From the IMG/VR virus record IMGVR_UViG_3300031957_002643, positions 271,553 to 335,552 of that record: a DNA stretch of 64,000 bases. The stretch is one strand, 5' to 3'. The translations under genes were made by a program, and so were the position numbers. Below, piece after piece: positions 1 to 64,000 of the stretch. How positions within the stretch are numbered: the first letter of the stretch is position 1; the number at the start of each line of letters is the position of its first letter. A model generated the notes under the pieces. That model was not told the origin of the DNA, ran no database searches, and saw nothing but the letters and a program-made list of their open reading frames with translations.

Positions 1-2
1 TC

Positions 3-827
3 GGTTCTGCTGCTGTTGGCACCGATGAGATTGAAGATTATAAGGTTACGCCTGCTAAGTTAGAAAAAGGCACGCAAGGTGATATTCTGGTCGCTACTGG
101 TGGTGATGGAACATTTACTAGATTGAATGCGGGTGATGATGGTGCCGTTCTTTCTATGCAATCTGGTGTTCCGGCTTGGACAGGTAATGTTCTTCCTTCT
201 GGTGTGATTATGGACTGGTGTGGACAATCCGCTCCTGATGGATGGGTAATGGCGAATGGTAGGGCTATTGGTAATGCATCGTCTGGTGCCTCTGGTAGAG
301 CAAATGATGATACTGAAGCCTTGTTCTTATTCTTGTGGGCAAACTTTGCCGATGCTCAACTTGCCGTTTCTGGTGGACGTGGTGCATCGGCTCAAGCAGA
401 CTTTGATGCGAATAAAACTATTGCATTGCCTGATCTGAGAGGCCGTATGACGGTTGGTAGAGACAGCATGGGTTCGAGTAGTGCTGGACGAATTACAACG
501 GCTACAGCGACCGCTGGTGGCAATATAATGGGTGCTACAGGTGGTGTGGAGCGTGTGACCTTGACGGAAGCACAGATGCCGACGCACAAACACTTTAGTG
601 CAGCGGATAATGGTTTGGAGACGGAATTGGGTGGTTCATACTCGTATGTTTCTGATACGGTACCTATCCACATTCGTGGTAGGGACGTGAGTGGATTGGA
701 TTACTACTTTTGGGGATATAACGCTATATTGGCTCCCACGGTCGGGCCAACCAGTGAAACCGGTGGTTCGCAACCGCATAGTAATATGGCACCATTCTTT
801 GTATTGAGTAAGATTATCAAGCTATGA
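3..827 (+). CDS. Tail fibre / tail collar domain protein (5'-partial)
   Basis: Frame is open from position 3. Contains collar motifs PSGVIMDWCG, LPDLRGRMTVG and HSNMAPFFVLSKIIKL. Confidence 0.85.
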   Translation, partial: GSAAVGTDEIEDYKVTPAKLEKGTQGDILVATGGDGTFTRLNAGDDGAVLSMQSGVPAWTGNVLPSGVIMDWCGQSAPDGWVMANGRAIGNASSGASGRANDDTEALFLFLWANFADAQLAVSGGRGASAQADFDANKTIALPDLRGRMTVGRDSMGSSSAGRITTATATAGGNIMGATGGVERVTLTEAQMPTHKHFSAADNGLETELGGSYSYVSDTVPIHIRGRDVSGLDYYFWGYNAILAPTVGPTSETGGSQPHSNMAPFFVLSKIIKL

Positions 828-1672
828 CATTTCTGATTGGATTATTTGAAAATGATTTCGATGTTAGTAAATCGTATACTCCGTCACGATCCAAGTTCTG
901 GTATAATCCGAAACTGAACGATGTAATTTTTTTCTCTAATCAAAAACATCATACAGAAGTTGCCATTGACCAATTTGATTTGGAGATGGAATTGAATGCT
1001 ATTGAAGGTGATGCTGATGATGATATCATCAATGAGATGATCGATAATGGTTGGGTCAGAGGACATTTCATAGAGAATGATCATATTGAAACCCATTTGA
1101 ACCTGAACGGTAAACTTCGTGATGTTAGAAGAACACTAAAATGGGCGCTTTCTACTTTTGGTGAATTTGAATATCTGGTTATGGATGTCACAGACGATCC
1201 CTCTGTACCGACATATATCACCAGTGACCAATTTGATTTGTTTGTTCGGAAAGGTATCAGAAAGCGTTTAGGTGAAAGTCAAGATTATGGTGAAATTTAC
1301 AAGTCGTGGTACAATACCGCAACTGGTGAGTATTTCGTTATTGATAACGCTTTTGACTATCATCATTCTCAATGGATGATCGATCATGGATATTACGAGG
1401 GTAATATTGATGTACCATTGGATAGTGATGTGGTCGATAGAGCAGTTCTTGAAGGATGGGTTCGGATCAGACTAGACCATAGTCATATGCTCGATGCCTA
1501 CAAATTGAACATTCATGCTTTCAATTACGAGAATGCCAAATTAGGATACAGGGCGTTGAAGAAACATGCTCGTGGTGTCAAAATCAGTGGCGTGAATATA
1601 GAAACTGCACAGCACTATGAGTCATTCAATTACGAAGCTGACTTCATCAGATTTATTAATCGCGTGACGTGA
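824..1672 (+). CDS. Hypothetical protein with two copies of a WYN..HH..GWVR domain
   Basis: 282-aa ORF overlapping the upstream stop (ATGA); internal repeat visible; N-terminal LFE motif. Confidence 0.8.
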   Translation: MTFLIGLFENDFDVSKSYTPSRSKFWYNPKLNDVIFFSNQKHHTEVAIDQFDLEMELNAIEGDADDDIINEMIDNGWVRGHFIENDHIETHLNLNGKLRDVRRTLKWALSTFGEFEYLVMDVTDDPSVPTYITSDQFDLFVRKGIRKRLGESQDYGEIYKSWYNTATGEYFVIDNAFDYHHSQWMIDHGYYEGNIDVPLDSDVVDRAVLEGWVRIRLDHSHMLDAYKLNIHAFNYENAKLGYRALKKHARGVKISGVNIETAQHYESFNYEADFIRFINRVT

Positions 1673-2180
1673 CCATGTGAGTATCATTTAGTCTTCCATA
1701 TTTGGCGAAGGCTTCTAATGATCTATCATGATCGTGCAATAGATACACATCAGCATTATTATCATCGCCACTATATCTGACTGCAATGAAGAGAGATTGG
1801 ATATTAGGCTTTTTGTTGAGAAGCCATTTTACGCATCGTTTGATCTTTTTGATATCAGTGCCTTCAATATTGGAATTGGTTTCCTGTGCTCTGATATCAA
1901 TCAGTAGACGAACCCATCCTTCTTTCATTGCGGCATACAGGGCTGGACCAAAATAACTCAATCCTTCATCTTCAACTGGTTCGTCGATCCCAAAGAAATT
2001 TGGATTATCGATGACCAATCTAGAATGGCTTCCATTGGAAAATGATTTCACCATGGCACAGGTGTTTGATTCCAGATTGATCCAGATTTGGGAATTAGCT
2101 CGTGACGTTCCCGGCATGATGTCATCACAGGATGTTGTTACTAGGTTGGAATTATCGTCTTCAAAAAGGGCCATGAGCAT
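1656..2180 (-). CDS. Hypothetical protein, paralog of the 824-1672 domain
   Basis: WIN..HS..GWVR..KW motif. Start MLMALFE chosen just downstream of an ATAAATA late-promoter motif (2186-2192). Confidence 0.75.
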   Translation of the reverse strand: MLMALFEDDNSNLVTTSCDDIMPGTSRANSQIWINLESNTCAMVKSFSNGSHSRLVIDNPNFFGIDEPVEDEGLSYFGPALYAAMKEGWVRLLIDIRAQETNSNIEGTDIKKIKRCVKWLLNKKPNIQSLFIAVRYSGDDNNADVYLLHDHDRSLEAFAKYGRLNDTHMVTSRD

Positions 2181-2214
2181 CCTGATATTTATCATTCCAT
2201 GGTACTTAGAGATC

Positions 2215-2500
2215 GTGAAAAATGTCATATAGATAGAACTGAAGCCTTTAAGTGATGAAGAGTACTGGCTTCCCGCATATGGGTAAGGATGAGGTGGCGA
2301 CATCCGGTGTGACATATGTTAACCTTGTGAGCGTTTGTAGAACACACACTGCACCAAGTTGGACAGCCATCCAGCGGCATCAATGGTAGAGAGGAATGTA
2401 TCATTGGTGTAATGCAATGTTTATTATAGTATGGTGACTTAATACCACGGTGTGCGCATCTAGAGTTTTGTCGGCTCTACATTCCTCCACCGTGGTATTT
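2215..2500 (+). ncRNA. Candidate structured intergenic RNA
   Basis: No credible ORF. Stems GAAGCC/GGCTTC (2241/2267), GGATG/CATCC (2287/2301), CATCAATG/CATTGGTG (2378/2402) and 12-bp AATACCACGGTG/CACCGTGGTATT (2441/2488). Confidence 0.35.
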
Positions 2501-2552
2501 TTATTTGACACATGGTTGATATATGTGATAAATAGATTACTCTAATGGTTAT

Positions 2553-2637
2553 GGGGATGTGGCGGAACTGGTAGACGCGACGGATTCAAAATCCGTTTCC
2601 TTATGGAGTGGGGGTTCGAGTCCCTCCATCCCTACCA
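2553..2637 (+). tRNA. trnL: tRNA-Leu (CAA)
   Basis: GGGGATG/CATCCCT acceptor, ACGGA-TTCAAAA-TCCGT anticodon arm, long variable arm, GGTTCGAGTCC, encoded CCA. Confidence 0.95.
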
Positions 2638-2655
2638 AAACCATAGAGGTTCAAT

Positions 2656-2856
2656 ATGAATAATCTTGTACATTGTTATCGGTGTTCGGGAACGTATAAT
2701 TCGAATTTACAATACACTCGTGGATTTGTGACAAAGAGTCATGATACTACCGGTGATGACAATTTTGTTCATACATCAAGTGTGTCAAGCGGCGATTGTC
2801 CCTTTTGTAATAAACCGCCATTATTGGTACCCAAGCAACAATCGTCTGCGATGTAG
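2656..2856 (+). CDS. Small Zn-ribbon-like hypothetical protein
   Basis: CxxC...CxxC (CYRC, CPFC); GAGG SD upstream. Confidence 0.55.
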   Translation: MNNLVHCYRCSGTYNSNLQYTRGFVTKSHDTTGDDNFVHTSSVSSGDCPFCNKPPLLVPKQQSSAM

Positions 2857-2858
2857 TC

Positions 2859-3464
2859 ATGCCTAATAAGAACCCACCGTTTGATAAATCCGTTCTCACC
2901 GACTGTGAATGTCCGGCATCCCTAACACATGACATCCGTAGATATTCATACATAGAACGTGAAGCCCGTCGCAGAAAGCAAGTTGCTGAAGAAGCAAAAC
3001 GGGATATGCGCCAAATCAAAACGGATCGTATCCGTAATGGTGACGATATCATGGTGTCTGAACATGCTGTGCTTAGATATCTTGAAAGAGCCAAGGGCAT
3101 AGATGTTGATGCAATCAGAAAGCATATAATCGGTCTATACCTTGAAGCTGAAGAAGAATATCCGAATGAGTTCGTTACGGATGATTGTGTTCTTCTGCGA
3201 TCCCAAGACAATGAGAACGTGATAACCACGGTTATCACTAAAGAGATGTTCGATGCGGCTGAGCGTCAAATTTCCAGAGATGGTTGGAAACGTGCTAAAG
3301 TAACAAAGCTCAAAGGTCACATGTTTAAAATGTGTGAAACCGACGAAACTATGCTGGAATGCAATCATTGTCATATGATGATGCCGTACACATTTGCGCG
3401 TAAAGAGGTGTTGGATTATCTCAATGAACACGCTCCGGGTAGATGCGTTGATGAACCGATGTAG
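2859..3464 (+). CDS. Hypothetical protein
   Basis: 201-aa ORF with VSEHAVLRYLER motif, in a tightly packed operon. Confidence 0.75.
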   Translation: MPNKNPPFDKSVLTDCECPASLTHDIRRYSYIEREARRRKQVAEEAKRDMRQIKTDRIRNGDDIMVSEHAVLRYLERAKGIDVDAIRKHIIGLYLEAEEEYPNEFVTDDCVLLRSQDNENVITTVITKEMFDAAERQISRDGWKRAKVTKLKGHMFKMCETDETMLECNHCHMMMPYTFARKEVLDYLNEHAPGRCVDEPM

Positions 3465-3475
3465 GAGAACGTCTT

Positions 3476-3805
3476 ATGTATCAACCAGATGGATGGAAAT
3501 TCGTAAAAATAATTTGGCCAACAGGACTTGAAGATATCAGACTTGCTGGTGGATGGTCTGGTGGTTATACCACGGGAGATTCATGGAAGCTCAATTCTGG
3601 TGTGAACCGAATTGAGAAAGGCGATGGATATTATGATGTTGTTGGTGATTCCGGTTCGGTTTATCGGATTAATGAGCACGGTGAAGATCGATCCTTGGCG
3701 CTGACCATGGCTTTTTCTTATCTGGACCAACAATTAGAGAATGGAACTATTGTTTCTTGGGAGAGACTTGATAGTTCTGAGATATTGAATAAAGAATTTG
3801 ACTAA
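3476..3805 (+). CDS. Conserved large-phage hypothetical protein
   Basis: GWSGGYTTGDSWKLNSG motif recalled from large myoviruses; AGGAG SD. Confidence 0.8.
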   Translation: MYQPDGWKFVKIIWPTGLEDIRLAGGWSGGYTTGDSWKLNSGVNRIEKGDGYYDVVGDSGSVYRINEHGEDRSLALTMAFSYLDQQLENGTIVSWERLDSSEILNKEFD

Positions 3806-3839
3806 GGTTTGATTTTGTAATATAAGTATTAGTGAACTT

Positions 3840-3930
3840 GGATAGGTGGCTGAGTGGCTTAAGGCGCTCCCCTGCTAAGGGAGTGGGCACATTGTGTGTC
3901 CCGTGGGTTCAAATCCCACCCTATCCGCCA
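3840..3930 (+). tRNA. trnS: tRNA-Ser (GCT)
   Basis: GGATAGG/CCTATCC acceptor, CTCCC-CTGCTAA-GGGAG, long variable arm, encoded CCA. Confidence 0.95.
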
Positions 3931-3958
3931 ATATCACTCGTGACCAGAAGGAAAGAAA

Positions 3959-4123
3959 ATGGTTACTGTTAATTCAATCTCGTGGACAGGTGATGCTGAT
4001 GTTCATGTCCCCGTGTCGAATCAAATCCATGCCGGTCTAGAAATTGCAACGATTGCGGTTCTGTCGGTTGCAGTCGCCGCAGTGGTCTTGAACCTCGACA
4101 AGATCGTTTCCTATTTCGTATAA
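3959..4123 (+). CDS. Small membrane protein (54 aa)
   Basis: Hand-translated MVTVNSIS...IATIAVLSVAVAAVVLNLDKIVSYFV; GAAGGA SD; below the ORF-track cutoff. Confidence 0.55.
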   Translation: MVTVNSISWTGDADVHVPVSNQIHAGLEIATIAVLSVAVAAVVLNLDKIVSYFV

Positions 4124-4140
4124 TTTGATTGGACCGCCAA

Positions 4141-4308
4141 ATGGTCAAGAAACAGGTTGATGATTCTGATCGGTATATCGAAATTTCGTGTCCTTGTTGT
4201 ACGAAGTGTCGATATGATCGAATGAGAAATTGCTGTTTGTTTGGCGGTCCATTCAAAGGATATGCCAATGTCAAGGATTCGAAGACTGGACAAGATAAAG
4301 AGAATTGA
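4141..4308 (+). CDS. Small Cys-rich protein (55 aa)
   Basis: Hand-translated MVKKQVDD...SCPCCTKC...NCCLFGGPFKGY; fills the gap between genes. Confidence 0.45.
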   Translation: MVKKQVDDSDRYIEISCPCCTKCRYDRMRNCCLFGGPFKGYANVKDSKTGQDKEN

Positions 4309-4603
4309 TCTCTTTATCAATAATTTCGGACTAAAACCAGAACAAAAGTTACCCTTCATCCGTCCATGGTTGGGAAGAGGGTATCGGTTATATGTATTTG
4401 TTGATTATAGATATATTCAGAAGTGTCCAGAACGCATTAATGTAATGGCGGACTATGCTGCCATTTATAAAGGCCTCCATGAAAAGGCCTTTAAAGATAG
4501 ATCAGGCAAGAAGATACCATGTTTGGTTAGTGATCCATATGAGAGATCAATGGTCAGAGGGTGCATGATCGCACTACCTGATCAGTTTGAATTCAAGCGT
4601 TAA
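4262..4603 (+). CDS. Hypothetical protein
   Basis: ORF of about 113 aa converging on pth2. Confidence 0.55.
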   Translation: MPMSRIRRLDKIKRIDLFINNFGLKPEQKLPFIRPWLGRGYRLYVFVDYRYIQKCPERINVMADYAAIYKGLHEKAFKDRSGKKIPCLVSDPYERSMVRGCMIALPDQFEFKR

Positions 4604-4604
4604 C

Positions 4605-4976
4605 TTAGATAAGCATTTTCAGGTTGCTTAGTGTTTCTTCACGGTCTGCCGGATCAATCGGACCAATTCCCAGACAGGTCACAGTCGGTTCATTGAATAC
4701 AGTACGACCAGCATCTTTTACCAAAGATACACCACATTTCTTTTTGTAAAGATCAAATAACTCGAACAATTCTTTTGTGGTTTCAACTGCGAGTGTGATT
4801 TTCACTGCGGACTGGCTGTCCTTATATTGGGTTGCAAGTTCCGGTGTTCGTTCCAAAGCATCCCAATAAGCATGTAGGTAGGCATGCCCGGCTTGTGCGG
4901 CCAGTTTACCTCTGTTGCCGTTCATGGCCTTCAGTGCTTCTTTACTGACGACACAATAGATTTTCAATTCACTCAT
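4605..4976 (-). CDS. pth2: Peptidyl-tRNA hydrolase type 2 (Pth2)
   Basis: GKLAAQAGHA, KITL, VKDAGRT and TCLGIGP are PTH2 family motifs; GAGGAG SD before MSELK. Confidence 0.9.
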   Translation of the reverse strand: MSELKIYCVVSKEALKAMNGNRGKLAAQAGHAYLHAYWDALERTPELATQYKDSQSAVKITLAVETTKELFELFDLYKKKCGVSLVKDAGRTVFNEPTVTCLGIGPIDPADREETLSNLKMLI

Positions 4977-4994
4977 TTTGGTCTCCTCATATGA

Positions 4995-5018
4995 GAATGG
5001 GGACCGAAGTCCCCATTC
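4995..5018 (-). other. 10-bp cUUCGg hairpin between rsr and pth2
   Basis: GAATGGGGAC-TTCG-GTCCCCATTC on the minus strand; no U-tract, so possibly a stabiliser or processing site. Confidence 0.6.
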
Positions 5019-5026
5019 CAATCAGC

Positions 5027-6643
5027 TTAGCGAACAAAGTCCGCCATAACGTTTGGTGCATTGGAATCAAATCCAACAACGTCGAGCATGCCCGGATCAT
5101 CAGGATTTGCAATCGTGAAGCCCGTTGAGGTCATGCCAACAACGATGAGCTTCGCATCGATGCCCATCTTGCGACGGTAATCACGAAGCGCTTCGTGTGG
5201 ATGGATATTACCTGCCCAAGTTTCATTATCCGTGTAGATAACGAAAGCATCAGCTTCGATCTTGTTTTCCATTGCGTAAAGCATTGGAGCAGCACAATCA
5301 GTTCCACCGAATGGAAGATTGCTGATCTTACGGATAACACCATCAAGTGTTGATGCACGACCAAAGTCAAGCGGAGTTACCGCATTAGAGCCACGGTAAG
5401 ACGAATAACGCGAACCACTGGTAAAACCGACAGTGTGTGTAACTGGTTCGGTCTTCATAGTGATAAGTGCCATTGCCGCAGATGCGTCACGTGGCGTGAT
5501 GTTTGAATTCATGATGTTCGAAAACGTCATAGAACCTGAAACATCAAGCGCAAGAAGATGACGCTTTCCAGTCGGAACAACATTCTTGAAAGAAAGCTTG
5601 AATGCATCTTCAAGTGCAGACACAATGTTTCCATTGACCTTCCACGTGTTGCTTCCACGGAAACCACGACCAGACTTATACGTTGTGAGTGCAAGAAGCA
5701 CCGCAAACGGATGAATCATCGAATCGTGAAGCGTCTTCTGATCCGTGAGCCGACGAACTGCCTCCTGTTCAAACTTGGACATCGGCTTGAAAAGATTAAT
5801 CTTTTCAGAAGACATGTTGCCAAGATTTTTGATCATAGCAGTCATCGGCATCTTTTCGAAAAGTGCTTCCCATACCTTTGGATCATTAAGAGCCTCGGTC
5901 GGAAGTGCTTCACGTGGAAGATTTGCTTCACGGATAAGGCCCGGAAGTTCCTTCACAGATGCAGTCTTTGCTTCTTCGTATGCCTTGATGATTGGCGGAA
6001 GCGTTTCGGTATCAACCGGGCGACCACAAATCCAATCAAAGATCACGCGACGTTCTGCTTCTGGCGTCTTTGGATGAGAAAGACGAAGAAGGTCACGGTG
6101 CGTCCAACCATCACGTTGACGATACTTGACCGCTTGGTAAGCGACCTTGTTTGCATCAACTTCGGTATACCAGTTCGCAACTGCACGCTTAAGCGCACGT
6201 CCCCAACCACGGAACTGTTCGACAAATTCCGCGTAATGGAAAAGATGCGTACCAATGCGTGCAACCTTTGGAAGTGCCGCGAGCGCATATGCACGAGTCT
6301 TGTCATCTTGTGCAGCCGAAGCCATAGCAAGAGCGAAAAGAGCAGCATCATTACGGTATGCACGACCGTTCGTGGACACGTCAACAATCATATCGACAGC
6401 ACGAATACCGTCAGAATCAATTGCCTTCTGTACTGCCGAAGCGTTAGCTACGGTAAGTTCACGAGACGATGCGTAGTAGGTTGGTGCATCAGAACCGAGC
6501 ACAAGGAAGCGCTCAAGGCGACCGAACTCATCAAGTGTGAATGAGAAACCGCCAGCATTGTTCTTGGATTGCTTTGGGGAAGCCGCTTCATTTTGCGGCG
6601 TAACGCGATTGCGCGTTCCAACATTACGGTAAGCTTTAGACAT
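5027..6643 (-). CDS. rsr: Ro60 / Rsr TROVE-domain RNA-binding protein
   Basis: NNAGGF, RLERFLVLGS..TYY, KYRQRDGWTHRDLLRL and MPMTAMIKNLG, plus vWA motifs LALDVSGSM, GGTDCAAPM and IYTDNETW. Confidence 0.95.
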   Translation of the reverse strand: MSKAYRNVGTRNRVTPQNEAASPKQSKNNAGGFSFTLDEFGRLERFLVLGSDAPTYYASSRELTVANASAVQKAIDSDGIRAVDMIVDVSTNGRAYRNDAALFALAMASAAQDDKTRAYALAALPKVARIGTHLFHYAEFVEQFRGWGRALKRAVANWYTEVDANKVAYQAVKYRQRDGWTHRDLLRLSHPKTPEAERRVIFDWICGRPVDTETLPPIIKAYEEAKTASVKELPGLIREANLPREALPTEALNDPKVWEALFEKMPMTAMIKNLGNMSSEKINLFKPMSKFEQEAVRRLTDQKTLHDSMIHPFAVLLALTTYKSGRGFRGSNTWKVNGNIVSALEDAFKLSFKNVVPTGKRHLLALDVSGSMTFSNIMNSNITPRDASAAMALITMKTEPVTHTVGFTSGSRYSSYRGSNAVTPLDFGRASTLDGVIRKISNLPFGGTDCAAPMLYAMENKIEADAFVIYTDNETWAGNIHPHEALRDYRRKMGIDAKLIVVGMTSTGFTIANPDDPGMLDVVGFDSNAPNVMADFVR

Positions 6644-6699
6644 TTTCCTTCTCCTTTACGTCTTTTGTGAACTAAGGATTAGGACGAGTCAAGAGGGTT

Positions 6700-6765
6700 G
6701 AATGAACATGTTAGTTGCGGTGGGTGTTTCATCGAAAAAGATAACCCATTGCATCCGGCTCATTC
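6700..6765 (-). ncRNA. Short Y-RNA-like element (copy A)
   Basis: 5' GAAUGAGCCGGAUGCAAUGGGUUAUC pairs with 3' GUUCAUUC; sits in the rsr leader. Confidence 0.75.
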
Positions 6766-6775
6766 AAATTTCATA

Positions 6776-6945
6776 CAGTTGTACCTTAGAAGGATGGACG
6801 TGTTTTTGAAAAACGACGTTTAGACGCTCTAACCGTTGAGCTACCGGCCCATAAATGGTGGGCCAGACAGGATTCGAACCTGTAACCTTCCCTTTGTAAG
6901 AGGATAACCGTCTCTCAGCCGGTCCATCCTTCTAAGATACAACTG
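6776..6945 (-). ncRNA. YrlA-like Y RNA with circularly permuted tRNA module
   Basis: 24-bp terminal stem, GGUUAUC motif, then T arm (CAGGUUCGAAUCCUG), loop-closed acceptor GGCCCA-CCAUUUA-UGGGCC and D arm (UAGCUCAACGGUUAGAGC). Confidence 0.88.
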
Positions 6946-7079
6946 GACGAATGTGTTTGCGACTAGGGGGTGTTGAGACCAATGCTTCTACCAATTCAGC
7001 CACACCCAACAATGTGTTGAGTGACAGGATTCGAACCTGCACTTCTCGGTTTTGATAACCCTATGTCTCCGACTCGTCC
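6945..7079 (-). ncRNA. Second YrlA-like Y RNA with circularly permuted tRNA module
   Basis: GGACGAGU/AUUCGUCC terminal stem, GGGUUAUC, T arm GCAGGUUCGAAUCCUGU, closed acceptor CACUCAAC..GUUGGGUG and D arm UGGCUGAAUUGGUAGAAGC. Confidence 0.85.
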
Positions 7080-7105
7080 GAAATCTTTTGTTCCTCCCAT
7101 TGATT

Positions 7106-7172
7106 GAATGAACATGTTAGTTGTGATGGATGTTCATCATTACCAAGATAACCCACCGCATCCGGCTCATTC
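7106..7172 (-). ncRNA. Short Y-RNA-like element (copy B)
   Basis: Near-duplicate of 6700-6765 (identical 18-nt and 15-nt ends); 5' GAAUGAGCCGGAUGCGGUGGGUUAUC. Confidence 0.75.
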
Positions 7173-7188
7173 GTTGTTCCGTGATATA

Positions 7189-7214
7189 CTTATAGAGGAT
7201 AATAGGGGTGTCAA
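7189..7214 (-). promoter_or_regulatory. Putative promoter for the Y RNA-rsr-pth2 operon
   Basis: TTGACA and TATAAG match this phage's motif, but the spacer is an atypical 14 nt. Confidence 0.4.
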
Positions 7215-7249
7215 CCGGTTTTTTGTAAAAAATCGAAAATTTTTTGTAA

Positions 7250-7278
7250 TTGACAGGAATTCCTCTGTGTCATATAAG
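7250..7278 (+). promoter_or_regulatory. Sigma70-type promoter
   Basis: TTGACA-N17-TATAAG. Confidence 0.8.
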
Positions 7279-7296
7279 TATTAGCACACATCTTGA

Positions 7297-7373
7297 AGCG
7301 GGGTGGAGCAGTCCGGTAGCTCGTCAGACTCATAATCTGAAGGTCGTAGGTTCAAATCCTGCCCCCGCACCCA
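7297..7373 (+). tRNA. trnM: tRNA-Met (CAT), initiator-like body
   Basis: Body closely matches tRNA-fMet, with a 1:72 mismatch; anticodon arm TCAGA-CTCATAA-TCTGA; encoded CCA. Confidence 0.9.
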
Positions 7374-7387
7374 TTATAGGAATGATC

Positions 7388-7588
7388 ATGTCCAAGCATT
7401 CGAATGAACCCGAAGAAATTACGAATGATCGGAAATCAATCCATATCACGATTCCATCAAAGGGATGGAAGACAATTAGTGCTTGTGCAATGATTGTCGC
7501 AGCCATTTCATTCGCAGTTGCGGGCGGTGATCAAAGTTATCTGGCTGGATGGTGTATTCTTGGAGCATTCGTGGCATTGTGGGATTAA
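7388..7588 (+). CDS. Small membrane protein
   Basis: ATG after AGGA; two hydrophobic segments. Confidence 0.55.
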   Translation: MSKHSNEPEEITNDRKSIHITIPSKGWKTISACAMIVAAISFAVAGGDQSYLAGWCILGAFVALWD

Positions 7589-7704
7589 TCGAGTTTCTAA
7601 TTATTGGTGCTGTTCTGAGTGCGTTGATTGTACCGGCAGTTCCAATTCTTTTTAGAAAATTCATCGACGAACCGCTTATGAAAATGCTTCGGAATATATT
7701 TTAA
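7579..7704 (+). CDS. Small membrane protein (41 aa)
   Basis: Hand-translated GTG start, MGLIEFLIIGAVLSALIVPAVP...; fills the gap. Confidence 0.35.
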   Translation: MGLIEFLIIGAVLSALIVPAVPILFRKFIDEPLMKMLRNIF

Positions 7705-7714
7705 CGGGGTTGTA

Positions 7715-8458
7715 ATGAGAATTCTTTCATCCTTCAGTGATTATTATGATGCAGGTATTGCTTACGGTGTTGATCGCGAATTGACGTTTGTTCGTGAAAC
7801 GTCAACTCATATGGTTGATATTCCCCGAGAAGCAAAAAATATTGGATGGCGCGTCATGATCGATCATGAGCGTGGTCGCAGACGCTTTAAGGATCAAGAT
7901 AGATGGAATTATAGAAGTCAACATTATTTGCACTTTTGTGGTAAGATTTATCCCTTCTATTATTTTGATATGATCAAATATAGAGACCCGAAGAATGGTA
8001 GAGTATTTGAGGTCAATGGTGCACTAAACGCTCATCGTAATATGGTCTCTTATGATGAAGTTTCTAGAAATAGAATTTTCATCTGGAACGAAGAAACTGC
8101 TCTGACTTATTTTGAACCGGGGAAACAAGACTGGTACAATAAGTTCGATTATTCCCAAGAATGGAATGTAATTTCAGATGATCGGTTGAATCGAAAATAC
8201 AACTCACCAGTTGTATTGGAGTACATTGGACGTAATGCTGGGCGTAGAATCGATTTGGTTGTCAATCCGTGTTTGAAGGATATGAACTTCAAAGATGTGA
8301 TTGATCCATATACTGCTTTTCAAGAAGTAAGCATGTATTTGGCCATGTTGCAAAATCCTGAAGACAAGGATTTGGACCCGGCAGCAACCGATGTCGAAAA
8401 AATCCGCCAACATGGAATGGATGAGAAATATGGTTTCCGCAAACCACCATCAAAATGA
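7715..8458 (+). CDS. Conserved large-phage hypothetical protein
   Basis: F.DYYD, FCGKIYP, DPYTAFQE and HG.D...FRK motifs typical of jumbo-phage hypotheticals. Confidence 0.8.
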   Translation: MRILSSFSDYYDAGIAYGVDRELTFVRETSTHMVDIPREAKNIGWRVMIDHERGRRRFKDQDRWNYRSQHYLHFCGKIYPFYYFDMIKYRDPKNGRVFEVNGALNAHRNMVSYDEVSRNRIFIWNEETALTYFEPGKQDWYNKFDYSQEWNVISDDRLNRKYNSPVVLEYIGRNAGRRIDLVVNPCLKDMNFKDVIDPYTAFQEVSMYLAMLQNPEDKDLDPAATDVEKIRQHGMDEKYGFRKPPSK

Positions 8459-8804
8459 TCAGCAATCACAAATCGCTGTATTGAAGGAAAAGAACAAAAA
8501 ACTTCAAGAAGCGTTGGACTCTGAACGAAGTAAACGTAAGAAGTCGGCCCGTGTCACACGAGCGATGTGGAAGAAATATCACAAACTCTTTTCAGCAACG
8601 GGAAGAGGATATGAGCAACTTCTTCAAGATGCAGTGGTTGCACGGATGCGAATGGCGTTACCGGATCATACAATCATTGATTTTGATGGAATCATGATGC
8701 ATCAATTTTCCTTCAGAGAAGTAGTGATCCGTGTGCCTGTTTCTGAAATGGATGAACCGAAATACCAATATCCATCAAATGGAGTTGAAAATGAAGAAGA
8801 CTGA
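8391..8804 (+). CDS. Hypothetical coiled-coil protein (start uncertain)
   Basis: 137-aa ORF overlapping its neighbours. Confidence 0.55.
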   Translation: MSKKSANMEWMRNMVSANHHQNDQQSQIAVLKEKNKKLQEALDSERSKRKKSARVTRAMWKKYHKLFSATGRGYEQLLQDAVVARMRMALPDHTIIDFDGIMMHQFSFREVVIRVPVSEMDEPKYQYPSNGVENEED

Positions 8805-8979
8805 CGATACTACTAAATGGTTTATAATCGGAATGGTTGGGTTGATGTGTGCCTTTACTGTTGGATCGACAGTGCAGTCGTATATAAACCTCAGACGTAG
8901 TGAAGCTATTCTTCGCTTCCATGAGGCATGTGTTTCCCATCACTCTCTCGAAGAATGTGGAGAAATCACTTTTCGATAA
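8791..8979 (+). CDS. Small membrane protein
   Basis: GGAG SD; one TM segment (WFIIGMVGLMCAFTVG). Confidence 0.55.
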   Translation: MKKTDDTTKWFIIGMVGLMCAFTVGSTVQSYINLRRSEAILRFHEACVSHHSLEECGEITFR

Positions 8980-8982
8980 ATA
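8976..8982 (+). promoter_or_regulatory. T4-like late promoter motif ATAAATA
   Basis: Immediately upstream of 8988. The same motif precedes genes at 14758(-), 30303, 33793, 52960(-), 55562 and 62607(-). Confidence 0.6.
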
Positions 8983-8987
8983 GATGA

Positions 8988-9365
8988 ATGAAAATTGATC
9001 GTCTATTTGAAGAAACCGTGAAACTCTCCGACATGTATGATGTCGATGATCTGCATGATGATGCAGAAATCCTGTATCATTACATCGATCCAGACCAGTT
9101 GGATGATGAATTCGAAGTTAAAGAATTATCTTTTGATGAAGCCAAGAAATTAAAAACGCCTCGTGGTGATATGACTGTTTGGCAAGCGTATAAAGATCAT
9201 GCGATGCCTGAACAGGAAGACATCATCAAAAAGAAATTGAAAAATTATGATTCGGATCGAGTGATTGTTGTTTATGATGATCAGGTTTTAGACGGGAACC
9301 ATCATTTGATTGCATCATTGAAACAAAAACTTGGCGTTCGCCTGATTGATATTAAGACGATCTAA
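8988..9365 (+). CDS. ParB/Srx-like domain protein
   Basis: VIVVYDDQVLDGNHHLIA resembles the ParB N-terminal DG(H/N)HR motif; N-terminal LFE. Confidence 0.55.
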   Translation: MKIDRLFEETVKLSDMYDVDDLHDDAEILYHYIDPDQLDDEFEVKELSFDEAKKLKTPRGDMTVWQAYKDHAMPEQEDIIKKKLKNYDSDRVIVVYDDQVLDGNHHLIASLKQKLGVRLIDIKTI

Positions 9366-9849
9366 TTTTCATCCACAATTCACCGAGCACATTGTACCCA
9401 ACCCAATTATCACCTTCTCTGGCAGCGCCCCAAAACTTCCCGCTACCATGAGGACGACTGGTGACATCTTCAATTAATCGTCTTTCTCCGGTTTCGGCCA
9501 ACATATTCATGAGTTCTTCATGCTGTTGGACCTTCAACATCAAACACAGTTCCATGTTGTCGAGGTCTTCGGTGCCAGTTTGAAGAACAGTCATATGTTC
9601 GGCATTCCCTTTGGCGTAGAATTTTGCCGACATTGGAGACTTGATAGTCTTGAGATGCAGAAAGTGTTCACTTTCAAAAGGAAAGCGCATAGCCTGAAAC
9701 AAATGTTCAGTCGTTGGAAATAGGTGATCTTTGTAAGTGACTGAAAATGCAGCCATATTTTGCATCCAACCAAAAGGAAGTTTCACTTTAGTGAAAGCGA
9801 TGTCATCTTCTTGGCATGGATTAATCGGGTAGTCTGTAAGTTTGCTCAT
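9352..9849 (-). CDS. NADAR (DUF1768/YbiA) family protein
   Basis: FPTTEHLFQAMRF, SPMSAK, LAETGERRLIE, FWG and G.NVLGELWMKIR. Confidence 0.88.
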   Translation of the reverse strand: MSKLTDYPINPCQEDDIAFTKVKLPFGWMQNMAAFSVTYKDHLFPTTEHLFQAMRFPFESEHFLHLKTIKSPMSAKFYAKGNAEHMTVLQTGTEDLDNMELCLMLKVQQHEELMNMLAETGERRLIEDVTSRPHGSGKFWGAAREGDNWVGYNVLGELWMKIRSS

Positions 9850-10267
9850 CGTTTTCTTCCATGAAATTAAAAATTCGGTCGGACCAGTAGTCATCGAATG
9901 ATGCAAGAGTCCGTGTAAGCTTATATACAGCAGTTGTCAATGCGTCATAATCTTTTGCCTTCCAACTTGTATATGTGCGAGCACAAAGACCAAGTATAGA
10001 CATAGTATAAGCTAATGGGTTATCTTTATTATTTCGATCTTCAATTTCTTTTTTGACCAATTCAAAACGGTCTTCTGTTGTGAAATGGCTTTCATTGTTT
10101 GCCGCAATGCGGAGTGCACAATGAAGCGTCAGGTCAACCAAAATCTGTCTGCGAAAATTAGAACATCCATAGATGATTTTTCTTATTTCTTCCTTTGGAT
10201 CAAATAATTGTTTGATTTCATTATCCAAATCGTCGAGGTCAATATCTATGTCGATTTCATTTTCCAT
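9821..10267 (-). CDS. Hypothetical protein
   Basis: ATG at 10267 (MENEIDID); overlaps the NADAR start. Confidence 0.65.
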   Translation of the reverse strand: MENEIDIDIDLDDLDNEIKQLFDPKEEIRKIIYGCSNFRRQILVDLTLHCALRIAANNESHFTTEDRFELVKKEIEDRNNKDNPLAYTMSILGLCARTYTSWKAKDYDALTTAVYKLTRTLASFDDYWSDRIFNFMEENDEQTYRLPD

Positions 10268-10296
10268 GGCAATATGTATATATCGAATTTTTCTTG

Positions 10297-10325
10297 TTGA
10301 CAAAAGAAATCGAAACACCTATAAG
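10297..10325 (+). promoter_or_regulatory. Sigma70-type promoter for the NAD salvage operon
   Basis: TTGACA-N17-TATAAG. Confidence 0.8.
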
Positions 10326-10381
10326 TATGCATAACGAAGCACCGCCGAAGGTGCATTGACGATAGTAGCGTGGAGTATGCT

Positions 10382-11515
10382 ATGCCTGTGAATGGAAAAC
10401 CATCCATCCGTGATGGGTTCGTGAAAACGAATACACTCGGATATGAAGAAGAATACGATTACCTCGTATTCATTGGAAGATTTCAACCTCTCCATTACGG
10501 GCATATGCGTGTCATTGACATTGCGCTACAACTCTCCAAAAAAGTAGTTCTGCTCGTTGGTTCGTCCAATGTTGGTCGCACCCTGCGTAACCCGTTCACT
10601 TTTCAAGAACGTTACGCCATGATCGCAACACAATACGATCATGCCATCAAGGATGGTCGTCTCATCATCGACTCAATCGATGATATGATGTATGAAGATG
10701 ACCGCTGGATCGAGCAGGTTCAGACCAAAGTCAACAGCAAAGTTGGCGATACCAAAAATGTCGGTCTGATTGGATGTGAGAAAGATCACACCAGTTATTA
10801 TCTCAGCCTCTTCCCGAACTGGCATAATGTCGGTGTGGAATTCAAGGTTCCACTCAACAGTACCGATATCCGCAAGGCTGTGTTCCTTCAGGACAAGCTC
10901 TGGGATGATCGTGGTTTTGGTGAAACGCAACATGCCAAGAATGAATTCTACAAATTCTTGGACAAGGCGTGCCCGCCAGAAATCGCTCAAATCCTTCACG
11001 CATTTATGTACAATCCAACAGCAGAAGAAATTCGTGAAGAATGGAAGTGGATCAATGAATATCGTGCAAAGCGCCAGACCAGCAATTATCCGGTGATTGA
11101 TATCACTGTTGATGCCTGCGTGGTTCAATCTGGTCATGTTCTGGTTGTTCGCCGCAAGAATTATCCGGGCAAAGGTCTTCTTGCCCTTCCGGGTGGTTTC
11201 TTGAATGAAAACGAAATTCGCGAGAAGGGCATGCTTCGTGAATTGCGAGAAGAAACTTGCATCGATCTCTCGGATACTGTCCTTCGCGCAAATATCGTGA
11301 AAGAAAAAGTTTTCGAAGACCCACACCGTTCAGATCGTGGTCGTCTGATTACGACTGCATATCTGATCAAACTTCAGGATCGCCCGGAACTTCCCAAGGT
11401 GAAGGGTGCTGATGATGCAGAGAAAGCATTCTGGTTGCCATTGTCCGAAGTAAAACCTTCGATCTTCTTTGAAGACCATGGATTCATTATCCGAAATCTC
11501 ACGAGCGGAATCTAA
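10382..11515 (+). CDS. nadM: Bifunctional NMN adenylyltransferase / ADP-ribose Nudix hydrolase (NadM-Nudix, NatV-like)
   Basis: FIGRFQPLHYGH (HIGH-type), LNSTDIR, Nudix box GGF.N.NE....GMLRELREE, GADDA, FFEDH. Confidence 0.95.
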   Translation: MPVNGKPSIRDGFVKTNTLGYEEEYDYLVFIGRFQPLHYGHMRVIDIALQLSKKVVLLVGSSNVGRTLRNPFTFQERYAMIATQYDHAIKDGRLIIDSIDDMMYEDDRWIEQVQTKVNSKVGDTKNVGLIGCEKDHTSYYLSLFPNWHNVGVEFKVPLNSTDIRKAVFLQDKLWDDRGFGETQHAKNEFYKFLDKACPPEIAQILHAFMYNPTAEEIREEWKWINEYRAKRQTSNYPVIDITVDACVVQSGHVLVVRRKNYPGKGLLALPGGFLNENEIREKGMLRELREETCIDLSDTVLRANIVKEKVFEDPHRSDRGRLITTAYLIKLQDRPELPKVKGADDAEKAFWLPLSEVKPSIFFEDHGFIIRNLTSGI

Positions 11516-11526
11516 GGAGAATCGTC

Positions 11527-11712
11527 ATGGCAGTTAAAGTAAGTGAAATGTGTAAGCTGACGAGAACTTGTCGCAAGTGTGAAACCGTTCTCGAATTCGA
11601 ATACACGGATATTACAACCCATAAGGTCAATTTTGATTATCTGGGAGATTACGATACCCGAAGAGGTGTAAAGTGTCCCGTATGTGAAAACGTAGTGGAG
11701 GTTACGAAATGA
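11527..11712 (+). CDS. Small Zn-ribbon protein
   Basis: CRKC...CPVC; AAGGAG SD. Confidence 0.7.
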   Translation: MAVKVSEMCKLTRTCRKCETVLEFEYTDITTHKVNFDYLGDYDTRRGVKCPVCENVVEVTK

Positions 11713-12083
11713 CTATCAATTTTGAAGATAAAGAGCGTGCTATCGAACGCGAGCGTCGTGCTATCGAAGATGAACGTGTTCGACTGGCAGAACGCCAAAA
11801 GGCTCTAGAACAGGAAGAAACCGACAACAGAGAACTTGCGGCGAAAATGAAATACGAGAATGATCCTCGTATCCCTATCGCCATCCAGCTTCACACGCTC
11901 ATGTGTAATCACAATCATATTGATGGTTGTAGCTGGTCGTATGAGAGCAAGTGGCACGACTGGAATATTGGTTGGGCACGCAAGGAATATCTCAAAAAGG
12001 CGACCCGTGTCGTGGACATGGCAAATAAATTGGGCATCAAACCTGAAGATGCTCTGGAAATCATCAAAGCAGTGAAAGGGTAA
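11709..12083 (+). CDS. Hypothetical protein
   Basis: Coiled-coil N-terminus, HTLMCNHNHIDGC; ATGA overlap. Confidence 0.75.
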   Translation: MTINFEDKERAIERERRAIEDERVRLAERQKALEQEETDNRELAAKMKYENDPRIPIAIQLHTLMCNHNHIDGCSWSYESKWHDWNIGWARKEYLKKATRVVDMANKLGIKPEDALEIIKAVKG

Positions 12084-12087
12084 TCCA

Positions 12088-13542
12088 ATGCTTAATAATC
12101 CTATTATCGAACTCATTCTCGCAAACAAAGTCATTTCAACGGACAGCTACAAGTTCTCTCACTGGACTCAGTATCCGCCGAATACGACACATGTTTCGAG
12201 CTACATCGAATCCCGTGGTCTTTCCAGTGAAGTGAAAGATGATTGGGAAGATGAAGTCGTTTTCTTCGGCCTGCAAGGCTTCATCAAACGTTACCTCATG
12301 ACGCCGATCACCATGAAGATGGTCGATGAAGCCGAAGAATACTGCAAGGCGCATGGTGAACCATTCAACCGTGCTGGTTTCGAAATCATCGTGAATGAAT
12401 ATGATGGCTTCTATCCTGTTGAAATTGAAGCGGTTCCAGAAGGAACTGTTATGCGTTCTCACAACGCACAGGTTCAAGTCGTCAATACGGATGAACGTCT
12501 GTTTTGGGTGACTTCATTCCTCGAAACGTCTCTTCTCCGTGCAGTGTGGTATCCTTCTACGGTTGCTACTCAAAGCCGCGAAATCAAAAAAGTCATTGCA
12601 TCCTACATGGATGAAACGGCTGGACATCGTGAAGGTCTCGATTTTAAACTCCATGACTTTGGTGCTCGCGGTGTAAGCAGTGCAGAATCCGCTATGATCG
12701 GTGGTTCCTCCCATCTGGTCAATTTCATGGGGACTGATACTGGTGAAGCAAATCTCTGGCTTCGTGCTCTCTATGGTGAAGACATGGCAGCATTCTCTGT
12801 GCCTGCCAGTGAACACAGCACCATGACGAGTTGGGGTGGTCCTGCTGGCGAGGTGGATGCATGTCGCAACATGTTGGAAACCTTTGCTGGTCGCTTCCCG
12901 ATCATCTCTGTGGTTTCTGACAGCTATGACATTTATCGTTGCATCACTGACATTTGGGGTGGTGAACTGTACGAAGATGTCAAGGCGCTTGAAAAGGTCG
13001 GAAGCAAACTTGTTGTTCGTCCTGACTCGGGTGACCCGACGACTGTTCCTGTTGAATGCATCAAGCTTCTGATGGAAAAGTTCGGGTACACCACGAATGA
13101 ACGTGGTTACAAGGTTCTTCCTCCGTTCGTCGGTGTTCTTCAAGGTGATGGTATCAACATCCGTTCGATCCGCCAAATCCTTGAAAACATGAAGAAAGAA
13201 GGCCTGTCCGCCGAAAACATCGTGTTCGGTATGGGTGGTGCCCTTCTTCAAAAGGTTGACCGTGATACCTTGAAGTATGCGATGAAGGCATCTGCTCGAA
13301 AGACTGATGGTGAATGGCATGATGTCTTCAAGCAGCCGGTCACGGATAAGGGCAAGATGTCCAAGAAAGGCCGTCTGGTTGTTGTTGAAACTTTGGGTGT
13401 TGGTGCTCGTGGTCATCTGACTGTTCGTGCCGATGCCATGCTTTCGACCGACAAGAACTTGCTTCGCCCGGTCTATCGTAATGGGGAACTTCTCATGGAT
13501 GATAGCTTGACGGATATCCGCAAACGCGCTAGTATCCGTTAG
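12088..13542 (+). CDS. nadV: Nicotinamide phosphoribosyltransferase (NAMPT/NadV)
   Basis: TDSYKFSH, LHDFGARG, PASEHS, VSDSYD, VRPDSGDP, QGDGI and FGMGGALLQKVDRDT. Confidence 0.95.
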   Translation: MLNNPIIELILANKVISTDSYKFSHWTQYPPNTTHVSSYIESRGLSSEVKDDWEDEVVFFGLQGFIKRYLMTPITMKMVDEAEEYCKAHGEPFNRAGFEIIVNEYDGFYPVEIEAVPEGTVMRSHNAQVQVVNTDERLFWVTSFLETSLLRAVWYPSTVATQSREIKKVIASYMDETAGHREGLDFKLHDFGARGVSSAESAMIGGSSHLVNFMGTDTGEANLWLRALYGEDMAAFSVPASEHSTMTSWGGPAGEVDACRNMLETFAGRFPIISVVSDSYDIYRCITDIWGGELYEDVKALEKVGSKLVVRPDSGDPTTVPVECIKLLMEKFGYTTNERGYKVLPPFVGVLQGDGINIRSIRQILENMKKEGLSAENIVFGMGGALLQKVDRDTLKYAMKASARKTDGEWHDVFKQPVTDKGKMSKKGRLVVVETLGVGARGHLTVRADAMLSTDKNLLRPVYRNGELLMDDSLTDIRKRASIR

Positions 13543-13580
13543 TCACAGGTTGCAGGGATCGTGCCTGTGATTGCCGAAGA

Positions 13581-13618
13581 TAAAGGGGGTGGATTTGATT
13601 ATCCACCCCCTTTATTTT
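13581..13618. terminator. Bidirectional intrinsic terminator
   Basis: 14-bp inverted repeat TAAAGGGGGTGGAT/ATCCACCCCCTTTA between convergent genes. Confidence 0.85.
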
Positions 13619-14276
13619 AATCATCAAATACCGGCTTGCGCTTTGTCTTCAATTTTTTGAAATAGACATTTAGGTCTAGTTCTTTTGGATAATGGCCTGT
13701 GATATCGACGAACTCTTTGATTAGTTTATTGAATTCTGATCTTGCCATATCGATCATGGCATCTTTTTCATTGCCATAATAATTTCTTCGATTCAAATCA
13801 GTTACAACTAATTCCAATGCATCCTTCAGGATGTTCAATTGTGTCGCATATGCTTGATTGCCGGACTGCTTAGAATTTCTATGAAGAGCATCAACCATGT
13901 TCTTTTTGATCTCTTCCATTTTCAATTCAATTTCCGCGCGGCGTTGTTCAATCTGGCCTTGTTTACTTTCTGCATCAGTTTTAGCAATCGAACCCTTTTG
14001 TTCGATTGCTTTTTTGATCTTGGCAGGAGTAACAGCAATCGACTGTACGGAATTGTCAAGATTGGTAACATCCTTACCCAAGGTATAAACCTTACCGTTA
14101 CTAGCAATCACTTTTAGATAAAATTTTCCTTTTGAGGTCTGATAAAGATAATAGTTCTTGATTTTCAATGAACTGATTTGCTCCTTCAGGACATCAGAAT
14201 CGATAAGGGCTTCTTCGTTTGGTACACCGTATTGTGCCAATAGTTGTTTTCTGGATGAGAATGGTCTGACGTTCAT
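13617..14276 (-). CDS. Hypothetical protein
   Basis: 219-aa Lys-rich ORF following the 14278-14736 gene. Confidence 0.75.
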   Translation of the reverse strand: MNVRPFSSRKQLLAQYGVPNEEALIDSDVLKEQISSLKIKNYYLYQTSKGKFYLKVIASNGKVYTLGKDVTNLDNSVQSIAVTPAKIKKAIEQKGSIAKTDAESKQGQIEQRRAEIELKMEEIKKNMVDALHRNSKQSGNQAYATQLNILKDALELVVTDLNRRNYYGNEKDAMIDMARSEFNKLIKEFVDITGHYPKELDLNVYFKKLKTKRKPVFDD

Positions 14277-14277
14277 T

Positions 14278-14736
14278 TTAAATTCTCGGTCTCGTATCTA
14301 TTCCACCGGTAGGCATTGTGTTGGTGGCAGGCTTTGTTCCACCAGCAGCCGGTGTTTTGTTTTTTGGTTTTGGTGCTGGTGGTTTTGTGAATGGGAACAC
14401 TTCAGTGCGAACGCTTCCAGAAAAATCAGAACCAATGTTGATGATCATCTTATCGGCAGAAAAATAAGCACCAAGGTAAACACCAGCTTCATCGTAATCT
14501 ATGAAAATCTTTTGTGGATATGCGTTCTGGAAGATTTCTAGAAATTTGTTGGAAGCGATGATTTGTGGAAAGTTGTGAGCTTCGAAAGCCGCCAACAATT
14601 CATTTTCATCTTTGAATGGTTTGATCTTTTCTTTACTGGAAAAGATATTCTTCAAAATATCGAGAAGTCCCTCATCAAGTTGTTCGATTTGGGACTCAGA
14701 TAGGATTTGAGAAATTTTGGATTTTACATCAATCAT
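14278..14736 (-). CDS. Hypothetical late protein
   Basis: ATAAATA upstream; ILSE..LDEGLLD N-terminus; Pro-rich tail. Confidence 0.75.
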   Translation of the reverse strand: MIDVKSKISQILSESQIEQLDEGLLDILKNIFSSKEKIKPFKDENELLAAFEAHNFPQIIASNKFLEIFQNAYPQKIFIDYDEAGVYLGAYFSADKMIINIGSDFSGSVRTEVFPFTKPPAPKPKNKTPAAGGTKPATNTMPTGGIDTRPRI

Positions 14737-14787
14737 GAAGATACCCGCTGTTCATAGTATTTATTGAACAGCGGGTATCTTCTGTAT

Positions 14788-15495
14788 CTAGTATCCGAGT
14801 TCTTCGGATTCGATTGGATCACTGTCGGGTCCACTCAGTTGGTAAGTTCTGCCCGCCTTGTTTCCGAGATACAGCGGACCTTCCCAATAAATGAAGTCTT
14901 CCCAACCAGAACCTTCAGGAATGATAAGCTTGCGCTTCTTCATCTTCCCTGCAAGATCGAAATAGCTTGGCTTGTATGGCTTCTTAAGAGGCCCCTTCTT
15001 ACCAATCGGGCTGACCCAATGTTCATTGTTGCCTTTCTTGCGGTTACAAGAATCACAAGCAGAAACAATGTTATACCAGTCGGTTCCGCCGCCCTTAGAA
15101 CGAGGAATAACGTGGTCAAAGGTCAGTTCAGACCCAGCGAATTCGTGTCCGCAATACTGACAGGTGTACTCATCCCGCAAGAAGATGTTGTTCTTGCTGA
15201 ACGGAATCGTCTGGTCAGGGTTACGGTACTCCCTTGCAGCGACAATGGATGGAAGAGGGATGGTCACGGAAGGTGACCGAATTGCTATGCCTTCGTATTC
15301 CTTAACAATATCGTACTTGTCAAGAATCACTCCAACGATTGCATCTCTCCAATTAATCGCAGACAGCGGGATCACAGAGAAAGGCGAGTAATCCGCGTTA
15401 AGAACAAGAGTTCTGAAGCCGTCAAGATGATTAATAGAACCAGCGCCAGATGCAAGGAAATCTTGATAAACCCGCTTGTCTAAAGTCGTGCTCAT
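14788..15495 (-). CDS. HNH endonuclease (McrA/HNH_5-like)
   Basis: TLVLNADY, LRDEYTCQYCG, TFDHVIPRSKGG and NIVSACDSCNRKKGN. Confidence 0.9.
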   Translation of the reverse strand: MSTTLDKRVYQDFLASGAGSINHLDGFRTLVLNADYSPFSVIPLSAINWRDAIVGVILDKYDIVKEYEGIAIRSPSVTIPLPSIVAAREYRNPDQTIPFSKNNIFLRDEYTCQYCGHEFAGSELTFDHVIPRSKGGGTDWYNIVSACDSCNRKKGNNEHWVSPIGKKGPLKKPYKPSYFDLAGKMKKRKLIIPEGSGWEDFIYWEGPLYLGNKAGRTYQLSGPDSDPIESEELGY

Positions 15496-15573
15496 TTCAA
15501 TCTCCTATAGCATACACAAGTATTTACCCGATTTTGGTATTGCTGTCAATGATGTTTATAGGATTATATGATA

Positions 15574-17940
15574 CTATCCGAGATTGAGGTCTGGAAACTG
15601 GTCGTATAAATGAGTTTCAAAACTTTCCTTAGCAGAATCAATATCATAACCAGAGAAACCATAATATGGTTCTTCCATAGATAAGAATTCTTGATCGCTA
15701 TTGTAATTTGGAAGATCATCAAAATAGTAAGACGACCAATGCTCGTGAAAATATGGATCATTAAATGCTTCTAGGATTCGATCTTTTGCAACGACCACCC
15801 AAACCTTGGCGTCATACTCATACTCTTTACTTGTATTTTCGTATGTTGGCTCATATTTCACAGGATTATGATTGCCATCATACTTTGGTGACTGGTACCT
15901 AATTTCGGCATTTAGACTATCAGAAATTTTGAATACAGCTTCATTGATTGCTGATTTGAAATATTCATATGCTTCATTTTCGGCACCGGTTCTTGCACCA
16001 TCCTGATACGCATATTTTGCCGCCGTCTCAAACTCATCGATTTCGCTCATCGCAAAGTCAACAATTTCTCCCAGATCATCTAGATCAATGTCTTCATAAT
16101 CGTCATCTTCATAATTTTCGATAATGAACTTTTTCAATGCTGCATGAATTTCATCCGTCATCAGATCAACGACATCCGAATTATCCGGCGTATCATAACT
16201 TGTGTCATAAAATTCATGGCCGTCACCAACAAGACTACCATAATAGTTTTTCATGAGATCGTTTCCGAACTCGTCAATAAAATCACCGATAGACATACCA
16301 GACGGAGATTCTAGATAGTAATGATTTTTATCGAATGTGCTTAATCCATCATCAATGTTTTCGGAAAGCGCCATGTATCGCTGCATTGCAATTTTGGAAT
16401 CGGTCCCAAACATGTCGATATACGTTTGAAGACTTAATGCGTTTGGCTTGTTCTTTATGAGAATAGACTTTGCTTCTTTTGATAGCCGATCAGCGCCTTC
16501 GAGTGTGATGCGATCTGAATCATCCTCATCCAAATCAACTTCTTCCAGTCCATTAACGTAGTCTATGAATTCTTTTGATTTCACGCCGAACAATCTATCA
16601 AGGTCATAGGCTTCCAAAAAGTCAGGACGAGCGGATTTCAATTTATCCTTTACGCTTTCCTCTTTAATTCTTTCCATAAGACGAGTGAAAGCGTAGCGAC
16701 TATCGATCAATTTCACGTGTTTGATCATTTGTTCCGAGTCGGCACCATAGACTCTCAAAATATCATTTGTTTCTGCAAATTCTGGATGTTTATCAAATAT
16801 ATGACGAAGATAGTTGTCAGAAAGATGTTTTTTCAAATCCATAAATTTTTGACGAGAAGAGATGTTATCAATGTATGTTTCAAGTTCTTGGGAACCTTCT
16901 GGGAAATATCGAACAACTTCTTCCGGTGATGCTAATCCCGGCTTTGCCTTGATGAGTGATCGCGCTTGTGCCTCTGGTAGATCATTAAGGACAAAATTGT
17001 TTTCAGGTTTGTATCCGCCACCATTCATATCATCGATGTAATCGCTTTTCAGAAGTGCAATCAGATATGGATGATATCTCTCATTTGGCTTTTGATTGTT
17101 GTAGCCTTTGATCTCGTAAAGCTCTCTGTCCTTGATCATGGCTGTCACACGAGGAATGACACCCTCTTTTCCAACATCCTGTCTCAAAGAATAAACAGTA
17201 CCGCCATGTTGTGTTCTTGGATCGGTACAGCAGTGCACCATTGCTGTTGCTTCTTGCCGACTTACAGATGTATTCAAATCATACCATGCAAATCCATCAT
17301 TAAAATCAATGATCTTTGTGGCATCATCGGTAACATTCTTGATTGCGCGTTTTGCTCTTGATGCGATTTCTTGGTAATCCTTCTCCAATTTTTCAAAATG
17401 TGACAAAATTTCTTTAGTTGACTGATTTCCAAAAATATAAGCTTGGATTGGATTGTATTGAATTCCTAGAAAATGTGATAGATTTTGCAATCTCTTGAAG
17501 GTATGACCAGATGGTTGATAGTCACTTTCAAGATTGCGAATATCTTCACCAACTTTGACTAGACCCCACATCCCTTGTAGTGATCCTTTTGGTTCTCCTG
17601 CGGCAATAGCACGAGCATAATATGTATTCAAAACTTCGGTTGTTGCCTTGCCGGGTCTGTACTTGTTAGAAACCACGAAATCTAAACAAAGGGCAGCGCG
17701 TGATCTATTGAGAAACCACGTGACCCGATCATTTCTGTTTAACAGAGCAGTTCTAATTCTCTTTACACTATTATTGATCATCTTCTGCGCCGCCAGAGAT
17801 ATGATAGTCGCCTCATCTTCGGATTCGCCACTTGCAACGGCATCTTGATAGCAGGCATTGATGAAGGCTTCGAACATTGGTGCATACTGCTTGCGTTCGA
17901 TTAGTAACTCACCTTCGAATAGATCAATGAGAAATGACAT
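15574..17940 (-). CDS. Large acidic protein with a PcfJ-like domain
   Basis: EATAMVHCC..VYSLR..T..IKGYNNQKP..YHPYLIALL resembles the PcfJ-like motif; N-terminal LFE. Confidence 0.7.
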   Translation of the reverse strand: MSFLIDLFEGELLIERKQYAPMFEAFINACYQDAVASGESEDEATIISLAAQKMINNSVKRIRTALLNRNDRVTWFLNRSRAALCLDFVVSNKYRPGKATTEVLNTYYARAIAAGEPKGSLQGMWGLVKVGEDIRNLESDYQPSGHTFKRLQNLSHFLGIQYNPIQAYIFGNQSTKEILSHFEKLEKDYQEIASRAKRAIKNVTDDATKIIDFNDGFAWYDLNTSVSRQEATAMVHCCTDPRTQHGGTVYSLRQDVGKEGVIPRVTAMIKDRELYEIKGYNNQKPNERYHPYLIALLKSDYIDDMNGGGYKPENNFVLNDLPEAQARSLIKAKPGLASPEEVVRYFPEGSQELETYIDNISSRQKFMDLKKHLSDNYLRHIFDKHPEFAETNDILRVYGADSEQMIKHVKLIDSRYAFTRLMERIKEESVKDKLKSARPDFLEAYDLDRLFGVKSKEFIDYVNGLEEVDLDEDDSDRITLEGADRLSKEAKSILIKNKPNALSLQTYIDMFGTDSKIAMQRYMALSENIDDGLSTFDKNHYYLESPSGMSIGDFIDEFGNDLMKNYYGSLVGDGHEFYDTSYDTPDNSDVVDLMTDEIHAALKKFIIENYEDDDYEDIDLDDLGEIVDFAMSEIDEFETAAKYAYQDGARTGAENEAYEYFKSAINEAVFKISDSLNAEIRYQSPKYDGNHNPVKYEPTYENTSKEYEYDAKVWVVVAKDRILEAFNDPYFHEHWSSYYFDDLPNYNSDQEFLSMEEPYYGFSGYDIDSAKESFETHLYDQFPDLNLG

Positions 17941-17946
17941 TTGGAA

Positions 17947-18282
17947 CTATACCGTCCAAACAACCTCAGAATCATTGGATGATCCGGCTGTTCGTTGAAT
18001 GATCCAGATTGGAAGCGGCTGTTCTTCGACGATTGCGCTGGTGGTATACGAAGCAACTTCAATCCAATCGTCTGCTGCCCTGAATTTACCAAACAGCTTC
18101 AATGTGTCGCCCGAACCAATCTTCACGTACAATTTTAATTTTGCGCCATCGTATCTGTCTTTCCAAATACGAAATCCATCATTGAAACCATCGTCAGTTG
18201 TGGTTTCAAAATCGACCTCAGAACCATAACCACTTCCGTCTTCGTCCGCTGTGGTATAGACTACATAAGATTCAGTCGCCAT
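17947..18282 (-). CDS. Hypothetical late protein
   Basis: 111-aa ORF; AAGGA SD; CTAAATA upstream. Confidence 0.7.
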   Translation of the reverse strand: MATESYVVYTTADEDGSGYGSEVDFETTTDDGFNDGFRIWKDRYDGAKLKLYVKIGSGDTLKLFGKFRAADDWIEVASYTTSAIVEEQPLPIWIIQRTAGSSNDSEVVWTV

Positions 18283-18401
18283 TAGAATATTCCTTTATGA
18301 TTGCAATCATTCTATATTTAGCGAATCTTACTCATTTCATTTGACCCCTCTGTAAAAATGTGTTAACTTGTGTAATCAATTGGTAATAGAGGGTTGACAC
18401 C

Positions 18402-18596
18402 ATGCAACCATTTCGTGCAAAGTCATTCATCGTTCTTGCCCCTAGTGGTAAGAGTATGGTTGATGCAATCGGACAAACGATGACATCTGCTTGGGATAAT
18501 GCAGTAAGCGTTCTCGGAAACAAAATAACAGTTGACAAACTGAAAATACTCGGTTATAAATGTATCCAAGTTGATCTTACGGAAGTAAAACCGTAA
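18402..18596 (+). CDS. Small hypothetical protein
   Basis: 64-aa ORF; GAGG upstream. Confidence 0.45.
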   Translation: MQPFRAKSFIVLAPSGKSMVDAIGQTMTSAWDNAVSVLGNKITVDKLKILGYKCIQVDLTEVKP

Positions 18597-18611
18597 ACAA
18601 GGAGAACACTT

Positions 18612-20834
18612 ATGCGAGTCGATGGTGATAACCGGGCAGTTGCGGTCACGGGTGCTGCTGAGCAAAACAACTTCAGCATCGCAATGGACCAAAAAATCTT
18701 CGATATGCTTTCGAAGAAGATTTACGAGAACCCGGAAGAAGCGGTTCTTCGTGAAATCTGCGCCAACGCCTATGACTCCAATCGTGAAGCCGGTAAGGGC
18801 GATACGCCCATCAAGGTTGTTCTTCCGACTCGTATTGATCCGGTCCTTCGTGTCCGTGATGATGGTCTGGGCATGTCTCATGAATTCCTCATGAAGACGT
18901 ACACTACCTATGGTTCGTCCACCAAAGACGAATCCAATGAATCCATCGGTGGTTTCGGTCTGGGCAGCAAGTCTCCGTTCGCCATCACTGATACCTTCAC
19001 CGTTATTTCCCGTTATAACGGGAAGAAGACTACCTATGCCGCAATCATCGGTGAAAAGGGTATCCCCCAAATCAATTGCCTTGGTTCCGTCGATACGGAT
19101 GAATGCAATGGTGTTGAAGTTATTGTTCCGTGCTCTGAAAGCATGGTCTCTGCCTTCCACCGGGTTGCACCGAAGGTGTTCGAATTTTACGATCCGCTTC
19201 CGAATTTTTCGGGTGCCGATATCCATGATATCAAGGCCAATCGGAATCGTTACTCCCGTGAAACCGAAACCTTTATGACGATTGACATTTCGGATTATAG
19301 CTATCGGCGTCAACATGATGTCCGTGTGCTCATGGGTGTAGTTGCGTATCCGATTTCTCTCGATCAGCTCGAAATGGATCGAAATGTTCGTCATTTTGCC
19401 GAACATATCGGTTTGGTTGTCAAACTGCCGATTGGTTCTGTGCCTCTTGCCCCGTCGCGTGAACGTCTCAACTATGACGAAAATTGCATCAAGGTTCTGT
19501 CTGATGCAGTTAGTGATGCAATTGGTACGCTGATTGATGAAACGCTTGGTCGTCTGCGGACTATCAATGATGTTTTTGATGCAAACGTCGAATTTACCAA
19601 AATTCGCCAAGAATTTTCCTTCATTCCTGAAGAATACGAATTCGAAGGCCGGAAGTATGTGACTGAGAAGTATTTGAAGCTTCCGTATGGTCATCGTGGT
19701 ATCTCGGTTGACAAGAAGCATCGCCATGAGTTCATGGGTGAGCGGATGCCGAAAGGTGGCGGTGATTACCTTCGTCTGCACTACAACACTAATTTTGTGT
19801 TCGTCATTGATGACGTGTTCCGTTGCTTCCGTCGCCATGAACGCATCGAAAGAGCCACTTATGGTTTCGACACGGTGGTGTATGTTTCAGATATCAATAT
19901 CTCGAAGCACAATGAATCTCGTGCGCGCCGTCGCATGGAAGAAGCGGTTCTTTCGCTGTTCTCTGAATTCGGTATCCCGAATGAAAATCAAGTCATCTTC
20001 TTGTCTGAAACGGAAGAAGTGAAGCGCGAGGCGTATCACGGTTGGGCGAAAGCAAATGCTGCTGGTATTCGCAAAATTCATGATTGGTATTTCGGCAACT
20101 CGACCGATTTGATCAATAATAATGAAGTTTCTAGCGCTTCCGAAGAAATTGATGATGTGGACGTACTGCCGGATGAAGCTCTGTATGTCATGATGTCTCG
20201 TGGCATTCCTGAAGTTACCGGTTCTCATTTGTATCACATGGCTTCGTTGCGCGGACTTCCGATCTTTCTGATTCCCAAATCTCTGGCCAAAAAGGTTCCG
20301 TCTTCTTGGACTCCGATGTTGGATGGTCTGGAAGAAGAGATCAAAAAAGTTCGCGTTGGTCGCTACATGAAAATTGCCGCCTATGCCAATACTAGCTCTT
20401 TGACCGGATATAATGATCTGTCCCGTGTGCTGTCTGATATGCATGAACACATCACCGGTATTGAAGCTAAGGATGTTCGTAAGCGCCGTAGCCGTGATCG
20501 CAATTCTGAAAAATATGAATCCATCTACAAGATGATTCAGGCATTGCCGGAACATCCGCTTTCCAAGCTGTACGAATTGTATTTGCTTTCGCTGAAGCAC
20601 AAGCATGATCGCAAGCTGGATGCCATTATCAAGTTTGCGCATGCCGACCGCGAACGTAAAACTGCTTATCGTGTCAAGAAGAAAGTGGATTCTCTGGTCG
20701 AGCAATTCAAAAAAGAAAATTTCGTCTTGAACGATTTTATCGAGCGCCGTTTTCACAATGCTTCTTACGGTGACGATGATGCGAAAAAAGTCCTTGACGA
20801 AATCCTTCGTCAGTACTATAATGTGAACGTCTAA
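18612..20834 (+). CDS. rIIA: RIIA lysis-inhibitor protein
   Basis: GHKL ATPase motifs LSKKIYEN..LREICANAYD, VRDDGLGMS, YGSSTKD and GGFGLGSKSPFA; adjacent to rIIB. Confidence 0.92.
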   Translation: MRVDGDNRAVAVTGAAEQNNFSIAMDQKIFDMLSKKIYENPEEAVLREICANAYDSNREAGKGDTPIKVVLPTRIDPVLRVRDDGLGMSHEFLMKTYTTYGSSTKDESNESIGGFGLGSKSPFAITDTFTVISRYNGKKTTYAAIIGEKGIPQINCLGSVDTDECNGVEVIVPCSESMVSAFHRVAPKVFEFYDPLPNFSGADIHDIKANRNRYSRETETFMTIDISDYSYRRQHDVRVLMGVVAYPISLDQLEMDRNVRHFAEHIGLVVKLPIGSVPLAPSRERLNYDENCIKVLSDAVSDAIGTLIDETLGRLRTINDVFDANVEFTKIRQEFSFIPEEYEFEGRKYVTEKYLKLPYGHRGISVDKKHRHEFMGERMPKGGGDYLRLHYNTNFVFVIDDVFRCFRRHERIERATYGFDTVVYVSDINISKHNESRARRRMEEAVLSLFSEFGIPNENQVIFLSETEEVKREAYHGWAKANAAGIRKIHDWYFGNSTDLINNNEVSSASEEIDDVDVLPDEALYVMMSRGIPEVTGSHLYHMASLRGLPIFLIPKSLAKKVPSSWTPMLDGLEEEIKKVRVGRYMKIAAYANTSSLTGYNDLSRVLSDMHEHITGIEAKDVRKRRSRDRNSEKYESIYKMIQALPEHPLSKLYELYLLSLKHKHDRKLDAIIKFAHADRERKTAYRVKKKVDSLVEQFKKENFVLNDFIERRFHNASYGDDDAKKVLDEILRQYYNVNV

Positions 20835-20849
20835 TGGGAGACTAAAACA

Positions 20850-22166
20850 ATGTCACTGCCGCACATTATTTCTGAACAAAGCGTCACGGTCTATTTCGAG
20901 GACGGAATTCCCGAAACGATTCACCGTGACCACAAGAACTTCGACCGTGTTCTTGGCGCTATCAAGAACGGTCACTGGTCAATCGTTCGCCCCCTCATGA
21001 ACATTCCGAAGGGGATTGAACAGTTCTCCCTTGGCAATGTCTACATCATTGACAATGAATTCTACTTCAAAGGTATGCCGATCACCGGTTATATCGCTGA
21101 ACGTATTGTCGAAATGTTCGAAGAAGGTTTCGACATCAAACCTATGGTTCGATACTTCGAAAACCTGATGATGAACCCGAATCCGCGTGCCCGCGCTGAC
21201 CAATACAAATGGCTGGAAGCAGGCAATATGCCTATCACCGAAGATGGCTATATCATCGCCTACAAGTATGTGGACAAGAATTTCAAATCTTGCCATGCCG
21301 GTGTCTGGGAACAGGACAAGAATGGTGAATGGGTGCACAACAAAAGTGCATCTTACGATCACACGCCCGGTTCTATCGTGGAGATGCCTCGTGAGAAGTG
21401 TGATGACGATCCGAACCGCACTTGTTCATCTGGCCTACACTTCTGTGCATATGGGTATCTCGGTCATTACAGTTCTTCTACGAAGATCGTGATGGTCAAG
21501 GTTCACCCGCGTGATGTGGTTGCAATTCCGACTGACTACAGCTTCTTCAAGGCTCGCTGCTGCCGTTATGAAGTCCTTCAGGAAATCAATACCAACGAAA
21601 CTGGTGATTTCCTTGCGGGCACCAAGGTTGTTCGAGCCGGTCAGGGCGTGGGTCTGGATGACATGATATTCGATCCGACAACGGATACATCCACGATGGA
21701 AGATGGTGGTGTTGATGGTTGGGATTATTTCGATCAAGATGATCATGATGATGCTGACGACGAGTACGACGACGATGAGTATGATGAAGATGATGAGTAT
21801 GATGAAGACGAAGGCGACGAGCCTGAAGCTTTGATCTTCACCCATGAACGCACCAACAAGACGTTCACGGAAGAAGAACTCATCGCGATCTATTCGGAAG
21901 TCGGTTCGACTTACCAGATGGAGAAGCGCATTGGCGTCCCCCGCTCCACGTTGGATGGTTGGATCAAGCGCATCGAAGAAGCACAAGAAGCACGTGATGA
22001 AGTGTCCACTGTCGAACTGTCGTTCACCCATGAGCGCACCGGTAAGACATTCACCTCTTCACAACTTCTCGGTCTTCTGAAGCAATTCGGAACTCCGTAT
22101 CGAATTGAAAAAGAAACTGGTGTGCCTCGTTCTACTATCTCTGGATGGCTCGACCGTATCGAGTAA
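20850..22166 (+). CDS. rIIB: RIIB protein with C-terminal tandem HTH repeats
   Basis: ITEDGYIIAYK, MPREKCDDDPNRTCSSGLH, VKVHPRDVVAIPTDY and ARCCRYEV. Confidence 0.92.
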   Translation: MSLPHIISEQSVTVYFEDGIPETIHRDHKNFDRVLGAIKNGHWSIVRPLMNIPKGIEQFSLGNVYIIDNEFYFKGMPITGYIAERIVEMFEEGFDIKPMVRYFENLMMNPNPRARADQYKWLEAGNMPITEDGYIIAYKYVDKNFKSCHAGVWEQDKNGEWVHNKSASYDHTPGSIVEMPREKCDDDPNRTCSSGLHFCAYGYLGHYSSSTKIVMVKVHPRDVVAIPTDYSFFKARCCRYEVLQEINTNETGDFLAGTKVVRAGQGVGLDDMIFDPTTDTSTMEDGGVDGWDYFDQDDHDDADDEYDDDEYDEDDEYDEDEGDEPEALIFTHERTNKTFTEEELIAIYSEVGSTYQMEKRIGVPRSTLDGWIKRIEEAQEARDEVSTVELSFTHERTGKTFTSSQLLGLLKQFGTPYRIEKETGVPRSTISGWLDRIE

Positions 22167-22217
22167 TCCGCAACTTCCGCCTCTGCATCGTCCATGACTC
22201 GCGTGACGATGCCACCT

Positions 22218-22262
22218 TGCCGCTCTGTGTTTTCCGCGCCTTTGGACACAGAGCGGCATTTT
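22218..22262 (+). terminator. Intrinsic terminator after rIIB
   Basis: 13-bp stem TGCCGCTCTGTGT/ACACAGAGCGGCA followed by TTTT. Confidence 0.7.
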
Positions 22263-22266
22263 CTAT

Positions 22267-22294
22267 TTGACAGATAGTAAATTTGTACTATAAG
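22267..22294 (+). promoter_or_regulatory. Sigma70-type promoter for tRNAs
   Basis: TTGACA-N16-TATAAG. Confidence 0.75.
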
Positions 22295-22305
22295 TAAATC
22301 TGTAT

Positions 22306-22379
22306 GCGGGTGTAGCTCAATGGTAGAGCCACTGCCTTCCAAGCAGAAGACGAGAGTTCGATTCTCTCCATCCGCTCCA
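22306..22379 (+). tRNA. trnG: tRNA-Gly (TCC)
   Basis: GCGGGTG/CATCCGC acceptor, CTGC-CTTCCAA-GCAG, encoded CCA. Confidence 0.93.
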
Positions 22380-22388
22380 AACATTCAT

Positions 22389-22464
22389 GGCGCTGTAGCT
22401 CAGTTGGCAGAGCAGGAGACTCATATTCTCTGTGTCGGCGGTTCGATCCCGTCCAGCGCTACCA
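22389..22464 (+). tRNA. tRNA with CAT anticodon (elongator Met or Ile2)
   Basis: GGCGCTG/CAGCGCT acceptor, GGAGA-CTCATAT-TCTCT, encoded CCA. Confidence 0.9.
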
Positions 22465-22521
22465 AATCTCTTTACAATTGAAATTTCATGTGATATGGTT
22501 TTTGAAACATCAGGATAAGCC

Positions 22522-22890
22522 ATGCTCAAGACTTCACTCTATAAAGCGCCATCCGGTCAATTCATTGATTTGGATCGGATTCTGATTATCGATGTAGTAA
22601 AACATGATAGTGATTTTAATTATGTACATTTTGATGTAATTTTTCAACTTATGGATAAGCCTGTTCATTATGGCTTCGAACCTACTGCGGAGATAGTCAA
22701 TAGAGGTCGGGAACAAACCGAAGTGGAGGTAAAGGAGTTTGTTCGTAACGAGCTGATTGAACTTGCTGAAAAAGAGCGAGATGATCTCATTGCTGCTTGG
22801 AAAAGCTATAAAGATGATACGTTGACTGGAAATGAAAATTTGATTATGCATGCGATTGAAGTTGTTGCTAAAGGAATGATCGATGAGTGA
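22522..22890 (+). CDS. Hypothetical protein, paralog array member 1
   Basis: FIDL..I...RDDLIAAWKSYK. Confidence 0.75.
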   Translation: MLKTSLYKAPSGQFIDLDRILIIDVVKHDSDFNYVHFDVIFQLMDKPVHYGFEPTAEIVNRGREQTEVEVKEFVRNELIELAEKERDDLIAAWKSYKDDTLTGNENLIMHAIEVVAKGMIDE

Positions 22891-23254
22891 TAGTCAAATT
22901 TTTGAACTGGTGGGCGACGCTGATTCGACGTGGTTCATCGATGTTGCCGATTTGGTTTATGTTTCGGAACTCAGCATCAAATCAGTAGAAGTAAGATTTT
23001 ATTTGAGAACTAAATCATTGCCAGAAATAAGATTTGTATCCAGTGTAACTATTCCGTATAGAATGAGTTTGACAGATGCGAGAACTCCCGACGAGATTGA
23101 AAAAATCAAATCAAATATCGAAAATAGAGATCGTTTGATAGAACGATCAAAACAAAATCGACTTGATCTGATTAAGGCGTGGCGCGATCACAGAAGTGGT
23201 GTAATGCTGGCGAATTTTTTAGAAAAAGAAATGGATAACAATAATGTCAACTAG
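22883..23254 (+). CDS. Hypothetical protein, paralog array member 2
   Basis: RLDLIKAWRDHRSGVMLANFLEKE. Confidence 0.75.
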   Translation: MSDSQIFELVGDADSTWFIDVADLVYVSELSIKSVEVRFYLRTKSLPEIRFVSSVTIPYRMSLTDARTPDEIEKIKSNIENRDRLIERSKQNRLDLIKAWRDHRSGVMLANFLEKEMDNNNVN

Positions 23255-23543
23255 CCCGATTTTTATTCTGTATGATGGTGAAGCCATCGATCTGGAAGAG
23301 ATTTGTTATGTTTCCCTGCCATACATCAATGGGGATAGATTGAAATATTATTGCCTGTCTAAAAGAACGAACAATAAAATGTTTGAAGATGTTCAACTTC
23401 CGAGTCAAAATAATGAAAAACGGTCACAACGAGTCAAGGAAGTCAAAGAGCACCGGAAAAAGTTGATCCAAGCATGGAGTGACTATAAGTCCGGTGTGAT
23501 GTTGGCAAACCTCATAGAACAAGAGATTGCTAAAAATGAATAG
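23244..23543 (+). CDS. Hypothetical protein, paralog array member 3
   Basis: RKKLIQAWSDYKSGVMLANLIEQE. Confidence 0.75.
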   Translation: MSTSPIFILYDGEAIDLEEICYVSLPYINGDRLKYYCLSKRTNNKMFEDVQLPSQNNEKRSQRVKEVKEHRKKLIQAWSDYKSGVMLANLIEQEIAKNE

Positions 23544-23829
23544 TCCATTTTTTGAATTCTGTGATGGTTCTGTTGTTGAATTGGAACAGGTCTATCGTGT
23601 GTCACAGCCATATGAAAGTAGTAGTTATGCTACTTTTTACTACGGTTTTACCTATAGAACAAAGGTGAATGATACTGAAATAGAAGTATCTATGAGAGTA
23701 TTAGACACAGAAAAAGAAAATACCATTGAGATTGTGAATAAAAACAGAGAGGACTTTATTAAAGCACTGAATGATCATCGAAGTGGCGTCTTGGTTGCCA
23801 CCCTTTTGGAAAAGGCCATTTCTGAATAA
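23536..23829 (+). CDS. Hypothetical protein, paralog array member 4
   Basis: REDFIKALNDHRSGVLVATLLEKA. Confidence 0.75.
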   Translation: MNSPFFEFCDGSVVELEQVYRVSQPYESSSYATFYYGFTYRTKVNDTEIEVSMRVLDTEKENTIEIVNKNREDFIKALNDHRSGVLVATLLEKAISE

Positions 23830-24629
23830 TGTTCTGGATTGTTCAAGAAGATTTGTACAATGAGTACAAGTATGACGAATTCCTCAATGCTCTTGATCGT
23901 ATGAATATCGATCACGTATTGGTGAAGCCGATTCCATTTACAAACACGCTCGTGAACGAAGATGAAATCCATATCGATGATTCTCAGCCGATTATTGTTT
24001 CGGGTTCTGTCTCATTAGTTCGTGTCGCCAGACGCCGTGGTTGGTTGCCGGGAAGTTTCCATGACCACGATTTCTTTTTTCAAGAGTGGCGAGATGGATT
24101 TGGAAAAGACAATTGTCTAAACGGGCATGCCAAAATCGTAAAGCTCAAAGATGCGACATTCAATGGTCATGATATCTTTGTTCGACCGATTTTGGATAAC
24201 AAGTCCTTTTCTGGTGTAGTCATGAATCGAGAAGAATTTATGTCGTGGCAATCGCATTATGCGTATGTCGAAAGAACGGATGAATTTCAAACACTACATC
24301 AAGATACCGAAATCATGATGTGTCGGCCTAAGAACATCATGGCTGAATATCGATTTTTTGTCGCAGATGGAAAAGTTGTCACTGGCAGTCTTTATGTTCG
24401 TGGTCGTCGCGTTGTCTATGAAGAATGCCATGAAGAAGATGTTATCGAGTTCACGCAATCAATGGTAGATAAATTTCAACCAGCTAAAGCGTTTGTGTTG
24501 GACGTTGCAAGAATCGATGGTGGATTCAAAATTATCGAAGTGAACAATTTCAATTCTGCGGGCTTTTATGCATGTGATGTCGTCAAGATAATTAATGCAG
24601 TAGAAGAAATGACTGAATTTTATTCTTGA
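23829..24629 (+). CDS. ATP-grasp domain protein (DUF4343/R2K-like)
   Basis: IFVRP....KSFSG, EYRFFV.DGKVVTGSLY, AFVLDVA and KIIEVNNFNSAGFY. Confidence 0.85.
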   Translation: MFWIVQEDLYNEYKYDEFLNALDRMNIDHVLVKPIPFTNTLVNEDEIHIDDSQPIIVSGSVSLVRVARRRGWLPGSFHDHDFFFQEWRDGFGKDNCLNGHAKIVKLKDATFNGHDIFVRPILDNKSFSGVVMNREEFMSWQSHYAYVERTDEFQTLHQDTEIMMCRPKNIMAEYRFFVADGKVVTGSLYVRGRRVVYEECHEEDVIEFTQSMVDKFQPAKAFVLDVARIDGGFKIIEVNNFNSAGFYACDVVKIINAVEEMTEFYS

Positions 24630-24654
24630 CGAGAATATAACTACCGTATATAAG
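24626..24654 (+). promoter_or_regulatory. Sigma70-type promoter
   Basis: TTGACG-N17-TATAAG. Confidence 0.75.
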
Positions 24655-24695
24655 AGTTTTCATCGGGATTGGCCCGCACGATTTGGAGAAATTAA

Positions 24696-24839
24696 ATGGC
24701 AAAGAAGACGAATGCATCGAATGCAAGCAATCGGCGTGATCCGGTGAAGAAGCGTACTTCCATCGGCAATTCTACTCGTTCGCGTCCGACGAACAAGCAT
24801 TCGACGTTCAAGCGTACTCGCGGGCAGGGTCGTCCGTAA
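24696..24839 (+). CDS. Small basic protein (47 aa) ending KRTRGQGRP
   Basis: Hand-translated MAKKTNASNASNRRDPVKKRTSIGNSTRSRPTNKHSTFKRTRGQGRP; GGAG SD; the C-terminal RGQG motif is recalled from T4-like phages. Confidence 0.75.
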   Translation: MAKKTNASNASNRRDPVKKRTSIGNSTRSRPTNKHSTFKRTRGQGRP

Positions 24840-24844
24840 GAGTT

Positions 24845-25225
24845 AAGGGAAACTAGGCGTCTGGCCAAGAGGACGTAGGGTCAATCCGCCCAAGCGAAGC
24901 GCGAGATACCCGATAAGCTCAGTGTAGACATGATTAGATCGCTGCAATGTTCGTGTCGTCGGTCTAGTGGAACTTTGCTGGTGGTAGGCGATAAAAAATC
25001 CTACCTGACAAGGATACAAGCAAAACGAACGTATATCGGTTTTGTCGTCGGTCAGGTACCATCAGTTAATACAGTTTGGTAGCAGAGCGCGGAATGGAAT
25101 GCCTTTCGCGGGGTAAGGGCAGCGGAGTAATTGACCGCCAGCTAAATCCCCTCAAGCACCGGGCGCGAAGGACGAGAACAGAGACTCGTTAAGTGACAGT
25201 TTAGCACCTGATCCTACCAATCCAA
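24845..25225 (+). ncRNA. Candidate structured RNA of about 380 nt
   Basis: No ORF. Stems CTGGTGGTA/TACCATCAG (24978/25057), CCTGAC/GTCAGG (25004/25051), CAAAAC/GTTTTG, GCGG/CCGC and ACGAG/CTCGT. Confidence 0.55.
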
Positions 25226-25233
25226 TTTTCTTC

Positions 25234-25262
25234 TTGACTTATATCACTGGTACGTATATAAG
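25234..25262 (+). promoter_or_regulatory. Tandem promoter P1
   Basis: TTGACT-N17-TATAAG. Confidence 0.8.
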
Positions 25263-25321
25263 TAAGAACACAGTCGGCAACAAAGATCGACAAGAAAACT
25301 GACAAATACTGAAAAAACTTC

Positions 25322-25350
25322 TTGACTTTTGTTTGTGTGTCCTATATAAA
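25322..25350 (+). promoter_or_regulatory. Tandem promoter P2
   Basis: TTGACT-N17-TATAAA with an A-tract upstream. Confidence 0.8.
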
Positions 25351-25355
25351 GGTTA

Positions 25356-25377
25356 CAACGAAAGTTGCTCTTTGACA
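25356..25377 (+). promoter_or_regulatory. rrn-type antitermination signal (boxB-like GNRA hairpin plus boxA)
   Basis: CAAC-GAAA-GTTG hairpin overlapping TGCTCTTTGACA, 11/12 identical to E. coli rrn boxA TGCTCTTTAACA. Confidence 0.7.
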
Positions 25378-25746
25378 TTGTTGGGAAATAAGTGAGACGA
25401 ACCGATCTTCACGGGTCCATCGGACCTTTGATTAGCATGTATCTCTATTGTTCTGCCTTAACAGACCTGTTCTTTACCGGGCAGAATGGTGCGAAGACGA
25501 GAGTAGAGACTCGATCCTTAGACTTGATGTGGAGTTTGCAAGCTGCCACGAGATAAGGACAAACTCTGATGGCCCCTTGAAGGTCGGTTCGTTGGCAAAG
25601 CGTTGATCCGGGCGTGTAGATGGTGTGGACACCATACCGGATAACCCTTTAATAATCGCCTGACTTAAATATCGGGCTAACCCAGAAAGAAAACACTCCT
25701 AAAGAAATAAGGCGTAGTGTTCCTTCCGAGGCGATTAACAAGTTTT

Positions 25747-25822
25747 GCGGGATGATGGTGTAATGGAAACACGGTCTACAGTAGTAGGACATCTAGTAAG
25801 GTTCAATTCCTTACCCCTCGCA
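25747..25822 (+). other. Degenerate tRNA-like module
   Basis: D arm GTGT-AATGGAA-ACAC and T arm GTAAGG-TTCAATT-CCTTAC; imperfect acceptor and anticodon arms; no CCA. Confidence 0.55.
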
Positions 25823-26525
25823 TTTGAGAATTTGCATCTGACCCTGTTTTGGCTTGGTGACCGATAGCGCTAAGACCACCGCGTGTGGAGAAAAGGCGTG
25901 TGTAGGAGCTTCGTCTGAAACTGTGGCGACACGGCACTTTAAAGCCGGTGATGTAATGTGGATGGGCGTTTTTGGAAGCCACGATCCACCGCGTTGCAAC
26001 TGAGAGCACATAAAGCCGACAGTACATCGGTAAAAGTGCAGCCCCAAAGGCCACGGGGAACCGAAAACATCTTCCGCAACGGTTTCTATAAGATGTGATC
26101 GGGCAGCGCGTTAAATCTTTATCTAGTTGATAGACTAATTGAAAGAGTGAAAGTACTTTCGAGAAAGTGGAACCTCTGCATCGATGAACTCATCTGAAAT
26201 ACCAATTGTAACAATCGCAAATGCTATAAAAACCGTGAGCAAGGAGAATGGCCTTGACAGGCAATTGGTAGGAAGGATGTTTAGTAGTCGATATATGCGA
26301 AGCGAAGTGTAGAAGGTATGGAAACTTTAGTAAGGGGAAGTCGCCCGGACAGCAGTTGCGATTTAAACCGGGAAATATTGGTTCGATTCCAATGAAACTA
26401 GGCCTCATTTGTGCGAATGCACACAACATAATCCGTGAGCAAGTGCTGGTTCGGGACGTGATACTAGTTAGTCACTGAACCTGTAAAATAAAGGCACCGA
26501 TCCTTTCGAGGTGGACGCCACGACC

Positions 26526-26600
26526 TGACCGGCTGGTGTATGATAGGAAACACGCCCCTATTAACGGGGAATACGGTAGATGCAAGTTCTGCCCGGTCCA
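26526..26600 (+). other. Degenerate tRNA-like module
   Basis: GACCGG/CCGGTC acceptor, GTGT/ACAC D stem, CCCC-TATTAAC-GGGG arm and non-canonical T loop TGCAAGT. Confidence 0.55.
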
Positions 26601-28479
26601 ATAAATTCCTCTATCATGAGGATATGTAATTGCAGTAACGCCGATTATGGTGATCGAACCTTACTGTAATAAATCCCGTTCATACCGGGTAAAAGGCCTA
26701 ACCAGCCAGTATGACCGCATCGTGACTAGTGTAAAGCCCACATCTGATTCGAACGGGTGTGTGGATAAAAGAAGCACGTCCCTCTTCGATAGGGCAAGTG
26801 TCGGTTGCAAGTCCGCCGCACGATGCAACAGGTTTTGGTGAGCAGTTGGTTTTGAAACCTTCGGAATGCCGACAGTCGTAGTAGCGCACGGCCACCACAT
26901 TTGTTCTACTTAGGACCGACAAAACGATTGATCCCCATAATCTTTCGTACAAAACGGTCGCCTACTGATGGAGTAGGAGAATTCGGATCATGAAGCCCAC
27001 GAAAAGGGTGGATTGTTTCGGAGTATAGCAATCCGGGGCTTGATCTCTCCGGGGAACAATAGACTGGTGTGGAAATGCAGATATCTCAGCAGGGGACATC
27101 AATGCGCCATGTAAAAGGATGCGCGCTCCTGACCAGTTGAGTTCCGAATTAAAACCATCGTTCGCCAGATGCATATGGCCAATCTTGGGAGAACACGTGC
27201 TGTGTCGCGGTGATTGCAGTAAATAATACGTGAGGTAAAAGTCCTAACAACGCCGCGTCGTTTCAAAGAATGCGGTTCCTAGCACATTTGTGGAGTGGAT
27301 AGGAGCAAAAGCCTGATGCCCATGACAAAGTTCTCTTTGCCCATCAGGAAATAGCATTTGGGGACTACCGGGAGAGTTCGGTGCTACATACGAGTCCAGA
27401 CCGTGATGGTATGTTTTCCGAGATAAGCAAAGAAAACATGAAGGCCTCCATCATGGAACAGCGTACAGATGTCCTTTTTGTCTAAATGGCAGGGTTGATG
27501 CTTATCGTCTAATGTCGTGGCCGATTAGGACCTGAAATCGTATGTATTCTCGTGACGATGATGTAACCGTTAAGACACATCTTCGTTTATTGCATGCACA
27601 ATGGTGGGAAGATCGGTTCTGTCAGACCGTGATTTGCCAGAGATGCTTGCTGCGAGAATGAAACTTGAAGTTCCTACATGCCCTGATGGCGAAGCCGGTA
27701 GGATTAAATTAGTTGGATGCGCTCAGCTTCAAGTTTCAAAGTTCCGCTAGTGCACATGCGGAAGCAAGTGTGTGAAGGTATCCGTCAAACGTAAAAGTTT
27801 TGGTCCCCTTCTGACCTGTATAAACTAAGACGCCAGAACACAACGTAACAGGAGTTGTTTTGGCCATGGGTTAGCTACCATGACTTTGAGCGTCACCACA
27901 CTTGCACAAGTTTTAGCTGCCACCATCGTATGGTTCGGACAGCCTATTGAATGAAATAGGAATAAGCAGTGATTGATCTGAAAGCCGTGATGATCAAATT
28001 AATAGAATCTGTGAACGAGTAAATGAAGCAAAAGTCATCAGGAGTGATCATTACTGGTGGTGAGTAGTGAAACTGAAAGGGAACAAGGAGATCAAGCAGG
28101 GAGCAGGTCCACAACCTTTAGGGCGTCCGTGGAATTAGAGGTTCGAGTCCTCTTTTGGTCTATATTCCGGTTGCCGGGAATGAAATACTCGCCCCTGTTG
28201 TAAAGGGAAATGAGATAGCTGATCGCTTGATGCCTTGGCGGGTGGATGGTGTGATGTACGTGGCATTAAAGTTTCAGGACGTTCTTTTGTCGTTCTCTCC
28301 CCGATTAAAACGAGAGAACGTCCTGCATCCATATCAGGGAAAGGAGATCATAACCGGGTCGGTACAAAGGAATGATCTCTGGTAGTGAGGATGGTAGTCC
28401 GATTAACCCCATGGACATTGCCCCCTGATCGTTATAACTCACTTATTTTCCAACAATGCATTCCTAGAGGAATAAACCA

Positions 28480-28884
28480 ATGGACATCTGGATCAAACAC
28501 GACCTTTCACATGCACGTATCAAAAAGACCGAATCTTGGAATTATGAACAGGATTGCGTTAATGGTATGTTGACGCCCGGTGATACTTTGTACGGTGTTC
28601 AACTTATTACATACGCATATGATTCATTTGGAAAATCAAAAGAGCCATCAAAAACATGGCTTTATTTGACTGGTGATCCTACCGATCTTCTTGACTTAAT
28701 CGATGAGATCGATGAATATCTGTCTTCTTATTCCGAAGATGAGTTGAACCAATCCCAATTCGAGTATATCAATCTTGAAACTAAAAAGTTCAAGTTTCGC
28801 GATTCGGATAGATATATTGGAGATTTCAAGGGATGGGGCACATCGTATGATTCTGTGAATATAAAGATTATCCCCGTTCTATAA
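28480..28884 (+). CDS. Hypothetical protein
   Basis: 134 aa; GAGGA SD. Confidence 0.7.
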   Translation: MDIWIKHDLSHARIKKTESWNYEQDCVNGMLTPGDTLYGVQLITYAYDSFGKSKEPSKTWLYLTGDPTDLLDLIDEIDEYLSSYSEDELNQSQFEYINLETKKFKFRDSDRYIGDFKGWGTSYDSVNIKIIPVL

Positions 28885-29010
28885 GAGACCCCTGATCACA
28901 CATCCTTGGCTCTGGTGATTTGGGTGTAACACCAAGGACAGCCCCCTTCGAGGGCTGTATGCAATCATATAATATTGACCGTATCAAGATTGGCCAACCA
29001 GTTAGATGCA

Positions 29011-29040
29011 GAAAAGGGCCGGGTTATCCCAGCCCTTTTC
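29011..29040. terminator. Bidirectional terminator
   Basis: GAAAAGGGC/GCCCTTTTC between convergent genes. Confidence 0.7.
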
Positions 29041-29041
29041 A

Positions 29042-29521
29042 TTATTGTACAAATTCGGAATTATAAGATGTGACAGTTTGCTTACCGTACTGATTGATTG
29101 ATCTGTCATCATAGCAATCGATGACCTGCTTAACTCGGTTTCTGGCATCGCCGTTATGTGTATCATCATACAATTTGAATTTAATACCCATGGCGGATTT
29201 CAATTCCAATGCACCGGTTGTTAACTCGTCGATACTTTTAGTGACTTCCACTCTTCCAGAGTCAATATATTTCGATGCAGACATTGATGCGTTCAAATCA
29301 TGAAGCGTCTTGAGGGCATCATCAGAAGTTTCTAGAATTGCAGTGATCGTGTTATCAAATTGTTCATTGTGAGCACGAAGATGGTCTTCCCATTCATTAT
29401 TTCTTTGTTTGAGATTTTCGATGGATTCGTTGATTTTGATTTCTTCAGCAGACAATTCTGGTTCTGGTTTGGAGAACCATCCGGTGACTGCATTCCATAA
29501 ATGAGACAATGGATTTTTCAT
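29042..29521 (-). CDS. Hypothetical coiled-coil protein
   Basis: Start MKNPL after AAGGA. Confidence 0.7.
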   Translation of the reverse strand: MKNPLSHLWNAVTGWFSKPEPELSAEEIKINESIENLKQRNNEWEDHLRAHNEQFDNTITAILETSDDALKTLHDLNASMSASKYIDSGRVEVTKSIDELTTGALELKSAMGIKFKLYDDTHNGDARNRVKQVIDCYDDRSINQYGKQTVTSYNSEFVQ

Positions 29522-29585
29522 TTTGGTTTCCTTTTGAATTTGCACTTTACATCATATGATATTTGGTATAAGTAATAAGCACAAC

Positions 29586-29661
29586 GCGGGTGTAGCTTAG
29601 TGGCTAAAGCGTCTGGTTGCCATCCAGAAGATCGCGGGTTCGAATCCCGCCATCCGCTCCA
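29586..29661 (+). tRNA. trnG: tRNA-Gly (GCC)
   Basis: GCGGGTG/CATCCGC acceptor, CTGG-TTGCCAT-CCAG, encoded CCA. Confidence 0.93.
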
Positions 29662-29670
29662 TTTTCAAAA

Positions 29671-30222
29671 TTATCGTAGTACAGATCGAGTAAGCATGAT
29701 GTTGCTTACTTTCTTTTTGATTTCTTCAACGCCATCTTCATTCCCCTCAATTTCTTCATAGGTGATTTCGTAATCATCGAGCATGGTCTTGATGGTGGTA
29801 TCGATTTCAACAGATTCTTTGAGCGAATGAACTCGACCTTTTGGATTGAATTTTTTCTGTCTGTTCAAAAAGAAATTCACATTATCATGCTGATCAAATT
29901 GCCAACGAACCAGTTCATCGAATGATTCTGGATAATGCTCGCCTCTGTAAATTGAACAGAGTAACAGTGGACTATCAGTGATCACTGCGTCCACTTTGTC
30001 TTTCAATATTTCAATTCTATTGGTTTGCTTCCCTAGCAAATAAATTTGATTCCCAAGAGTCTGATTGCGTTCTTCCCAAACCAATTCTTTGGCGTATTCA
30101 GTAACCAATTCAACATTATACCCTTTTTGTTTGAGGGAACCAAATAGAAGGGCGGCAGTTGTTGATTTTCCACATCCGGGTCCACCGAAAAAATTAATGA
30201 CGAGAGGTTTCTTGAAGATCAT
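29671..30222 (-). CDS. NadR-like AAA_28 P-loop kinase/ATPase
   Basis: INFFGGPGCGKST, VTEYAKELVWE and ITDSPLLL. Confidence 0.85.
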   Translation of the reverse strand: MIFKKPLVINFFGGPGCGKSTTAALLFGSLKQKGYNVELVTEYAKELVWEERNQTLGNQIYLLGKQTNRIEILKDKVDAVITDSPLLLCSIYRGEHYPESFDELVRWQFDQHDNVNFFLNRQKKFNPKGRVHSLKESVEIDTTIKTMLDDYEITYEEIEGNEDGVEEIKKKVSNIMLTRSVLR

Positions 30223-30341
30223 TGGGATAGTTGCTCCTATTTTCTTTAGAATATGACATGAAAAAACTTTTGCATGCGCTCTAAGTAATATTTGTGAAGG
30301 GCATAAATATACCTGTCACAAATAAATGGAGCGACGATAAT

Positions 30342-30590
30342 ATGAGTGCTGATACTAAAGAAGCAACCCAAACAGAAACACCAGAAGTCTCTGCACCGCA
30401 AGTGCAAGAAGAGACGGCAAATAAACCGCTTGAAGATTTGGTGGTTAGAGATGGAATCATCATGTTGCAGCTTGTTGATAGGCTGTTCCAACGTGGTGCG
30501 GTCCAAGGCCGCGAAGCTCTTCCAGTCGGTATTCTCCGTCAGAAGATTGCTGAATCGCTTGCTAAGCAAGGCGTTTCGGAACAACAATAA
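30342..30590 (+). CDS. Hypothetical protein
   Basis: ATG after a late-promoter motif and GGAG. Confidence 0.7.
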   Translation: MSADTKEATQTETPEVSAPQVQEETANKPLEDLVVRDGIIMLQLVDRLFQRGAVQGREALPVGILRQKIAESLAKQGVSEQQ

Positions 30591-30600
30591 GGATATTGAT

Positions 30601-31479
30601 ATGAGACATTTTGGAGATCATGATGGCGATCCGTGCCTTCTACTCGGATATAGAGCAGACAGCGGTAACCTTTTGCTCATACATTTAGATGATATTGCTG
30701 ATGGTGCCGAAACCGATGCGTTGGTGAATTTCCTTCAACGATATCGTAATAGTAATGATAGTTTGGCGGGAATTATTTCTTCCCATCAAGAATTGTTTAT
30801 GGGTTATCCATCGTTGACGCTTTATTATGCTAGTAAGCGAGGCCATGATGGACAAGCATCTGCATTGCGACAAATCCCAGAATTCTATGTGAAAATGTAT
30901 GATCGTCAGCAGGCGGAAAGCTGGACTGGATCAGCAGCACGTTATTCAAATGCTGTGAAGTCACATAGATTCATTGATCGTCTTAATGGATCAATGGGAA
31001 TCCCGCCAGCCCAACCACAACAGGATTTTCCTGAGACGGTTCAAACGGGTCAACCTTCAACAGTTGCAGAAGGGGATGCCGCATTGGAATATTTGCGTGC
31101 ACAGGGGCTTCCTATTCCTGATGCATTTCGTGAACAGACAGTTGACACTGCGGTAGTCGAAGATACTCATGAAACACCTGATCTTCCAGAAGCCGCAACT
31201 ACTGGTCAAATGTCTTTGGCTACTGAATACGTATCAGAGCCAGTAAATACCAATATGGATAACGAATTAAGCCTAAAGATGCTATCCGCATTGGAACGTA
31301 TCTCTGATCAGATCGCAGAACAAAATGGTAATTTCAAACGTGTGTTCAAACGCATGGATGATGTTGATACCTCTTTGCGTAGTGCTGCACGCAGCCTAGA
31401 CAAAGCTGGATTTGATAAACCAGACACGCCTCCTACTCCTGCACAGAGAAAGAAGGCAAAGAGTGAAGCAAACAACTAA
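30601..31479 (+). CDS. Hypothetical protein
   Basis: AAGGA SD before MRHFGD. Confidence 0.75.
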   Translation: MRHFGDHDGDPCLLLGYRADSGNLLLIHLDDIADGAETDALVNFLQRYRNSNDSLAGIISSHQELFMGYPSLTLYYASKRGHDGQASALRQIPEFYVKMYDRQQAESWTGSAARYSNAVKSHRFIDRLNGSMGIPPAQPQQDFPETVQTGQPSTVAEGDAALEYLRAQGLPIPDAFREQTVDTAVVEDTHETPDLPEAATTGQMSLATEYVSEPVNTNMDNELSLKMLSALERISDQIAEQNGNFKRVFKRMDDVDTSLRSAARSLDKAGFDKPDTPPTPAQRKKAKSEANN

Positions 31480-31501
31480 CAGTCGTGCCGCTCCGCTCGA
31501 C

Positions 31502-31876
31502 ATGGAGCTTCCTATCCAAGCTGAATATGGCGAGGACGGGAAGCTCCATCTTCATATAAACGCGGATGTAGTCATTCATTATCATGGTGATAAAGCAGAG
31601 ACTGTTGATGGGTCTGTAGCTGAATTCGTACAAGGTGATAGTTTTGTCGTCACCAAAGGATCACACCATACTAATCCATGGGGTGCAGAATTTTACGATC
31701 AGGTCATCGAGAAAATTCTATCAGATGAAAATCTCAGAGAAGTCATGGAAGCAAAGCTTCTGATGGAACGAGATCACAAACGTCAAATAAATAGACATAT
31801 AAGAAAGCAAGAATTGAAACAAAAGCTTGCTAAGAGAAATATTAATCACAGAAGAAGGAAGTGTTGTTGTGGCTAG
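31502..31876 (+). CDS. Hypothetical protein
   Basis: ATG start MELPIQAE; basic C-terminus. Confidence 0.65.
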   Translation: MELPIQAEYGEDGKLHLHINADVVIHYHGDKAETVDGSVAEFVQGDSFVVTKGSHHTNPWGAEFYDQVIEKILSDENLREVMEAKLLMERDHKRQINRHIRKQELKQKLAKRNINHRRRKCCCG

Positions 31877-32231
31877 TGATAGTGAAAAGTTGGATAAAAT
31901 TATTGATCTTCTGACGCAGTTGGTTAATGCGACAACCAATCCGTCAAATATTGTTGTACAAGAGCGCCCTTGGTCATTCCGTCTTTTACAGGAACTTGCT
32001 ACTGGTGAGGATCAAGATGATAATGGAATGGTCTATGGTCATGATTTTGTTTTCAATCATGTGACCGAATGGCATCCGCCAGCACTTCAAGCATCTGCTT
32101 CCAATCTGAAAAAGTCCTTTAAAGGAAAGTCTATTAGCTTTTTGGATTACGCCAAGTCTCTAAAGCCGACTGATGAAAAGAAGGGTGCGATCTTGGATTA
32201 CATTGAGAAGAAACAACAGTTGAATGGTTGA
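31869..32231 (+). CDS. Hypothetical protein
   Basis: GTG start after AAGGAAG. Confidence 0.65.
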   Translation: MASDSEKLDKIIDLLTQLVNATTNPSNIVVQERPWSFRLLQELATGEDQDDNGMVYGHDFVFNHVTEWHPPALQASASNLKKSFKGKSISFLDYAKSLKPTDEKKGAILDYIEKKQQLNG

Positions 32232-32644
32232 TGTCCAACGTAGCCTTTGTCACTTCCCAAAACACAATATTCTTTGGATGCACACCAGACCAAGCGATTG
32301 AAGGATCACCAGACACCTTTGTGAATGGCCTTCAAGTGCACCGCAAACAGGACCTTTGGTCGGTGCACGTGTGTAATCATGGAAACAGTTATGATGCATA
32401 TCTTCAAGAAGGTGCACCGACTCATTTCACAAATTCATTGAATACGGGAAGAGTCGGTGATCCGGTTCTTAGATACAGGCAAGTTGCCGGAACACAACCA
32501 TATCGAACCGGCACTGCATTTGTATCAACAGGATCGCCAGATACGTTCATCGGTGGCAATGCCGGTGGTGGTGTGGGTGATCCGTTTTTCCGTGCCGGTT
32601 CTGCTAGAGCAGGCCAGAAGCTTTATACTATTTTTGGTTCTTAA
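32231..32644 (+). CDS. PAAR-repeat spike tip protein (gp5.4-like)
   Basis: GSPDTFVNG..VHR..D...H.C and GRVGDP...GSPDTFIGG repeats. Confidence 0.85.
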   Translation: MSNVAFVTSQNTIFFGCTPDQAIEGSPDTFVNGLQVHRKQDLWSVHVCNHGNSYDAYLQEGAPTHFTNSLNTGRVGDPVLRYRQVAGTQPYRTGTAFVSTGSPDTFIGGNAGGGVGDPFFRAGSARAGQKLYTIFGS

Positions 32645-32898
32645 TAGAGAGCGAATGCAAACTGGCGAGAGCCATTCATTGCACTCTTGATGACTGAGAA
32701 CGGCCCAATCACCAATGATACCACAAACAGCTTGGCGCGAATGGTCACCGGTTTATCTCTGAGTTCTTCTTGGAACTCTTTGCTGACATGTTGATCGGGA
32801 TAAAGGCGATACATTCCGAGATACCAGAAGTATTCGATAATACCAAACATGATCCAGAGAAGACCTAATGCATAACTTGGGTTGTCAATCATATCCAA
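32641..32898 (-). CDS. Small membrane protein
   Basis: Two hydrophobic segments; overlapping operon. Confidence 0.6.
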   Translation of the reverse strand: MDMIDNPSYALGLLWIMFGIIEYFWYLGMYRLYPDQHVSKEFQEELRDKPVTIRAKLFVVSLVIGPFSVIKSAMNGSRQFAFALY

Positions 32899-33140
32899 AA
32901 CCTTAGTTTACCAGAGCAACAGATTTGAACTAATGCCCTTAAAGGTACTATAACACAATAACATAAGACATGCAAGCGTATTTTTATTGGTGCGTAATAA
33001 GCGAACAGCCTATCATGCGGCGACACCATATGTGAAGATGGAAATTTAAACTGCCCCATGTATAACGAATACGTTATAACTGTTAACGAAATCCACAGAC
33101 CAATCAACCACCAGCCCATTTGCCACCCATGTTCAACCAA
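32889..33140 (-). CDS. Small membrane protein
   Basis: Hydrophobic; CTAAATA upstream. Confidence 0.5.
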   Translation of the reverse strand: MVEHGWQMGWWLIGLWISLTVITYSLYMGQFKFPSSHMVSPHDRLFAYYAPIKIRLHVLCYCVIVPLRALVQICCSGKLRFWI

Positions 33141-33150
33141 AAGTATTTAG

Positions 33151-33432
33151 TTAAACAGTGGCATTCGGCATCATGTTTTCCAATTGTGTTAGTAACTCAA
33201 TAGCGCGTTCCTTGTTTGCCTCATCGGCTTTAGCATTATTGCGAATCAAGTTCCTAGTTTCGATCAGATTTTTATGGGTGAAACCTGTATCGAGTGATGC
33301 AGCGAAGCCAACGACAGGATCGCCAATTTTGATCCCGCCGTTGGACTTCGAAATTTTCCGAACCATTTTGAAGAATTCATCCTGTGGAAACTCATCTTTC
33401 GGAGTCAGGATGTAAAGAATTTCTTTTTTCAT
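33151..33432 (-). CDS. Hypothetical protein
   Basis: 93 aa; ATGA-type overlap. Confidence 0.65.
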   Translation of the reverse strand: MKKEILYILTPKDEFPQDEFFKMVRKISKSNGGIKIGDPVVGFAASLDTGFTHKNLIETRNLIRNNAKADEANKERAIELLTQLENMMPNATV

Positions 33433-33707
33433 TCTTCAGTGTTCGAACCCGTGCTGTCGATATTGATTTGTTGGAATTCTCGTCCGACCATGCCAAACAT
33501 GATTGCAAAACAGAGCGCAACGAGTGACAGGAATGATAGGGTAGCGAAGAGAGGCCCAACAATCCACAAACCTGCGAACAGCGCAGAGAGCAGGGTGAAA
33601 CCAATAAACAAGATAGCAGTATTGATGATGGGGCGACGTACAATAAGATTGTAAATTCTCGCACCAGCATCAAAGATAGTTTCAAGCCATTTTTCAACTT
33701 CATTCAT
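33429..33707 (-). CDS. Membrane protein
   Basis: Two TM segments; GGAG SD. Confidence 0.65.
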   Translation of the reverse strand: MNEVEKWLETIFDAGARIYNLIVRRPIINTAILFIGFTLLSALFAGLWIVGPLFATLSFLSLVALCFAIMFGMVGREFQQINIDSTGSNTEE

Positions 33708-33829
33708 AATGACGATCTCCGTGATTTGCGTCGTTGAATAGTTATTACAAAAAAATCCTTAAGTCAAGCATAAAAGCCTGTCAATTGTAGCGATAAATAT
33801 TTCTAAAGAAATAGGAAACAAATCACCTC

Positions 33830-36800
33830 ATGCATCGTATTGATAGTGAAGGAAACGTCAATAATAGGTTCAGTGAAGGCAATCCGTCTCTTGGTATTGA
33901 AGGTACTAAGGTAACTGCTGATTGGCTCAATGATGTTCAAGAAAATATTGCGTATACCATTGAAGCTGCTGGTTTAACTCTGGAAAAGGGCAACAGTGCC
34001 CTTTTGGCTAATGCTATTCTTACACTGGTCGGTGAAGGTGGTTCGTTCTCCAATCTGACTACCAGAATTAGAGAACTGAATGATTTCTATCTTTATGGTG
34101 CCCGTAATGTGTTCCGTCAGGATGATGAACCTGATGAAGCAACTCAAGGTCCATTCTTCGATAATGACATTTGGATTGAAACCGATCAAAATCCAGAAAA
34201 GGTATGGCTCTGGAATTCACTAACTGAGACATGGGTTGATACGACAGAAGAAGCAGCAGCCCGTGGCATTCTTGCAAAACAAAAACAACAAGCAATTGCT
34301 GATGGTCTAGTACAAATTTTCATTCAAACCGATACGCCTTCAGGCGCATCCGAAGGTGACATCTGGTACAATAAACGAGATGATCTTCTCTTCGTTTATG
34401 AGAATAATATTTGGAACCGCGTATACGACGAGGTTGCCAAACGAAACATTGTTGAATCTGTCATCAACTTTGCTGTCGATAGTGCACAAGGAACAGCAGA
34501 TTCGAAAATTCTAACCTACTATCAAGATGATGCACCAACTGGCTTGACGGCATTGAATGATGGTGACATTTGGTTTGATACGGATAATAACAACAAGCCG
34601 CATCGATATACTCATCCTAATTGGGTTGAAGTTCGTGATGGGCGCATTGAAGACGCAATCGATTACGTCATTCTACAGGGTGCCATCGCAGATGGCACTA
34701 TTTTCGTTTACTTCTCTGAAGATGAACCTGATGCAATCAATCAGGCAGCATTAACACCACCAAATCCTGCACCATCTGAAGGTGATGTCTGGATCGATAT
34801 CACAGATGAAGGTGGCTCTCCTCGCAATGATCCCTATCTCTTTAGTAGTGGGTCTTGGGTATTACAGAATGATCCAGAGTTCCGATCATTATTGCTCAGT
34901 TTTGCAACAGCCAGATCAATTCAGGATGGTGCGGTAACAATTTATTTCAGTCCGACCGAACCAGATGATACCTATATTCCGCCACCGCGTTATGGTGATA
35001 TTTGGTTTGATACTGATGATGTGACCATTGATGATCCTGATGCTGCAAATCCTTCTACTGATCCTCAGATCACAGTTCCAAAATGGGAGCAGTATCGTTA
35101 TGACGGTACAAATTGGGTTCTCATTGAAGATTTCAAACTGAAAATTGTCGAAGCCAATTTGAAAATTGAAGAATTGGCAAGAGCTAGTGCTGATACTGCA
35201 TTGTCCGGCCAGATCACAACGGCAACCACTCGTATTGGTGAAAATGAAGCGACCATTCAGCAATCTCTATTATCGATTAATGGTATTGCCGGTGCATATG
35301 GGGTTCGAACCAATGTCAATAATGAAATTGTTGGTTTCGGTTTCCTCACTGATTATGAAAGAGAAATTGAATTCACCAAAACTGGATCGTTAGATTTCAA
35401 TCCGGGTGATGAAGTTTTTATTGGTGCTGATTGGGCAACAAAAACGTATTCCGCAGTCATCGTCACGGTAGACAATGTGAATGGCACCATGCGTGTCATC
35501 TCGGAAAGTGGAACGTTTGCTACTGGTGTAACAATCACGTCTCGATTGCGCTTGGACGCTAATGCTACTATCGACGCAGGAACCGTAAATCCGACACCGG
35601 GCACGTCAGAATTTGAAATCATCGTTGACAAATTCAAAGTCACCGATGGAACCACTTCTTCGACTCCATTCACTATTAGTGGGGGCGTTGTTTATGTCGG
35701 TGCTCTCGATACAAGCACCCCACAGGTTCAATTCATTGGTGATTTTGCTAATGAGCCAGATACCACATATGCAATCAATAGCATTTATAAGAACACGACA
35801 AACGGTAACACCTATATTCTTGAATATATTTCTGGTTCAAGTGGTCCAAAACAATGGGTGATCTTCCTAGAGAGAGGTGCTAACGCTAGAACGCTTGTTC
35901 TTTCATCCGACTCTCCGGGCTATCTATTTGACTCTAATGCTGTAAGCACGCCATCAAACGCAAGCATCACATTCCGGGTTCAATATCAGGGCCAGTCGAG
36001 TGCAATTGGTTCTGGTGACATTACTGTTTATGATAAAGATGATGTCGCTTTAAGTCCTACGCTCTCAAATACAAATTCAGTAGATAGTACAGTCAATGAC
36101 TCTGGCGGAACAACGCATTCCGGTTATTATGAATTTGATCTTGCATACTCTGAATTCAGTAGTTCCGATTTTCCTCTTACCGTTGAAGTGGACGATGGAA
36201 CTCTTACTGACACATTAGGTATTGTTCGTATCGTTGGTTCAACAGCAAAAACACTATCTATTAATCCAGACTCATTTGTGTTCTTGTTCGAAGATGACGT
36301 TGCAACCGATCCACAAAACTCATCGATCCATTTCCGCATTCAACACCAGAGCTTATCAACAGCACCAACAACTTCTGAGTTGACCATTGAAGATGCTGAT
36401 AGCACCACGTATTCATCAACAAACTTCACATCTGCTGGATCAGGATCAGGCGTAACTAGCTTTGAGCTTCTATGGTCCACAGTATCAGCAGCAACGTTCC
36501 CAATCACGGTTACTGTTACGGATGAGGGAATCACTGATGTTGTTGTTATCCGTCAGCTTATTGGTGGACTAGATGCTATTTCGGGCTTCCTGACAAATGA
36601 ATCACATTTGGTTCCAGCGGACGAATTAGGCAATATCGAATCTGGTGGATTGGATGGTGCAATTGGTACATTCGATGTGTATCAGGGCATCAGTAAAAAG
36701 AATACCGATGTCACTTATAGCGTAGCGTCATCAACCGGCTGTACCGCAACAATTTCAGATGCAGCAGATGGAACTGCTGGTGATTATTCAATCACTGCGA

Positions 36801-39800
36801 TGAGTGCCAATAAGGCAACCGCTGTTTTCCAAGCAGTCATCGATTCAGTTACCATCACAAAAACGATGAGTTTGACCAAATCTTTAGCAGGGGTTTCTGC
36901 TAAAGGTATTGCTCTATTTGCCACTGCACAAACGTTTGAGTTTGATGGCGATGATCAACCAAAAGATGCCGGTGCCAGTATCACATTGACCACAGTGCGA
37001 ACAGGGCTTTCGGGCATCACGTGGTCTGCTGTTGATGAAAATGATGATCCGGTTTCTCTTTCGGGAACCGGTGATGACACTCGAACGTTATCTATTGGTA
37101 ACTTCGGATCATCTCAATACGTCACTGTGACCGTTACTAAAGTTGATGGTGGTGACACTTATACGGATAAAATTCGTGTCGTGCGATTGGTCGAAGGTAG
37201 TAGCTCTGTCCAAGTAGTTCTGTCCAACGAAGCACATACTTTCTTCGCAGACGAAAATGGTGACATCTCTTCTGGTGATTTTGATTCTGGCAATTGCACA
37301 ATTTCAGTATATCGCGGAACTGCACAAATTTCATACAATGCATCTCCAACAAACAACACGTTTAGATTCGGAACAATCACTGCTTCGGCAGGTGTCACAC
37401 AAGATGGAACTGAAGTTGCACCAGAAGTAGGCATTTCTGCAATGACCAACTTGTTTGGTTATCTGGATGTTCCGGTCATTTATCGCGACAATGCTGGAAC
37501 AGATACGACTTATACCCGTAGAATTTCATATGTGAAATCGAGAGAAGGCGAAAAAAGTAGATCACTTCAACTTTACGGCAGTGATCAAGTATTCAGATTT
37601 GATGGCGATGATGATCCAATCGATGCGGGCCAAACTATCACGGTTACCGCGTTCAAGCAAAATCTTGGAACTCTAACGTTTGCTGCTGAAGATGATAGTG
37701 CAGTAGATGTTACCGCAGATTTGACCGGATCGGGCGACAGTAGAACCCTATCAATTACTGACTTTGGTGATGCTGAATTCGTTCGGGTGACTGCTTCTGC
37801 GGATTACACCGTCAACGGAAGCACCGAAACCGTAACAGATACTTTCACGATTTATAGAATTCGTGGTGCAAAAGCAGCGGTGTCTGTAATTCTTACCAAC
37901 GAATCTCATACCTTCTTTGCAGGACCAGATGGAAATATTGACAATGCATTGTTTGATGCAGGCAATTGTACTATTCGTGTTTTCCGTGGAGCAGAAGAAA
38001 TTTCTTACAATGGAACTCCAACCAATAATACATTCCGTTTCGGAACAATTGTCGCTTCTTCTGGTTTAACTCTTGACGGAACGGAAATAGCCCCAACTGT
38101 TGGTCTCACTGCTATGGAAGAAGATAGTGGAACTTTGACGGTTCCGGTTATCTATCGCGATCCAAACGGAAATGATGAGACCTATAATCGTGTGATTTCA
38201 TATTCGAAGGCAAAGGTTGGTGCACAGGCCCGTGGTCTGAGTATGAATGCCACTTCTCAAGTATTCAGATTTGATGGCGAAGGCGTAGCCATCAATGGTG
38301 CTGACACGATCACCTTTACAACACTCAGAACACTCTTGGGAACAGCACCTACGTGGGCGGCTATTGATGATCAAGGCGGCAATATCGCCCTTACCACGGT
38401 TGACGATGACACACGTAGATTGACGATTACCAACTTCGGAACGTCCCAATGGGTCCGCGTATCAGCCGAAGTCACGACGAGCATTGATGGTAACCCTGTC
38501 ACCTATAGAGATTACATTACCGTTGTTAGATTGCAGCGTGGACAGGATGCAATTACTGCTATTATCGAAAATGAAACACACGTCTTCCCTGCTGATGAGG
38601 ATGGTGTTGTTTCTGATTATTCTACAGGCGATACGCTTGTTCGGGTATTTCTTGGCGATACCGAAGTTTCATATGGTGTCAACAATGAACAATTCCGTTT
38701 TGGTACGATTACGCCAACAAATGTTCAGGATGCAGAGCTAACCCCGCCTGAAGTTGGTATTTCGAATATGACGGCTGATACTGGTCGTTTGAGATTACCA
38801 ATCATCTATAAAGATGCATCTGGTAATGATACGACTGTATACAAAGAAATCACTTATACTAAATCTCGTGCGGGGGTTGCAGCTAGAAATCTAAGATTGT
38901 TCCCATCTGCATTCGTTTTCGAATTTGATTCTGATGACAATGCCATCAACAATTCTGACGAAATCACCTTCACTGCCATTGCCACGAATGTTACTGGACT
39001 TTCATTTAGTGCAGTTGATCAAACCGACACACCAGTTAATCTCTCTGTGGTTTCAAATGTTGCGACATTGGCGATTACGGATTTCGATGATGCGGAAAAT
39101 GTAACAGTAACAGTAACCGGTACTTCAACAGTCAACGGAAGCACTGTTAATTTTAGTGATAGTGCTACGATTGTGAGATTGCGAGAAGGCGGTGGTGGTG
39201 CCAGTGTCGTTCTCACGAATGAGTCTCACACTTTCTATGCTGATGAGGAAAATGAAGTTCTACCTTCTGAGTATGCTGGTGGTAATTCGGTTATCAAGGT
39301 CTACGTTGGAACTTCAGAAATCAGTTATAATGCAACTCCAACGAACGGAACATGGCGTTTGGGGAGTATAACGGAAACCAATGTCACTAGGAACGGTGGA
39401 TTGAGTCTTCCGACTATTGGTATTTCCGATTTCGAAAAGGCATCGAACACAGGATCACTTGCGATCAATGTCATTTATCGTGACAATAATGGCAATGACA
39501 GAACGATCCCACGCCTGTTGACATATTCCAAATCAAAAGCTGGTACCGATGCTAGATCACTTAGGTTGATCGCAACTTCCCAGCTATTCAACTTCGACAC
39601 AGCCGGACAGCCAATCGACAGTGGTGATGAAATCACATTCAATGCCGTTCGTCAGTTCATTGATGGATCAGCGGTTTGGTCTGCTGTTGATGATCAGGGT
39701 GGAAACCCTTCTCTTACTCCGGGTGCGAACGGTGATGAGAAAGTATTAACTATTGGTGATTTTGGTACGGCTGAAAGTGTCGTTGTTTCCGTATCAGCAA

Positions 39801-42800
39801 CGGATAGTTACACAGGTGAAACTCTCTCGGATCAAATCACGATCTATAGACTCAACCAAGGTGCTGAAGGTCGAGATGGTATAACTGTAATTGTATCGAA
39901 TGAGACACACACCTTTATTGCAGACGAAGCAGGATTGGTAGACGATTATAGTACCGGAAATACCACTATCAGTGTTTATAATGCATCAACACAGGTGAAC
40001 TATTCAGCAACGAAAGTTGATAACTCCTTCCGTTTTGGAACTATTGTCGCAAACAATGTAACCAGAAACAATCTATTGAGTGAGCCAATTCTTGGTATCT
40101 CTACGATGTCTGATGAATTTGGAAGCTTGACGGTTCCAGTAATTTACACCAATGCTCAAGGCGAAGACACCACTTTCACAAAGGTGATTTCTTACACCAG
40201 AGCAAGAGCAGGTGTAAACGTTAGAAACATCAGATTACGAGCAGATTCATTAACATTTGAATTCGATCAGTTTGGTGATCCTATCGACAGTAATCAGGTC
40301 ATCACATTTACATCATTGGGAACAAATCTGCCTGATCCTACATGGACAATCACTAGTGATGGAAGTGCGGTCTTTACGTCCTCGCCGGATGCTGACACCA
40401 GAACAATTGATATCGATGATTTTGGAACATCTACAGAAGCAACCGTTAAAGTTTCAGCGACATACAATAGCGTTGACTATGAGGATGAGATCAGAGTCAT
40501 TCGACTTGAAAGAGCGAGAGACTCAGTATCAGTCGTTGGTTCTAATGAAAACCATACGTTCTTTGCAGATGAAGGTGGAACTATCCTTCCGGGCGATTTC
40601 GCAGGTGGTAATTGTACCTTCTATGTATATCATGGTTTAAGCCAGATTTCATATAATGCAACGCCAACCAATAATACATGGCGTTTTGGCACAGTTGTCG
40701 AGAATAATGTCACACAGACAGTTGTTGGTGGTGGAACCATTGGGGTTACTGCAATGTCTGCGGACAGCGGAAGCTTAACGGTTCCGATTATCTATCGTGA
40801 CAAAGATGGTGTAGATCAAACCTTTACGAGAATTATTTCTTATACCAAGGCTCGCAATGGTCGTGATGCTAGATGGGTGAGATTGGCAGCATCCGAACAA
40901 GTCATGCGCTTCAATAGCGATGACATTCCTGTTGATGCTGGTCAAACGATTGATATTACTGTAAGTTTGAACCTAGTTGACATCGGTGATGTCACTGTCA
41001 CGGCTGAAGACGAGTCTCAATCTGCAATTACTCTGGGCGGCACCGGAGCAAATAGAACACTTAGTATTTCTAACTTTGGTGCAAGTGAATATGTCGTAGT
41101 TGAAGCTGTCGCCAATATTACAGTTGAAGGACAAGCACAAGTCATCACTGACCAGATCACGATTGGTCGTGTTGCTGATGGTTCTGGTGTTGTGCAGGCA
41201 CTAGTAGAAAACGAAGCCCATACTTTTGCCGCTGATGAAGATGGTGTAGTTGACAGTTATGCTGGTGGCAACACAATCATTCGAGTATATCGTGGTTCCG
41301 AGGAAATTTCTTACAATGGAACCCCGACGAATAATACATTCCGTTTCGGAACAATTGTTGCATCTTCTGGGGTGACAAGAAATACTGGACTGTCCGCACC
41401 TAATGTCGGTGTGTCTGCAATGACTGAGAATTTCGGTACATTGACGGTTCCAGTCCTGTATCGTGATCCGAACGGCAATGAAGTCACCGTCAACAAGGTT
41501 ATTTCATATTCTAAATCTGTCGCCGGTAGAAACGCAAGATTGTTGCGTTTGTATGGATCAAGTCAGGTGTTCCGTTTCACATCTGATGATGTTCCTGACA
41601 ATCCTGCGGACGAAGTTACTCTAACTGCAATTTCAACAAACCTTGGCGTACCGACTTGGACCGCAGTAGATGAGAATGGAACCAATAGGGATTCAATCCT
41701 AACAGCAGGAGCAAATGCCTACGAAAAAGTCATTACGGTTTCCGATTTCGATCCATACGAAAGAATCGAGGTCACGGTATCTGCAACGTATAATGCGACC
41801 ACTTATACTGATCAGTTCACGATTTATAAAATTCGTGAAGGATCATCAAATATTGTTGTGGCTCTGACGAATGAAGCCCACATTTTTGGATCAGATGAAG
41901 CTGGTACGGTTGCAGATTATGGAAGCGGTAATTCTATCGTCAATGTTTTCCGTGGCGGGGATCAAATCAGTTACAATGCCGGTGGTGCTGATAACACGTT
42001 CTTGATCGATAATTTTGTGGTCAACAATTCCACGAGAAATACAGGATTAACGCTTCCGACTGTCGGCATCAGTGCCATGTCGGCAGACGAAGGATCGTTG
42101 ACCTTTGACGTGGTTTACACAAATGCCGCAGGTGTTGTTGAACCGGCAGTAACCAAGGTTATTTCATATTCAAAATCTCGTGCGGGTGTGAATGCTAGAA
42201 GTCTGAGACTATTATCTTCAGCACAGCAATTCAATTTCGATTCTGACAATGATCCCATCGATGCTGGTGCGACTATCACATTTGAGGCTGTCAAAACGTA
42301 TATTCCAGAAGCGGTAACTTTCGCGGCAGTCGATCAAGATAGTGGAAGTATTACGTTAACTGGATCAGGGAATACCCGTTCTCTATCGGTAACCAATTTT
42401 GGCGCATCCACGTATGTTGATGTTACTGTATCCGTAACGAGTGATGTCGTTGGTTCATCTACAGATTTTGAAGACACCATACGAATTGTTCGCATTAAAG
42501 ATGGTAACACCGGTATAGATGGTAAAGATTCGCTATCCATATTCGCGACAAATCCAACGACCACATTCGCCCTTGATCAGAATGGTAGCATGGTTGAAGC
42601 GTATTCTGTTGGTGACACCACCTTTGAAGTGTATCTCGGGACAACCGCTGTTTCATATTCAGGAACAACTACCGCAAATACATGGCGATTTGGAACAATA
42701 TCTGGCACGAATGTTGATGTTTATCAGAGCGGTGCGACTGTTGGTATTAGAGACATGTATGCCAATCAGGCGTCTATCGCAGTTCAGGTCATTTATAGAA

Positions 42801-45800
42801 ATTCAGATGCACAAGACATTATCACAAACAGAACAATAAGTTATGCCAAAGCACGTTCTGGTGTCGCTGAAAAAGAATGGTATTTGTCCTTCGACAAACA
42901 GACCTTTGCGTTTGATGGTGACAATAATGCCAAGAACGGTTCTGATACCATAACGGCAACGTTGACTCGTTCTAGTGGTCTCTCATCACCAGTATGGACA
43001 ACTGATCCGTCCATCACTCTATCAAATGGAGTGAATGAAGATCAGAAGATCATCACAATTAGTAATTTTGGTACGAATGATACCGTCAATGTAAAGGCTA
43101 GATCAACTCTTGGAACGCCGGTATATTCTACTGATTATAATTACGATTTCTACTCAGATAAGAACGGATGGACATCAGCAGGCGCAGTAACTAATGTTAT
43201 CGATGAGGGCTGGGACATCACAATTGATGATGCTGTGAATTCTAATCAGAACATTTATAAAGATTTTCCTGCTGCAAATTATTTCGATGGTGCGAATTAT
43301 AGATATGCGGTGGTTGATATTGAAATTACGTCTGCTACTGGTGATCAACAAAAACGTCTATACTGGAAGACTTCTGGTCACAGTTATTCCAATTCTTATT
43401 ATGCGGAAGCGAATGTTCAGGATGCAACCCTGACTACACCGGGAAGATACATTCTTATTTTTGATCTTCACAATCCTACTGTTGGTGGATCGGACTTTAG
43501 TGATAATGAAATTCAAGGCCTGCGATTTGACGCATTTGGTGCTGCTGATGCGACCTTTACTATTCATGGGATTTCTCTTGCAACTGATGTCGTCTATTAC
43601 GAAGACAATTTCACTATTTCAAGAATCATAGATGGATCAACGACAATTCAAGTTGTTGCGTCAAACGAATCTCATACATTCAAAGCTAACGAAGAAGGAA
43701 CACTTACCGGAAGCATTTCTGACGGTAACTGTGAGTTCAGTGTTTATCGCGGTTCCGAATTAATCACTTACAGCGCAACGCCAACAAATAATAGATGGCG
43801 GTTTGGAACAATTTCAGTAACAAGCGGAACGGCTACAGTAACCAATTCGACATCAACGATCACGCCAACCGCGTTGAGCACTGATAGCGCAACTGTTGAC
43901 GTTCAAATCATCTATCGTGATCCGAATGGTGATGACACCACCATTACCAGAACGTTGTCTTACGCAAAGGCGCGTCAAGGTATTCTGGCGAGAACTCTGA
44001 AGGTAACCGCATCATCTCTTGTTTTGGAATATGACCAGAATGGATCATTGAAGACACCGGGCGATTACATTGATTTCACCATTGATGGTTTGAATTTGTC
44101 TTCACCATGGACTGTATCGTGTACTGATCAGGATAGCTCAAATCTCACACTGTCACAACAGTCAGCGAATGTGTATCGTTTGACCGGTGCCAATTTTGGT
44201 TCAGCCACAAGAGCTACCTTCACTGCATCCAAGTCAGTAACGATTGATGGAACTCCACAAACGTTTACGGACAGTGTTACTGTTGGTAGAATTCAAGATG
44301 CTGTTTCAAATATTCAAGTCATTCCGACAAATGAATCTCACACCTTCTTTGCCAATGAAGATGGTTATGTTGCAGATTACACTGGTGGATTGAGCACATT
44401 CATTGTGTATCGTGGTCTAGAGCTTATCAATTTCAACTCATCTCCAACAAACAATACTTGGAGATATGGAACGATCACACCAACTGGAATTAGTCATACC
44501 GTTGATGGTGATGAAATTTCTGTTTCAGCTATGACTGCAAACGAAGCTTCTGTTTCGGTTCAAGTCATTTATCGTGATCCGAATGGACAGGACTTCACCT
44601 TCACACAGCAGTTGTCATACGCAAAGGCAATTCAAGGATTTATTGGTGCTGGTGGTGTTTCTATTTTCCAAACCAATCCGACCACCACATTTACGACCGA
44701 TCAGGCTGGCGTTCTTCTCAGTGGATCATATGATGACGGCAATTCTACCTTCTCAGCATATGCAGGTGACGAGGAACTATCGTATAGTACGTTCCCGAAG
44801 GTAAACACGTTCCGTATCACTAATGTGTCTGGAACGAATGTAACCGTAGACAATGGGGAATCGCTTCCGACTGTTGGTATTACTGGTATGTCTTCGGATA
44901 CTGGTAAAATTGAAACAACAATTATTGCATATCCAGCAACCACTAGGGTTTATAACTTCGGATTTGAGAAAGGCTCTCCAAGCACACAAACGCCTAATGG
45001 TCCAACAGGATGGTTGTTCTCAGGCTCAACGGGCAATGTCGGATATATTGCAACCGTTGATCCGAATTCTAATTTCAATTCCACCATTTCTTGGGGCGCG
45101 GTTGATAATAACGATCCGTTTGGAAGTGCCGGTTGGTATCAAGTTGGTAAGAGATTTGGTCTGGTTGATAGTGCAACCTTTATCAAAATTAGTGCCAAAA
45201 TCCGTTCATATAATTTGAATGTTCCCCCAACACTTTCTGTAAACTCAAACGAAAGCTATTTCACAGAATCAGACGTATTTGTCGAGGCAGTATTCAAAGA
45301 TGAAGACAATGTTCAAATCGGCACAACCTATTACTCTAAGACACTTTCACATAAGTTGTATGATGAAGGGCGTGCTGGTGAGGCATTAGGCGGTCAGTGG
45401 TTGATGTTCACAGATACCGTGCCCGTTCCTGCTGGTACTGAAATTATTGAAATCTATCTGGTATCATCAGACGGAAGTAATACTGTCCAGACAAAAGGCT
45501 ACAAAGGCGCAAATGCTGGTAACCTTTATGATGATGTTATTTTTGAATCTGATGCTGGTATCTACGATATCACTCGTGAAATCCCAATCGTTCAGACTAC
45601 AGCATACTCACGCGCAAAAACTGGTGAGAATTCAGTACTTTATTACATCAAGCCAACAAACGGAACAGCAATCAAGAATGGTTCTGGAACGCTCACTGGT
45701 GAACTTAGAAAGGTTGATGGTCCATCTGATACAAAAGTGACATCAGGAGCAATCCGTTTGTATCAGGATGGAGTATTGATTACTTCTCCTACGAATTATG

Positions 45801-47437
45801 AATACAGCTTGAATTCATCAGCCATCAGCGGTTCTACATTACTAGAAGCAAAGAATGGTTCGACTGTTTACGATACCTTGACGCTAGTTGATGTAAATGA
45901 CGGTCTTGGTGGTGGATACATCGAAGCGTCTAATGGTCTAACTCTACAAAGACTAAGCGCTGAAGGAACAACGGTTTCACCGTCATCTACCACGCTGACA
46001 TCAACGTTTTACTCTTCAGGAAGCACATCAAACCCGGATGTTGAAGCATGTTTGATTGAGGGTCGTGTTTCTGGTGGAGAATTCCAACTTAGAAGAGTGA
46101 ATCAAGGCGGTTCAGCAAATGTTACTGTTGCTGCGGTCAGGGATAATGGTTCTTCAGCAACATCAGGAACGTGGTATACGACCACATCATTGACCGTGAC
46201 ATTTACATTCACCGATCCTGTTTCTGGTGGCGTAACTTCAGTTACGGAGACTGTATATGGTGTGTCATCGGGGGTCCGTGGATCGAGACAATTCTACGCA
46301 TCTGGAACATCATGGAGTGATGTAACGGCTGTCGCAGCAATCACTGCACAGGGACTAACGCCAGTTCTTGGTGATGTTGTAACTATTTCAGACAGCGGTG
46401 CTGGTTTCTCACAGACACGCTTCTATGACCCATCAGGCCCATCGTGGATTGTGGTTTCACAGGTTATTGATGGGTCTCTGGTCGTTCAAGGAACGCTTGC
46501 AGCAGATAGGATTGCTGCGGGTACTATCGGTGCAGACAATGTTCTTCTCGGATCATCCAATTTCTCACTCAGTGCGACAAATAGAAGATTGACAGTCAAT
46601 GACGGAAGTGTTGATAGAGTTCGCCTTGGTGGTCTTGGTGGCGGTAATTATGGTATTGAGATTTATGATAACACTGGAACACTGATTCTTGGTTCCGGTG
46701 GAATTAACACTGCATCAAACCCATTCTCTGGTGATGTCGATTGGACTTGGCTAGGAAGTATCCCAAGTGGCGTTTCTGGTGCCGCATTGACTTTGGATGC
46801 ATCAGGACAGTTGGACTTCGGAAATATTATTGGTTCAACCAAACCAGAAAACAATGCTACCAGTTCAAGAGTCTTTAGACAGGCTAATGCTCCTTCAAGC
46901 CCGACCGTGAATGATATCTGGTTCGATACGGACATCAATAAACAGTTCAGATGGAGTGGTTCTAGCTGGCAAGAAATTGGCAACAACTTCACCAATTCAA
47001 ATCAATTGACCGATGGTGCAGGATGGTCAACGACTGCAACATGGGCCAATGTTACTGGCACCGGCAGACCAGAGGACAATGCTACCTTGGGTGCACGTGC
47101 TGGTGTCAATTTGGTTGATCACACTGGATCAAGCGTTTCTACTCTTGGCAATTTTGCTCGTTTGGTTGGAACTCTAACGTCTGGTAATATTTCCACGTAT
47201 ATCAGTAGTGCTGCAATCGGGACAGCATTAATTCAAGATGCAGCAATCACAAATGCACTTATCGCTAATGCAGCAATCGGAACTGCCCAAATTCAAAACC
47301 TTGCTGTTGGTAATGCTCAAATCAGTGACGTGAATGCAGGAAAAATCACTGCTGGAACAATCGATGTCAATGTAAATATTGGTAGCGCGAATATCAAACT
47401 GGATGGCGTGAACAATAGAATATTGATTAGTGACTAA
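33830..47437 (+). CDS. Giant long tail fibre / adhesin (4,535 aa)
   Basis: Mu gpH-like N-terminus (MHRID..F..GNP..ADWLNDVQE), GDIWFDTD repeats, about 13 tandem Ig-like NESHTF modules and a C-terminal I.(D/N)A.I.NA.I beta-helix. Confidence 0.9.
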   Translation: MHRIDSEGNVNNRFSEGNPSLGIEGTKVTADWLNDVQENIAYTIEAAGLTLEKGNSALLANAILTLVGEGGSFSNLTTRIRELNDFYLYGARNVFRQDDEPDEATQGPFFDNDIWIETDQNPEKVWLWNSLTETWVDTTEEAAARGILAKQKQQAIADGLVQIFIQTDTPSGASEGDIWYNKRDDLLFVYENNIWNRVYDEVAKRNIVESVINFAVDSAQGTADSKILTYYQDDAPTGLTALNDGDIWFDTDNNNKPHRYTHPNWVEVRDGRIEDAIDYVILQGAIADGTIFVYFSEDEPDAINQAALTPPNPAPSEGDVWIDITDEGGSPRNDPYLFSSGSWVLQNDPEFRSLLLSFATARSIQDGAVTIYFSPTEPDDTYIPPPRYGDIWFDTDDVTIDDPDAANPSTDPQITVPKWEQYRYDGTNWVLIEDFKLKIVEANLKIEELARASADTALSGQITTATTRIGENEATIQQSLLSINGIAGAYGVRTNVNNEIVGFGFLTDYEREIEFTKTGSLDFNPGDEVFIGADWATKTYSAVIVTVDNVNGTMRVISESGTFATGVTITSRLRLDANATIDAGTVNPTPGTSEFEIIVDKFKVTDGTTSSTPFTISGGVVYVGALDTSTPQVQFIGDFANEPDTTYAINSIYKNTTNGNTYILEYISGSSGPKQWVIFLERGANARTLVLSSDSPGYLFDSNAVSTPSNASITFRVQYQGQSSAIGSGDITVYDKDDVALSPTLSNTNSVDSTVNDSGGTTHSGYYEFDLAYSEFSSSDFPLTVEVDDGTLTDTLGIVRIVGSTAKTLSINPDSFVFLFEDDVATDPQNSSIHFRIQHQSLSTAPTTSELTIEDADSTTYSSTNFTSAGSGSGVTSFELLWSTVSAATFPITVTVTDEGITDVVVIRQLIGGLDAISGFLTNESHLVPADELGNIESGGLDGAIGTFDVYQGISKKNTDVTYSVASSTGCTATISDAADGTAGDYSITAMSANKATAVFQAVIDSVTITKTMSLTKSLAGVSAKGIALFATAQTFEFDGDDQPKDAGASITLTTVRTGLSGITWSAVDENDDPVSLSGTGDDTRTLSIGNFGSSQYVTVTVTKVDGGDTYTDKIRVVRLVEGSSSVQVVLSNEAHTFFADENGDISSGDFDSGNCTISVYRGTAQISYNASPTNNTFRFGTITASAGVTQDGTEVAPEVGISAMTNLFGYLDVPVIYRDNAGTDTTYTRRISYVKSREGEKSRSLQLYGSDQVFRFDGDDDPIDAGQTITVTAFKQNLGTLTFAAEDDSAVDVTADLTGSGDSRTLSITDFGDAEFVRVTASADYTVNGSTETVTDTFTIYRIRGAKAAVSVILTNESHTFFAGPDGNIDNALFDAGNCTIRVFRGAEEISYNGTPTNNTFRFGTIVASSGLTLDGTEIAPTVGLTAMEEDSGTLTVPVIYRDPNGNDETYNRVISYSKAKVGAQARGLSMNATSQVFRFDGEGVAINGADTITFTTLRTLLGTAPTWAAIDDQGGNIALTTVDDDTRRLTITNFGTSQWVRVSAEVTTSIDGNPVTYRDYITVVRLQRGQDAITAIIENETHVFPADEDGVVSDYSTGDTLVRVFLGDTEVSYGVNNEQFRFGTITPTNVQDAELTPPEVGISNMTADTGRLRLPIIYKDASGNDTTVYKEITYTKSRAGVAARNLRLFPSAFVFEFDSDDNAINNSDEITFTAIATNVTGLSFSAVDQTDTPVNLSVVSNVATLAITDFDDAENVTVTVTGTSTVNGSTVNFSDSATIVRLREGGGGASVVLTNESHTFYADEENEVLPSEYAGGNSVIKVYVGTSEISYNATPTNGTWRLGSITETNVTRNGGLSLPTIGISDFEKASNTGSLAINVIYRDNNGNDRTIPRLLTYSKSKAGTDARSLRLIATSQLFNFDTAGQPIDSGDEITFNAVRQFIDGSAVWSAVDDQGGNPSLTPGANGDEKVLTIGDFGTAESVVVSVSATDSYTGETLSDQITIYRLNQGAEGRDGITVIVSNETHTFIADEAGLVDDYSTGNTTISVYNASTQVNYSATKVDNSFRFGTIVANNVTRNNLLSEPILGISTMSDEFGSLTVPVIYTNAQGEDTTFTKVISYTRARAGVNVRNIRLRADSLTFEFDQFGDPIDSNQVITFTSLGTNLPDPTWTITSDGSAVFTSSPDADTRTIDIDDFGTSTEATVKVSATYNSVDYEDEIRVIRLERARDSVSVVGSNENHTFFADEGGTILPGDFAGGNCTFYVYHGLSQISYNATPTNNTWRFGTVVENNVTQTVVGGGTIGVTAMSADSGSLTVPIIYRDKDGVDQTFTRIISYTKARNGRDARWVRLAASEQVMRFNSDDIPVDAGQTIDITVSLNLVDIGDVTVTAEDESQSAITLGGTGANRTLSISNFGASEYVVVEAVANITVEGQAQVITDQITIGRVADGSGVVQALVENEAHTFAADEDGVVDSYAGGNTIIRVYRGSEEISYNGTPTNNTFRFGTIVASSGVTRNTGLSAPNVGVSAMTENFGTLTVPVLYRDPNGNEVTVNKVISYSKSVAGRNARLLRLYGSSQVFRFTSDDVPDNPADEVTLTAISTNLGVPTWTAVDENGTNRDSILTAGANAYEKVITVSDFDPYERIEVTVSATYNATTYTDQFTIYKIREGSSNIVVALTNEAHIFGSDEAGTVADYGSGNSIVNVFRGGDQISYNAGGADNTFLIDNFVVNNSTRNTGLTLPTVGISAMSADEGSLTFDVVYTNAAGVVEPAVTKVISYSKSRAGVNARSLRLLSSAQQFNFDSDNDPIDAGATITFEAVKTYIPEAVTFAAVDQDSGSITLTGSGNTRSLSVTNFGASTYVDVTVSVTSDVVGSSTDFEDTIRIVRIKDGNTGIDGKDSLSIFATNPTTTFALDQNGSMVEAYSVGDTTFEVYLGTTAVSYSGTTTANTWRFGTISGTNVDVYQSGATVGIRDMYANQASIAVQVIYRNSDAQDIITNRTISYAKARSGVAEKEWYLSFDKQTFAFDGDNNAKNGSDTITATLTRSSGLSSPVWTTDPSITLSNGVNEDQKIITISNFGTNDTVNVKARSTLGTPVYSTDYNYDFYSDKNGWTSAGAVTNVIDEGWDITIDDAVNSNQNIYKDFPAANYFDGANYRYAVVDIEITSATGDQQKRLYWKTSGHSYSNSYYAEANVQDATLTTPGRYILIFDLHNPTVGGSDFSDNEIQGLRFDAFGAADATFTIHGISLATDVVYYEDNFTISRIIDGSTTIQVVASNESHTFKANEEGTLTGSISDGNCEFSVYRGSELITYSATPTNNRWRFGTISVTSGTATVTNSTSTITPTALSTDSATVDVQIIYRDPNGDDTTITRTLSYAKARQGILARTLKVTASSLVLEYDQNGSLKTPGDYIDFTIDGLNLSSPWTVSCTDQDSSNLTLSQQSANVYRLTGANFGSATRATFTASKSVTIDGTPQTFTDSVTVGRIQDAVSNIQVIPTNESHTFFANEDGYVADYTGGLSTFIVYRGLELINFNSSPTNNTWRYGTITPTGISHTVDGDEISVSAMTANEASVSVQVIYRDPNGQDFTFTQQLSYAKAIQGFIGAGGVSIFQTNPTTTFTTDQAGVLLSGSYDDGNSTFSAYAGDEELSYSTFPKVNTFRITNVSGTNVTVDNGESLPTVGITGMSSDTGKIETTIIAYPATTRVYNFGFEKGSPSTQTPNGPTGWLFSGSTGNVGYIATVDPNSNFNSTISWGAVDNNDPFGSAGWYQVGKRFGLVDSATFIKISAKIRSYNLNVPPTLSVNSNESYFTESDVFVEAVFKDEDNVQIGTTYYSKTLSHKLYDEGRAGEALGGQWLMFTDTVPVPAGTEIIEIYLVSSDGSNTVQTKGYKGANAGNLYDDVIFESDAGIYDITREIPIVQTTAYSRAKTGENSVLYYIKPTNGTAIKNGSGTLTGELRKVDGPSDTKVTSGAIRLYQDGVLITSPTNYEYSLNSSAISGSTLLEAKNGSTVYDTLTLVDVNDGLGGGYIEASNGLTLQRLSAEGTTVSPSSTTLTSTFYSSGSTSNPDVEACLIEGRVSGGEFQLRRVNQGGSANVTVAAVRDNGSSATSGTWYTTTSLTVTFTFTDPVSGGVTSVTETVYGVSSGVRGSRQFYASGTSWSDVTAVAAITAQGLTPVLGDVVTISDSGAGFSQTRFYDPSGPSWIVVSQVIDGSLVVQGTLAADRIAAGTIGADNVLLGSSNFSLSATNRRLTVNDGSVDRVRLGGLGGGNYGIEIYDNTGTLILGSGGINTASNPFSGDVDWTWLGSIPSGVSGAALTLDASGQLDFGNIIGSTKPENNATSSRVFRQANAPSSPTVNDIWFDTDINKQFRWSGSSWQEIGNNFTNSNQLTDGAGWSTTATWANVTGTGRPEDNATLGARAGVNLVDHTGSSVSTLGNFARLVGTLTSGNISTYISSAAIGTALIQDAAITNALIANAAIGTAQIQNLAVGNAQISDVNAGKITAGTIDVNVNIGSANIKLDGVNNRILISD

Positions 47438-47892
47438 TGGTAAATCGAGTAACAACAAAATTGAATGATGGGACGTATGGTCTCTTTATTTCGAAGCCCG
47501 GATTTGATGTATTGACTGCTGATCCTATCGATTTGACTTTCGATAGCCGCGAAGATTATTTGGGAGCGATCCACCAAACCGGCACCGCTACTCGTGGGCA
47601 AACTGTCACTTTCCCATCGTTAGGATACATTCCGATGGTGTTCGTGACAATAAGAACAGGATCGGTTACTGCCGAGTCGTTCACGTATAGGGCAAATCCG
47701 GTCACTATGTACAATACATATAATCAAGCGCAAGATACTGGAATGTTGTATTATCCTAAGCAATTGGTGGAACCAATTTATAAAGTTACAACTACACAGT
47801 TAACGTTTGTCAGTGATTATACTTCACAGTTTGATCCATCTGGTGGCTATACTGCATCTTATACTATCCTAAAAACTCCGGGGGCATCATGA
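47437..47892 (+). CDS. Tail fibre accessory protein
   Basis: MVNRV..GLFISKPGFDVLTA..L.FDS; overlaps the fibre stop. Confidence 0.75.
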   Translation: MVNRVTTKLNDGTYGLFISKPGFDVLTADPIDLTFDSREDYLGAIHQTGTATRGQTVTFPSLGYIPMVFVTIRTGSVTAESFTYRANPVTMYNTYNQAQDTGMLYYPKQLVEPIYKVTTTQLTFVSDYTSQFDPSGGYTASYTILKTPGAS

Positions 47893-48263
47893 CCAATCGT
47901 GTAGTTATCGGACAGAAGGGTGCAGAATATGGACTGTGGGTTTCTCCAACGGGCGTTGATGTATTAACGGCACCAGATAGTTCCCTGTTATTTTCCATGA
48001 GCGGTGCGTTGTTGCAGGTACTTCAGAGTGGAACGTTTAGTGTATCTTCAGCATCAGTCAACATACCAATAAGCGCGGACGTTGGAACAGGAAGACCATA
48101 TGCCCGTATTTTTACCCTGATTGCGGGAACTTGGGTTGCGAGTAATGGATTTTTTGAAGCATCAGTGACCAACACAACACTAACTGTCAGTGTCGTTGGT
48201 GGAAATCCAGATAATCTAACATACAATGGAGCATATTTGATTATTTCTCAGGAGGCCGTATGA
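47889..48263 (+). CDS. Tail fibre accessory protein (paralog)
   Basis: MTNRV..GLWVSPTGVDVLTA..LLFS. Confidence 0.75.
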   Translation: MTNRVVIGQKGAEYGLWVSPTGVDVLTAPDSSLLFSMSGALLQVLQSGTFSVSSASVNIPISADVGTGRPYARIFTLIAGTWVASNGFFEASVTNTTLTVSVVGGNPDNLTYNGAYLIISQEAV

Positions 48264-49918
48264 CCAACCGAGTTTTAATTGATGCTAATTCCTTCAAAGT
48301 ATCAAAGGCGGGTTATGATGTATTGACCGCAAATGATTTGCAATTATTGTTTAATAGTGACACTATCAGCTTTAAAAAATTGCAAACCGGAAACCAAGCA
48401 GTCCTATCAGAAAACACATTGAATGTATACTTTACACACTACACATCGCCATATCCTGATCCGGGCACTGTGTATTATCCTTTTTTTGGTTATACCTTTT
48501 TCACAACACCATTAGAAGTGTTCAATACTTCTGGTTATGTTCCTTATGTGTCTGTTCAAAGAAAAGATGGGACGGAAGCGTGGGGCGGTGGATATTATCA
48601 TGAGTATTTGGTCACCGGCTACTGGATACAATACACCAATCCAATCACCGGAGCACCAAATGGTCCACCTCAATTTGTGACGAATACTACACCTACATTT
48701 TATACCAAAGGACTGCATGGATATCCCAGATTATTTGATGGATATTTTGAGAATGGGAATACTGGATTGTATTTGCACTCATGGGAACAGAGTGCACAAA
48801 TGTATTATGCAGCATTCACCGTACCATTATCAGGAACAGGTGGTGGAACACCACCAGCGACAGATATTACGGTGGACGCACTTTCATATTCTAATGTCAT
48901 TTCTGGAACGAGCCAAGCCACTTCCAGTTCACAAAATTTAACGGTGACTCCACAGGAAGGAGTGCCGACATTACGGATGACGGTTTCGCCAGCACCATTA
49001 GCATCTACAAATGTGAGTGCAGTTGTTAATGATACCGCATATACTGTAACCAACGGGACCACTACAGTTGATTTTACAGTAAACCATAATGATACATTAT
49101 CTTTCTTCTTGGAAAATACGGACGAGCAGCCAGACACCACACATTCTATCAGTGTTACTAATTTGAGTGATAATAATGCTGCGGTAACTTCACTATCTAT
49201 GGAGGTCTATAACAATTATGTGCCACCTGCATTCACGTGGACAACGGCATCGAATAATGGATATACTGAAACGGATACGGTTGCAATGCCGACAGTTTCA
49301 GGATCATCGAGAACTTTAAATTTGGACAATGCGGTTTCTGGTGCCGAGTATGTAATGGCGTTTGTAAACGGAATTGCATTTGGTCCCTTCAGGTCAACGA
49401 GTCAAGTTTCATTTACAGCATCAACGGGAGATAGTGTAAAGTTTGGCTTCTATACTGATAACTCTTATACAACAGGTGGAACGGTGGTAGGTGCAGGGGA
49501 TATCAGTTCGGTCTCTATGACTAATTCCAATTTAGTGCCAACAAATATCATCTCTTATAACAATATTTCTAATAATTCTACTAATAATTTTGCATTCGCG
49601 ACCACCACTACGCAATCATTCAATAATATTTCTGGAACTAGGACTTTCAAAGTGATTTTGACCGGTTCCGGTGATGGGATTACTTTAAATTCGTCTGGTG
49701 CGACAAGTGATGGTTCAATTCCGGGCAATACCTCTGGACAGTTGAATTTTACTGCTGACTCAAATGATTCCGTATTGTTCAATGCATCACTCATTGGTAA
49801 TTTTCAGAATTATTTTGGAATTGCAAAGGTATATATTGTGGCAAACGGTTATGATGTATATCTGGACCAGTTCACAATTTCTCTATCAACACAAGGAAGT
49901 GGAGGACCATTAGAATAA
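48260..49918 (+). CDS. Distal tail fibre / receptor-binding protein
   Basis: MTNRV..KVSKAGYDVLTA..LLFNS N-terminus followed by Thr/Ser/Asn-rich beta modules. Confidence 0.75.
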   Translation: MTNRVLIDANSFKVSKAGYDVLTANDLQLLFNSDTISFKKLQTGNQAVLSENTLNVYFTHYTSPYPDPGTVYYPFFGYTFFTTPLEVFNTSGYVPYVSVQRKDGTEAWGGGYYHEYLVTGYWIQYTNPITGAPNGPPQFVTNTTPTFYTKGLHGYPRLFDGYFENGNTGLYLHSWEQSAQMYYAAFTVPLSGTGGGTPPATDITVDALSYSNVISGTSQATSSSQNLTVTPQEGVPTLRMTVSPAPLASTNVSAVVNDTAYTVTNGTTTVDFTVNHNDTLSFFLENTDEQPDTTHSISVTNLSDNNAAVTSLSMEVYNNYVPPAFTWTTASNNGYTETDTVAMPTVSGSSRTLNLDNAVSGAEYVMAFVNGIAFGPFRSTSQVSFTASTGDSVKFGFYTDNSYTTGGTVVGAGDISSVSMTNSNLVPTNIISYNNISNNSTNNFAFATTTTQSFNNISGTRTFKVILTGSGDGITLNSSGATSDGSIPGNTSGQLNFTADSNDSVLFNASLIGNFQNYFGIAKVYIVANGYDVYLDQFTISLSTQGSGGPLE

Positions 49919-50307
49919 TGTTTATCGTATGTTATGATCCAGAAACAAATATGCCTCTGTTCACTGCCGAACAGAATAAAAATGTGACTCTAGAGTTCTT
50001 CGAAAGCACCGGAGCAACTTGTTTCCTATCCGAGATTGGAGACATTCATGGGAAATACGTAGAAAATGAAACACTGATGGACATACAAGATATTGAAATC
50101 AATAGCAATTTTTCATGTTCTGTAAGCGAAGAATTGGTTATATCCGAAATTCCAAATCCAACTACAGTTTTTGTTGATGGTTCTGAGATCGGAATTGTCA
50201 CTGATGGCACTTTAGAATTTCAAAGTTCAGAACCGGGAATCTATCAAGTCAGATTGGTTAGCAAACCAAAGTATCACGAAAAAACAATAGAGATTGAAGT
50301 ATCATGA
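49918..50307 (+). CDS. Tail-associated hypothetical protein
   Basis: 129 aa in the fibre operon. Confidence 0.7.
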   Translation: MFIVCYDPETNMPLFTAEQNKNVTLEFFESTGATCFLSEIGDIHGKYVENETLMDIQDIEINSNFSCSVSEELVISEIPNPTTVFVDGSEIGIVTDGTLEFQSSEPGIYQVRLVSKPKYHEKTIEIEVS

Positions 50308-50690
50308 AGATTAATGTTTCGAAGAATTATAATTACGATGAATTGCGCAAAAGTGCAAAACAAACCATTGATATGATGGCTGAACAATTCAGAGCACAAA
50401 ATGTAGGTGTGTCTGCTGCACAAACGGTGGTATATCAATCCAAATTGGAAGAAGCAAAAAGAGTTTTGGCGGGTGATGATACTGATTGTCCCCTTTTGTC
50501 TGTTGAAGTAGGCATTACAGCACCAACACTTGAAAAGGTTGCTGATCTTGTAATATTAAAGGACGCAGTATGGAAACGCACCGTTGGTCAAATCGAAACG
50601 GTACGATTGTCACGAAAGCGAATGATTGATGCAGCGCCAGATAATGTGTTTGAAATTGAAAAAATCGTAAAAAACACGTCCTTTTCATAA
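50304..50690 (+). CDS. Putative tail fibre assembly chaperone
   Basis: Position at the end of the fibre operon; Y..KLEEA..PLL..E...IE..RL..K pattern. Confidence 0.65.
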   Translation: MKINVSKNYNYDELRKSAKQTIDMMAEQFRAQNVGVSAAQTVVYQSKLEEAKRVLAGDDTDCPLLSVEVGITAPTLEKVADLVILKDAVWKRTVGQIETVRLSRKRMIDAAPDNVFEIEKIVKNTSFS

Positions 50691-50761
50691 AAACCGTTTT
50701 ATTTTCAGAAAAACGATCACATAGCGGTTGACTGTCAGAAAAAATGTTATATATTGGTTCT

Positions 50762-50970
50762 TGTCGCTGCTGATCACAGCGACGGGGACTGCTCCGAATA
50801 ACAACCTTGTCAGCGGTTGTAAGGAGGCTGTCACGTAGGGCACTGGCTCTACCACCAAGCGTCCAAAAGCTGGATGGAGGTGCTGCTTAAAGGCAGGAAT
50901 CAGGCTTGACCGAATTTGCTAAGGAAGCTGAGATAGGTCATTGAGAGTATCATCCAAGTCTCTCGTCCCA
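50762..50970 (+). ncRNA. Candidate stand-alone structured RNA (about 210 nt)
   Basis: Own TTGACT promoter (50728) and terminator; GTCGCTG/CAGCGAC hairpin, then GGGAC/GTCCC enclosing several arms. Confidence 0.6.
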
Positions 50971-50973
50971 CTA

Positions 50974-51012
50974 TGAAGCCCTCCGGTTAATCGCCGGGGG
51001 GCTTCACCAGTT
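50974..51012 (+). terminator. Intrinsic terminator
   Basis: TGAAGCCCTCCGG/CCGGGGGGCTTCA stem followed by a T-rich tail. Confidence 0.65.
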
Positions 51013-51074
51013 TTAGCTTGACAAACATTTCTCCACCGTATATGGTACAGTTGAACATTAAGGGAGAGAACATA

Positions 51075-51452
51075 ATGTTTGGTATTGAAAACATGATTGA
51101 CCAGCTCACGGAACAATTCGAAGCGGTTTCTGCACAACTGGAAGATGGCTATGTTCCGGCGAATATTCTCGTTCGTGAGCAGATTCGCGACCATCTGAAT
51201 GGGTCGGATTTGTCTCTGTTTACCTATACCGGGGTTGCAGACGAATTCGTCATTCTGGCAGACATTGAAGTCTCCGATGAAATCTACAACGAATATCCCG
51301 AAAAGGTAGCCCGACTGGCTGAACTTTACGCAAAGACGGTCGTCACAACCATTAAGACGTTCAAGGAACGTTTTGGTGCAGGACTCACCGGCGCAGATTT
51401 TCAACTCATTGTGCGTATGGTTGCCGACAAGGCTTCATTGAAGCTCGGTTGA
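51075..51452 (+). CDS. Hypothetical protein
   Basis: TTGACA promoter at 51018; GGAG SD before MFGIEN. Confidence 0.75.
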   Translation: MFGIENMIDQLTEQFEAVSAQLEDGYVPANILVREQIRDHLNGSDLSLFTYTGVADEFVILADIEVSDEIYNEYPEKVARLAELYAKTVVTTIKTFKERFGAGLTGADFQLIVRMVADKASLKLG

Positions 51453-51492
51453 CCTATAAGTAACAGTGACCCTTCGTTGGTCATTTCTTTGG

Positions 51493-51528
51493 AAAACAGC
51501 GGCATCGAGAATGCCGCTGTTTTTTTTA
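51493..51528 (+). terminator. Intrinsic terminator
   Basis: AAAACAGCGGCAT/ATGCCGCTGTTTT plus T run. Confidence 0.85.
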
Positions 51529-51685
51529 CGATTAAAATTTTTTCTTGTTGACAATGCTTTCGATTTGTCCTATAAGTATATTCATGATCAACATGTGGAA
51601 CATCTTCCAGCAATTCGCACCACAACCCGCTTAAGCGCGGGAACAGATCACTTTTACCTAAAATTCGAATAACGTTTGTGACTAG

Positions 51686-51762
51686 CTAGGCGTAGCTCAG
51701 TCAGGCAGAGTACCGGTTTTGGAAACCGGGGGTCGTTGGTTCAAATCCAACCGTCTAGACCA
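51686..51762 (+). tRNA. trnP: tRNA-Pro (TGG)
   Basis: CTAGGCG/CGTCTAG acceptor, CCGGT-TTTGGAA-ACCGG, encoded CCA. Confidence 0.92.
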
Positions 51763-51778
51763 AACGTTCTAAAACCAT

Positions 51779-51852
51779 CAGGGTATAGCTTAGTGGTAGA
51801 GTATCGCACTCGGAATGCGAGGGCGAAGGTTCGATTCCTTCTACCCTGACCA
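51779..51852 (+). tRNA. trnP: tRNA-Pro (CGG)
   Basis: CAGGGTA/TACCCTG acceptor, TCGCA-CTCGGAA-TGCGA, encoded CCA. Confidence 0.92.
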
Positions 51853-51877
51853 AAAATAGAGGTAAAGATGAATAACG

Positions 51878-52111
51878 GTGGTTAACATGATCGATATCAA
51901 AAGAGCCGTCTCGAACGAGAATACAGTTGAATTCCAATACTACTTTGATGGTAGTCTTTGGTACAAAGAAATCAGTGGTGTAGTTTTTCCTGTCCCGGTA
52001 GAGGATATTGGAACAGCGACATTTAATAGAACAGAGAAAGCACTTCTCATGATGCGTTACATGCGGAAGTATAACAAAATGAAAGAGGAAAGTATGAATA
52101 CTGGTGCTTGA
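51878..52111 (+). CDS. Conserved large-phage hypothetical protein
   Basis: LWY...FPVPVEDIGTATF...KA..MRY motif; GAGG SD. Confidence 0.75.
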   Translation: MVNMIDIKRAVSNENTVEFQYYFDGSLWYKEISGVVFPVPVEDIGTATFNRTEKALLMMRYMRKYNKMKEESMNTGA

Positions 52112-52117
52112 TCTTAA

Positions 52118-52193
52118 TGGGGGATAGCTCAATTGGTAGAGCATTCGGTTTTGGTCCGAAAGGTTGCAGGTTCGAGTCCTGCTCCCCCAGCCA
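52118..52193 (+). tRNA. trnQ: tRNA-Gln (TTG)
   Basis: TGGGGGA/TCCCCCA acceptor, TTCGG-TTTTGGT-CCGAA, encoded CCA. Confidence 0.93.
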
Positions 52194-52200
52194 AATTATT

Positions 52201-52281
52201 CCAACCCTCGTCTAGCTGGTAGGATGCCACACTCTGACTTTGACTCAGGAGATTTAGGTTCGATGCCTAAAGGCGCAGCCA
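52201..52281 (+). pseudogene. Chimeric pseudo-tRNA-Gln
   Basis: D arm, TTG anticodon arm, T arm and CCA are present, but the acceptor halves do not pair and extra bases carry a second CTG loop. Confidence 0.65.
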
Positions 52282-52282
52282 A

Positions 52283-52939
52283 TTACCCAAAGGTGCAACG
52301 CACCTTCATATAATTCATATCATCTTCCAAGATGTATGTTCTGTATGCATCGAGACCGTTTCTAACGAAATCCAAGAATGAAGTGAAAATTTCAACATTA
52401 TCACACCATATTTCAACTTGGAAAACAATACGATCAGGACTAACCAAGTACGTTGGTTCGTGGACCTTATATTGTTTGACATCATCTTGATCTTCTAACC
52501 AAGACTCCATGTCCCGATCATAAGTTTGATGGGCAGCATTCAAGAGACCACGAAGGGTTGAAACTCCCGTAATGGTCGCCTCTGTAAGATCAGGAACAGC
52601 AAGAATGATATCGAAATTCTGTGCCCACCTATCAAACGCATCAATAAAATCAGGTTCCTCATAGTCCATAAAGGACTTCAAGTCGGTATCGATCTCAGGA
52701 GTATCATCAATTGCGAATTCGGCATAAGCGCCATCCGCTAAACGCACAATGATGTATGCGCCGTCTGGTGTTGTTTTAAGCACATAGAAGTCGCCCTGAT
52801 GAATAATTTCACCATCGGAATTTACAACGGCTTCTTCGCCTTCAGGTGTAGATGGTGTTTCAGGCTCAACTTCGACCGGTGCTTCGGTCAGTGTAGCCTT
52901 TTTCATTTCGGCAAGAACTTCTTTAAACAGATCAGACAT
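52283..52939 (-). CDS. Acidic hypothetical late protein
   Basis: ATAAATA upstream; N-terminal LFKE..LAE..LTE. Confidence 0.75.
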   Translation of the reverse strand: MSDLFKEVLAEMKKATLTEAPVEVEPETPSTPEGEEAVVNSDGEIIHQGDFYVLKTTPDGAYIIVRLADGAYAEFAIDDTPEIDTDLKSFMDYEEPDFIDAFDRWAQNFDIILAVPDLTEATITGVSTLRGLLNAAHQTYDRDMESWLEDQDDVKQYKVHEPTYLVSPDRIVFQVEIWCDNVEIFTSFLDFVRNGLDAYRTYILEDDMNYMKVRCTFG

Positions 52940-52965
52940 TTGAATACCTCAGTATGAGGTATTTA

Positions 52966-53613
52966 TCACCATCCTGCTTCTGGTTGAGGTAGATATACTT
53001 GGACTTGAGTTCTCAATTCATTTGTGATTGGACGCTGACTATTGAGCGATGCACGAATGAACCATCTCCAACCGTCTCCGGTAGCGGGAATGGCACGGTG
53101 ATAGTCTTCGTGTCCGAACCAATAAGGAATACCTGATTTTACAGGAACAGGGGATTTGCTATCCTTCAGCCACTTCAAATGGCTGTTGATAACATCGTTA
53201 TGGTGTCCCCAAATAGTTTTTCCTTTTGGGTAATCATTGGTGAGAACTTCCTTCAGGTCAAGATAATCATGTGGGTGAAGAAATTCAGTTAGTGACCCTG
53301 TTCCCGAATCAACAATCATGAATAGATGATTTGTTTCATGTCCTCTGGACAAATCAGGCTGACCGTCATTGCCTCGCGGAATATCATCCAAATGCCAGCC
53401 CGGAATTGCAGGATACCATCCCCGCTTAAGCATATGGAACCGACTATCAATGATCACATTCTTTCGTTGTTCTTCTGGAATGTGAGCAAGGAATTTCCAT
53501 GTGAGTTGACCACCGAATTCCATTGCGGTTTCATAGTCACACGAAAACAACATGGTTTCTTGTTTGATGTCATCAATACCGGCAATCAATGCTTCGCAGG
53601 GAATGGGTTTCAC
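52966..53613 (-). CDS. Putative 2OG-Fe(II) oxygenase-like protein
   Basis: PAIPGWHLDD ... YHRA ... RWFIRAS gives an HxD..H..R pattern. Confidence 0.55.
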   Translation of the reverse strand: MKPIPCEALIAGIDDIKQETMLFSCDYETAMEFGGQLTWKFLAHIPEEQRKNVIIDSRFHMLKRGWYPAIPGWHLDDIPRGNDGQPDLSRGHETNHLFMIVDSGTGSLTEFLHPHDYLDLKEVLTNDYPKGKTIWGHHNDVINSHLKWLKDSKSPVPVKSGIPYWFGHEDYHRAIPATGDGWRWFIRASLNSQRPITNELRTQVQVYLPQPEAGW

Positions 53614-54239
53614 TTTTGGCTCTCCAAAATAGTTCCAAGTTGTTTGAATTCTTCACGAACATTCATGAACAACATGCCCTGTTCGATGGCATCATCCATT
53701 GCATGATGTGTATGAGGAATGTCAGGGAACCAACGTTTTGGAAAATGCCGCTTGGTTGTCTTCACCCAACGGGTTCCGAGTCGTGCAAAAATATAACTTT
53801 TGAGATCAATTGCACGAGAGAAGCCCAATGGATTTTCACCATGATACCGGCAGAAATAATAATCAGGCCACTTCCAATCATACGCCAGTGGATAGCACAC
53901 GACAACAACGTCCCATTCGTTGTTTGGGAAATTGGTATTGCGCCAATCAATGAAATCTGCCACGAATTGTTCACCCGGAATTGTATCAATTCGGGTCGCT
54001 TCGTACATGCGGCGATTTTCTTCGGTCGAGTTCCACCATTCCATTGTCTTGGGATTTTGAGTAGCACCCTCGATAAAATCCAAATTACGATAGAATGTGG
54101 AAACTGGTTCCTTCTGGCCATCAACAAATGCAGCATAGCCAGCAGATAGCATAGAATTCAAACCGGGAAATGGTCCATCAGACTCCACGTCCAAGGAAAT
54201 AAAGACCTCGCGTTTCACTTTTTCGTTTTTCTTACCCAT
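53610..54239 (-). CDS. DEDDh 3'-5' exo(ribo)nuclease (DnaQ/Rv2179c-like)
   Basis: ISLDVESDGP and HTHHAMDDAIEQ. Confidence 0.85.
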   Translation of the reverse strand: MGKKNEKVKREVFISLDVESDGPFPGLNSMLSAGYAAFVDGQKEPVSTFYRNLDFIEGATQNPKTMEWWNSTEENRRMYEATRIDTIPGEQFVADFIDWRNTNFPNNEWDVVVVCYPLAYDWKWPDYYFCRYHGENPLGFSRAIDLKSYIFARLGTRWVKTTKRHFPKRWFPDIPHTHHAMDDAIEQGMLFMNVREEFKQLGTILESQK

Positions 54240-54595
54240 TACATTTCCTCGTGGGGTTCGTCATACGCCGAATCATATTGAACATTTTTCAAGTTCTTTC
54301 GCTCGCAGAACTTGATGATTGAATTGGTTCCGGGCCAATTGATTTGATCAAAATATTTGACCATATTGACGCCGATTGAAGTAATCAAATATTCCGCCTT
54401 TTGAAAGATGTATTTGGATACGGCAAACAGGCATAAGAGCGGATAAGTGATTGCAATATTAAACGCATCATTGATGTCTCTGCGAAGAGAGTCGCGGTTT
54501 TGATATGCTTTGAAATACACGCTGACCATTTCAATAACGAAAAGGCCGACACCGATGATCACATACATACAAATCGCAAACAATAGAATATTCAT
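54239..54595 (-). CDS. Membrane protein
   Basis: Hydrophobic N-terminus; GAGG SD. Confidence 0.65.
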   Translation of the reverse strand: MNILLFAICMYVIIGVGLFVIEMVSVYFKAYQNRDSLRRDINDAFNIAITYPLLCLFAVSKYIFQKAEYLITSIGVNMVKYFDQINWPGTNSIIKFCERKNLKNVQYDSAYDEPHEEM

Positions 54596-54651
54596 TTCTG
54601 TACCTCGTATTTCATAATTGCGCTTTTAACATGATATGTTTGATTGTCAAC

Positions 54652-54930
54652 TTATTCTTTCAAAAAAGGCGATAATACAAAACCGACAATACCGAATACA
54701 ATCGTTTCGAGTGTATCCCCAATGCCTTCTAGTATTTTTGTAATCATTGCGAAGAACAAATAAACAACAAGCAGCGGCCAGCATAACATCAGATGAACCA
54801 TGATGGAAATAAGTCGCTTCAATGTTACTTTTGACGGTTGAGTAACAAGCATACGTAAAATACTACCAATCATAATACAAAGGGTGATCACTGCATATAC
54901 AAGAAATAGATTACCTGCGTAAGACGACAT
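54652..54930 (-). CDS. Membrane protein
   Basis: Multi-TM; AAGGA SD before MSSYAG. Confidence 0.6.
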   Translation of the reverse strand: MSSYAGNLFLVYAVITLCIMIGSILRMLVTQPSKVTLKRLISIMVHLMLCWPLLVVYLFFAMITKILEGIGDTLETIVFGIVGFVLSPFLKE

Positions 54931-55006
54931 TGTGTACATCCTTATGATATATTTGACTTGACACCAATACATCATCCGTGTATAAAGGTCAATAGGGAGA
55001 GATGAT

Positions 55007-55528
55007 ATGTTTCACTACGTTCCGAAGCCCATTGTTAATCAATCTGAACACGTGGTGTTGACACCACTGGTGGGTGTCAAAGATGCCCATGTTCGGATGG
55101 TTCGGAAGGTCAATGTCAAAACCCCGTGGGGCGGTGAAGTTATTGTCACTCTCGATCCGGTTGAACATCGGGTGTTGTGTGAATGTGTTGTTCTTCGGCT
55201 GATCGAAATGGACGAGAATGGCATGTTCGTCCTTTCTTCGCGGGGTGCATCTCTGCTCGAAGAATTTGGCGAATCTTCAACATACACATTCATGAATGCG
55301 GATGGGGATGTGATGGAGATTGGCGAATATGAAATGCTTCTTCTTCAAACTGCGGCCTATGTTGAAGATGGTGTGAAGGGCATTGGCAACTCGGATGAAG
55401 TCGAATGCCTGAAGCGTTTGGAACAATTGGCCTTCGTGGTCACCCGCAATAATGGCGGCACGTTCGATTATTACCTGACCAAAACTGGTATCGATTTCCT
55501 GATCGATGAAGGCTATTTGCTTGGATAA
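55007..55528 (+). CDS. Hypothetical protein (winged-helix-like ends)
   Basis: GGGAGAG SD; YYLTKTGIDFL-type motif. Confidence 0.7.
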   Translation: MFHYVPKPIVNQSEHVVLTPLVGVKDAHVRMVRKVNVKTPWGGEVIVTLDPVEHRVLCECVVLRLIEMDENGMFVLSSRGASLLEEFGESSTYTFMNADGDVMEIGEYEMLLLQTAAYVEDGVKGIGNSDEVECLKRLEQLAFVVTRNNGGTFDYYLTKTGIDFLIDEGYLLG

Positions 55529-55607
55529 TTGAACTATTTCCCATGGTATTGGCGTTAGCTCATAAATACTAACGCCAAATATCTTATATAAATGGGAGAC
55601 TAGTTCA

Positions 55608-56330
55608 ATGGCAGTTACGCAATCAAACTTTGATACAATTCTTGCAGCGGCACAGGGTTCCAACGTCGCAGCATCCGGTACAATCACAATTGGTGCATCT
55701 AATGTTTCCGAAGATGACACTATTACCGTAAACGGTCGTGAGTATACCTTTAAAGCATCACCATCTGCAACAACCGATATCGACATTGGTGCAGACAATG
55801 ATGAAACCGCATCTAACATTCAGGCCAAGCTTGCAGCGTCAACCGCAGCAGCAATCACGCCTGCTGAATATTCCGTTACGGATAATGTTGTAACCATCAC
55901 CTATAAAGTTGCTGGTACCGTTGGTAACGCATTCACTCTTGCTAAGTCCGGTTCAGAAATCACACTTTCAGGTGCAACTCTTGCTTCTGGTGTTGATACT
56001 GGTGCAACCGATTACTCCGTCATTGAAAATGCGGGTGGTGAAGTTGCAGAACTTCGTCAGGACAGCGACTTCGAAAAGAACATTCTTTCGGTCATCGCAT
56101 TGGCAGAAGCTTGCATCACGTTGGGAGCAAATCCAGCAACGTCTTCAACAACGGCTCTTCAAGCTCGTCGTCAGCGCAGAACACTTAAGCAGGTTTGTCA
56201 AATCCTAGCTTCTGTGGTCCCAGCAGTTGCCGATAGTTCCGCTGATGACAGAACCGCAGTTGCAACCCGCATCCGCGAAGAAGTTCTGAAGCGCTATAAC
56301 AACATCAACCAACCAACTGGTGGTCTATAA
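55608..56330 (+). CDS. Putative virion structural protein
   Basis: Late motif at 55562; ASGTITI..DTITVNG..YTF..IGA..TA.NI module seen in sheath-associated proteins. Confidence 0.7.
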   Translation: MAVTQSNFDTILAAAQGSNVAASGTITIGASNVSEDDTITVNGREYTFKASPSATTDIDIGADNDETASNIQAKLAASTAAAITPAEYSVTDNVVTITYKVAGTVGNAFTLAKSGSEITLSGATLASGVDTGATDYSVIENAGGEVAELRQDSDFEKNILSVIALAEACITLGANPATSSTTALQARRQRRTLKQVCQILASVVPAVADSSADDRTAVATRIREEVLKRYNNINQPTGGL

Positions 56331-56344
56331 TAGGTATCTGAAAG

Positions 56345-56653
56345 ATGTCACATCTGTTGCGTCAAAAGGTAATTGCACTTCTTAAAGAGTGTGAATGTGA
56401 AAAAGAGATCACAGAACATCATCTCAAACTGGCTGACAAGCCAAAAGAAGCTGGTGATGTGAAGGTTCGTTACAAAGGTAATGAATTTATTGGGTGGTGC
56501 GAAAAGAAAAATGACAAATGCACTGTCGTTCTTTTTCATGATGCTGGTGATGGAACAGATCATTACGTCGAAGAAGACTGTGAAAATAATAAAGATGATG
56601 TCGAGGCGTGCATCAAACAAGCAGTCAAAAAACTGTCTTCCTATCTAGACTAA
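56345..56653 (+). CDS. Hypothetical protein
   Basis: 102 aa, co-transcribed with the upstream gene. Confidence 0.65.
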   Translation: MSHLLRQKVIALLKECECEKEITEHHLKLADKPKEAGDVKVRYKGNEFIGWCEKKNDKCTVVLFHDAGDGTDHYVEEDCENNKDDVEACIKQAVKKLSSYLD

Positions 56654-56666
56654 TCGATTGCGCATT

Positions 56667-56707
56667 AAAAAGCGCCCCCGTGGAAGAACCATGGGGGCGC
56701 AATTTTT
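56667..56707. terminator. Bidirectional terminator
   Basis: GCGCCCCCGTGG/CCATGGGGGCGC flanked by A and T runs. Confidence 0.8.
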
Positions 56708-56726
56708 TGTGCGATGATGAAGGTGC

Positions 56727-57512
56727 TTACGCAGCCTTATCGGCGTGAGCCTGTTTCATCGATTCCGACTTCGCGCGTGCAGTCGCAGGAGCAACGGTCG
56801 GATAATCAGACGGAAGTCCCCACTTCGTCATATATTCCTCGACGGTCATATCATCGAAACGACGCTTGAGGTAACGGGCGAGCATCTTGACTTCGGCACC
56901 ATCTTCCAGACAGATCAGATGATTGTCCGTGATGGTATCTTCGATGCTGGTAATACCTTCAGGAAGAGTATTACCATTACCATTCCATCCAGACGTGTCA
57001 GAAGCTACGCTTTGACTGTCGCTCTCCGAAGTGTCTTCGGACGTATTTTCCGAAGTGGATGCAGTCTTCTTGGTGCCGAGGCCGATTTCTTTGGCCATCT
57101 TGGAGCGCTGCTTCGAATACTCGCGGCAGACCATCGGATAGTCAGACGGCAGACCATAAGCACGCACATAGTCTTCAGTCGTCATACCATTGGTCTTGAG
57201 GTGACGCTTCAGAGTGCGATAATGCTTGCCATCGATCAGAGACACGAGATGCGTCTTGAACACAGTGGCAGCACGAACAGCATCGGCGTCCGAAAGATCG
57301 AGATCACCGAAAGATGCATGAGGTTTCACAACCGGGCCGTTTACGACCGGGCCAGAAAAAATCACATTGGTGGATTCAACGATCTGGGTGATCGTGCTTT
57401 TCAGAGAATCGACAGGAACAGCATTCGCAGACAGATATTGTGCAACGATGTTTCCGACGATGGCTTCGCGATCAGAGACCACAACAGCAGTTTCAGTTCC
57501 TTGGGCGGTCAT
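56727..57512 (-). CDS. mucR: MucR/Ros family regulator with two DNA-binding domains
   Basis: IVAQYLSANAV..L...I N-terminus; SLIDGKHYRTLKRHL..YGLPSDYPMV..YS..RS..AK.IGLG; second copy LICLEDG..KML.RYL..KWGLPSDYPTVAP; AAGGAG SD. Confidence 0.9.
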   Translation of the reverse strand: MTAQGTETAVVVSDREAIVGNIVAQYLSANAVPVDSLKSTITQIVESTNVIFSGPVVNGPVVKPHASFGDLDLSDADAVRAATVFKTHLVSLIDGKHYRTLKRHLKTNGMTTEDYVRAYGLPSDYPMVCREYSKQRSKMAKEIGLGTKKTASTSENTSEDTSESDSQSVASDTSGWNGNGNTLPEGITSIEDTITDNHLICLEDGAEVKMLARYLKRRFDDMTVEEYMTKWGLPSDYPTVAPATARAKSESMKQAHADKAA

Positions 57513-57700
57513 AGAATACTCCTTATCAACCCATTCACAACAAGCACTCTTTGGTGCTTTCGTTCGACAAGGTGACAATATGAAGATACTCAAAAGAAAG
57601 TCAACAGATAATATCAAATAAATATCAGCGCATTATTTGGATTGATGGTTAACACCAATAAATTCAAACACTTATGGCGTCAGAAAAATTCATATCTGCG

Positions 57701-60700
57701 TTAACTTTTGATATTCAATCGGTTGTCTGTGAAGCTGTCTACAATTTCAATTTGATCGGCGGTCGCAGATGACAGGAACAATTCATCTGGCTCTGCTCTT
57801 ATCTGGAACAGTTTACCAAAGGCTTGACCTGAGATTGAAACCGGGACGACAGATTGAATGACTGTTGCCAGTTTGCTATGAATGTATGAGCACAATTCGG
57901 TATAATAAAATTTCTCACCGAAATCCCAAAGATTGATATCGAAATATTCATCGATTGCTTGAAGCACCCGAATTTTCAGATCGTTGTCTGGGATCGTGGT
58001 TCCGGGCGTCTTGACAACTAGGAATTTTGCACGAAGCTCATCTGTAGCTTGTGAACCGAACAACAGCTTGTATCGTGCCGGATGCCACACGATTGCATCA
58101 GACACCATTTTGAAATTCTCGAATGACTGATACTGTGTTCTGATAGAATCTGATGTTGGTTGAGATGGCTGTGTCCCGCCCTCAGCAACCCATGTTCTCA
58201 TGCTATCATCAAATGACTTTGTGAGAACATATGCATCTATAACATTTGAAGCCGCAGGGTCAATTCTGCGTTCTTCAGACGTATAATGTTGCCAGCGGAA
58301 TTGCAATTTGCCTCTACCGTTGGCTTTCTTATACTGTGCTGCATCGGCAACAGTGGCCCATGTTGAAGCGCCAGCAATTAGCCATTGATCGTTTGGTTGA
58401 TCGTAATGAATATCACCTACAGAGGTATCACTGTCCACACTATCACCAGCATTATAAATGTGGTTTGGAGAATGATATGTTCCTCTCGGGACGGATAATT
58501 CTGAAATTGGTTCCCAGATATCAAATCCATTCTCTGTGACCTTGCGCCATAGAACCAAATCGTTTTCGCCATCATCAATAATGAAATCTCTGAAGCCAAA
58601 CGGATCATCAATTTCCCCATTCAAGTCTTCATCGATATTGGTCAATCGGATGCCTCTAATGTTAGAATACCCATCAGAATGGCGCAATCTATCGTGCACC
58701 AAATACGTTTTCGGTGTTGGTAGATATCGGGCTGGAATATTGTATGCTGATCTGACTGTGTAATCATAACCAATGCTCAAGCATCCGGTCACCGTGAAGT
58801 TCGTGATGATGACTTTCTCACCGCCAGCAAGTGGAGCAGAAAGAACTACATCATCAACGCCATCATCGTATGTGAATGAATGCTGATATGCGCCATTTAC
58901 CCATACCATGGTTCTCAGTGTGGAAGCATTGGTTACACCAGATGGTGGCTCAAATCTGACATCGCCATTACTTGCAGTGTATTGAACTTCATCAATTTTG
59001 AAAATGTCATCGAACAATAATGCACGAATATGAATATCTGAATCGACAGCGGGTGCTGTATCAAAGGTGACAACATACGAATCTTCGACACCCGTCTCAA
59101 GCGTATAATCCAATTCGCGATCACCATTGACGAATACCATAACAAATCCACTACTCATGTAGAGTGGATATGAGGTTGTCGAACCATCACCAGTGAAATT
59201 GAATGATGCAAAACATGGTGCACCACCATCAAGGTAATTGATGCCAATTGCTTGTCCGTCACCCGGTGTGGTTTGAAATTTGATTCTGCTTGCTTCTGAT
59301 GCTTCATACACCGTGTAGTCATCAAAGGGGCGAAGCAATTTGGTTGCTTTGAATGCAAAGGTATTGTCCGCCGCGATGTTATTCTTTGAGAAGGAATAGT
59401 ATGTGGTCGAGCCATCACCTGTTTTGTTCAGGCGAAGTGGAGTTGCATATGTTTTTCTTGGATCAAAGATGACAGTTATAAACTGACCGTCTGGTGGTGC
59501 TGTATCGAAAACGAGTGTTGTTTTACCAGCACCGCGTTCGATCTTCCAATCAGAACGATTGGTTGGAACATTATTGACCAAGAAGAACAGAGTATCATCC
59601 TCAACACGGTCAACAGAAAGATCGAATTTTCTTGTAGTTCCATCACCTTGGATCAAAATCTTACCAGCTATTGGATCAGACCCAACAGATGTTTTCTGTC
59701 CGCGACGTGGTAGACTATCTCTTGTTTCATTCGTCTCTAGAAGAACAACACCATCACGCAATTTCTTGCCAGTCTTGTCGTCAACGATGGTGCTATCATT
59801 CACGTGAATGAATTCGACTTCTTTTTCGGATTCAAAATTGATACTGATGCCGCGATCCGTGATAGTCCACTCGTCATTACCAGTTGAACCAACCGCATAT
59901 TCTAGCTTGATCAACCAGCTTGCGTCCAAGGTTGCTGCTGATTGGTTGCCTTGATATTCCAAACTAAAATCACCAGCCGCATTCAAATCTTCATTTGCAA
60001 TAGTTTCCCATGTGGCGTTATCAGCATCCCAGCGAATACCAAAGCTGCGACGAAGCAATAGCTTTTCTGAAATTTTGGTTCTTTCGGCTTCCGTGAATGA
60101 TCGCTTCATCGGAGGCATTACATACTGAAGCTCCGAACTTACAAAATCCATCTTTCTTTTCAGTAGGATAGAATCATTTGTGGTTCCATCACTTCCTGAT
60201 ACGACATAATCAACACGGGAGGTTTCGCCGGTCTTGAAGAACAAGATCGAATTTGGAATAATTTTATCAAGATCGCCAGTTGTAATTGCGACATCGAGTT
60301 TTCCTAAGCTGCGATTGTTTGCAGTTGATGTTACCGTGAAGGTTGCAGCCGGAATTTGGTATTTGGGAAAATCATCATAATAGAGAATTTGCTTATCTTC
60401 TTTTTTGATGAGAGGCGAGATGTGGTCTGAAATAAACGAACCGATGCTTTCTGTGGTGCTGTCATAAACGGCACGAATAGAAGCAGATGTGCTCTCTTTG
60501 TAAATTCGACCATCTGTTCCGAATGCATTCACATTGTTGTACGTTCCTGATGGATCGCGCAACGGAATACTCTTGCCGTGACCAGAGAAAGTTCGATTAA
60601 CGACTTTGGCTTTCAAAATAGATGCATCACTGTAAAGATAGCTGTTGTAATCTTCACCAGTAACCATTCTATTTTGACTGTAGAACACCTTGTTCGCCCG

Positions 60701-61951
60701 TGTGCGAATGTCTTCATTGGTTTCTGCACGTGCTGCATTGGACACGTTGTTAGTCAATGAGAAGGTGAGAGTTAGATTATAGATTTCGGAATCGGAAACA
60801 TATGGAATGGTTATCGATTTGTTTCTGATATCGCTGGCTCTAACGGTTGGAGCGATTGGAGAGGACGTTCTGTACCAGAAGCGGAAGATGCCCTTTGGAA
60901 TAGCTCCGAATTTACCATCACCAAATTTCACGGTGATTTGGTCATTGTTTCGCGTGACGACTTCAAATACTTTTGAATTTGATACGCTTGGTCTATACGC
61001 CAAGCTTTCATTTACGACTGATTGAACTTGTTCCCATTCTTCCAGAACATCACCATTCTCATCAATGCGGGTCACATACACATCTGTATCGTTGACGCTG
61101 CTGACATTGATATCAACAGACCTCATTGGAACGGTTTCAGTGAATGTGGCATCTTGGAATGCCATTTGTCCTTGGCGGAAAGGCAAAAAGAAACCGGTGT
61201 CCGAAGATGCAACGCCCTTGCCGTCAGATCGATAAAGGAGATGAAACGAATTGAGACGATTAGGAGCAAGCTCTTCATAGACACCGGTTGACTCGTTCAA
61301 CAAAACGTTGACGATTTCAAATGGCAACGAACCAGCCGTTGTAGTTGCCTTGAAATTATATACACCGGTTGCAGGTGATGGTGAATTAAAACGATACAGG
61401 CTAATATCTGTTCCCGTGGCTTTGTAGCGACGAAGTGGAGTTCCCCATTTGGTTCTGCTCGCAAATGCCGAATTCATAATGATTAGCCATTTCTCAAACC
61501 AATCAGGATCGTTTGGATCGTTCCATTGAATGTTTCCAGAGATCGGATTATCGTCCAGATCATTCAATCTTTGTGTGGTCCTAATGGATTGTAGTTTCAA
61601 TTCGCCAGTAGCAGCCTGTGCCCGATTGACACGATATGCGACGTTGTATGCCAAGCGAAGAAGACTGTCTCTTCTTTCGGCTGTGGAAAGGAAATTCTCA
61701 CGAGTGTTCAAATCGATTCGATACGAAAGCGATTGGGCAAAATATGTTAGAATGTCGAGCTTGATGATGAATTCGGATGATCCGATCCAGTCGTTAAATT
61801 CATCTGGATAGGTCTCACGAATGTACTGCATGACCGCATTTCGCAGCGAGTCTTGGTCGTATGCTGTGAAATCTATATTACTCAAAGCTTCGTAAATACG
61901 ACGCCAATCTTCTGCTACAAACAAAGTATTCTGACGGGAAATGCTCGTCAC
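57701..61951 (-). CDS. Baseplate wedge subunit (T4 gp6-like, large)
   Basis: DF..YD.DSLR..YPDEFNDWIGSSEF..RENFLSTAERRDS and AETNEDIR..NRMVTGEDY. Confidence 0.9.
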   Translation of the reverse strand: MTSISRQNTLFVAEDWRRIYEALSNIDFTAYDQDSLRNAVMQYIRETYPDEFNDWIGSSEFIIKLDILTYFAQSLSYRIDLNTRENFLSTAERRDSLLRLAYNVAYRVNRAQAATGELKLQSIRTTQRLNDLDDNPISGNIQWNDPNDPDWFEKWLIIMNSAFASRTKWGTPLRRYKATGTDISLYRFNSPSPATGVYNFKATTTAGSLPFEIVNVLLNESTGVYEELAPNRLNSFHLLYRSDGKGVASSDTGFFLPFRQGQMAFQDATFTETVPMRSVDINVSSVNDTDVYVTRIDENGDVLEEWEQVQSVVNESLAYRPSVSNSKVFEVVTRNNDQITVKFGDGKFGAIPKGIFRFWYRTSSPIAPTVRASDIRNKSITIPYVSDSEIYNLTLTFSLTNNVSNAARAETNEDIRTRANKVFYSQNRMVTGEDYNSYLYSDASILKAKVVNRTFSGHGKSIPLRDPSGTYNNVNAFGTDGRIYKESTSASIRAVYDSTTESIGSFISDHISPLIKKEDKQILYYDDFPKYQIPAATFTVTSTANNRSLGKLDVAITTGDLDKIIPNSILFFKTGETSRVDYVVSGSDGTTNDSILLKRKMDFVSSELQYVMPPMKRSFTEAERTKISEKLLLRRSFGIRWDADNATWETIANEDLNAAGDFSLEYQGNQSAATLDASWLIKLEYAVGSTGNDEWTITDRGISINFESEKEVEFIHVNDSTIVDDKTGKKLRDGVVLLETNETRDSLPRRGQKTSVGSDPIAGKILIQGDGTTRKFDLSVDRVEDDTLFFLVNNVPTNRSDWKIERGAGKTTLVFDTAPPDGQFITVIFDPRKTYATPLRLNKTGDGSTTYYSFSKNNIAADNTFAFKATKLLRPFDDYTVYEASEASRIKFQTTPGDGQAIGINYLDGGAPCFASFNFTGDGSTTSYPLYMSSGFVMVFVNGDRELDYTLETGVEDSYVVTFDTAPAVDSDIHIRALLFDDIFKIDEVQYTASNGDVRFEPPSGVTNASTLRTMVWVNGAYQHSFTYDDGVDDVVLSAPLAGGEKVIITNFTVTGCLSIGYDYTVRSAYNIPARYLPTPKTYLVHDRLRHSDGYSNIRGIRLTNIDEDLNGEIDDPFGFRDFIIDDGENDLVLWRKVTENGFDIWEPISELSVPRGTYHSPNHIYNAGDSVDSDTSVGDIHYDQPNDQWLIAGASTWATVADAAQYKKANGRGKLQFRWQHYTSEERRIDPAASNVIDAYVLTKSFDDSMRTWVAEGGTQPSQPTSDSIRTQYQSFENFKMVSDAIVWHPARYKLLFGSQATDELRAKFLVVKTPGTTIPDNDLKIRVLQAIDEYFDINLWDFGEKFYYTELCSYIHSKLATVIQSVVPVSISGQAFGKLFQIRAEPDELFLSSATADQIEIVDSFTDNRLNIKS

Positions 61952-61955
61952 TACA

Positions 61956-62225
61956 TCACTCCATTACAATTTCAATATTATGTTCTTTGTTGAGTTCTAA
62001 GAACTCTACCAATAGAAAAAATTCACTCTCAGCCAAAGTCACGGATTCACTATGTATCATTTGCGAATTCTCATCGACCGGACCATATTTGATCTTCTCA
62101 TTAACCTTTTTAATGAAAACAAAGGGTTGACCGTTTCGATATACCAATGCACCATTACCTTCGGTTAACGAACGGAGGCTCGAAATTGAGATTGTCGGCT
62201 GTGTCACTCGTCTTGAATTGATCAT
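61956..62225 (-). CDS. Hypothetical protein
   Basis: 89 aa between gp25 and gp6. Confidence 0.6.
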   Translation of the reverse strand: MINSRRVTQPTISISSLRSLTEGNGALVYRNGQPFVFIKKVNEKIKYGPVDENSQMIHSESVTLAESEFFLLVEFLELNKEHNIEIVME

Positions 62226-62587
62226 TAGTCCACAGCTCTTTCTTCCAAGAAGTATTCGAAGTCATCTTCGATGTCATGTTCAACATAGTACAAACGGGCC
62301 TTTATAGTAATACTATGGATATCACTGGAAATCTCAATTTTTCTGAGTTCGACTCTGGGATCATAATTGATCGCAGTCCGCACATCATTTTCTACGATAT
62401 TTTTTGTGAAGGAATTCAAGGGTTGTCCTATCATCTCTTTGAGACGAGACCCAAATCTGGGAACACCACGAACTTCGCCGCGCTGGACAGACAAATGATT
62501 ACGCAAATCCTGCTTAACCAACTCAATGTCGCTAAGGCGGGTGTCGATATTTCCGGCACTGGTAGAGAACCCTTTGTATAACGTCAT
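62225..62587 (-). CDS. Baseplate gp25-like protein
   Basis: YKGFST, DIELVKQDLRNHL..GE...PRFGS..DPRV. Confidence 0.9.
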   Translation of the reverse strand: MTLYKGFSTSAGNIDTRLSDIELVKQDLRNHLSVQRGEVRGVPRFGSRLKEMIGQPLNSFTKNIVENDVRTAINYDPRVELRKIEISSDIHSITIKARLYYVEHDIEDDFEYFLEERAVD

Positions 62588-62633
62588 AAGTATTCTTCCT
62601 TCGTAATATTTATGAACAAAAGAGACACATCAA

Positions 62634-63425
62634 ATGGCTAAACCGAAATATACTCTGCAAGAAGAAATTGCTGCTATTATTCGTTTCCAACTTTCGGGCG
62701 ACGAGTGCGCCAAAAATATTATATTCAAGCAGTATGAAAGCCTTGTGCACATGCATGCACAACGCACCTTCAAGCAGTCGAACAAATCCAAGATCACATA
62801 TGATGATCTGGTTTCCGAGGGATTTTGCGGTTTGATGAAAGCACTGAAGAAGCATAATGTCTTCAGATGCGACAAGATGTATCCAACAGCATCATTCTAT
62901 ATCCGTGAAGAGATCAACTGTTATGTCATGGACACAATGTCTATGACCAGAAAACTTTCTACCAATTCAAATGGTAGAAAAATGTTCCATCGTTATGGCA
63001 AGACAATGAATGAGCTTGGATTTTCAAGCCCGCTTTCGCCGGACCAGATTGCACAAATGGCTGTGTCTCTGGACGTGCCAGTTAAAGATATCGAGTTCAT
63101 GGAAACCATCTATGCAACCGATAACGAGACTGATGAATCCATTCTTGAATGGAGATCAGATCACAATGATGAAACCATTGAAGGTGATCTAGATAGTTCC
63201 AGAATTCTCGGACTGCTGAAGGGGAAATATATCCATCAGTTGAATGAGAAGGAACAAGATATCGCTAAGAGAAGAATTCTGACCGATGATCCGGTCAATG
63301 CAACCGCCCTTGCAGAAGAATATGGTGTATCCACCTCTTCAATTTATCAGACCGAGAAGAAAGTTTCCGAGAAACTAATCAGTATGGTCCAGAAGGACAT
63401 GAAAATCGAGGTCAAAGCAGCATGA
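62634..63425 (+). CDS. RNA polymerase sigma factor (RpoH/sigma70-like)
   Basis: Region 2 DDLVSEGFCGLMKA..YIREEI..YV and region 4 LNEKEQDI..LAEEYGVS..IYQ.EKK. Confidence 0.85.
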   Translation: MAKPKYTLQEEIAAIIRFQLSGDECAKNIIFKQYESLVHMHAQRTFKQSNKSKITYDDLVSEGFCGLMKALKKHNVFRCDKMYPTASFYIREEINCYVMDTMSMTRKLSTNSNGRKMFHRYGKTMNELGFSSPLSPDQIAQMAVSLDVPVKDIEFMETIYATDNETDESILEWRSDHNDETIEGDLDSSRILGLLKGKYIHQLNEKEQDIAKRRILTDDPVNATALAEEYGVSTSSIYQTEKKVSEKLISMVQKDMKIEVKAA

Positions 63426-63553
63426 CAGATGAAGAGATGAAAGAATACATTAATGGTTGGATTGAAGTCTTCCTAATCGACTGGAAGTTCTATACCAGTT
63501 ACTATATGTTAATTCTTTGTATTATCTTACTGTTGGCAAACTTGTTCTCATGA
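63422..63553 (+). CDS. Small membrane protein (43 aa)
   Basis: Hand-translated; ATGA overlap with the sigma gene stop; one TM. Confidence 0.4.
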   Translation: MTDEEMKEYINGWIEVFLIDWKFYTSYYMLILCIILLLANLFS

Positions 63554-64000
63554 TATTGGGTCGGGGTTGGCAATAGGATCAGGCTCTACTTTTGTAATTC
63601 TGCCTGTTCTCTTCCAAGTCTGAATGTCAAATGATGGACACGCTTTGCGTCTTGCCGCAGGATAGTACGCATTGAAATCACGGTGTCCCTTCAGGTCTGC
63701 TGCTGGATAACGGCCTTCCAATTCATTCAACAGGGTTCTCAGTGCAGTCAATTGCGCATCCGTGAAATTGGCATTTGGTCTCATGCGTCCGTCTGAATCT
63801 GGTTCAGCGCCACCAACTACACAAATGGCGATTGATCTTGCATTTACATTTTGAACGCCAACATGAATTCCCGGTGTGGTTTCCGGCAAAGTATTGATAA
63901 TAGCACCATTGCGTTCAATCACATAATGGTATCCAATTCGCGACCAGCGATTTGATATCGTATGATATCTCTCGATGGATGATGCGTTAGCACCACTGTT
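63548..64000 (-). CDS. N-acetylmuramoyl-L-alanine amidase (Amidase_2 endolysin, 5'-partial)
   Basis: Frame is open to the window edge. Contains WSRIGYHYVIERNG, SIAICVVGG, FTDAQL..L, GHRD and KACPSF. Confidence 0.92.
   Translation of the reverse strand, partial: NSGANASSIERYHTISNRWSRIGYHYVIERNGAIINTLPETTPGIHVGVQNVNARSIAICVVGGAEPDSDGRMRPNANFTDAQLTALRTLLNELEGRYPAADLKGHRDFNAYYPAARRKACPSFDIQTWKRTGRITKVEPDPIANPDPIS

What the first reader, a model, noticed from the sequence alone, without database searches (positions are those of the whole stretch)
4605..7214. Phage Ro60 operon with four Y-RNA-like elements and Pth2
Seen: one minus-strand unit of promoter, four RNA elements sharing G(A/U)xCGG..GGUUAUC and a terminal stem, rsr, a UUCG hairpin and pth2. 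Known: bacterial Ro60 (Rsr) binds Y RNAs encoded next to it and in Deinococcus is tethered to PNPase. YrlA RNAs mimic tRNA and have been reported in some phages, so the core system is not new. Four Y RNAs of two architectures in one phage leader, coupled to Pth2 rather than RtcB, is unusual. Inference: a phage RNA-quality-control or tRNA-decoy module.
Basis: partly seen in the sequence, partly recalled or inferred. Interest (0 to 1): 0.85.

Follow-up and report, generated by a model that had tools for sequence, protein, structure and literature searches.

The report
Phage Ro60 gene with four Y RNAs
A marine jumbo phage carries the RNA-binding ring protein Ro60 behind four small structured "Y RNA" genes, a real and well-conserved example of a known system, while the neighbouring peptidyl-tRNA hydrolase gene is only a chance neighbour.

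Summary
On the minus strand of 4605-7214 lie a promoter-like site, four structured RNA elements, rsr (Ro60), a hairpin and pth2.

The four elements are Y RNAs of two kinds. Two are short hairpins. Two are YrlA-type RNAs with a permuted tRNA-like domain. All four share one Ro60-binding module, which occurs nowhere else in the 64-kb window.

Related uncultivated jumbo phages (Ro60 63-78% identical) keep the same promoter and the same array order. Base-pair covariation there is strong.

- Arrays of 3-5 Y RNA modules next to Ro60 are common in viral contigs.
- The Pth2 link is not conserved. No pth2 lies within 5 kb of rsr in five of six closest relatives with enough flank. Three close Pth2 homologues have no Ro60 within 5 kb. 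In relatives rsr ends at a strong terminator.

This is a new member of a known kind, the phage Ro60/Y RNA ribonucleoprotein. It probably recruits a host exoribonuclease.

The most interesting residue concerns the short elements. They repeatedly match Rfam's nematode stem-bulge (Y RNA homologue) model, once just over its gathering score, and carry the animal Y RNA motifs. Expression could not be tested.

The parts
7186..7214 (-). Promoter-like site: TTGACA (7214-7209), spacer, TAAGTAT (7192-7186).
   Evidence: Unique in the window. The same TTGAC..TAAGTAT arrangement sits before the Y RNA array in L002, L003, L004, L005, L007 and L010. The generic sigma-70 scan did not call it, because its second hexamer is off-consensus.
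7103..7175 (-). Y RNA 1, a short hairpin type (YrlB-like / stem-bulge-like).
   Evidence: Model R1 scores 68.2 bits, E 7e-15. MFE is -19.9 kcal/mol, z = -2.0. Covariation of the class: 12 of 17 pairs have compensatory changes and 93.6% of cells are paired, against 73.7% in shuffles.
6942..7082 (-). Y RNA 2, YrlA-type A: closing stem, Ro-binding motif, T arm, 8-bp acceptor-like hairpin, and a D arm resembling that of tRNA-Leu.
   Evidence: R1 scores 36.6 bits across the whole element. The consensus fold with five relatives has 31 pairs, 15 with compensatory changes. In relatives the D arm closely matches that of the phage's own tRNA-Leu. Rfam YrlA gives only 15.1 bits, partial.
6782..6940 (-). 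Y RNA 3, YrlA-type B: 19-bp closing stem, Ro-binding motif, second stem, V hairpin with a 7-nt anticodon-like loop, T arm, acceptor-like hairpin with an encoded ACCA, and D arm.
   Evidence: Rfam YrlA scores 40.5 bits, E 2.6e-7. MFE is -57 kcal/mol, z = -4.7. The consensus fold with six relatives has 43 pairs, 29 compensatory, and 96.2% of cells paired against 75% in shuffles.
6697..6768 (-). Y RNA 4, a short hairpin type.
   Evidence: R1 scores 77.9 bits. Rfam nematode sbRNA family RF01656 scores 35.8 bits against a gathering score of 38, E 1.9e-5. MFE is -21.2 kcal/mol, z = -3.9.
5027..6643 (-). rsr, a Ro60 orthologue of 538 aa, with an AAGGAG ribosome-binding site upstream.
   Evidence: Pfam TROVE plus vWA_Ro60. 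It scores 408 bits to D. radiodurans Rsr (2NVO) and 378 bits to human Ro60. The MIDAS DVSGSM motif is kept. PHROG 850 'RNA-binding protein'.
4994..5019 (-). Hairpin with an 11-bp stem and UUCG loop, at the position of the rsr terminator in relatives but with a poor U tract.
   Evidence: -19.4 kcal/mol, z = -4.5. Relatives have stem-loops followed by U runs at this position. The terminator scan did not call it.
4605..4976 (-). pth2, an archaeal/eukaryotic-type peptidyl-tRNA hydrolase of 123 aa. It is a neighbour and probably read through from rsr. It is not a conserved part of the module.
   Evidence: Pfam PF01981, 1.4e-19. The GK..AAQ..HA and DAG.T motifs align with solved Pth2 enzymes. Its synteny is not conserved.
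7297..7373 (+). Divergently oriented tRNA-Met(CAT). It is the conserved upstream border of the unit.
   Evidence: ARAGORN and Rfam. A tRNA is found at the same position and orientation in L002, L004 and L010. tRNA-like sequence is visible there in L007.

Best explanation
This is a phage-encoded Ro60 ribonucleoprotein module.

One conserved sigma-70-like promoter most likely drives a polycistronic transcript. It carries four Y RNAs in the order short, YrlA-type A, YrlA-type B, short, followed by the rsr mRNA. This transcript and its processing are inferred.

The precursor is probably cut into discrete RNAs, each closed by a long stem. Each RNA carries the Ro60-binding motif, here G-N-C-G-G-A, a one-base variant of the published GNCGAAN0-1G. 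Binding is inferred.

By analogy with D. radiodurans, S. Typhimurium and Thermus phage phiLo, each Y RNA would bind the outer face of the Ro60 ring through that module. Its other end would gate the ring or tether it to a partner, most plausibly the host 3'-5' exoribonuclease PNPase. That would redirect host RNA decay or repair during infection.

The two architectures probably give Ro60 different partners. The tRNA-like domains can engage tRNA-recognising enzymes.

pth2 lies just downstream and is probably transcribed by read-through of a weak hairpin. It is an independent tRNA-recycling gene, not a functional partner.
For: Shown here:
- Ro60 domain content and close similarity to solved Ro60 and Rsr structures.
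- All four RNAs share one module that is found only here in the window.
- Strong covariation supports all three RNA folds.
- Promoter, array order and tight spacing are conserved in six related phage contigs.
- No terminator-like site lies inside the array.
- A terminator follows rsr in relatives.
- Other viral Ro60 loci carry 3-5 such modules.

From the literature:
- Y RNAs lie within 4 kb of rsr on the same strand in 254 bacteria and 22 phages. Every characterised species has at least two. In M. smegmatis and D. radiodurans they are processed from one precursor. The GNCGAAN0-1G and YUAY motifs and the T, AS, D and V stem-loops are described there.
- phiLo Ro60 binds two upstream Y-like RNAs and host PNPase in vitro.
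Against: - There is no expression or binding evidence. No RNA run holds this DNA, and the reads laid were only short tRNA-like scraps.
- Rfam YrlA stays below its gathering score for both long elements.
- The window's motif has G where the published motif has A.
- The partner (PNPase or another) and the benefit to the phage are inferred by analogy only.
- The host is unknown.
Confidence: 0.75

Rival explanations
1. The module is a functional Ro60/Y RNA/Pth2 unit. The tRNA-like domains of the YrlA-type RNAs recruit Pth2, or present peptidyl-tRNA-like substrates to it. Pth2 replaces RtcB as the operon's effector.
For: In this phage pth2 starts 50 nt after rsr on the same strand. There is no room for its own promoter, and the intervening hairpin lacks a good U tract. 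One relative, L004, has pth2 1.1 kb downstream on the same strand. Pth2 acts on tRNA-shaped substrates, which is general knowledge of the family.
Against: No pth2 lies within 5 kb of rsr in L002, L003, L005, L007 or L008. In relatives rsr is followed by a strong intrinsic terminator. Three close Pth2 homologues (63-68% identical) have no Ro60 within 5 kb and sit near Thg1 or a CCA-adding-type enzyme instead. Phage Phosso has the two genes 272 kb apart.
Confidence: 0.07
2. The array is mainly a counter-defence device. The tRNA-like Y RNAs act as decoys or sponges for host tRNA-targeting nucleases, or the Ro60 RNP blocks a defence system, rather than performing RNA quality control.
For: The unit sits beside a conserved block encoding NAMPT, an NMNAT-NUDIX protein and NADAR. 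By general knowledge such genes are linked to countering NAD-depleting or ADP-ribosylating defences. A Ro60-like protein of coliphage Bas63 was reported to counter the Ppl defence system. The type B element has a hairpin with a 7-nt anticodon-like loop, which the tRNA model aligns as an anticodon arm at 26.9-28.3 bits.
Against: No defence assay exists for this phage and its host is unknown. The tRNA-like domain has no anticodon arm in the canonical position. The V hairpin is a known, weakly conserved YrlA feature. This reading is compatible with the best explanation rather than exclusive of it.
Confidence: 0.15
3. The two long elements are ordinary or degenerate (permuted or tandem) tRNA genes, and the short ones are chance hairpins. 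There is then no Y RNA function.
For: The tRNA covariance model scores part of element 3 at 26.9 bits, just under its gathering score of 29. Element 3 contains an acceptor 3' strand, ACCA, a 5-nt spacer and an acceptor 5' strand, like the junction of two tandem tRNA genes. The window holds 10 real tRNA genes.
Against: ARAGORN calls no tRNA here. Long closing stems outside the tRNA-like part covary strongly. All four elements share the Ro-binding module and are always next to rsr. The short class has 12 of 17 covarying pairs.
Confidence: 0.03

Closest known systems
Bacterial and phage Rsr (Ro60) with YrlA and YrlB Y RNAs (Chen et al. 2014, PMC4201824; S. Typhimurium, M. smegmatis, mycobacteriophages)
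   Same: Y RNAs lie directly upstream of rsr on the same strand. One class has T, acceptor-like and D arms plus a V hairpin. One class is a long hairpin. The 5' motif resembles GNCGAAN0-1G, and YUAY (here UUAU within GGUUAUC) follows it. The layout is polycistronic.
   Different: There are four RNAs rather than the two usually described. The window's motif is GNCGGA. Both long elements fall below the Rfam YrlA gathering score. There are two distinct tRNA-like types, one with a tRNA-Leu-like D arm.
Thermus phage phiLo Ro60 with Yrl1 and Yrl2 (PMC12135203)
   Same: It is a phage Ro60 with Y-like RNAs upstream. The proposed role is capture of host PNPase.
   Different: The proteins are very distant: phiLo Ro60 scores only 28 bits against this one. 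phiLo has two RNAs. Nothing here has been tested biochemically.
D. radiodurans Rsr / Yrn1 / PNPase (the RYPER complex)
   Same: It is the closest solved Ro60 (408 bits). Several small RNAs are encoded upstream of rsr and made as one precursor together with a tRNA.
   Different: That is a cellular stress-response system. PNPase association is not testable here.
Metazoan Y RNAs and nematode stem-bulge RNAs (Rfam RF01656)
   Same: The short elements have a lower stem with a bulged C. They also have an upper-stem R-U-G / C-A-Y pair set and UUAUC at the start of the loop. They score 31-38 bits on RF01656, and these motifs are described in PMC4726728.
   Different: The loop is far shorter than in sbRNAs. 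No hit to Rfam Y_RNA was listed at E<=10. The gene context is bacterial-type, and there is no link to eukaryotic DNA replication.
Salmonella rsr-yrlBA-rtcBA RNA repair operon
   Same: rsr and Y RNAs lie in one unit with an RNA- or tRNA-related enzyme gene downstream.
   Different: Neither RtcB nor RtcA was found next to rsr, nor among the nine other ORFs of at least 230 aa that were scanned. The downstream gene is pth2, and that neighbourhood is not conserved.

Membership tests
Ro60 / Rsr protein family | An N-terminal TROVE (HEAT-repeat ring) domain followed by a vWA domain. | tested here: met
   Pfam TROVE 3.2e-41 and vWA_Ro60 1.2e-66. Full-length alignment to 2NVO, 9NEN and 1YVP.
Ro60 / Rsr protein family | A MIDAS motif (D-x-S-x-S plus downstream T and D) in the vWA domain. 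| tested here: met
   DVSGSM, GGTDC and TDNET align with the same residues of Rsr and of human and Xenopus Ro60.
Ro60 / Rsr protein family | Binds Y RNA on the outer surface of a closed ring. | not testable with these tools
   This needs a pull-down or a structure. No structure prediction was run.
YrlA (Rfam RF02553) | Encoded within 4 kb of rsr on the same strand. | tested here: met
   All four elements lie 54-530 nt upstream of rsr on the minus strand.
YrlA (Rfam RF02553) | A GNCGAAN0-1G motif near the 5' end. | tested here: inconclusive
   Window elements 1, 2 and 4 read GNCGGA(N)G, one base off. Element 3 reads ACCGGCUG. Relatives L003, L005, L007 and L010 have exact GNCGAA(N)G in some elements.
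YrlA (Rfam RF02553) | T-arm, acceptor-like stem-loop and D-arm in that order, with YUAY before the V region. | tested here: met
   Elements 2 and 3 have this order. The UUAU within GGUUAUC corresponds to YUAY.
YrlA (Rfam RF02553) | Score at or above the Rfam gathering threshold of 69 bits. | tested here: not met
   40.5 bits (E 2.6e-7) for element 3 and 15.1 bits for element 2. No phage locus tested reached 69 bits.
Short bacterial Y RNAs (YrlB / Yrn2 type) | [quoted passage not shown] | tested here: met
   Elements 1 and 4 fit.
Nematode stem-bulge RNA family (Rfam RF01656) | Score at or above the gathering threshold of 38 bits. | tested here: not met
   Window element 4 scores 35.8 bits and element 1 was not listed. 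One orthologue, L007, reaches 38.1 bits. L002 copies score 31-36 bits.
Nematode stem-bulge RNA family (Rfam RF01656) | A bulged-C lower stem, an R-U-G/C-A-Y upper stem and a UUAUC loop motif. | tested here: met
   The alignment and structure show these features.
Pth2 (PF01981) | The PTH2 fold with the conserved Lys (GK..AAQ) and Asp (DAG.T). | tested here: met
   Pfam 1.4e-19. The alignment to 2ZV3, 1Q7S and 1WN2 keeps both motifs. That these residues are catalytic is from my own knowledge of the S. solfataricus enzyme.
rsr-rtcBA RNA repair operon | RtcB ligase and RtcA cyclase encoded with rsr. | tested here: not met
   Neighbours on both sides lack these domains. Nine other ORFs of at least 230 aa, out of those in the window, also lack them. 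Only 64 of 335 kb was searched.
RYPER (Ro60 / Y RNA / PNPase) | Y RNA tethers Ro60 to PNPase. | not testable with these tools
   The host is unknown. No PNPase was found among the window ORFs scanned.

The most novel reading that the evidence does not exclude
The short phage Y RNAs are true homologues of animal Y RNAs and nematode stem-bulge RNAs. They share the bulged-C lower stem, the R-U-G/C-A-Y upper stem and UUAUC. This form is widespread beside Ro60 in uncultivated phages. If so, the motifs that animal work ties to DNA replication predate that role. They would serve an ancestral Ro60-linked function, and phages may have carried Ro60 and Y RNA together between lineages.
Probability: 0.3. 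Interest if true: 0.6.

Novelty: new member of a known kind. Interest (0 to 1): 0.4.

Why it matters
Phage Ro60 is annotated in hundreds of genomes, with 359 GenBank phage records matching it here. Its partners and purpose in infection remain largely untested.

This locus and its relatives give a clean comparative set: one promoter, a fixed order of four RNAs of three structural types, and enough covariation to define each fold. That set can improve the YrlA and Y RNA covariance models. The current Rfam YrlA model missed every phage locus tested at its gathering score.

The locus also shows that arrays of 3-5 Y RNAs are normal for phages. That suggests Ro60 is loaded with several adaptors during infection.

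The similarity of the short class to animal stem-bulge and Y RNAs bears on whether bacterial or phage Y RNAs and animal Y RNAs share ancestry.

The Pth2 link, which made the finding look special, does not hold.

Tried and rejected
- Rfam at gathering score found only tRNAs in the window. At relaxed thresholds it gave YrlA and sbRNA matches below their cut-offs.
- A near-identity search of GenBank phages found only tRNA matches, so the phage is not a deposited isolate.
- The IMG/VR protein-pattern scan returned only the source contig.
- Expression could not be tested. No RNA run holds the DNA. Laying four metatranscriptome-labelled runs at 80% likeness gave only 35-90-nt scraps, mostly over the T-arm region, which is uninformative.
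- The generic promoter and terminator scan called neither the conserved promoter nor the post-rsr hairpin.
- The idea that pth2 belongs to the module was rejected on synteny.
- The idea that TTGAC..TAAGTAT is a general promoter motif of this phage was rejected, because it occurs once in the 64 kb.
- Two Wolin-lab reviews (PMC10870794, PMC6047535) were not held.
Only the 26 stretches with Ro60 in the held flank were used.
Full report
**What is there**

Reading the minus strand from 7214 down to 4605 gives, in order:
- a TTGACA / TAAGTAT promoter-like pair, 7214-7186;
- four structured elements at 7175-7103, 7082-6942, 6940-6782 and 6768-6697;
- a ribosome-binding site and a 538-aa ORF, 6643-5027;
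- an 11-bp hairpin with a UUCG loop, 5019-4994;
- a 123-aa ORF, 4976-4605.

The large ORF is Ro60: Pfam TROVE 3e-41 and vWA_Ro60 1e-66. It scores 408 bits to D. radiodurans Rsr and 378 bits to human Ro60, with the MIDAS motif intact. The small ORF is a PTH2-family peptidyl-tRNA hydrolase (1.4e-19) and keeps the GK..AAQ and DAG.T motifs of solved enzymes. A tRNA-Met gene lies divergently just upstream, at 7297-7373.

The window is part of a 335.5-kb IMG/VR contig. DNA runs labelled seawater metagenome hold the sequence. It matches no GenBank phage except through tRNA genes.

**Are the four elements real RNAs?**

All four share a 5' G-N-C-G-G-(A/C), a GGUUAUC about ten bases later, and a closing stem.

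I fetched the closest Ro60 relatives, 55-78% identical at the protein level, on metagenome contigs of up to about 400 kb. In the 63-78% group the upstream non-coding stretch has the same layout: the divergent tRNA, the same TTGAC..TAAGTAT promoter, then the array. The array orders are:

| Locus | Order of elements |
|---|---|
| window, L003, L007, L010 | short, type A, type B, short |
| L002 | short, short, A, B, short |
| L004 | short, A, B |
| L005 | a type A that has lost its tRNA-like core, then B, short |

Covariation is strong in all three classes.

| Class | Sequences | Pairs | Pairs with compensatory change | Cells paired | Paired in shuffles |
|---|---|---|---|---|---|
| Short | 14 | 17 | 12 | 93.6% | 73.7% |
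| Type A | 6 | 31 | 15 | not computed | not computed |
| Type B | 7 | 43 | 29 | 96.2% | 75.0% |

For the short class and for type B, no shuffle reached the observed covariation score (0 of 500), and partners slid by 1-3 columns collapsed to 35-47% paired.

A covariance model of the short class (R1) finds exactly the four elements in the 64-kb window and nothing else at E<=1. It spans the long elements end to end. So the four share one stem-plus-motif module, and the long ones carry an insertion.

**What kind of RNAs?**

The insertion in elements 2 and 3 is a T arm (GGUUCGAAUCC), an acceptor-like hairpin and a D arm, in that permuted order. In type B a small hairpin precedes the T arm. This is the YrlA architecture of Chen et al. 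2014, with its T, AS, D and V stem-loops. The 5' motif there is GNCGAAN0-1G, and YUAY begins the V region. Here GGUUAUC contains that YUAY.

Several relatives carry the exact published motif. Window elements 1, 2 and 4 have G in place of one A, and element 3 departs further.

Rfam YrlA matches element 3 at 40.5 bits (E 2.6e-7) and the L007 orthologue at 37.5 bits, both below the gathering score of 69. Element 2 gets only 15 bits. None of the 11 phage loci tested, including GenBank mycobacteriophage, Gordonia and Microbacterium phages, reached the threshold. The model is evidently too narrow for phage versions.

The D arm of type A in relatives is nearly the same as that of the phage's own tRNA-Leu.

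The short elements fit the 'long hairpin' second Y RNA described for all characterised bacteria.

**Transcription unit**

The elements are 1-20 nt apart and the last ends 53 nt before the rsr start. No terminator-like site lies among them. In M. smegmatis and D. radiodurans, Y RNAs are cut from one precursor, so the same is the natural expectation here.

In L002, L003, L004, L005, L007 and L010, rsr is followed at once by a strong stem-loop with a U run. The conserved unit is therefore promoter, Y RNAs, rsr, terminator.

The window has a strong hairpin in the same place but only a poor U tract (UCUCAUAU). pth2 follows 17 nt after it with its own ribosome-binding site. So pth2 is probably expressed by read-through in this phage.

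**Is Pth2 part of it?**

No.
- tblastn of Pth2 against all fetched Ro60 loci finds it only in the window's own contig and in L004. In L004 it lies 1.1 kb downstream, with another gene and a tRNA between.
- A longer flank of the L002-type phage (L108) has a weak Pth2 homologue about 8.5 kb away on the other strand.
- From the Pth2 side, three close homologues (63-68% identical) on 126-244-kb contigs have no Ro60 within 5 kb. Two of them sit near Thg1 or a CCA-adding-type nucleotidyltransferase.
- In GenBank, Pth2 homologues occur in 48 phage records, mostly Caulobacter and Brevundimonas jumbo phages. Ro60 homologues occur in 359 records, mostly actinobacteriophages.
- The single phage seen with both genes, Sinorhizobium phage Phosso, has them 272 kb apart.
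- Both genes were already noted separately in jumbo phages.

**Is four unusual?**

Not among phages. R1 finds 2-3 modules beside Ro60 in a cluster C mycobacteriophage, Gordonia phage GMA2 and Microbacterium phage Big4.

An IMG/VR scan with the motif GCCGRA-N5-TGGGTTATC returned at least 119 stretches. Of these, 26 carry Ro60 in the held flank, 39-100% identical to this one. In those loci the number of modules was as follows:

| Modules | Loci |
|---|---|
| 5 | L108 |
| 4 | L036, L135, L066, L090 |
| 3 | seven further loci |

The papers I could read describe one or two Y RNAs per phage. The array size is therefore under-described rather than exceptional.

**How it most likely works**

The following is shown:
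- the protein is an intact Ro60;
- the RNAs are conserved, structured and share the motif that Ro60 contacts in other systems.

The following is inferred from D. radiodurans, Salmonella and phiLo:
- each Y RNA binds Ro60 through the bulged stem;
- its distal part gates the ring or tethers it to an effector, with host PNPase the best-documented one;
- several Y RNAs allow several kinds of RNP.

A counter-defence role is possible. The unit adjoins a conserved block of NAMPT, NMNAT-NUDIX and NADAR genes. A Ro60-like protein of phage Bas63 was reported to counter the Ppl system. Nothing here tests that role.

**The most interesting residue**

The short elements repeatedly match Rfam's nematode stem-bulge RNA family RF01656, the worm homologues of Y RNAs:
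- 35.8 bits in the window;
- 31-36 bits for three copies in L002;
- 38.1 bits in L007, just over the gathering score of 38.

The match covers three features:
- the lower stem with its bulged C;
- an upper stem containing R-U-G paired to C-A-Y;
- UGGGUUAUC at the loop start.

These are the motifs that the Y RNA literature lists for vertebrate Y RNAs and sbRNAs. That literature also calls bacterial Y RNAs highly divergent and not homologous. Convergence on a Ro60-binding shape cannot be excluded, and I could not compare against animal seed alignments directly.

**Verdict**

The system is a new member of a known kind. The Pth2 coupling is not supported. Expression and binding remain untested.

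Noticed in passing
window 6830-6905 (minus strand, inside element 3): After the T arm come a 7-nt acceptor 3' strand, ACCA, a 5-nt spacer (UUUAU), the matching acceptor 5' strand and a D arm. This looks like the junction of two tandem tRNA genes. The L007 orthologue keeps a near-identical junction, but L003 and L010 do not. It suggests YrlA-type RNAs arose from the 3' part of one tRNA gene plus the 5' part of the next. It also marks element 3 as a candidate for RNase P cleavage, as in M. smegmatis.
   Followed up: partly
window 9352-13542; also L002-L005 and L007 upstream flanks: A gene block encoding NADAR, an NMNAT-like cytidylyltransferase fused to NUDIX, and NAMPT lies next to the Ro60 unit and is conserved in the relatives. 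It looks like an NAD-salvage or counter-defence cluster.
   Followed up: partly
window 33830-47437 (+) and 57701-61951 (-): Very large ORFs of 4535 aa and 1416 aa. Neither was examined.
   Followed up: no
window 2553-2637, 3840-3930, 7297-7373, 22306-22464, 29586-29661, 51686-52281: Ten tRNA genes lie in 64 kb, including two Met(CAT), two Pro, two Gln and two Gly.
   Followed up: no
L014 (Gordonia phage GMA2) 4770-5181 and 5491-5547: Right after its Ro60 gene, Rfam finds a tmRNA (94.6 bits) overlapping an annotated hypothetical ORF, and a Pistol ribozyme (56.8 bits). A long tRNA array follows.
   Followed up: no
L015 (Microbacterium phage Big4) 148-291: The annotated tRNA-Ser(cga) at 155-222 lies inside a match to the Y RNA module model. 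It may be the tRNA-like core of a YrlA-type Y RNA rather than a tRNA.
   Followed up: no
L005 4653-4700 and 7071-8549: In this relative the type A element is reduced to a short hairpin that keeps the closing stem and motif but has lost the tRNA-like core. An IS605 OrfB / TnpB-like gene sits just downstream of rsr.
   Followed up: no
L008 3185-3467: In a more distant Ro60 phage (55% identity), two Y-module hits are directly followed by an Rfam wcaG RNA motif match (56.2 bits against a gathering score of 42).
   Followed up: no
window 7715-8458 (+): A 247-aa protein of unknown function (PHROG 4243) is conserved next to the tRNA-Met and Y RNA array in all six close relatives, at 42-47% identity.
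   Followed up: partly

What the first reader, a model, noticed from the sequence alone, without database searches (positions are those of the whole stretch)
6700..7172. Duplicated minimal (~66-nt) Y RNAs that can cross-pair to wrap the whole cluster
Seen: copies A (6700-6765) and B (7106-7172) share identical ends. Within each copy the upper stem has mismatches, but B's 5' UGCGGUGGG (7152-7160) is perfectly complementary (9/9) to A's 3' CCCACCGCA (6716-6724), and the GAAUGAGC/GUUCAUUC ends are interchangeable. The 5' motif GCCGGAUGCGGUGGGUUAUC resembles the vertebrate Y4 5' sequence as I recall it (GUCCGAUGGUAGUGGGUUAUC; verify). Inference: either two minimal Y RNAs or one ~470-nt composite Y RNA enclosing two tRNA modules.
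Basis: partly seen in the sequence, partly recalled or inferred. Interest (0 to 1): 0.6.

Follow-up and report, generated by a model that had tools for sequence, protein, structure and literature searches.

The report
Phage Y RNA array before Ro60
The two ~66-nt copies are real small stem-loop Y RNAs, the first and last of four Y RNA genes that a marine jumbo phage carries in front of its Ro60 (rsr) gene. Their ability to pair with each other is peculiar to this one genome and is not a conserved design.

Summary
Copies A (6700-6765) and B (7106-7172), both on the minus strand, share identical ends. B's 5' arm pairs perfectly (10/10) with A's 3' arm. Equilibrium folding of the whole 491-nt stretch puts that 'wrap' at P~0.99.

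The context changes the reading. The window is the end of a 335-kb marine jumbo phage. The region is a four-unit Y RNA array: mini, tRNA-like, tRNA-like, mini. It has its own promoter and lies directly upstream of a Ro60/Rsr gene. Each of the four units, including both tRNA-like modules, closes with its own Ro-type stem.

Six related phage arrays keep this layout. In the four relatives that have both minis, each mini pairs with itself, with compensatory changes, and the first-5'/last-3' cross duplex is 2-14 kcal/mol weaker than the first unit's own stem. Across 160 unit pairs in other phage loci, a cross duplex beats the unit's own arms only once, by 0.1 kcal/mol. The within-copy mismatches sit at the two stem positions that are least paired across the family, and two distant phages carry the same A.C/A.C pair.

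So the 'two minimal Y RNAs' option is supported and the composite Y RNA is not. This is a new member of a known kind (YrlA/YrlB-type Y RNAs next to rsr). Separately, unit 2's 5' arm is conservedly complementary to the rsr leader.

The parts
7186..7214 (-). Promoter-like site TTGACA-N16-TAAGTAT (core TATAAGTAT) that would start transcription a few bases upstream of unit 1
   Evidence: There is one match on this strand, against 0.01 expected by chance. TTGACA/TTGATA followed after 16-17 nt by TAAGTAT stands before the array in six relatives. The TATAAGTAT motif also precedes tRNAs at 3840, 7297 and 51686 and the gene at 10370. The generic sigma-70 scanner did not score it.
7106..7172 (-).
   Evidence: R1 scores it 68.7 bits, E 4.9e-15. 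Rfam RF01656 scores it 28.8 bits. It folds alone at -18.4 kcal/mol.
6944..7080 (-). Unit 2: a tRNA-like (YrlA-type) Y RNA with its own closing stem (GGACGAGU / AUUCGUCC, motif GUCGGAG, GGGUUAUC), a T-arm, an acceptor-like hairpin and a D-like arm
   Evidence: R1 scores it 29.5 bits with an 80-nt insert. The consensus structure over six phages has 31 pairs, 15 of them with compensatory changes. Rfam YrlA gives a partial match of 15.1 bits.
6776..6945 (-). Unit 3: a YrlA-like Y RNA with a long closing stem of about 24-30 bp and a circularly permuted tRNA mimic. The mimic has an anticodon-like hairpin (loop CUUACAA), a T-arm, an acceptor hairpin whose loop begins CCA, and a D-arm.
   Evidence: Rfam YrlA RF02553 scores it 40.5 bits, E 1.9e-7, below the gathering score of 69. 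R1 scores it 31.2 bits. Inverted repeat I1 has 30-nt arms. The consensus structure over seven phages has 37 pairs, 23 of them compensatory.
6700..6765 (-).
   Evidence: R1 scores it 75 bits, E 1.3e-16. Rfam RF01656 scores it 35.8 bits. It folds alone at -18.0 kcal/mol.
6682..6692 (-). rsr leader element UUGACUCGUCC, complementary to the 5' arm of unit 2 (GGACGAGUCGG, 7079-7069). It lies about 30-40 nt upstream of the rsr start codon.
   Evidence: This is inverted repeat I2. The duplex is -24.0 kcal/mol, reached by 1 of 500 shuffles. In five arrays, 51 of 55 core cells are paired, and two positions change on both sides.
5027..6643 (-). rsr: Ro60 orthologue, 538 aa
   Evidence: Pfam TROVE scores 3e-41 and vWA_Ro60 1e-66. 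PDB matches are 2NVO (D. radiodurans Rsr, 5e-121) and 1YVP (Xenopus Ro60, 8e-110).
4605..5021 (-). Peptidyl-tRNA hydrolase PTH2 gene directly downstream of rsr on the same strand; probably in the same operon
   Evidence: Pfam PTH2 scores 2e-19. No terminator-like site was found on the minus strand anywhere in 4500-7500, so none separates the array, rsr and this gene.
7297..7373 (+). Divergently transcribed tRNA-Met(CAT) with the same promoter motif. Its neighbourhood with the array is conserved.
   Evidence: ARAGORN finds it and Rfam tRNA scores it 59.8 bits. A divergent tRNA stands next to the array in L003, L005 and L011.

Best explanation
Region 6700-7172 (minus strand) is a four-gene Y RNA array of a marine jumbo phage. 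One sigma-70-like promoter (7214-7186) most likely transcribes it together with the downstream Ro60/rsr gene.

The units, in order, are:
- unit 1: a minimal stem-loop Y RNA (copy B)
- units 2 and 3: tRNA-like, YrlA-type Y RNAs
- unit 4: a second minimal stem-loop Y RNA (copy A)

Every unit closes on itself with the same kind of stem. That stem has a lower helix, a bulged C inside a GNCG(G/A)A-N-G motif, and an upper helix ending in GGGUUAUC. This is the type of site that Ro60 proteins bind.

The likely mechanism, which is inferred, is as follows. The precursor is cut into four RNAs. Each loads one phage Rsr ring through its stem. The tRNA-like modules recruit host partners such as PNPase or tRNA enzymes. 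The minis act as plain stabilisers or gates of Rsr, like YrlB and Yrn2.

Copies A and B are paralogues whose ends have been made identical by recent duplication or gene conversion. The perfect B5'/A3' complementarity is a by-product of that shared ancestry plus a few transitions. It is not a designed clamp around the cluster.
For: What is shown:
- Rsr is a full-length Ro60 orthologue.
- The stem model R1 hits exactly four adjacent places in the window.
- The array is conserved in six related phages with Rsr 63-78% identical. Four keep GGTTATC motifs at about -520, -425, -267 and -105 from the rsr ATG; L008 and L011 carry two and three of them.
- The mini hairpin structure covaries. 90.5% of cells are paired against 76% in shuffles, and 14 of 21 pairs change on both sides.
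- Units 2 and 3 each have their own covarying closing stems and tRNA-like cores.
- In relatives, units 1 and 4 fold as separate domains. Within-unit arm duplexes sum to 7-19 kcal/mol more stable than the cross duplexes.
- The two A.C positions of copy A are the least paired of the family, at 37/49 and 34/50, against at least 46/50 at the other upper-stem pairs (44/50 at its first pair).
- L012 unit 1 and L035 carry the same GCAAUGGG/CCCACCGC arms.
- Only 1 of 160 cross-unit arm pairs in other phage loci beats the unit's own arms, by 0.1 kcal/mol.
- The promoter motif recurs before tRNA genes in the window.

From the literature:
- Y RNAs lie within 2 kb of rsr in 254 bacteria and 22 phages.
- In M. 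smegmatis, YrlA and YrlB lie upstream of rsr and are cut from one precursor. All three points are from PMC4201824.
- Thermus phage phiLo has two Y-like RNAs upstream of its Ro60, and they assemble with host PNPase (PMC12135203).
Against: - There are no expression data. Only seawater DNA runs hold this sequence, so transcription, processing and Rsr binding are all inferred.
- Rfam scores fall below the curated thresholds: YrlA 40.5 against 69, and sbRNA 35.8 and 28.8 against 38.
- The motif in this phage is GCCGGAUG, one base away from the published GNCGAA.
- For this genome the nearest-neighbour model favours the wrap by about 8-9 kcal/mol over local folds. If the precursor is long-lived and reaches equilibrium, the local hairpins A and B would not be the dominant form.
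Confidence: 0.8

Rival explanations
1. Composite 'wrapped' Y RNA. In this phage the primary transcript folds so that B's 5' arm and A's 3' arm form one perfect Ro-type stem closing a ~400-nt loop. That loop holds both tRNA-like modules. The ~470-nt RNA, or the helix acting as a processing signal, would be the functional form.
For: The complement is 10/10. The cross duplex is -26.3 kcal/mol against -16 for each copy's own arms. The wrap appears in the MFE and the centroid with pair probabilities of about 0.99. This preference is an outlier among 160 unit pairs in other phage arrays, so it is not a routine by-product of having several units.
Against: - It is not conserved. In L003, L004, L005 and L012 the first and last units have different lower stems that pair only with themselves, and no wrap is predicted.
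- Both enclosed modules have their own covarying closing stems, so no outer stem is needed.
- The mismatches within the copies are a family trait.
- During transcription, hairpin B is complete about 400 nt before A's 3' arm exists, and A's 3' arm emerges right next to A's 5' arm. Local hairpins are therefore favoured kinetically (inference).
- Identical ends are the expected result of recent duplication or gene conversion.
Confidence: 0.07
2. Long-range helices in the unprocessed array-rsr precursor are regulatory. The conserved pairing between unit 2's Ro-binding 5' arm and the rsr leader would serve as an RNase III-type processing site or as a switch. The B5'/A3' pairing in this phage would act in the same way. 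Such a switch would couple Y RNA folding or Rsr occupancy to rsr translation. This would add to the four-unit array model rather than replace it.
For: The duplex between unit 2's 5' arm and the leader is -24.0 kcal/mol, reached by 1 of 500 shuffles. It is also present in L003, L004, L005 and L012, where 0 to 14 of 500 shuffles reach the observed value. 51 of 55 core cells are paired. Both-side changes occur at two positions: G-C to A-U, and G-C (G-U in this phage) to A-U. The element keeps a distance of 30-42 nt from the ATG. The repeat finder reports it independently as I2.
Against: There are only four independent sequences. The leader element resembles unit 2's own 3' strand (UCGUCC), so it could be a relic of a lost unit that is kept similar for other reasons. 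No such complementarity is seen in more distant arrays. The controls were mononucleotide shuffles only. There are no RNA data.
Confidence: 0.2
3. A and B are not Y RNAs but generic repeated hairpins, such as attenuators, terminators or REP-like elements, that happen to flank tRNA-like genes.
For: No expression or binding data exist. Rfam scores fall below the gathering thresholds.
Against: Neither hairpin has a U-tract or terminator-like site. The hairpins occur only here in 335 kb. Their conserved single-stranded and bulge motifs (CCG[A/G]A, GGGUUAUC) match Y and sbRNA consensus. The same stem closes the tRNA-like units and recurs next to rsr in many unrelated phage contigs.
Confidence: 0.03

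Closest known systems
Bacterial and phage YrlA/YrlB Y RNAs next to rsr (Chen et al. 2014, PMC4201824), especially the M. smegmatis YrlA-YrlB-rsr locus
   Same: The ncRNA genes lie on the same strand directly upstream of rsr. At least one has a T-arm, acceptor and D-arm tRNA mimic, and at least one is a plain hairpin with a pyrimidine-rich loop. The motif near the 5' end is of the GNCGAA-N0-1-G type; relatives have GCCGAAUG exactly. A common precursor is expected. Unit 3 has a 7-bp acceptor-like stem, like the M. smegmatis RNA that RNase P cleaves.
   Different: There are four units (five in L003) instead of two. This phage has CGGA in place of CGAA. Unit 3 carries an extra anticodon-like hairpin and an encoded CCA. 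The Rfam YrlA score is only 40.5 against a threshold of 69. The two minis share identical ends.
Thermus phage phiLo Ro60 with Yrl1 and Yrl2 (PMC12135203)
   Same: A phage-encoded Ro60 with several Y-like RNAs immediately upstream of its gene. Host PNPase is a plausible partner.
   Different: The phiLo protein is only distantly related (E 6e-6, against 5e-121 for D. radiodurans Rsr). I did not compare the RNAs themselves. Nothing has been tested experimentally for the phage studied here.
Metazoan Y RNAs and nematode stem-bulge RNAs (Rfam RF01656)
   Same: A terminal stem with a bulged C, a CCG(A/G)A motif on the 5' strand, and an upper helix ending in UGGGUUAUC. The scores fall just under the sbRNA gathering threshold. 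L012 unit 1 reaches it, at 38.1 against 38.
   Different: The minis are much shorter (66 nt against ~100-130). They have almost no internal loop region and no polyuridine tail. They are transcribed as an array from a bacterial-type promoter. No match to the metazoan Y_RNA model was listed.
D. radiodurans Yrn1/Yrn2 and the Rsr-Y RNA-PNPase (RYPER) machine
   Same: The Rsr here is most similar to the D. radiodurans protein (2NVO). The pairing of one tRNA-like Y RNA with a simple hairpin Y RNA is the same logic.
   Different: PNPase tethering is untested here. No PNPase gene turned up among the window ORFs I scanned, which covered only part of the window.

Membership tests
Y RNA (Ro60/Rsr-associated ncRNA) | Encoded close to rsr (within about 2 kb) on the same strand | tested here: met
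   The array spans 6700-7172(-). rsr occupies 6643-5027(-) and carries TROVE and vWA_Ro60 domains.
Y RNA (Ro60/Rsr-associated ncRNA) | The 5' and 3' ends form a bulged helix carrying the Ro-binding motif (GGUCCGA in animals, GNCGAA-N0-1-G in bacteria) | tested here: met
   All four units have the stem. The motif is GCCGGAUG, GUCGGAG or ACCGGCUG here, one base off the published form. It is exactly GCCGAAUG or GCCGAAGG in relatives. The stem covaries.
Y RNA (Ro60/Rsr-associated ncRNA) | Bound and stabilised by Ro60/Rsr | not testable with these tools
   No RNA runs hold the locus. This needs immunoprecipitation or EMSA.
Rfam YrlA (RF02553) | Score at or above the curated gathering threshold (69 bits) | tested here: not met
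   Unit 3 scores 40.5 bits (E 1.9e-7, full-length model match) and unit 2 scores 15.1 bits. Relatives score 31.9-38.3 bits.
YrlA-type tRNA-like Y RNA (Chen 2014 definition) | A T-arm (GGUUCGAAUCC), an acceptor-like hairpin and a D-arm, enclosed by the Ro-binding stem | tested here: met
   Consensus structures with compensatory pairs were obtained for unit 3 (37 pairs, 23 compensatory) and unit 2 (31 pairs, 15 compensatory).
YrlB/Yrn2-type plain hairpin Y RNA | A long hairpin with the Ro motif and a small pyrimidine-rich loop, and no tRNA-like domain | tested here: met
   A and B fold as single hairpins (-18.0 and -18.4 kcal/mol) with loops starting UUAUCUU. The description of the class is in PMC4201824. 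No sequence homology to Salmonella YrlB was tested.
Rfam sbRNA (RF01656) | Score at or above the gathering threshold (38 bits) | tested here: not met
   A scores 35.8 and B scores 28.8. L012 unit 1 scores 38.1. This is a resemblance of the Ro-binding stem, not membership of the nematode family.
   Cross duplexes in L003, L004, L005 and L012 are -12.7 to -19.0 kcal/mol, against -21.5 to -27.1 for the first unit's own arms. Lower stems differ between the units. MFE folds keep the units separate.

The most novel reading that the evidence does not exclude
The unprocessed array-rsr transcript uses long-range helices as working parts. One is the clade-conserved pairing between unit 2's Ro-binding 5' arm (7079-7069) and the rsr leader (6692-6682). 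The other, in this phage only, is the perfect B5'/A3' stem. Both would compete with the local Y RNA stems. Rsr loading or precursor processing would then decide whether the rsr leader is free. That would make a Y RNA-based autoregulatory switch for a Ro60 gene.
Probability: 0.15. Interest if true: 0.6.

Novelty: new member of a known kind. Interest (0 to 1): 0.35.

Why it matters
Y RNAs next to rsr are known in bacteria and in some phages, so the class is not new. Three things do come out of this locus.

- A compact, conserved four-unit array (two minimal and two tRNA-like Y RNAs plus Ro60) exists in a clade of marine jumbo phages.
- A family of ~65-nt minimal Y RNAs is widespread in phage contigs. 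Rfam does not call them at its gathering thresholds.
- Units within one array normally keep mutually incompatible stems. The window's A/B pair is a rare exception and offers a natural test of whether cross-pairing between array members matters.

If confirmed, the conserved complementarity between one Y RNA's Ro-binding strand and the rsr leader would be the first hint of cis-regulation of a Ro60 gene by its own Y RNA.

Tried and rejected
- The search for related loci with the single Rsr protein found no relatives in the viral contigs.
- An exact WIN-type motif search in the viral contigs found nothing. A degenerate motif then gave 52 loci, of which roughly half are coding-sequence chance hits.
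- The generic promoter scanner missed the conserved promoter because its -10 element is unusual.
- Sequencing-run search found only seawater DNA runs. I therefore did not use read laying, and I have no data on RNA ends.
- Two other contigs of the same phage (L070, L071) are identical over the 726 nt upstream of rsr, including the array, so they add nothing.
- P0005's contig has no upstream DNA.
- L013/L014 (Rsr 55% identical) have a different upstream layout, and I left them out of the array comparison.
- MAFFT shifted the upper stem of L004 and L005 unit 4 by one column, so their 4/9 score is an alignment artefact. The duplex energies do not depend on the alignment.
- The whole-array alignment A5 misaligns the leader, so I counted leader pairing with an anchored script instead.
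- The test for leader complementarity in distant arrays was unclean. Undetected units sit inside my 'leaders', and no pattern emerged.
- Two reviews (PMC10870794, PMC6047535) are not held.
- I did not type the vertebrate Y4 sequence from memory, so that likeness was checked only through Rfam models.
- I rejected a terminator or REP-like reading of A and B (see the rival explanations).

Full report
**What is there**

The window is the last 64 kb of a 335,552-bp IMG/VR virus record with direct terminal repeats, so it comes from a jumbo phage. Only seawater metagenome DNA runs hold the sequence.

The finding lies on the minus strand. Reading 5' to 3' on that strand, the features are:
- a promoter-like site, TTGACA-N16-TAAGTAT (7214-7186)
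- copy B (7172-7106)
- a tRNA-like module (7080-6944)
- a second tRNA-like module with a long stem (6945-6776)
- copy A (6765-6700)
- a 56-nt leader
- a 538-aa ORF (6643-5027)
- a PTH2 peptidyl-tRNA hydrolase gene

The 538-aa ORF has TROVE (3e-41) and Ro60-vWA (1e-66) domains. It matches D. radiodurans Rsr at 5e-121 and Xenopus Ro60 at 8e-110. A divergent tRNA-Met gene sits on the other side of the promoter region.

**Checking the observation**

- A and B share their first 15 and last 18 bases.
- B's 5' upper arm and A's 3' upper arm are complementary over 10/10 bases (6716-6725 with 7151-7160).
- Within the copies, B has one C.A mismatch and two G.U pairs. A has two adjacent A.C mismatches.
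- Arm duplex energies are -16.0 (B/B), -16.3 (A/A) and -26.3 kcal/mol (B5'/A3').
The MFE is 8.4 kcal/mol better than the best fold limited to local pairs.

The likeness to Y RNA is also real. The Rfam nematode stem-bulge RNA model, which I take from my own knowledge to represent Y RNA homologues, aligns to both copies through the bulged-C and CCGGA...UGGGUUAUC stem. It scores 35.8 and 28.8 bits against a threshold of 38.

**What the cluster is**

I built a covariance model (R1) from 13 mini hairpins of this phage and six relatives. It finds exactly four matches in the 64-kb window. They are the two minis and, with 77- and 80-nt insertions, the two tRNA-like modules. At E<=1 it finds only the two minis in the whole phage genome.

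So each tRNA-like module already has its own Ro-type closing stem:
- unit 2: GGACGAGU-C-GGAGACAUAGGGUUAUC ... CCCCUAGUC ... AUUCGUCC
- unit 3: GGAUGGAC-C-GGCUGAGAGACGGUUAUC ... GUCGUUUUUCA ... GUCCAUCC, extended to a 30-nt inverted repeat

Rfam's YrlA model aligns over its full length to unit 3 (40.5 bits, E 1.9e-7), but below its gathering score of 69. The region is therefore a tandem array of four Y RNA-like genes, not two hairpins flanking naked tRNA modules.

**Comparative evidence**

The protein word search found Rsr relatives at 63-78% identity. I fetched their contigs.

Six distinct relatives carry an array upstream of rsr. Four of them (L003, L004, L005, L012) have the same four-unit layout, with GGTTATC motifs at about -520, -425, -267 and -105 from the start codon. 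All six have TTGACA (TTGATA in L011) followed after 16-17 nt by TAAGTAT in front. L003 has an extra tandem mini. L011 has three units. L008 has a reduced unit 2.

The mini hairpin structure is strongly supported. 90.5% of cells are paired against 76% in shuffles and about 40% when the partner is slid. 14 of 21 pairs change on both sides. Units 3 and 2 give consensus structures of 37 and 31 pairs, with 23 and 15 compensatory pairs. These cover their own closing stems, a T-arm, an acceptor-like hairpin and a D-arm.

**The test of the wrap**

In the four relatives that have both minis, the first and last units have different lower stems, and each is self-complementary. In L004, for example, the stems are GGUGGCGAGC/GUUCGCCAUC and AAAACGAGC/GUUCGUUUU.

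Alignment-free duplex energies show the same thing. The first unit's own arms give -21.5 to -27.1 kcal/mol, while first-5'/last-3' gives -12.7 to -19.0. The summed within-unit energies beat the summed cross energies by 7-19 kcal/mol in every relative. In the window the order is reversed. MFE folds of the relatives' whole arrays keep units 1 and 4 as separate hairpins.

A degenerate motif search pulled 52 further phage loci. R1 found 82 units in these and the relatives' loci. Many stand in arrays of 2-7 units, most of them next to rsr genes only 39-55% identical to the window's where an rsr lies within the fetched DNA.

Among 160 ordered pairs of units that share a locus, a cross-unit arm duplex beats the unit's own only once, by 0.1 kcal/mol. 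Units of one array normally keep mutually incompatible stems. The window's A/B pair is the exception, and it goes with their homogenised ends.

**The mismatches are a family trait**

Across 50 distinct short units, the two stem positions that are A.C/A.C in copy A are the least paired of the stem. They are paired in 37/49 and 34/50 units, against at least 46/50 at the other upper-stem pairs (44/50 at its first pair).

L012 unit 1 (Rsr 63% identical) and L035 (Rsr about 55% identical) carry the very same GCAAUGGG/CCCACCGC arms. So copy A's state is old or recurrent.

All five differences between the upper stems of A and B are transitions. Two of them only turn G-C into G.U. The simplest history is that two paralogous hairpins share a 3'-arm sequence, and one of them (B) has a 5' arm fully matched to it. 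Cross-complementarity then comes for free.

**Most likely mechanism**

What is shown:
- a promoter motif that also precedes tRNA genes at 3840, 7297 and 51686 and the gene at 10370
- no terminator-like site between the array and rsr
- four self-closing units with a Ro-type stem
- a bona fide Ro60 gene

What is inferred from the literature:
- As in M. smegmatis, YrlA and YrlB lie upstream of rsr and are cut from one precursor. The characterised species each have one tRNA-like Y RNA and one plain hairpin (PMC4201824).
- As in Thermus phage phiLo, two upstream Y-like RNAs bind the phage Ro60 and host PNPase (PMC12135203).
- By analogy, the array here is transcribed with rsr and processed into four RNAs. 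Each loads a phage Rsr ring. The tRNA-like modules recruit host partners, and the minis act as simple stabilisers or gates.

Kinetics also favour local hairpins. B is complete about 400 nt before A's 3' arm is made, and that arm emerges right next to A's own 5' arm. This is inference; I could not simulate co-transcriptional folding.

**What remains open**

For this one genome the equilibrium model clearly prefers the wrap. That preference is an outlier in the family, so a role in the unprocessed precursor cannot be excluded. I put it at about 7%.

I also noticed a different long-range complementarity that is conserved. Unit 2's 5' arm (GGACGAGUCGG, 7079-7069) matches the rsr leader just after unit 4 (UUGACUCGUCC, 6692-6682). 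The duplex is -24.0 kcal/mol and only 1 of 500 shuffles reaches it. The match recurs in L003, L004, L005 and L012, with 51 of 55 core cells paired and two positions changed on both sides. It sits at a constant 30-42 nt from the ATG. Distant arrays do not show it. It could be a processing or autoregulatory helix, or a relic of a lost unit.

**Comparison with known systems and verdict**

The locus works like, and by most testable criteria is, a YrlA/YrlB-type Y RNA locus. The ncRNA genes lie beside rsr on the same strand, each closes with a motif-bearing bulged terminal stem, one class is a tRNA mimic and one is a plain hairpin. It fails the Rfam gathering thresholds, and Rsr binding is untested.

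Jumbo phages with TROVE proteins and a tRNA-like partner RNA are already noted in the literature (PMC7824862). The novelty is that of a new member: a four-unit array, a widespread minimal Y class in phages, and a unit 3 that is an unusually complete permuted tRNA mimic. It is not a new kind.

The 'two minimal Y RNAs' option is supported, and the composite, cluster-wrapping Y RNA is not.

Noticed in passing
window 7069-7079 (-) with 6682-6692 (-); also L003, L004, L005, L012: The Ro-binding 5' arm of tRNA-like unit 2 is complementary to the rsr leader just downstream of unit 4. The core is 11 bp (-24 kcal/mol, 1 of 500 shuffles). It is conserved in five arrays, with two both-side changes, at 30-42 nt from the rsr ATG. 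It may be a processing or autoregulatory helix, or a relic of a lost unit.
   Followed up: partly
window 6776-6945 (-), unit 3; alignment A3: Unit 3 looks like a complete circularly permuted tRNA set inside a Y stem. It has an anticodon-like 4-bp stem with the 7-nt loop CUUACAA (U33- and A37-like positions; relatives have CUUGUAA). It also has a T-arm and a 7-8-bp acceptor hairpin whose loop reads A-CCA-UUUA, that is, an encoded discriminator plus CCA. L012 shares the CCA. The anticodon-like hairpin is a 16-nt insertion relative to the Rfam YrlA model. RNase P cleavage like that of M. smegmatis YrlA seems plausible.
   Followed up: partly
window 3821, 7186-7214 (-), 7250-7281 (+), 10297-10328 (+), 51548-51579 (+): A phage promoter-like motif, TTGAC(A/T)-N16-20-TATAAGTAT, occurs five times. 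Each time it stands in front of a tRNA gene or cluster, the Y RNA array, or the NMNAT/NUDIX gene. Five of the six TAAGTAT heptamers in the window (both strands) are in this context. The array promoter and the tRNA-Met promoter are divergent and 78 nt apart.
   Followed up: partly
IMG/VR loci L017, L019, L021-L023, L035, L036, L046, L052, L055, L056, L058, L065: Arrays of 2-7 Y RNA-like units, a mix of ~65-nt minis and ~130-nt tRNA-like units, are common in phage contigs. Most lie directly upstream of rsr. L023 holds five units spread over ~6 kb with no rsr in the fetched stretch. Rfam does not call these minis at gathering thresholds.
   Followed up: partly
family alignment A2, stem pairs 20/152 and 21/151 (in copy A: 6750/6719 and 6749/6720): Two adjacent positions in the middle of the upper stem are non-canonical in about a quarter to a third of mini Y RNAs (A.C, C.C, U.U, G.A). 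The flanking pairs are nearly always Watson-Crick. This suggests a tolerated or wanted distortion of the helix at that spot.
   Followed up: partly
window 9352-13542: An NAD-related gene cluster lies next to the RNA locus. It comprises a NADAR-domain protein (9352-9906, -), a cytidylyltransferase-like/NUDIX fusion that looks NMNAT-like (10370-11515, +) and a NAMPT/NAPRTase-family enzyme (12088-13542, +). It looks like a phage NAD-salvage module. The NMNAT/NUDIX and NADAR genes are also near the array in relatives (L004, L008, L011, L012).
   Followed up: no
window 2553-3927, 7297-7373, 22306-22461, 29586-29658, 51686-52190: The window holds at least nine tRNA genes, and a PTH2 peptidyl-tRNA hydrolase gene sits directly after rsr. 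The Y RNA/Ro60 locus lies in a translation and tRNA-maintenance part of the genome.
   Followed up: no
L008 5071-6549 (-): In one relative, an IS605 OrfB / Cas12f-like TnpB gene sits just downstream of rsr.
   Followed up: no
window 6866-6882 and 7023-7039: The T-arms of units 2 and 3 are identical over 17 nt (CAGGUUCGAAUCCUGUC on the RNA strand). This suggests that the two tRNA-like units are paralogues or exchange sequence.
   Followed up: no

Follow-up and report, generated by a model that had tools for sequence, protein, structure and literature searches.

Two RNAs encoded on the minus strand of a complete marine jumbo phage genome, at 6946–7079 (module B) and 6776–6945 (module A), are very probably divergent YrlA-class Y RNAs of a Ro60 cassette, judging from their sequences. 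The acceptor loop of module A encodes CCA at the exact tRNA position. In a survey of Ro60 loci this arrangement recurs and, on the sequence comparisons, is apparently a selected trait of YrlA-type RNAs. The window analysed here is a 64,000-nucleotide stretch that corresponds to bases 271553–335552 of a 335,552-bp virus record with direct terminal repeats, obtained from seawater metagenomes. Among sequencing runs searched for it, the window was found in two seawater DNA runs, probably of the source sample, and in no RNA run. The phage genome carries 44 tRNA genes, 10 of which are located in the window.

YrlA RNAs are known near Ro60 genes in 254 bacteria and 22 phages, and their T, D, AS and V elements have been described together with the GNCGAAN0-1G motif (Chen et al. 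2014, PMC4201824). The Salmonella YrlA is modified by TruB and DusA (Chen et al. 2014, PMC4201824). The YrlA of M. smegmatis, with an acceptor of 7 bp, is an RNase P substrate in vitro; in cells it occurs as two halves bound to Rsr, and CCA terminates the 5' half (PMC4201824). The crystal structure of the tRNA-like domain of the Salmonella YrlA has been solved, and YrlAs are described as circularly permuted tRNAs with closed acceptor loops (bioRxiv 10.1101/312249). The Ro60 of Thermus phage phiLo binds the phage Y RNAs Yrl1 and Yrl2 as well as host PNPase, and CcrColossus and Bacillus phage G are among the phages possessing Ro60 and Y RNAs (PMC12135203). The permuted-tRNA reading, its occurrence in phages and the precedent for RNase P cleavage with a CCA end are thus already published, and the core idea is largely a rediscovery.

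The present analysis places a divergent Ro60 cassette with four Y RNAs in an uncultured marine jumbo phage lineage, which also possesses a near-complete tRNA set, a two-piece tmRNA, a CCA-adding-type enzyme and a peptidyl-tRNA hydrolase. Its added value lies in a position-specific, recurrent CCA in YrlA acceptor loops, as opposed to a second type sealed by tetraloops.

Layout of the Ro60 cassette

The gene rsr (5027–6643, minus strand) encodes a Ro60 orthologue of 538 aa (Pfam TROVE 3e-41, vWA_Ro60 1e-66). Its product contains the Ro60 vWA domain with a DVSGS metal site, and homologues of the phage Ro60 are counted in thousands in the protein database. A PTH2-type peptidyl-tRNA hydrolase gene (4605–5021, minus strand; PF01981 2e-19, PHROG hydrolase 1e-37) starts 5 nt downstream of rsr and probably shares an operon with it; in the related contig L012 this gene is also found near rsr. 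RtcB was not found in the phage genome and the rtcBA/RtcR context is absent, so an rsr-rtcBA repair operon is ruled out.

Modules A and B are located on the strand of rsr, 133–436 nt upstream of it, and on either side of the pair is a hairpin Y RNA of about 68 nt, so that the array comprises four RNAs. It is probably co-transcribed with rsr; no terminator-like site was found between rsr and a promoter-like element located 5' of the first Y RNA (7186–7214, minus strand). This element consists of TTGACA (7214–7209), a 17-nt spacer and AAGTAT (7191–7186). A generic sigma-70 scan left it unscored, its −10 hexamer matching at only three of six positions. The block GGTTGACA...TAAGTAT ahead of the array is also present in the related contigs L008–L013.

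Short hairpin Y RNA 1, which is YrlB-like (7106–7172, minus strand; GAAUGAGCCGGAUG...GGGUUAUC...CAUGUUCAUUC; fold −19.9 kcal/mol), is a paralogue of the likewise YrlB-like short hairpin Y RNA 2 (6698–6767, minus strand; UGAAUGAGCCGGAUGCAAUGGGUUAUC...CCCACCGCAACUAACAUGUUCAUUCA; fold −21.2 kcal/mol, z = −3.4). The latter scores 35.8 bits with RF01656, the model of nematode stem-bulge RNAs, which are Y RNA homologues, and the equivalent of Y RNA 1 in the relatives matches the same model. Taken together, the short hairpins of the window and its relatives reach 35.8–38.1 bits, against a gathering score of 38. The likeness to stem-bulge RNAs concerns the short hairpins only and includes the bulged helix, the 5' strand GAGCCGRAUG with a matching 3' strand, and GGGUUAUC. 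Unlike metazoan and nematode Y RNAs, these hairpins are encoded by a bacterial virus and have a much shorter loop; no equivalent of the tRNA-like modules exists in Metazoa.

Relatives of the locus were found through the protein database and contig look-ups. In seven related phage contigs, whose Ro60 proteins are 54–78% identical to that of the window, the array occupies the same place upstream of rsr. Its order is promoter block, short hairpin or hairpins (GAGCCGRAUG...GGGUUAUC), module B, module A, short hairpin and rsr. A single-protein search of viral contigs returned no close Rsr relatives, and the exact acceptor motif CCAUUUAU had no match in viral contigs. Among cultured phages none has a Ro60 more than 50% identical to that of the window, and the neighbouring tRNA-Met was the sole match in a megablast of the locus against them.

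More distant parallels are provided by the cultured mycobacteriophages Sparky and Breeniome, in which GGUUAUC, a V hairpin, AGGUC and a T arm follow one another upstream of annotated Ro genes, with a short hairpin RNA also located upstream of the Ro gene. The window resembles such Y RNAs (Bxz1-type, Sparky) in GGUUAUC, the V hairpin, the AGGUC linker and the possession of a phage Ro60. Loci of the mycobacteriophage type contain one tRNA-like and one short Y RNA, whereas four RNAs, two of them tRNA-like, are present here. Unlike module A, the acceptor of Sparky is sealed by UUCG and that of Breeniome forms a long closed stem.

Structure and class of the tRNA-like modules

The elements of module A (all coordinates on the minus strand) could be assigned tRNA numbering. 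The motif GGUUAUC (6909–6903) overlaps the start of the V hairpin UCCU-CUUACAAA-GGGA (6904–6889), which occupies the variable-arm position and is followed by the 5-nt linker AGGUU. Relative to the Rfam YrlA model this hairpin is a 16-nt insertion, and its loop of 7–8 nt is anticodon-loop-like. In the relatives it is represented by a CUUGUAA hairpin with AGGUC, an arrangement also present in Sparky and Breeniome. The T arm ACAGG-UUCGAAU-CCUGU (6883–6867), recognised by sequence, Rfam, fold and covariation, is followed by the acceptor 3' strand CUGGCCC (6866–6860), the discriminator A73 (6859), the encoded CCA (74–76; 6858–6856), the spacer UUUAU (6855–6851, U−1 being 6851) and the acceptor 5' strand GGGCCGG (6850–6844, G+1 being 6850). 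The layout of this acceptor loop predicts an RNase P site between 6851 and 6850. U8, A9 and the canonical D arm GCUC-AACGGUUA-GAGC complete the domain (6843–6826, the D arm at 6841–6826). The strands GGGCCGG and CUGGCCC form a 7-bp acceptor stacked straight onto the 5-bp T stem, in agreement with tRNA numbering. The earlier note had read the loop as GGCCCA-CCA-UUUA-UGGGCC; on checking the coordinates, this proved exact for module A.

In the minimum free energy fold of module A (−76.1 kcal/mol, z = −8.8 against shuffles), an outer stem of 24 bp and an inner stem lead to a five-way junction from which the V, T, acceptor and D hairpins emerge. Compensatory changes are found at 25 of the 34 predicted pairs in eight sequences. 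A tertiary pair A15:U48 (U48 being 6884) is possible in module A, and this 15:48 (Levitt) pair covaries: it is A:U in the window and L012 and G:C in L008, L009, L011, L013 and L015.

Module B (minus strand) was recognised by fold and by covariation in six phages. It possesses an outer stem GGACGAGUCGGAGAC.../...GUCGCAAACACAUUCGUC with the GGGUUAUC motif, a T arm (7040–7024) and a sealed acceptor hairpin (7023–7003), in which CACUCAA/UUGGGUG forms part of an 8-bp stem whose 5-nt loop, ACAUU, contains no CCA. The D arm GCUG-AAUUGGUAG-AAGC (7000–6984) is tRNA-Leu-like, the D-arm half being closest to the tRNA-Leu genes of the phage. Since the single-sequence fold of module B is no better than that of shuffles (z = −0.87), its support comes from comparative data, namely compensatory changes at 14 of 31 pairs in the window and five related phages. 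In both RNAs folds and covariation agree with the order that had been proposed from the sequence: T arm, acceptor 3' strand, loop, acceptor 5' strand, D arm.

The Rfam YrlA model (RF02553) aligns end to end with 6789–6929 of the minus strand at 40.5 bits (E = 5e-7 in 1.8 kb); genome-wide the same match has E = 2e-8 and is the top one in the genome. The score is below the Rfam gathering score of 69, mainly because of the 16-nt V hairpin and a longer loop, and it passes the threshold E < 5e-5 of Chen 2014. Module B gives a partial match of 15 bits, and the remaining weak YrlA matches in the phage genome are tRNA clusters. Both modules are located less than 4 kb from a Ro60 orthologue on the same strand, as in the definition of Chen et al. 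2014, and show the YrlA layout, with T and D stem-loops, an AS hairpin between them and a V region before the T element. The Ro60-contact motif is GCCGGAUG in the short Y RNAs, GUCGGAGA in module B and ACCGGCUG in module A; GCCGAAUG and GCCGGAUG are found in the relatives. The motif of module A is in the correct position and is degenerate, with two departures from GNCGAAN0-1G. In its anatomy, the proposal of a permuted tRNA domain mounted on a Ro-binding stem is borne out.

The modules share with the YrlA of Salmonella Typhimurium (RF02553) the rsr-adjacent position on the same strand, the end-paired stem, the permuted order and the nucleotides of tertiary pairs. Unlike the Salmonella RNA, they form a tandem pair, module A having a 24-bp outer stem and a 16-nt V hairpin. 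The 6-bp stem of the Salmonella acceptor is sealed, whereas module A has a 7-bp acceptor with an encoded ACCA. In the 7-bp acceptor and the location upstream of rsr, module A resembles the YrlA of M. smegmatis, whose precursor also yields a second Y RNA. There the CCA is partly templated and CA is added after cleavage; the ACCA of module A, in contrast, is fully encoded and followed by an A/U trailer.

Two other assignments were considered for module A. ARAGORN calls no tRNA at 6776–7079, and the Rfam tRNA model gives 26.9 bits (below 29) for only the upstream half of the module, with a degenerate D arm; a canonical tRNA gene is thus rejected. The gene order of two-piece tmRNA (T arm, acceptor 3' strand, CCA, spacer, acceptor 5' strand) is present, and the permuted tmRNA model RF04321 aligns with this T arm–acceptor–CCA–spacer–acceptor part (18.8 bits, E = 0.3; gathering score 47). 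The CCA–spacer order is shared with two-piece tmRNA (RF01849), which matures from a single precursor by RNase P and 3' trimming. Module A differs from it in having a full D arm and in lacking G3:U70, a tag frame and pseudoknots; by analogy, its partner would be Ro60 in place of SmpB. With G3–C70 instead of G3:U70, no tag frame, no pseudoknots and an insignificant model score, the assignment of module A as a two-piece tmRNA is rejected.

Recurrence of the encoded CCA

Acceptor loops of the CCA type are distributed unevenly among the relatives. In the window the loop of module A is ACCAUUUAU and that of module B lacks CCA; in L013 module A has GCCAUUUAU, and the loop of module B is not of the CCA type. 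The situation is reversed in L008 and L009, where the loops of module B are ACCAAUCUAA and CCCAUUUAUG, respectively, and those of module A are not of the CCA type. In L010–L012 both modules have short or GNRA loops. In the closest relatives, L008–L012, the acceptors of module A thus end in short or GNRA loops without CCA, so that in this clade module A does not need a free end to function. The window and L013 agree at 21 of 23 positions (91%) in the acceptor and loop of module A, against an identity of 58% over the remainder of the module.

For the survey, Ro60 loci were picked by protein only, blind to RNA (88 phage and 80 bacterial loci, 168 altogether), and the regions upstream of rsr were scanned for modules composed of a T arm, a hairpin and a D arm. 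The scan yielded 81 distinct modules, of which 69 have at least six of seven acceptor pairs. In these 69, CCA is the commonest triplet at positions 74–76: it occurs in 13 modules, against a composition-based expectation of about 2% (P ~ 2e-9, a value which ignores shared ancestry, six of the 13 cases being from Verrucomicrobia). At successive offsets the CCA counts are 1, 13, 3, 0 and 0. No fewer than six lineages contribute to the 13 cases; several of the Verrucomicrobia among them have NCCAGAY loops. Tetraloops of the GNRA or UNCG type seal 18 of the 81 modules. The CCA of module A thus goes beyond the roughly 2% chance expectation, as it is kept in L013 and enriched in the Ro60-locus survey. 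A pattern search anchored on the acceptor gave a similar impression; it is biased by its fixed stem, its yield included tandem tRNAs (Lys-Lys, Asp-Phe, Pro-Ala, Ile-Val), and it served as a lead only, the survey statistic being taken from the Ro60-anchored loci.

Possible maturation and role of the RNAs

Opening of the module A loop by RNase P and 3' trimming, as had been suggested earlier, is well motivated by the precedent of M. smegmatis together with the 7-bp stem, G+1, U−1 and ACCA. It is further motivated by the similarity of the loop to the tRNA junctions of the phage and by a tmRNA gene needing the same processing. CCA is encoded in 43 of the 44 phage tRNA genes, U is found at −1 in 33, and all trailers start with A or U. 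Tandem phage tRNAs are separated by A/U spacers of 1–9 nt, such as CCA-UUUUUAU-G between tRNA-Arg and tRNA-His, and the module A loop ACCA-UUUAU-G is indistinguishable from these junctions. The genome also possesses a CCA-adding-type nucleotidyltransferase and a permuted two-piece tmRNA gene of the alphaproteobacterial type (RF01849, 110 bits). As two-piece tmRNA maturation includes cuts between CCA and the acceptor 5' strand, the phage already requires such processing.

A verrucomicrobial module of the CCA type, L241 (CCA at 694–696, G+1 at 700), served as a proxy, on which four metatranscriptomes were mapped. Contigs related to L241 are present at appreciable depth. Several whole contigs begin exactly at 700, and other contigs span the loop uncut. 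Upstream contig pieces stop just before variable sites, resembling breaks in the assembly graph; the variable sites 692, 693 and 697 flank the CCA, and none is located within it. By analogy with the YrlA of M. smegmatis, cleavage of module A by RNase P into a two-piece RNA is considered roughly evenly balanced. In the field, RNase P cleavage currently counts as peculiar to M. smegmatis; its occurrence in the CCA type would mean that two-piece Y RNAs are common and that the role of their free end can be tested.

The explanation as a whole, a Ro60 cassette of four Y RNAs in which module A is of the pre-tRNA-junction type and is opened with about even probability, is likely. A single precursor would start at the conserved promoter-like block. 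The paired 5' and 3' ends of each tRNA-like module would form a stem of the kind that Ro60 is established to bind in relatives, and the phage Ro60 would bind all four RNAs. By analogy with known systems, the tRNA-like domains could link Ro60 with host PNPase or with a partner that recognises tRNA, and the tethered Ro60 could remodel or degrade structured RNA during infection. The acceptor of module B would remain sealed. In module A, host RNase P would cut between 6851 and 6850, and exonucleases would remove UUUAU as far as the CCA. This would leave a Y RNA in two pieces, about 90 nt and about 75 nt long, joined by 7 + ~10 + 24 bp of the acceptor, inner and outer stems. The chief effect of the exposed CCA end would be protection of the RNA, or its maintenance by a CCA-adding enzyme.

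The most substantial competing explanation, with somewhat less than an even chance, keeps the Y RNA identity and regards the CCA loop as a relic of a tRNA–tRNA junction, the mature RNA consisting of one piece. The relic could originate from dimeric tRNA transcripts or from patching by recombination with tRNA genes. A dimeric-tRNA origin model is cited by Wang et al. 2018, who also judge most YrlA RNAs to be poor RNase P substrates (bioRxiv 10.1101/312249). The resemblance of the loop to the phage's own tRNA junctions, the tRNA score which the upstream half of module A still retains (26.9 bits), the tRNAs called by ARAGORN over the T-arm half of several related modules, the GUAA or other short loops carried instead by the nearest relatives, and the loop-spanning contigs of L241 relatives in RNA libraries are all consistent with a relic. 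Among the phage tRNAs, no recent donor of module A or B was found. Neutral decay would be expected of a relic, yet CCA is present in 13 of 69 modules at 74–76 and is rare at neighbouring offsets, it is retained in lineages with differing loop flanks, and the acceptor and loop are far better conserved between the window and L013 than the rest of the module. The cleavage of the 7-bp YrlA of M. smegmatis in vivo also argues against a one-piece RNA (PMC4201824). By comparison, it is extremely improbable that the two RNAs are decayed tandem tRNA genes or tRNA pseudogenes of a tRNA-rich region rather than Y RNAs. Ten tRNA genes are located in the window, the other weak YrlA matches in the genome are tRNA clusters, and YrlA searches are known to pick up dimeric tRNAs by mistake (PMC4201824). 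Still, ARAGORN is silent over both modules, whose long closing stems and hairpin acceptors are held by compensatory changes unexpected for pseudogenes. In all eight phages the modules keep their place beside rsr, and they share the Ro-type 5' motif and GGUUAUC with the short Y RNAs and with mycobacteriophage Y RNAs.

Other proposals concern the use of the RNAs. Aminoacylation of a cleaved module A, which would then act in a tmRNA- or tRNA-like manner, for example in EF-Tu binding or ribosome entry, is not supported and is considered unlikely. A free ACCA on a 7-bp acceptor/T-arm helix would be a minimal substrate for some synthetases, and charging was raised as a possibility for M. smegmatis by Chen et al. 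(PMC4201824). The peptidyl-tRNA hydrolase gene downstream of rsr and the alignment of the permuted-tmRNA model could be cited in its favour as well; that alignment is not significant, however, and the linkage of PTH2 to rsr is inconsistent among relatives. The "chargeable" tmRNA-like mimic of the earlier note does not hold for alanine, which is ruled out, since G3:U70, the pair on which alanylation of tmRNA depends, is present in none of the 13 CCA-type modules, and their discriminators are a mixture of A, G, C and U, so a common identity set is absent. Moreover, module A has no anticodon, tag reading frame or pseudoknots, the phage has a genuine tmRNA elsewhere, and reports of a charged form are absent for every YrlA. 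For the suggestion that the modules are decoys for host tRNA-targeting nucleases or CCA-modifying toxins, it can be said that the large tRNA sets of jumbo phages are generally seen as a means against tRNA-directed defences. The modules display the elbow and acceptor of a tRNA, to which module A may add a CCA end, and the V hairpin loop of 7–8 nt resembles an anticodon loop. Nevertheless, the modules are tied to the Ro60-binding stem and rsr in bacteria too, a linkage that speaks for a function with Ro60 and against a decoy specific to phages, and the anticodon arm is missing at the canonical position; decoys are therefore very unlikely.

A broader reading, rather unlikely at present, extends the opening of module A to about one-fifth of tRNA-like Y RNA modules, a subclass that would include module A and members from phages, Verrucomicrobia, Alphaproteobacteria and others. 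These RNAs would be built for RNase P opening, with the CCA end selected and used. Its possible uses are charging, binding by EF-Tu or by the CCA-adding enzyme, and presentation to enzymes that attack tRNA 3' ends. If such use of the CCA end is true, Ro60 RNA surveillance would be linked to the tRNA and translation machinery during infection.

tRNA-like features of the Y RNAs

The V hairpin of the YrlA-class module A (window 6889-6904, minus) is separated from the T arm by a linker of 5 nt (6884-6888), AGGUU/AGGUC. Hairpin and linker together look like an anticodon arm followed by a class I variable loop, a likeness that fits the published proposal of a tRNA dimer as the origin of YrlA. When treated as a tRNA, window 6859-6925 scores 26.9 bits.

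Two short hairpin Y RNAs are encoded on the same strand (window 7106-7172 and 6698-6767, minus; RF01656, 35.8 bits for the latter), and that of a related phage locus (L013:3458-3526) is placed at the RF01656 threshold with 38.1 bits. The short hairpin Y RNAs consist of a bulged helix, each strand of which is recognisable, and the GGGUUAUC motif; metazoan and nematode Y RNAs resemble them more closely than bacterial Y RNAs do. The GGUUAUC motif is shared by all four RNAs of the array and by mycobacteriophage Y RNAs.

tRNA genes, tmRNA and RNA-related proteins

Divergently from the Y RNA promoter, an initiator-like tRNA-Met gene (window 7297-7373, +) is found, with a mismatched 1:72 pair and an encoded CCA followed by UUAU. 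Caulobacter phage CcrSC has a tRNA-Met that is 89% identical to it, and relatives carry a tRNA at the equivalent position. The 44 tRNA genes of the whole phage genome (ARAGORN) include two outside the window, one with the amber-reading anticodon CTA (G000:C1:254867-254942, +; CCA present) and one with the opal-reading anticodon TCA (G000:C1:145422-145493, -; without CCA), both possible suppressor tRNAs.

The phage genome also encodes, outside the window, a circularly permuted two-piece tmRNA (G000:C1:126887-127266, minus; locus L198:437-777), detected by ARAGORN as tmRNA* with the tag ANDNDFAVEARIAA and by Rfam as RF01849 (110 bits). Since this tmRNA is of the alphaproteobacterial type, an alphaproteobacterial host is suggested.

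A PTH2-type peptidyl-tRNA hydrolase (window 4605-5021, minus) is located 5 nt downstream of rsr; in the relative L012 such a gene also lies about 1.1 kb from rsr, and the linkage is not general across the clade. A PolyA_pol-family (CCA-adding-type) nucleotidyltransferase domain (G000:C1:268034-268396, +), part of a 441-aa open frame, precedes the window start by about 3.2 kb. No RtcB was found in the phage genome.

Neighbourhood of the Ro60 cassette

Two genes of NAD salvage lie in the window, an NMN adenylyltransferase/NUDIX fusion (10370-11515, +) and a gene for nicotinamide phosphoribosyltransferase (12088-13542, +). Their synteny with the Ro60 cassette extends to the relatives L008-L013, some of which additionally carry NADAR and GcrA-like genes. 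In another jumbo phage (L014, Rsr identity 55%), a tRNA-like module was not seen within 950 nt of rsr, where all that was seen were short GGUUAUC hairpins; a wcaG RNA motif (L014:2352-2467; RF01761, 56 bits, above threshold) is situated about 1.5 kb upstream of this gene. The relative L011 has one tRNA-like module instead of two, and in this relative an IS605 OrfB/TnpB-type gene (L011:6071-7549) directly follows rsr downstream.
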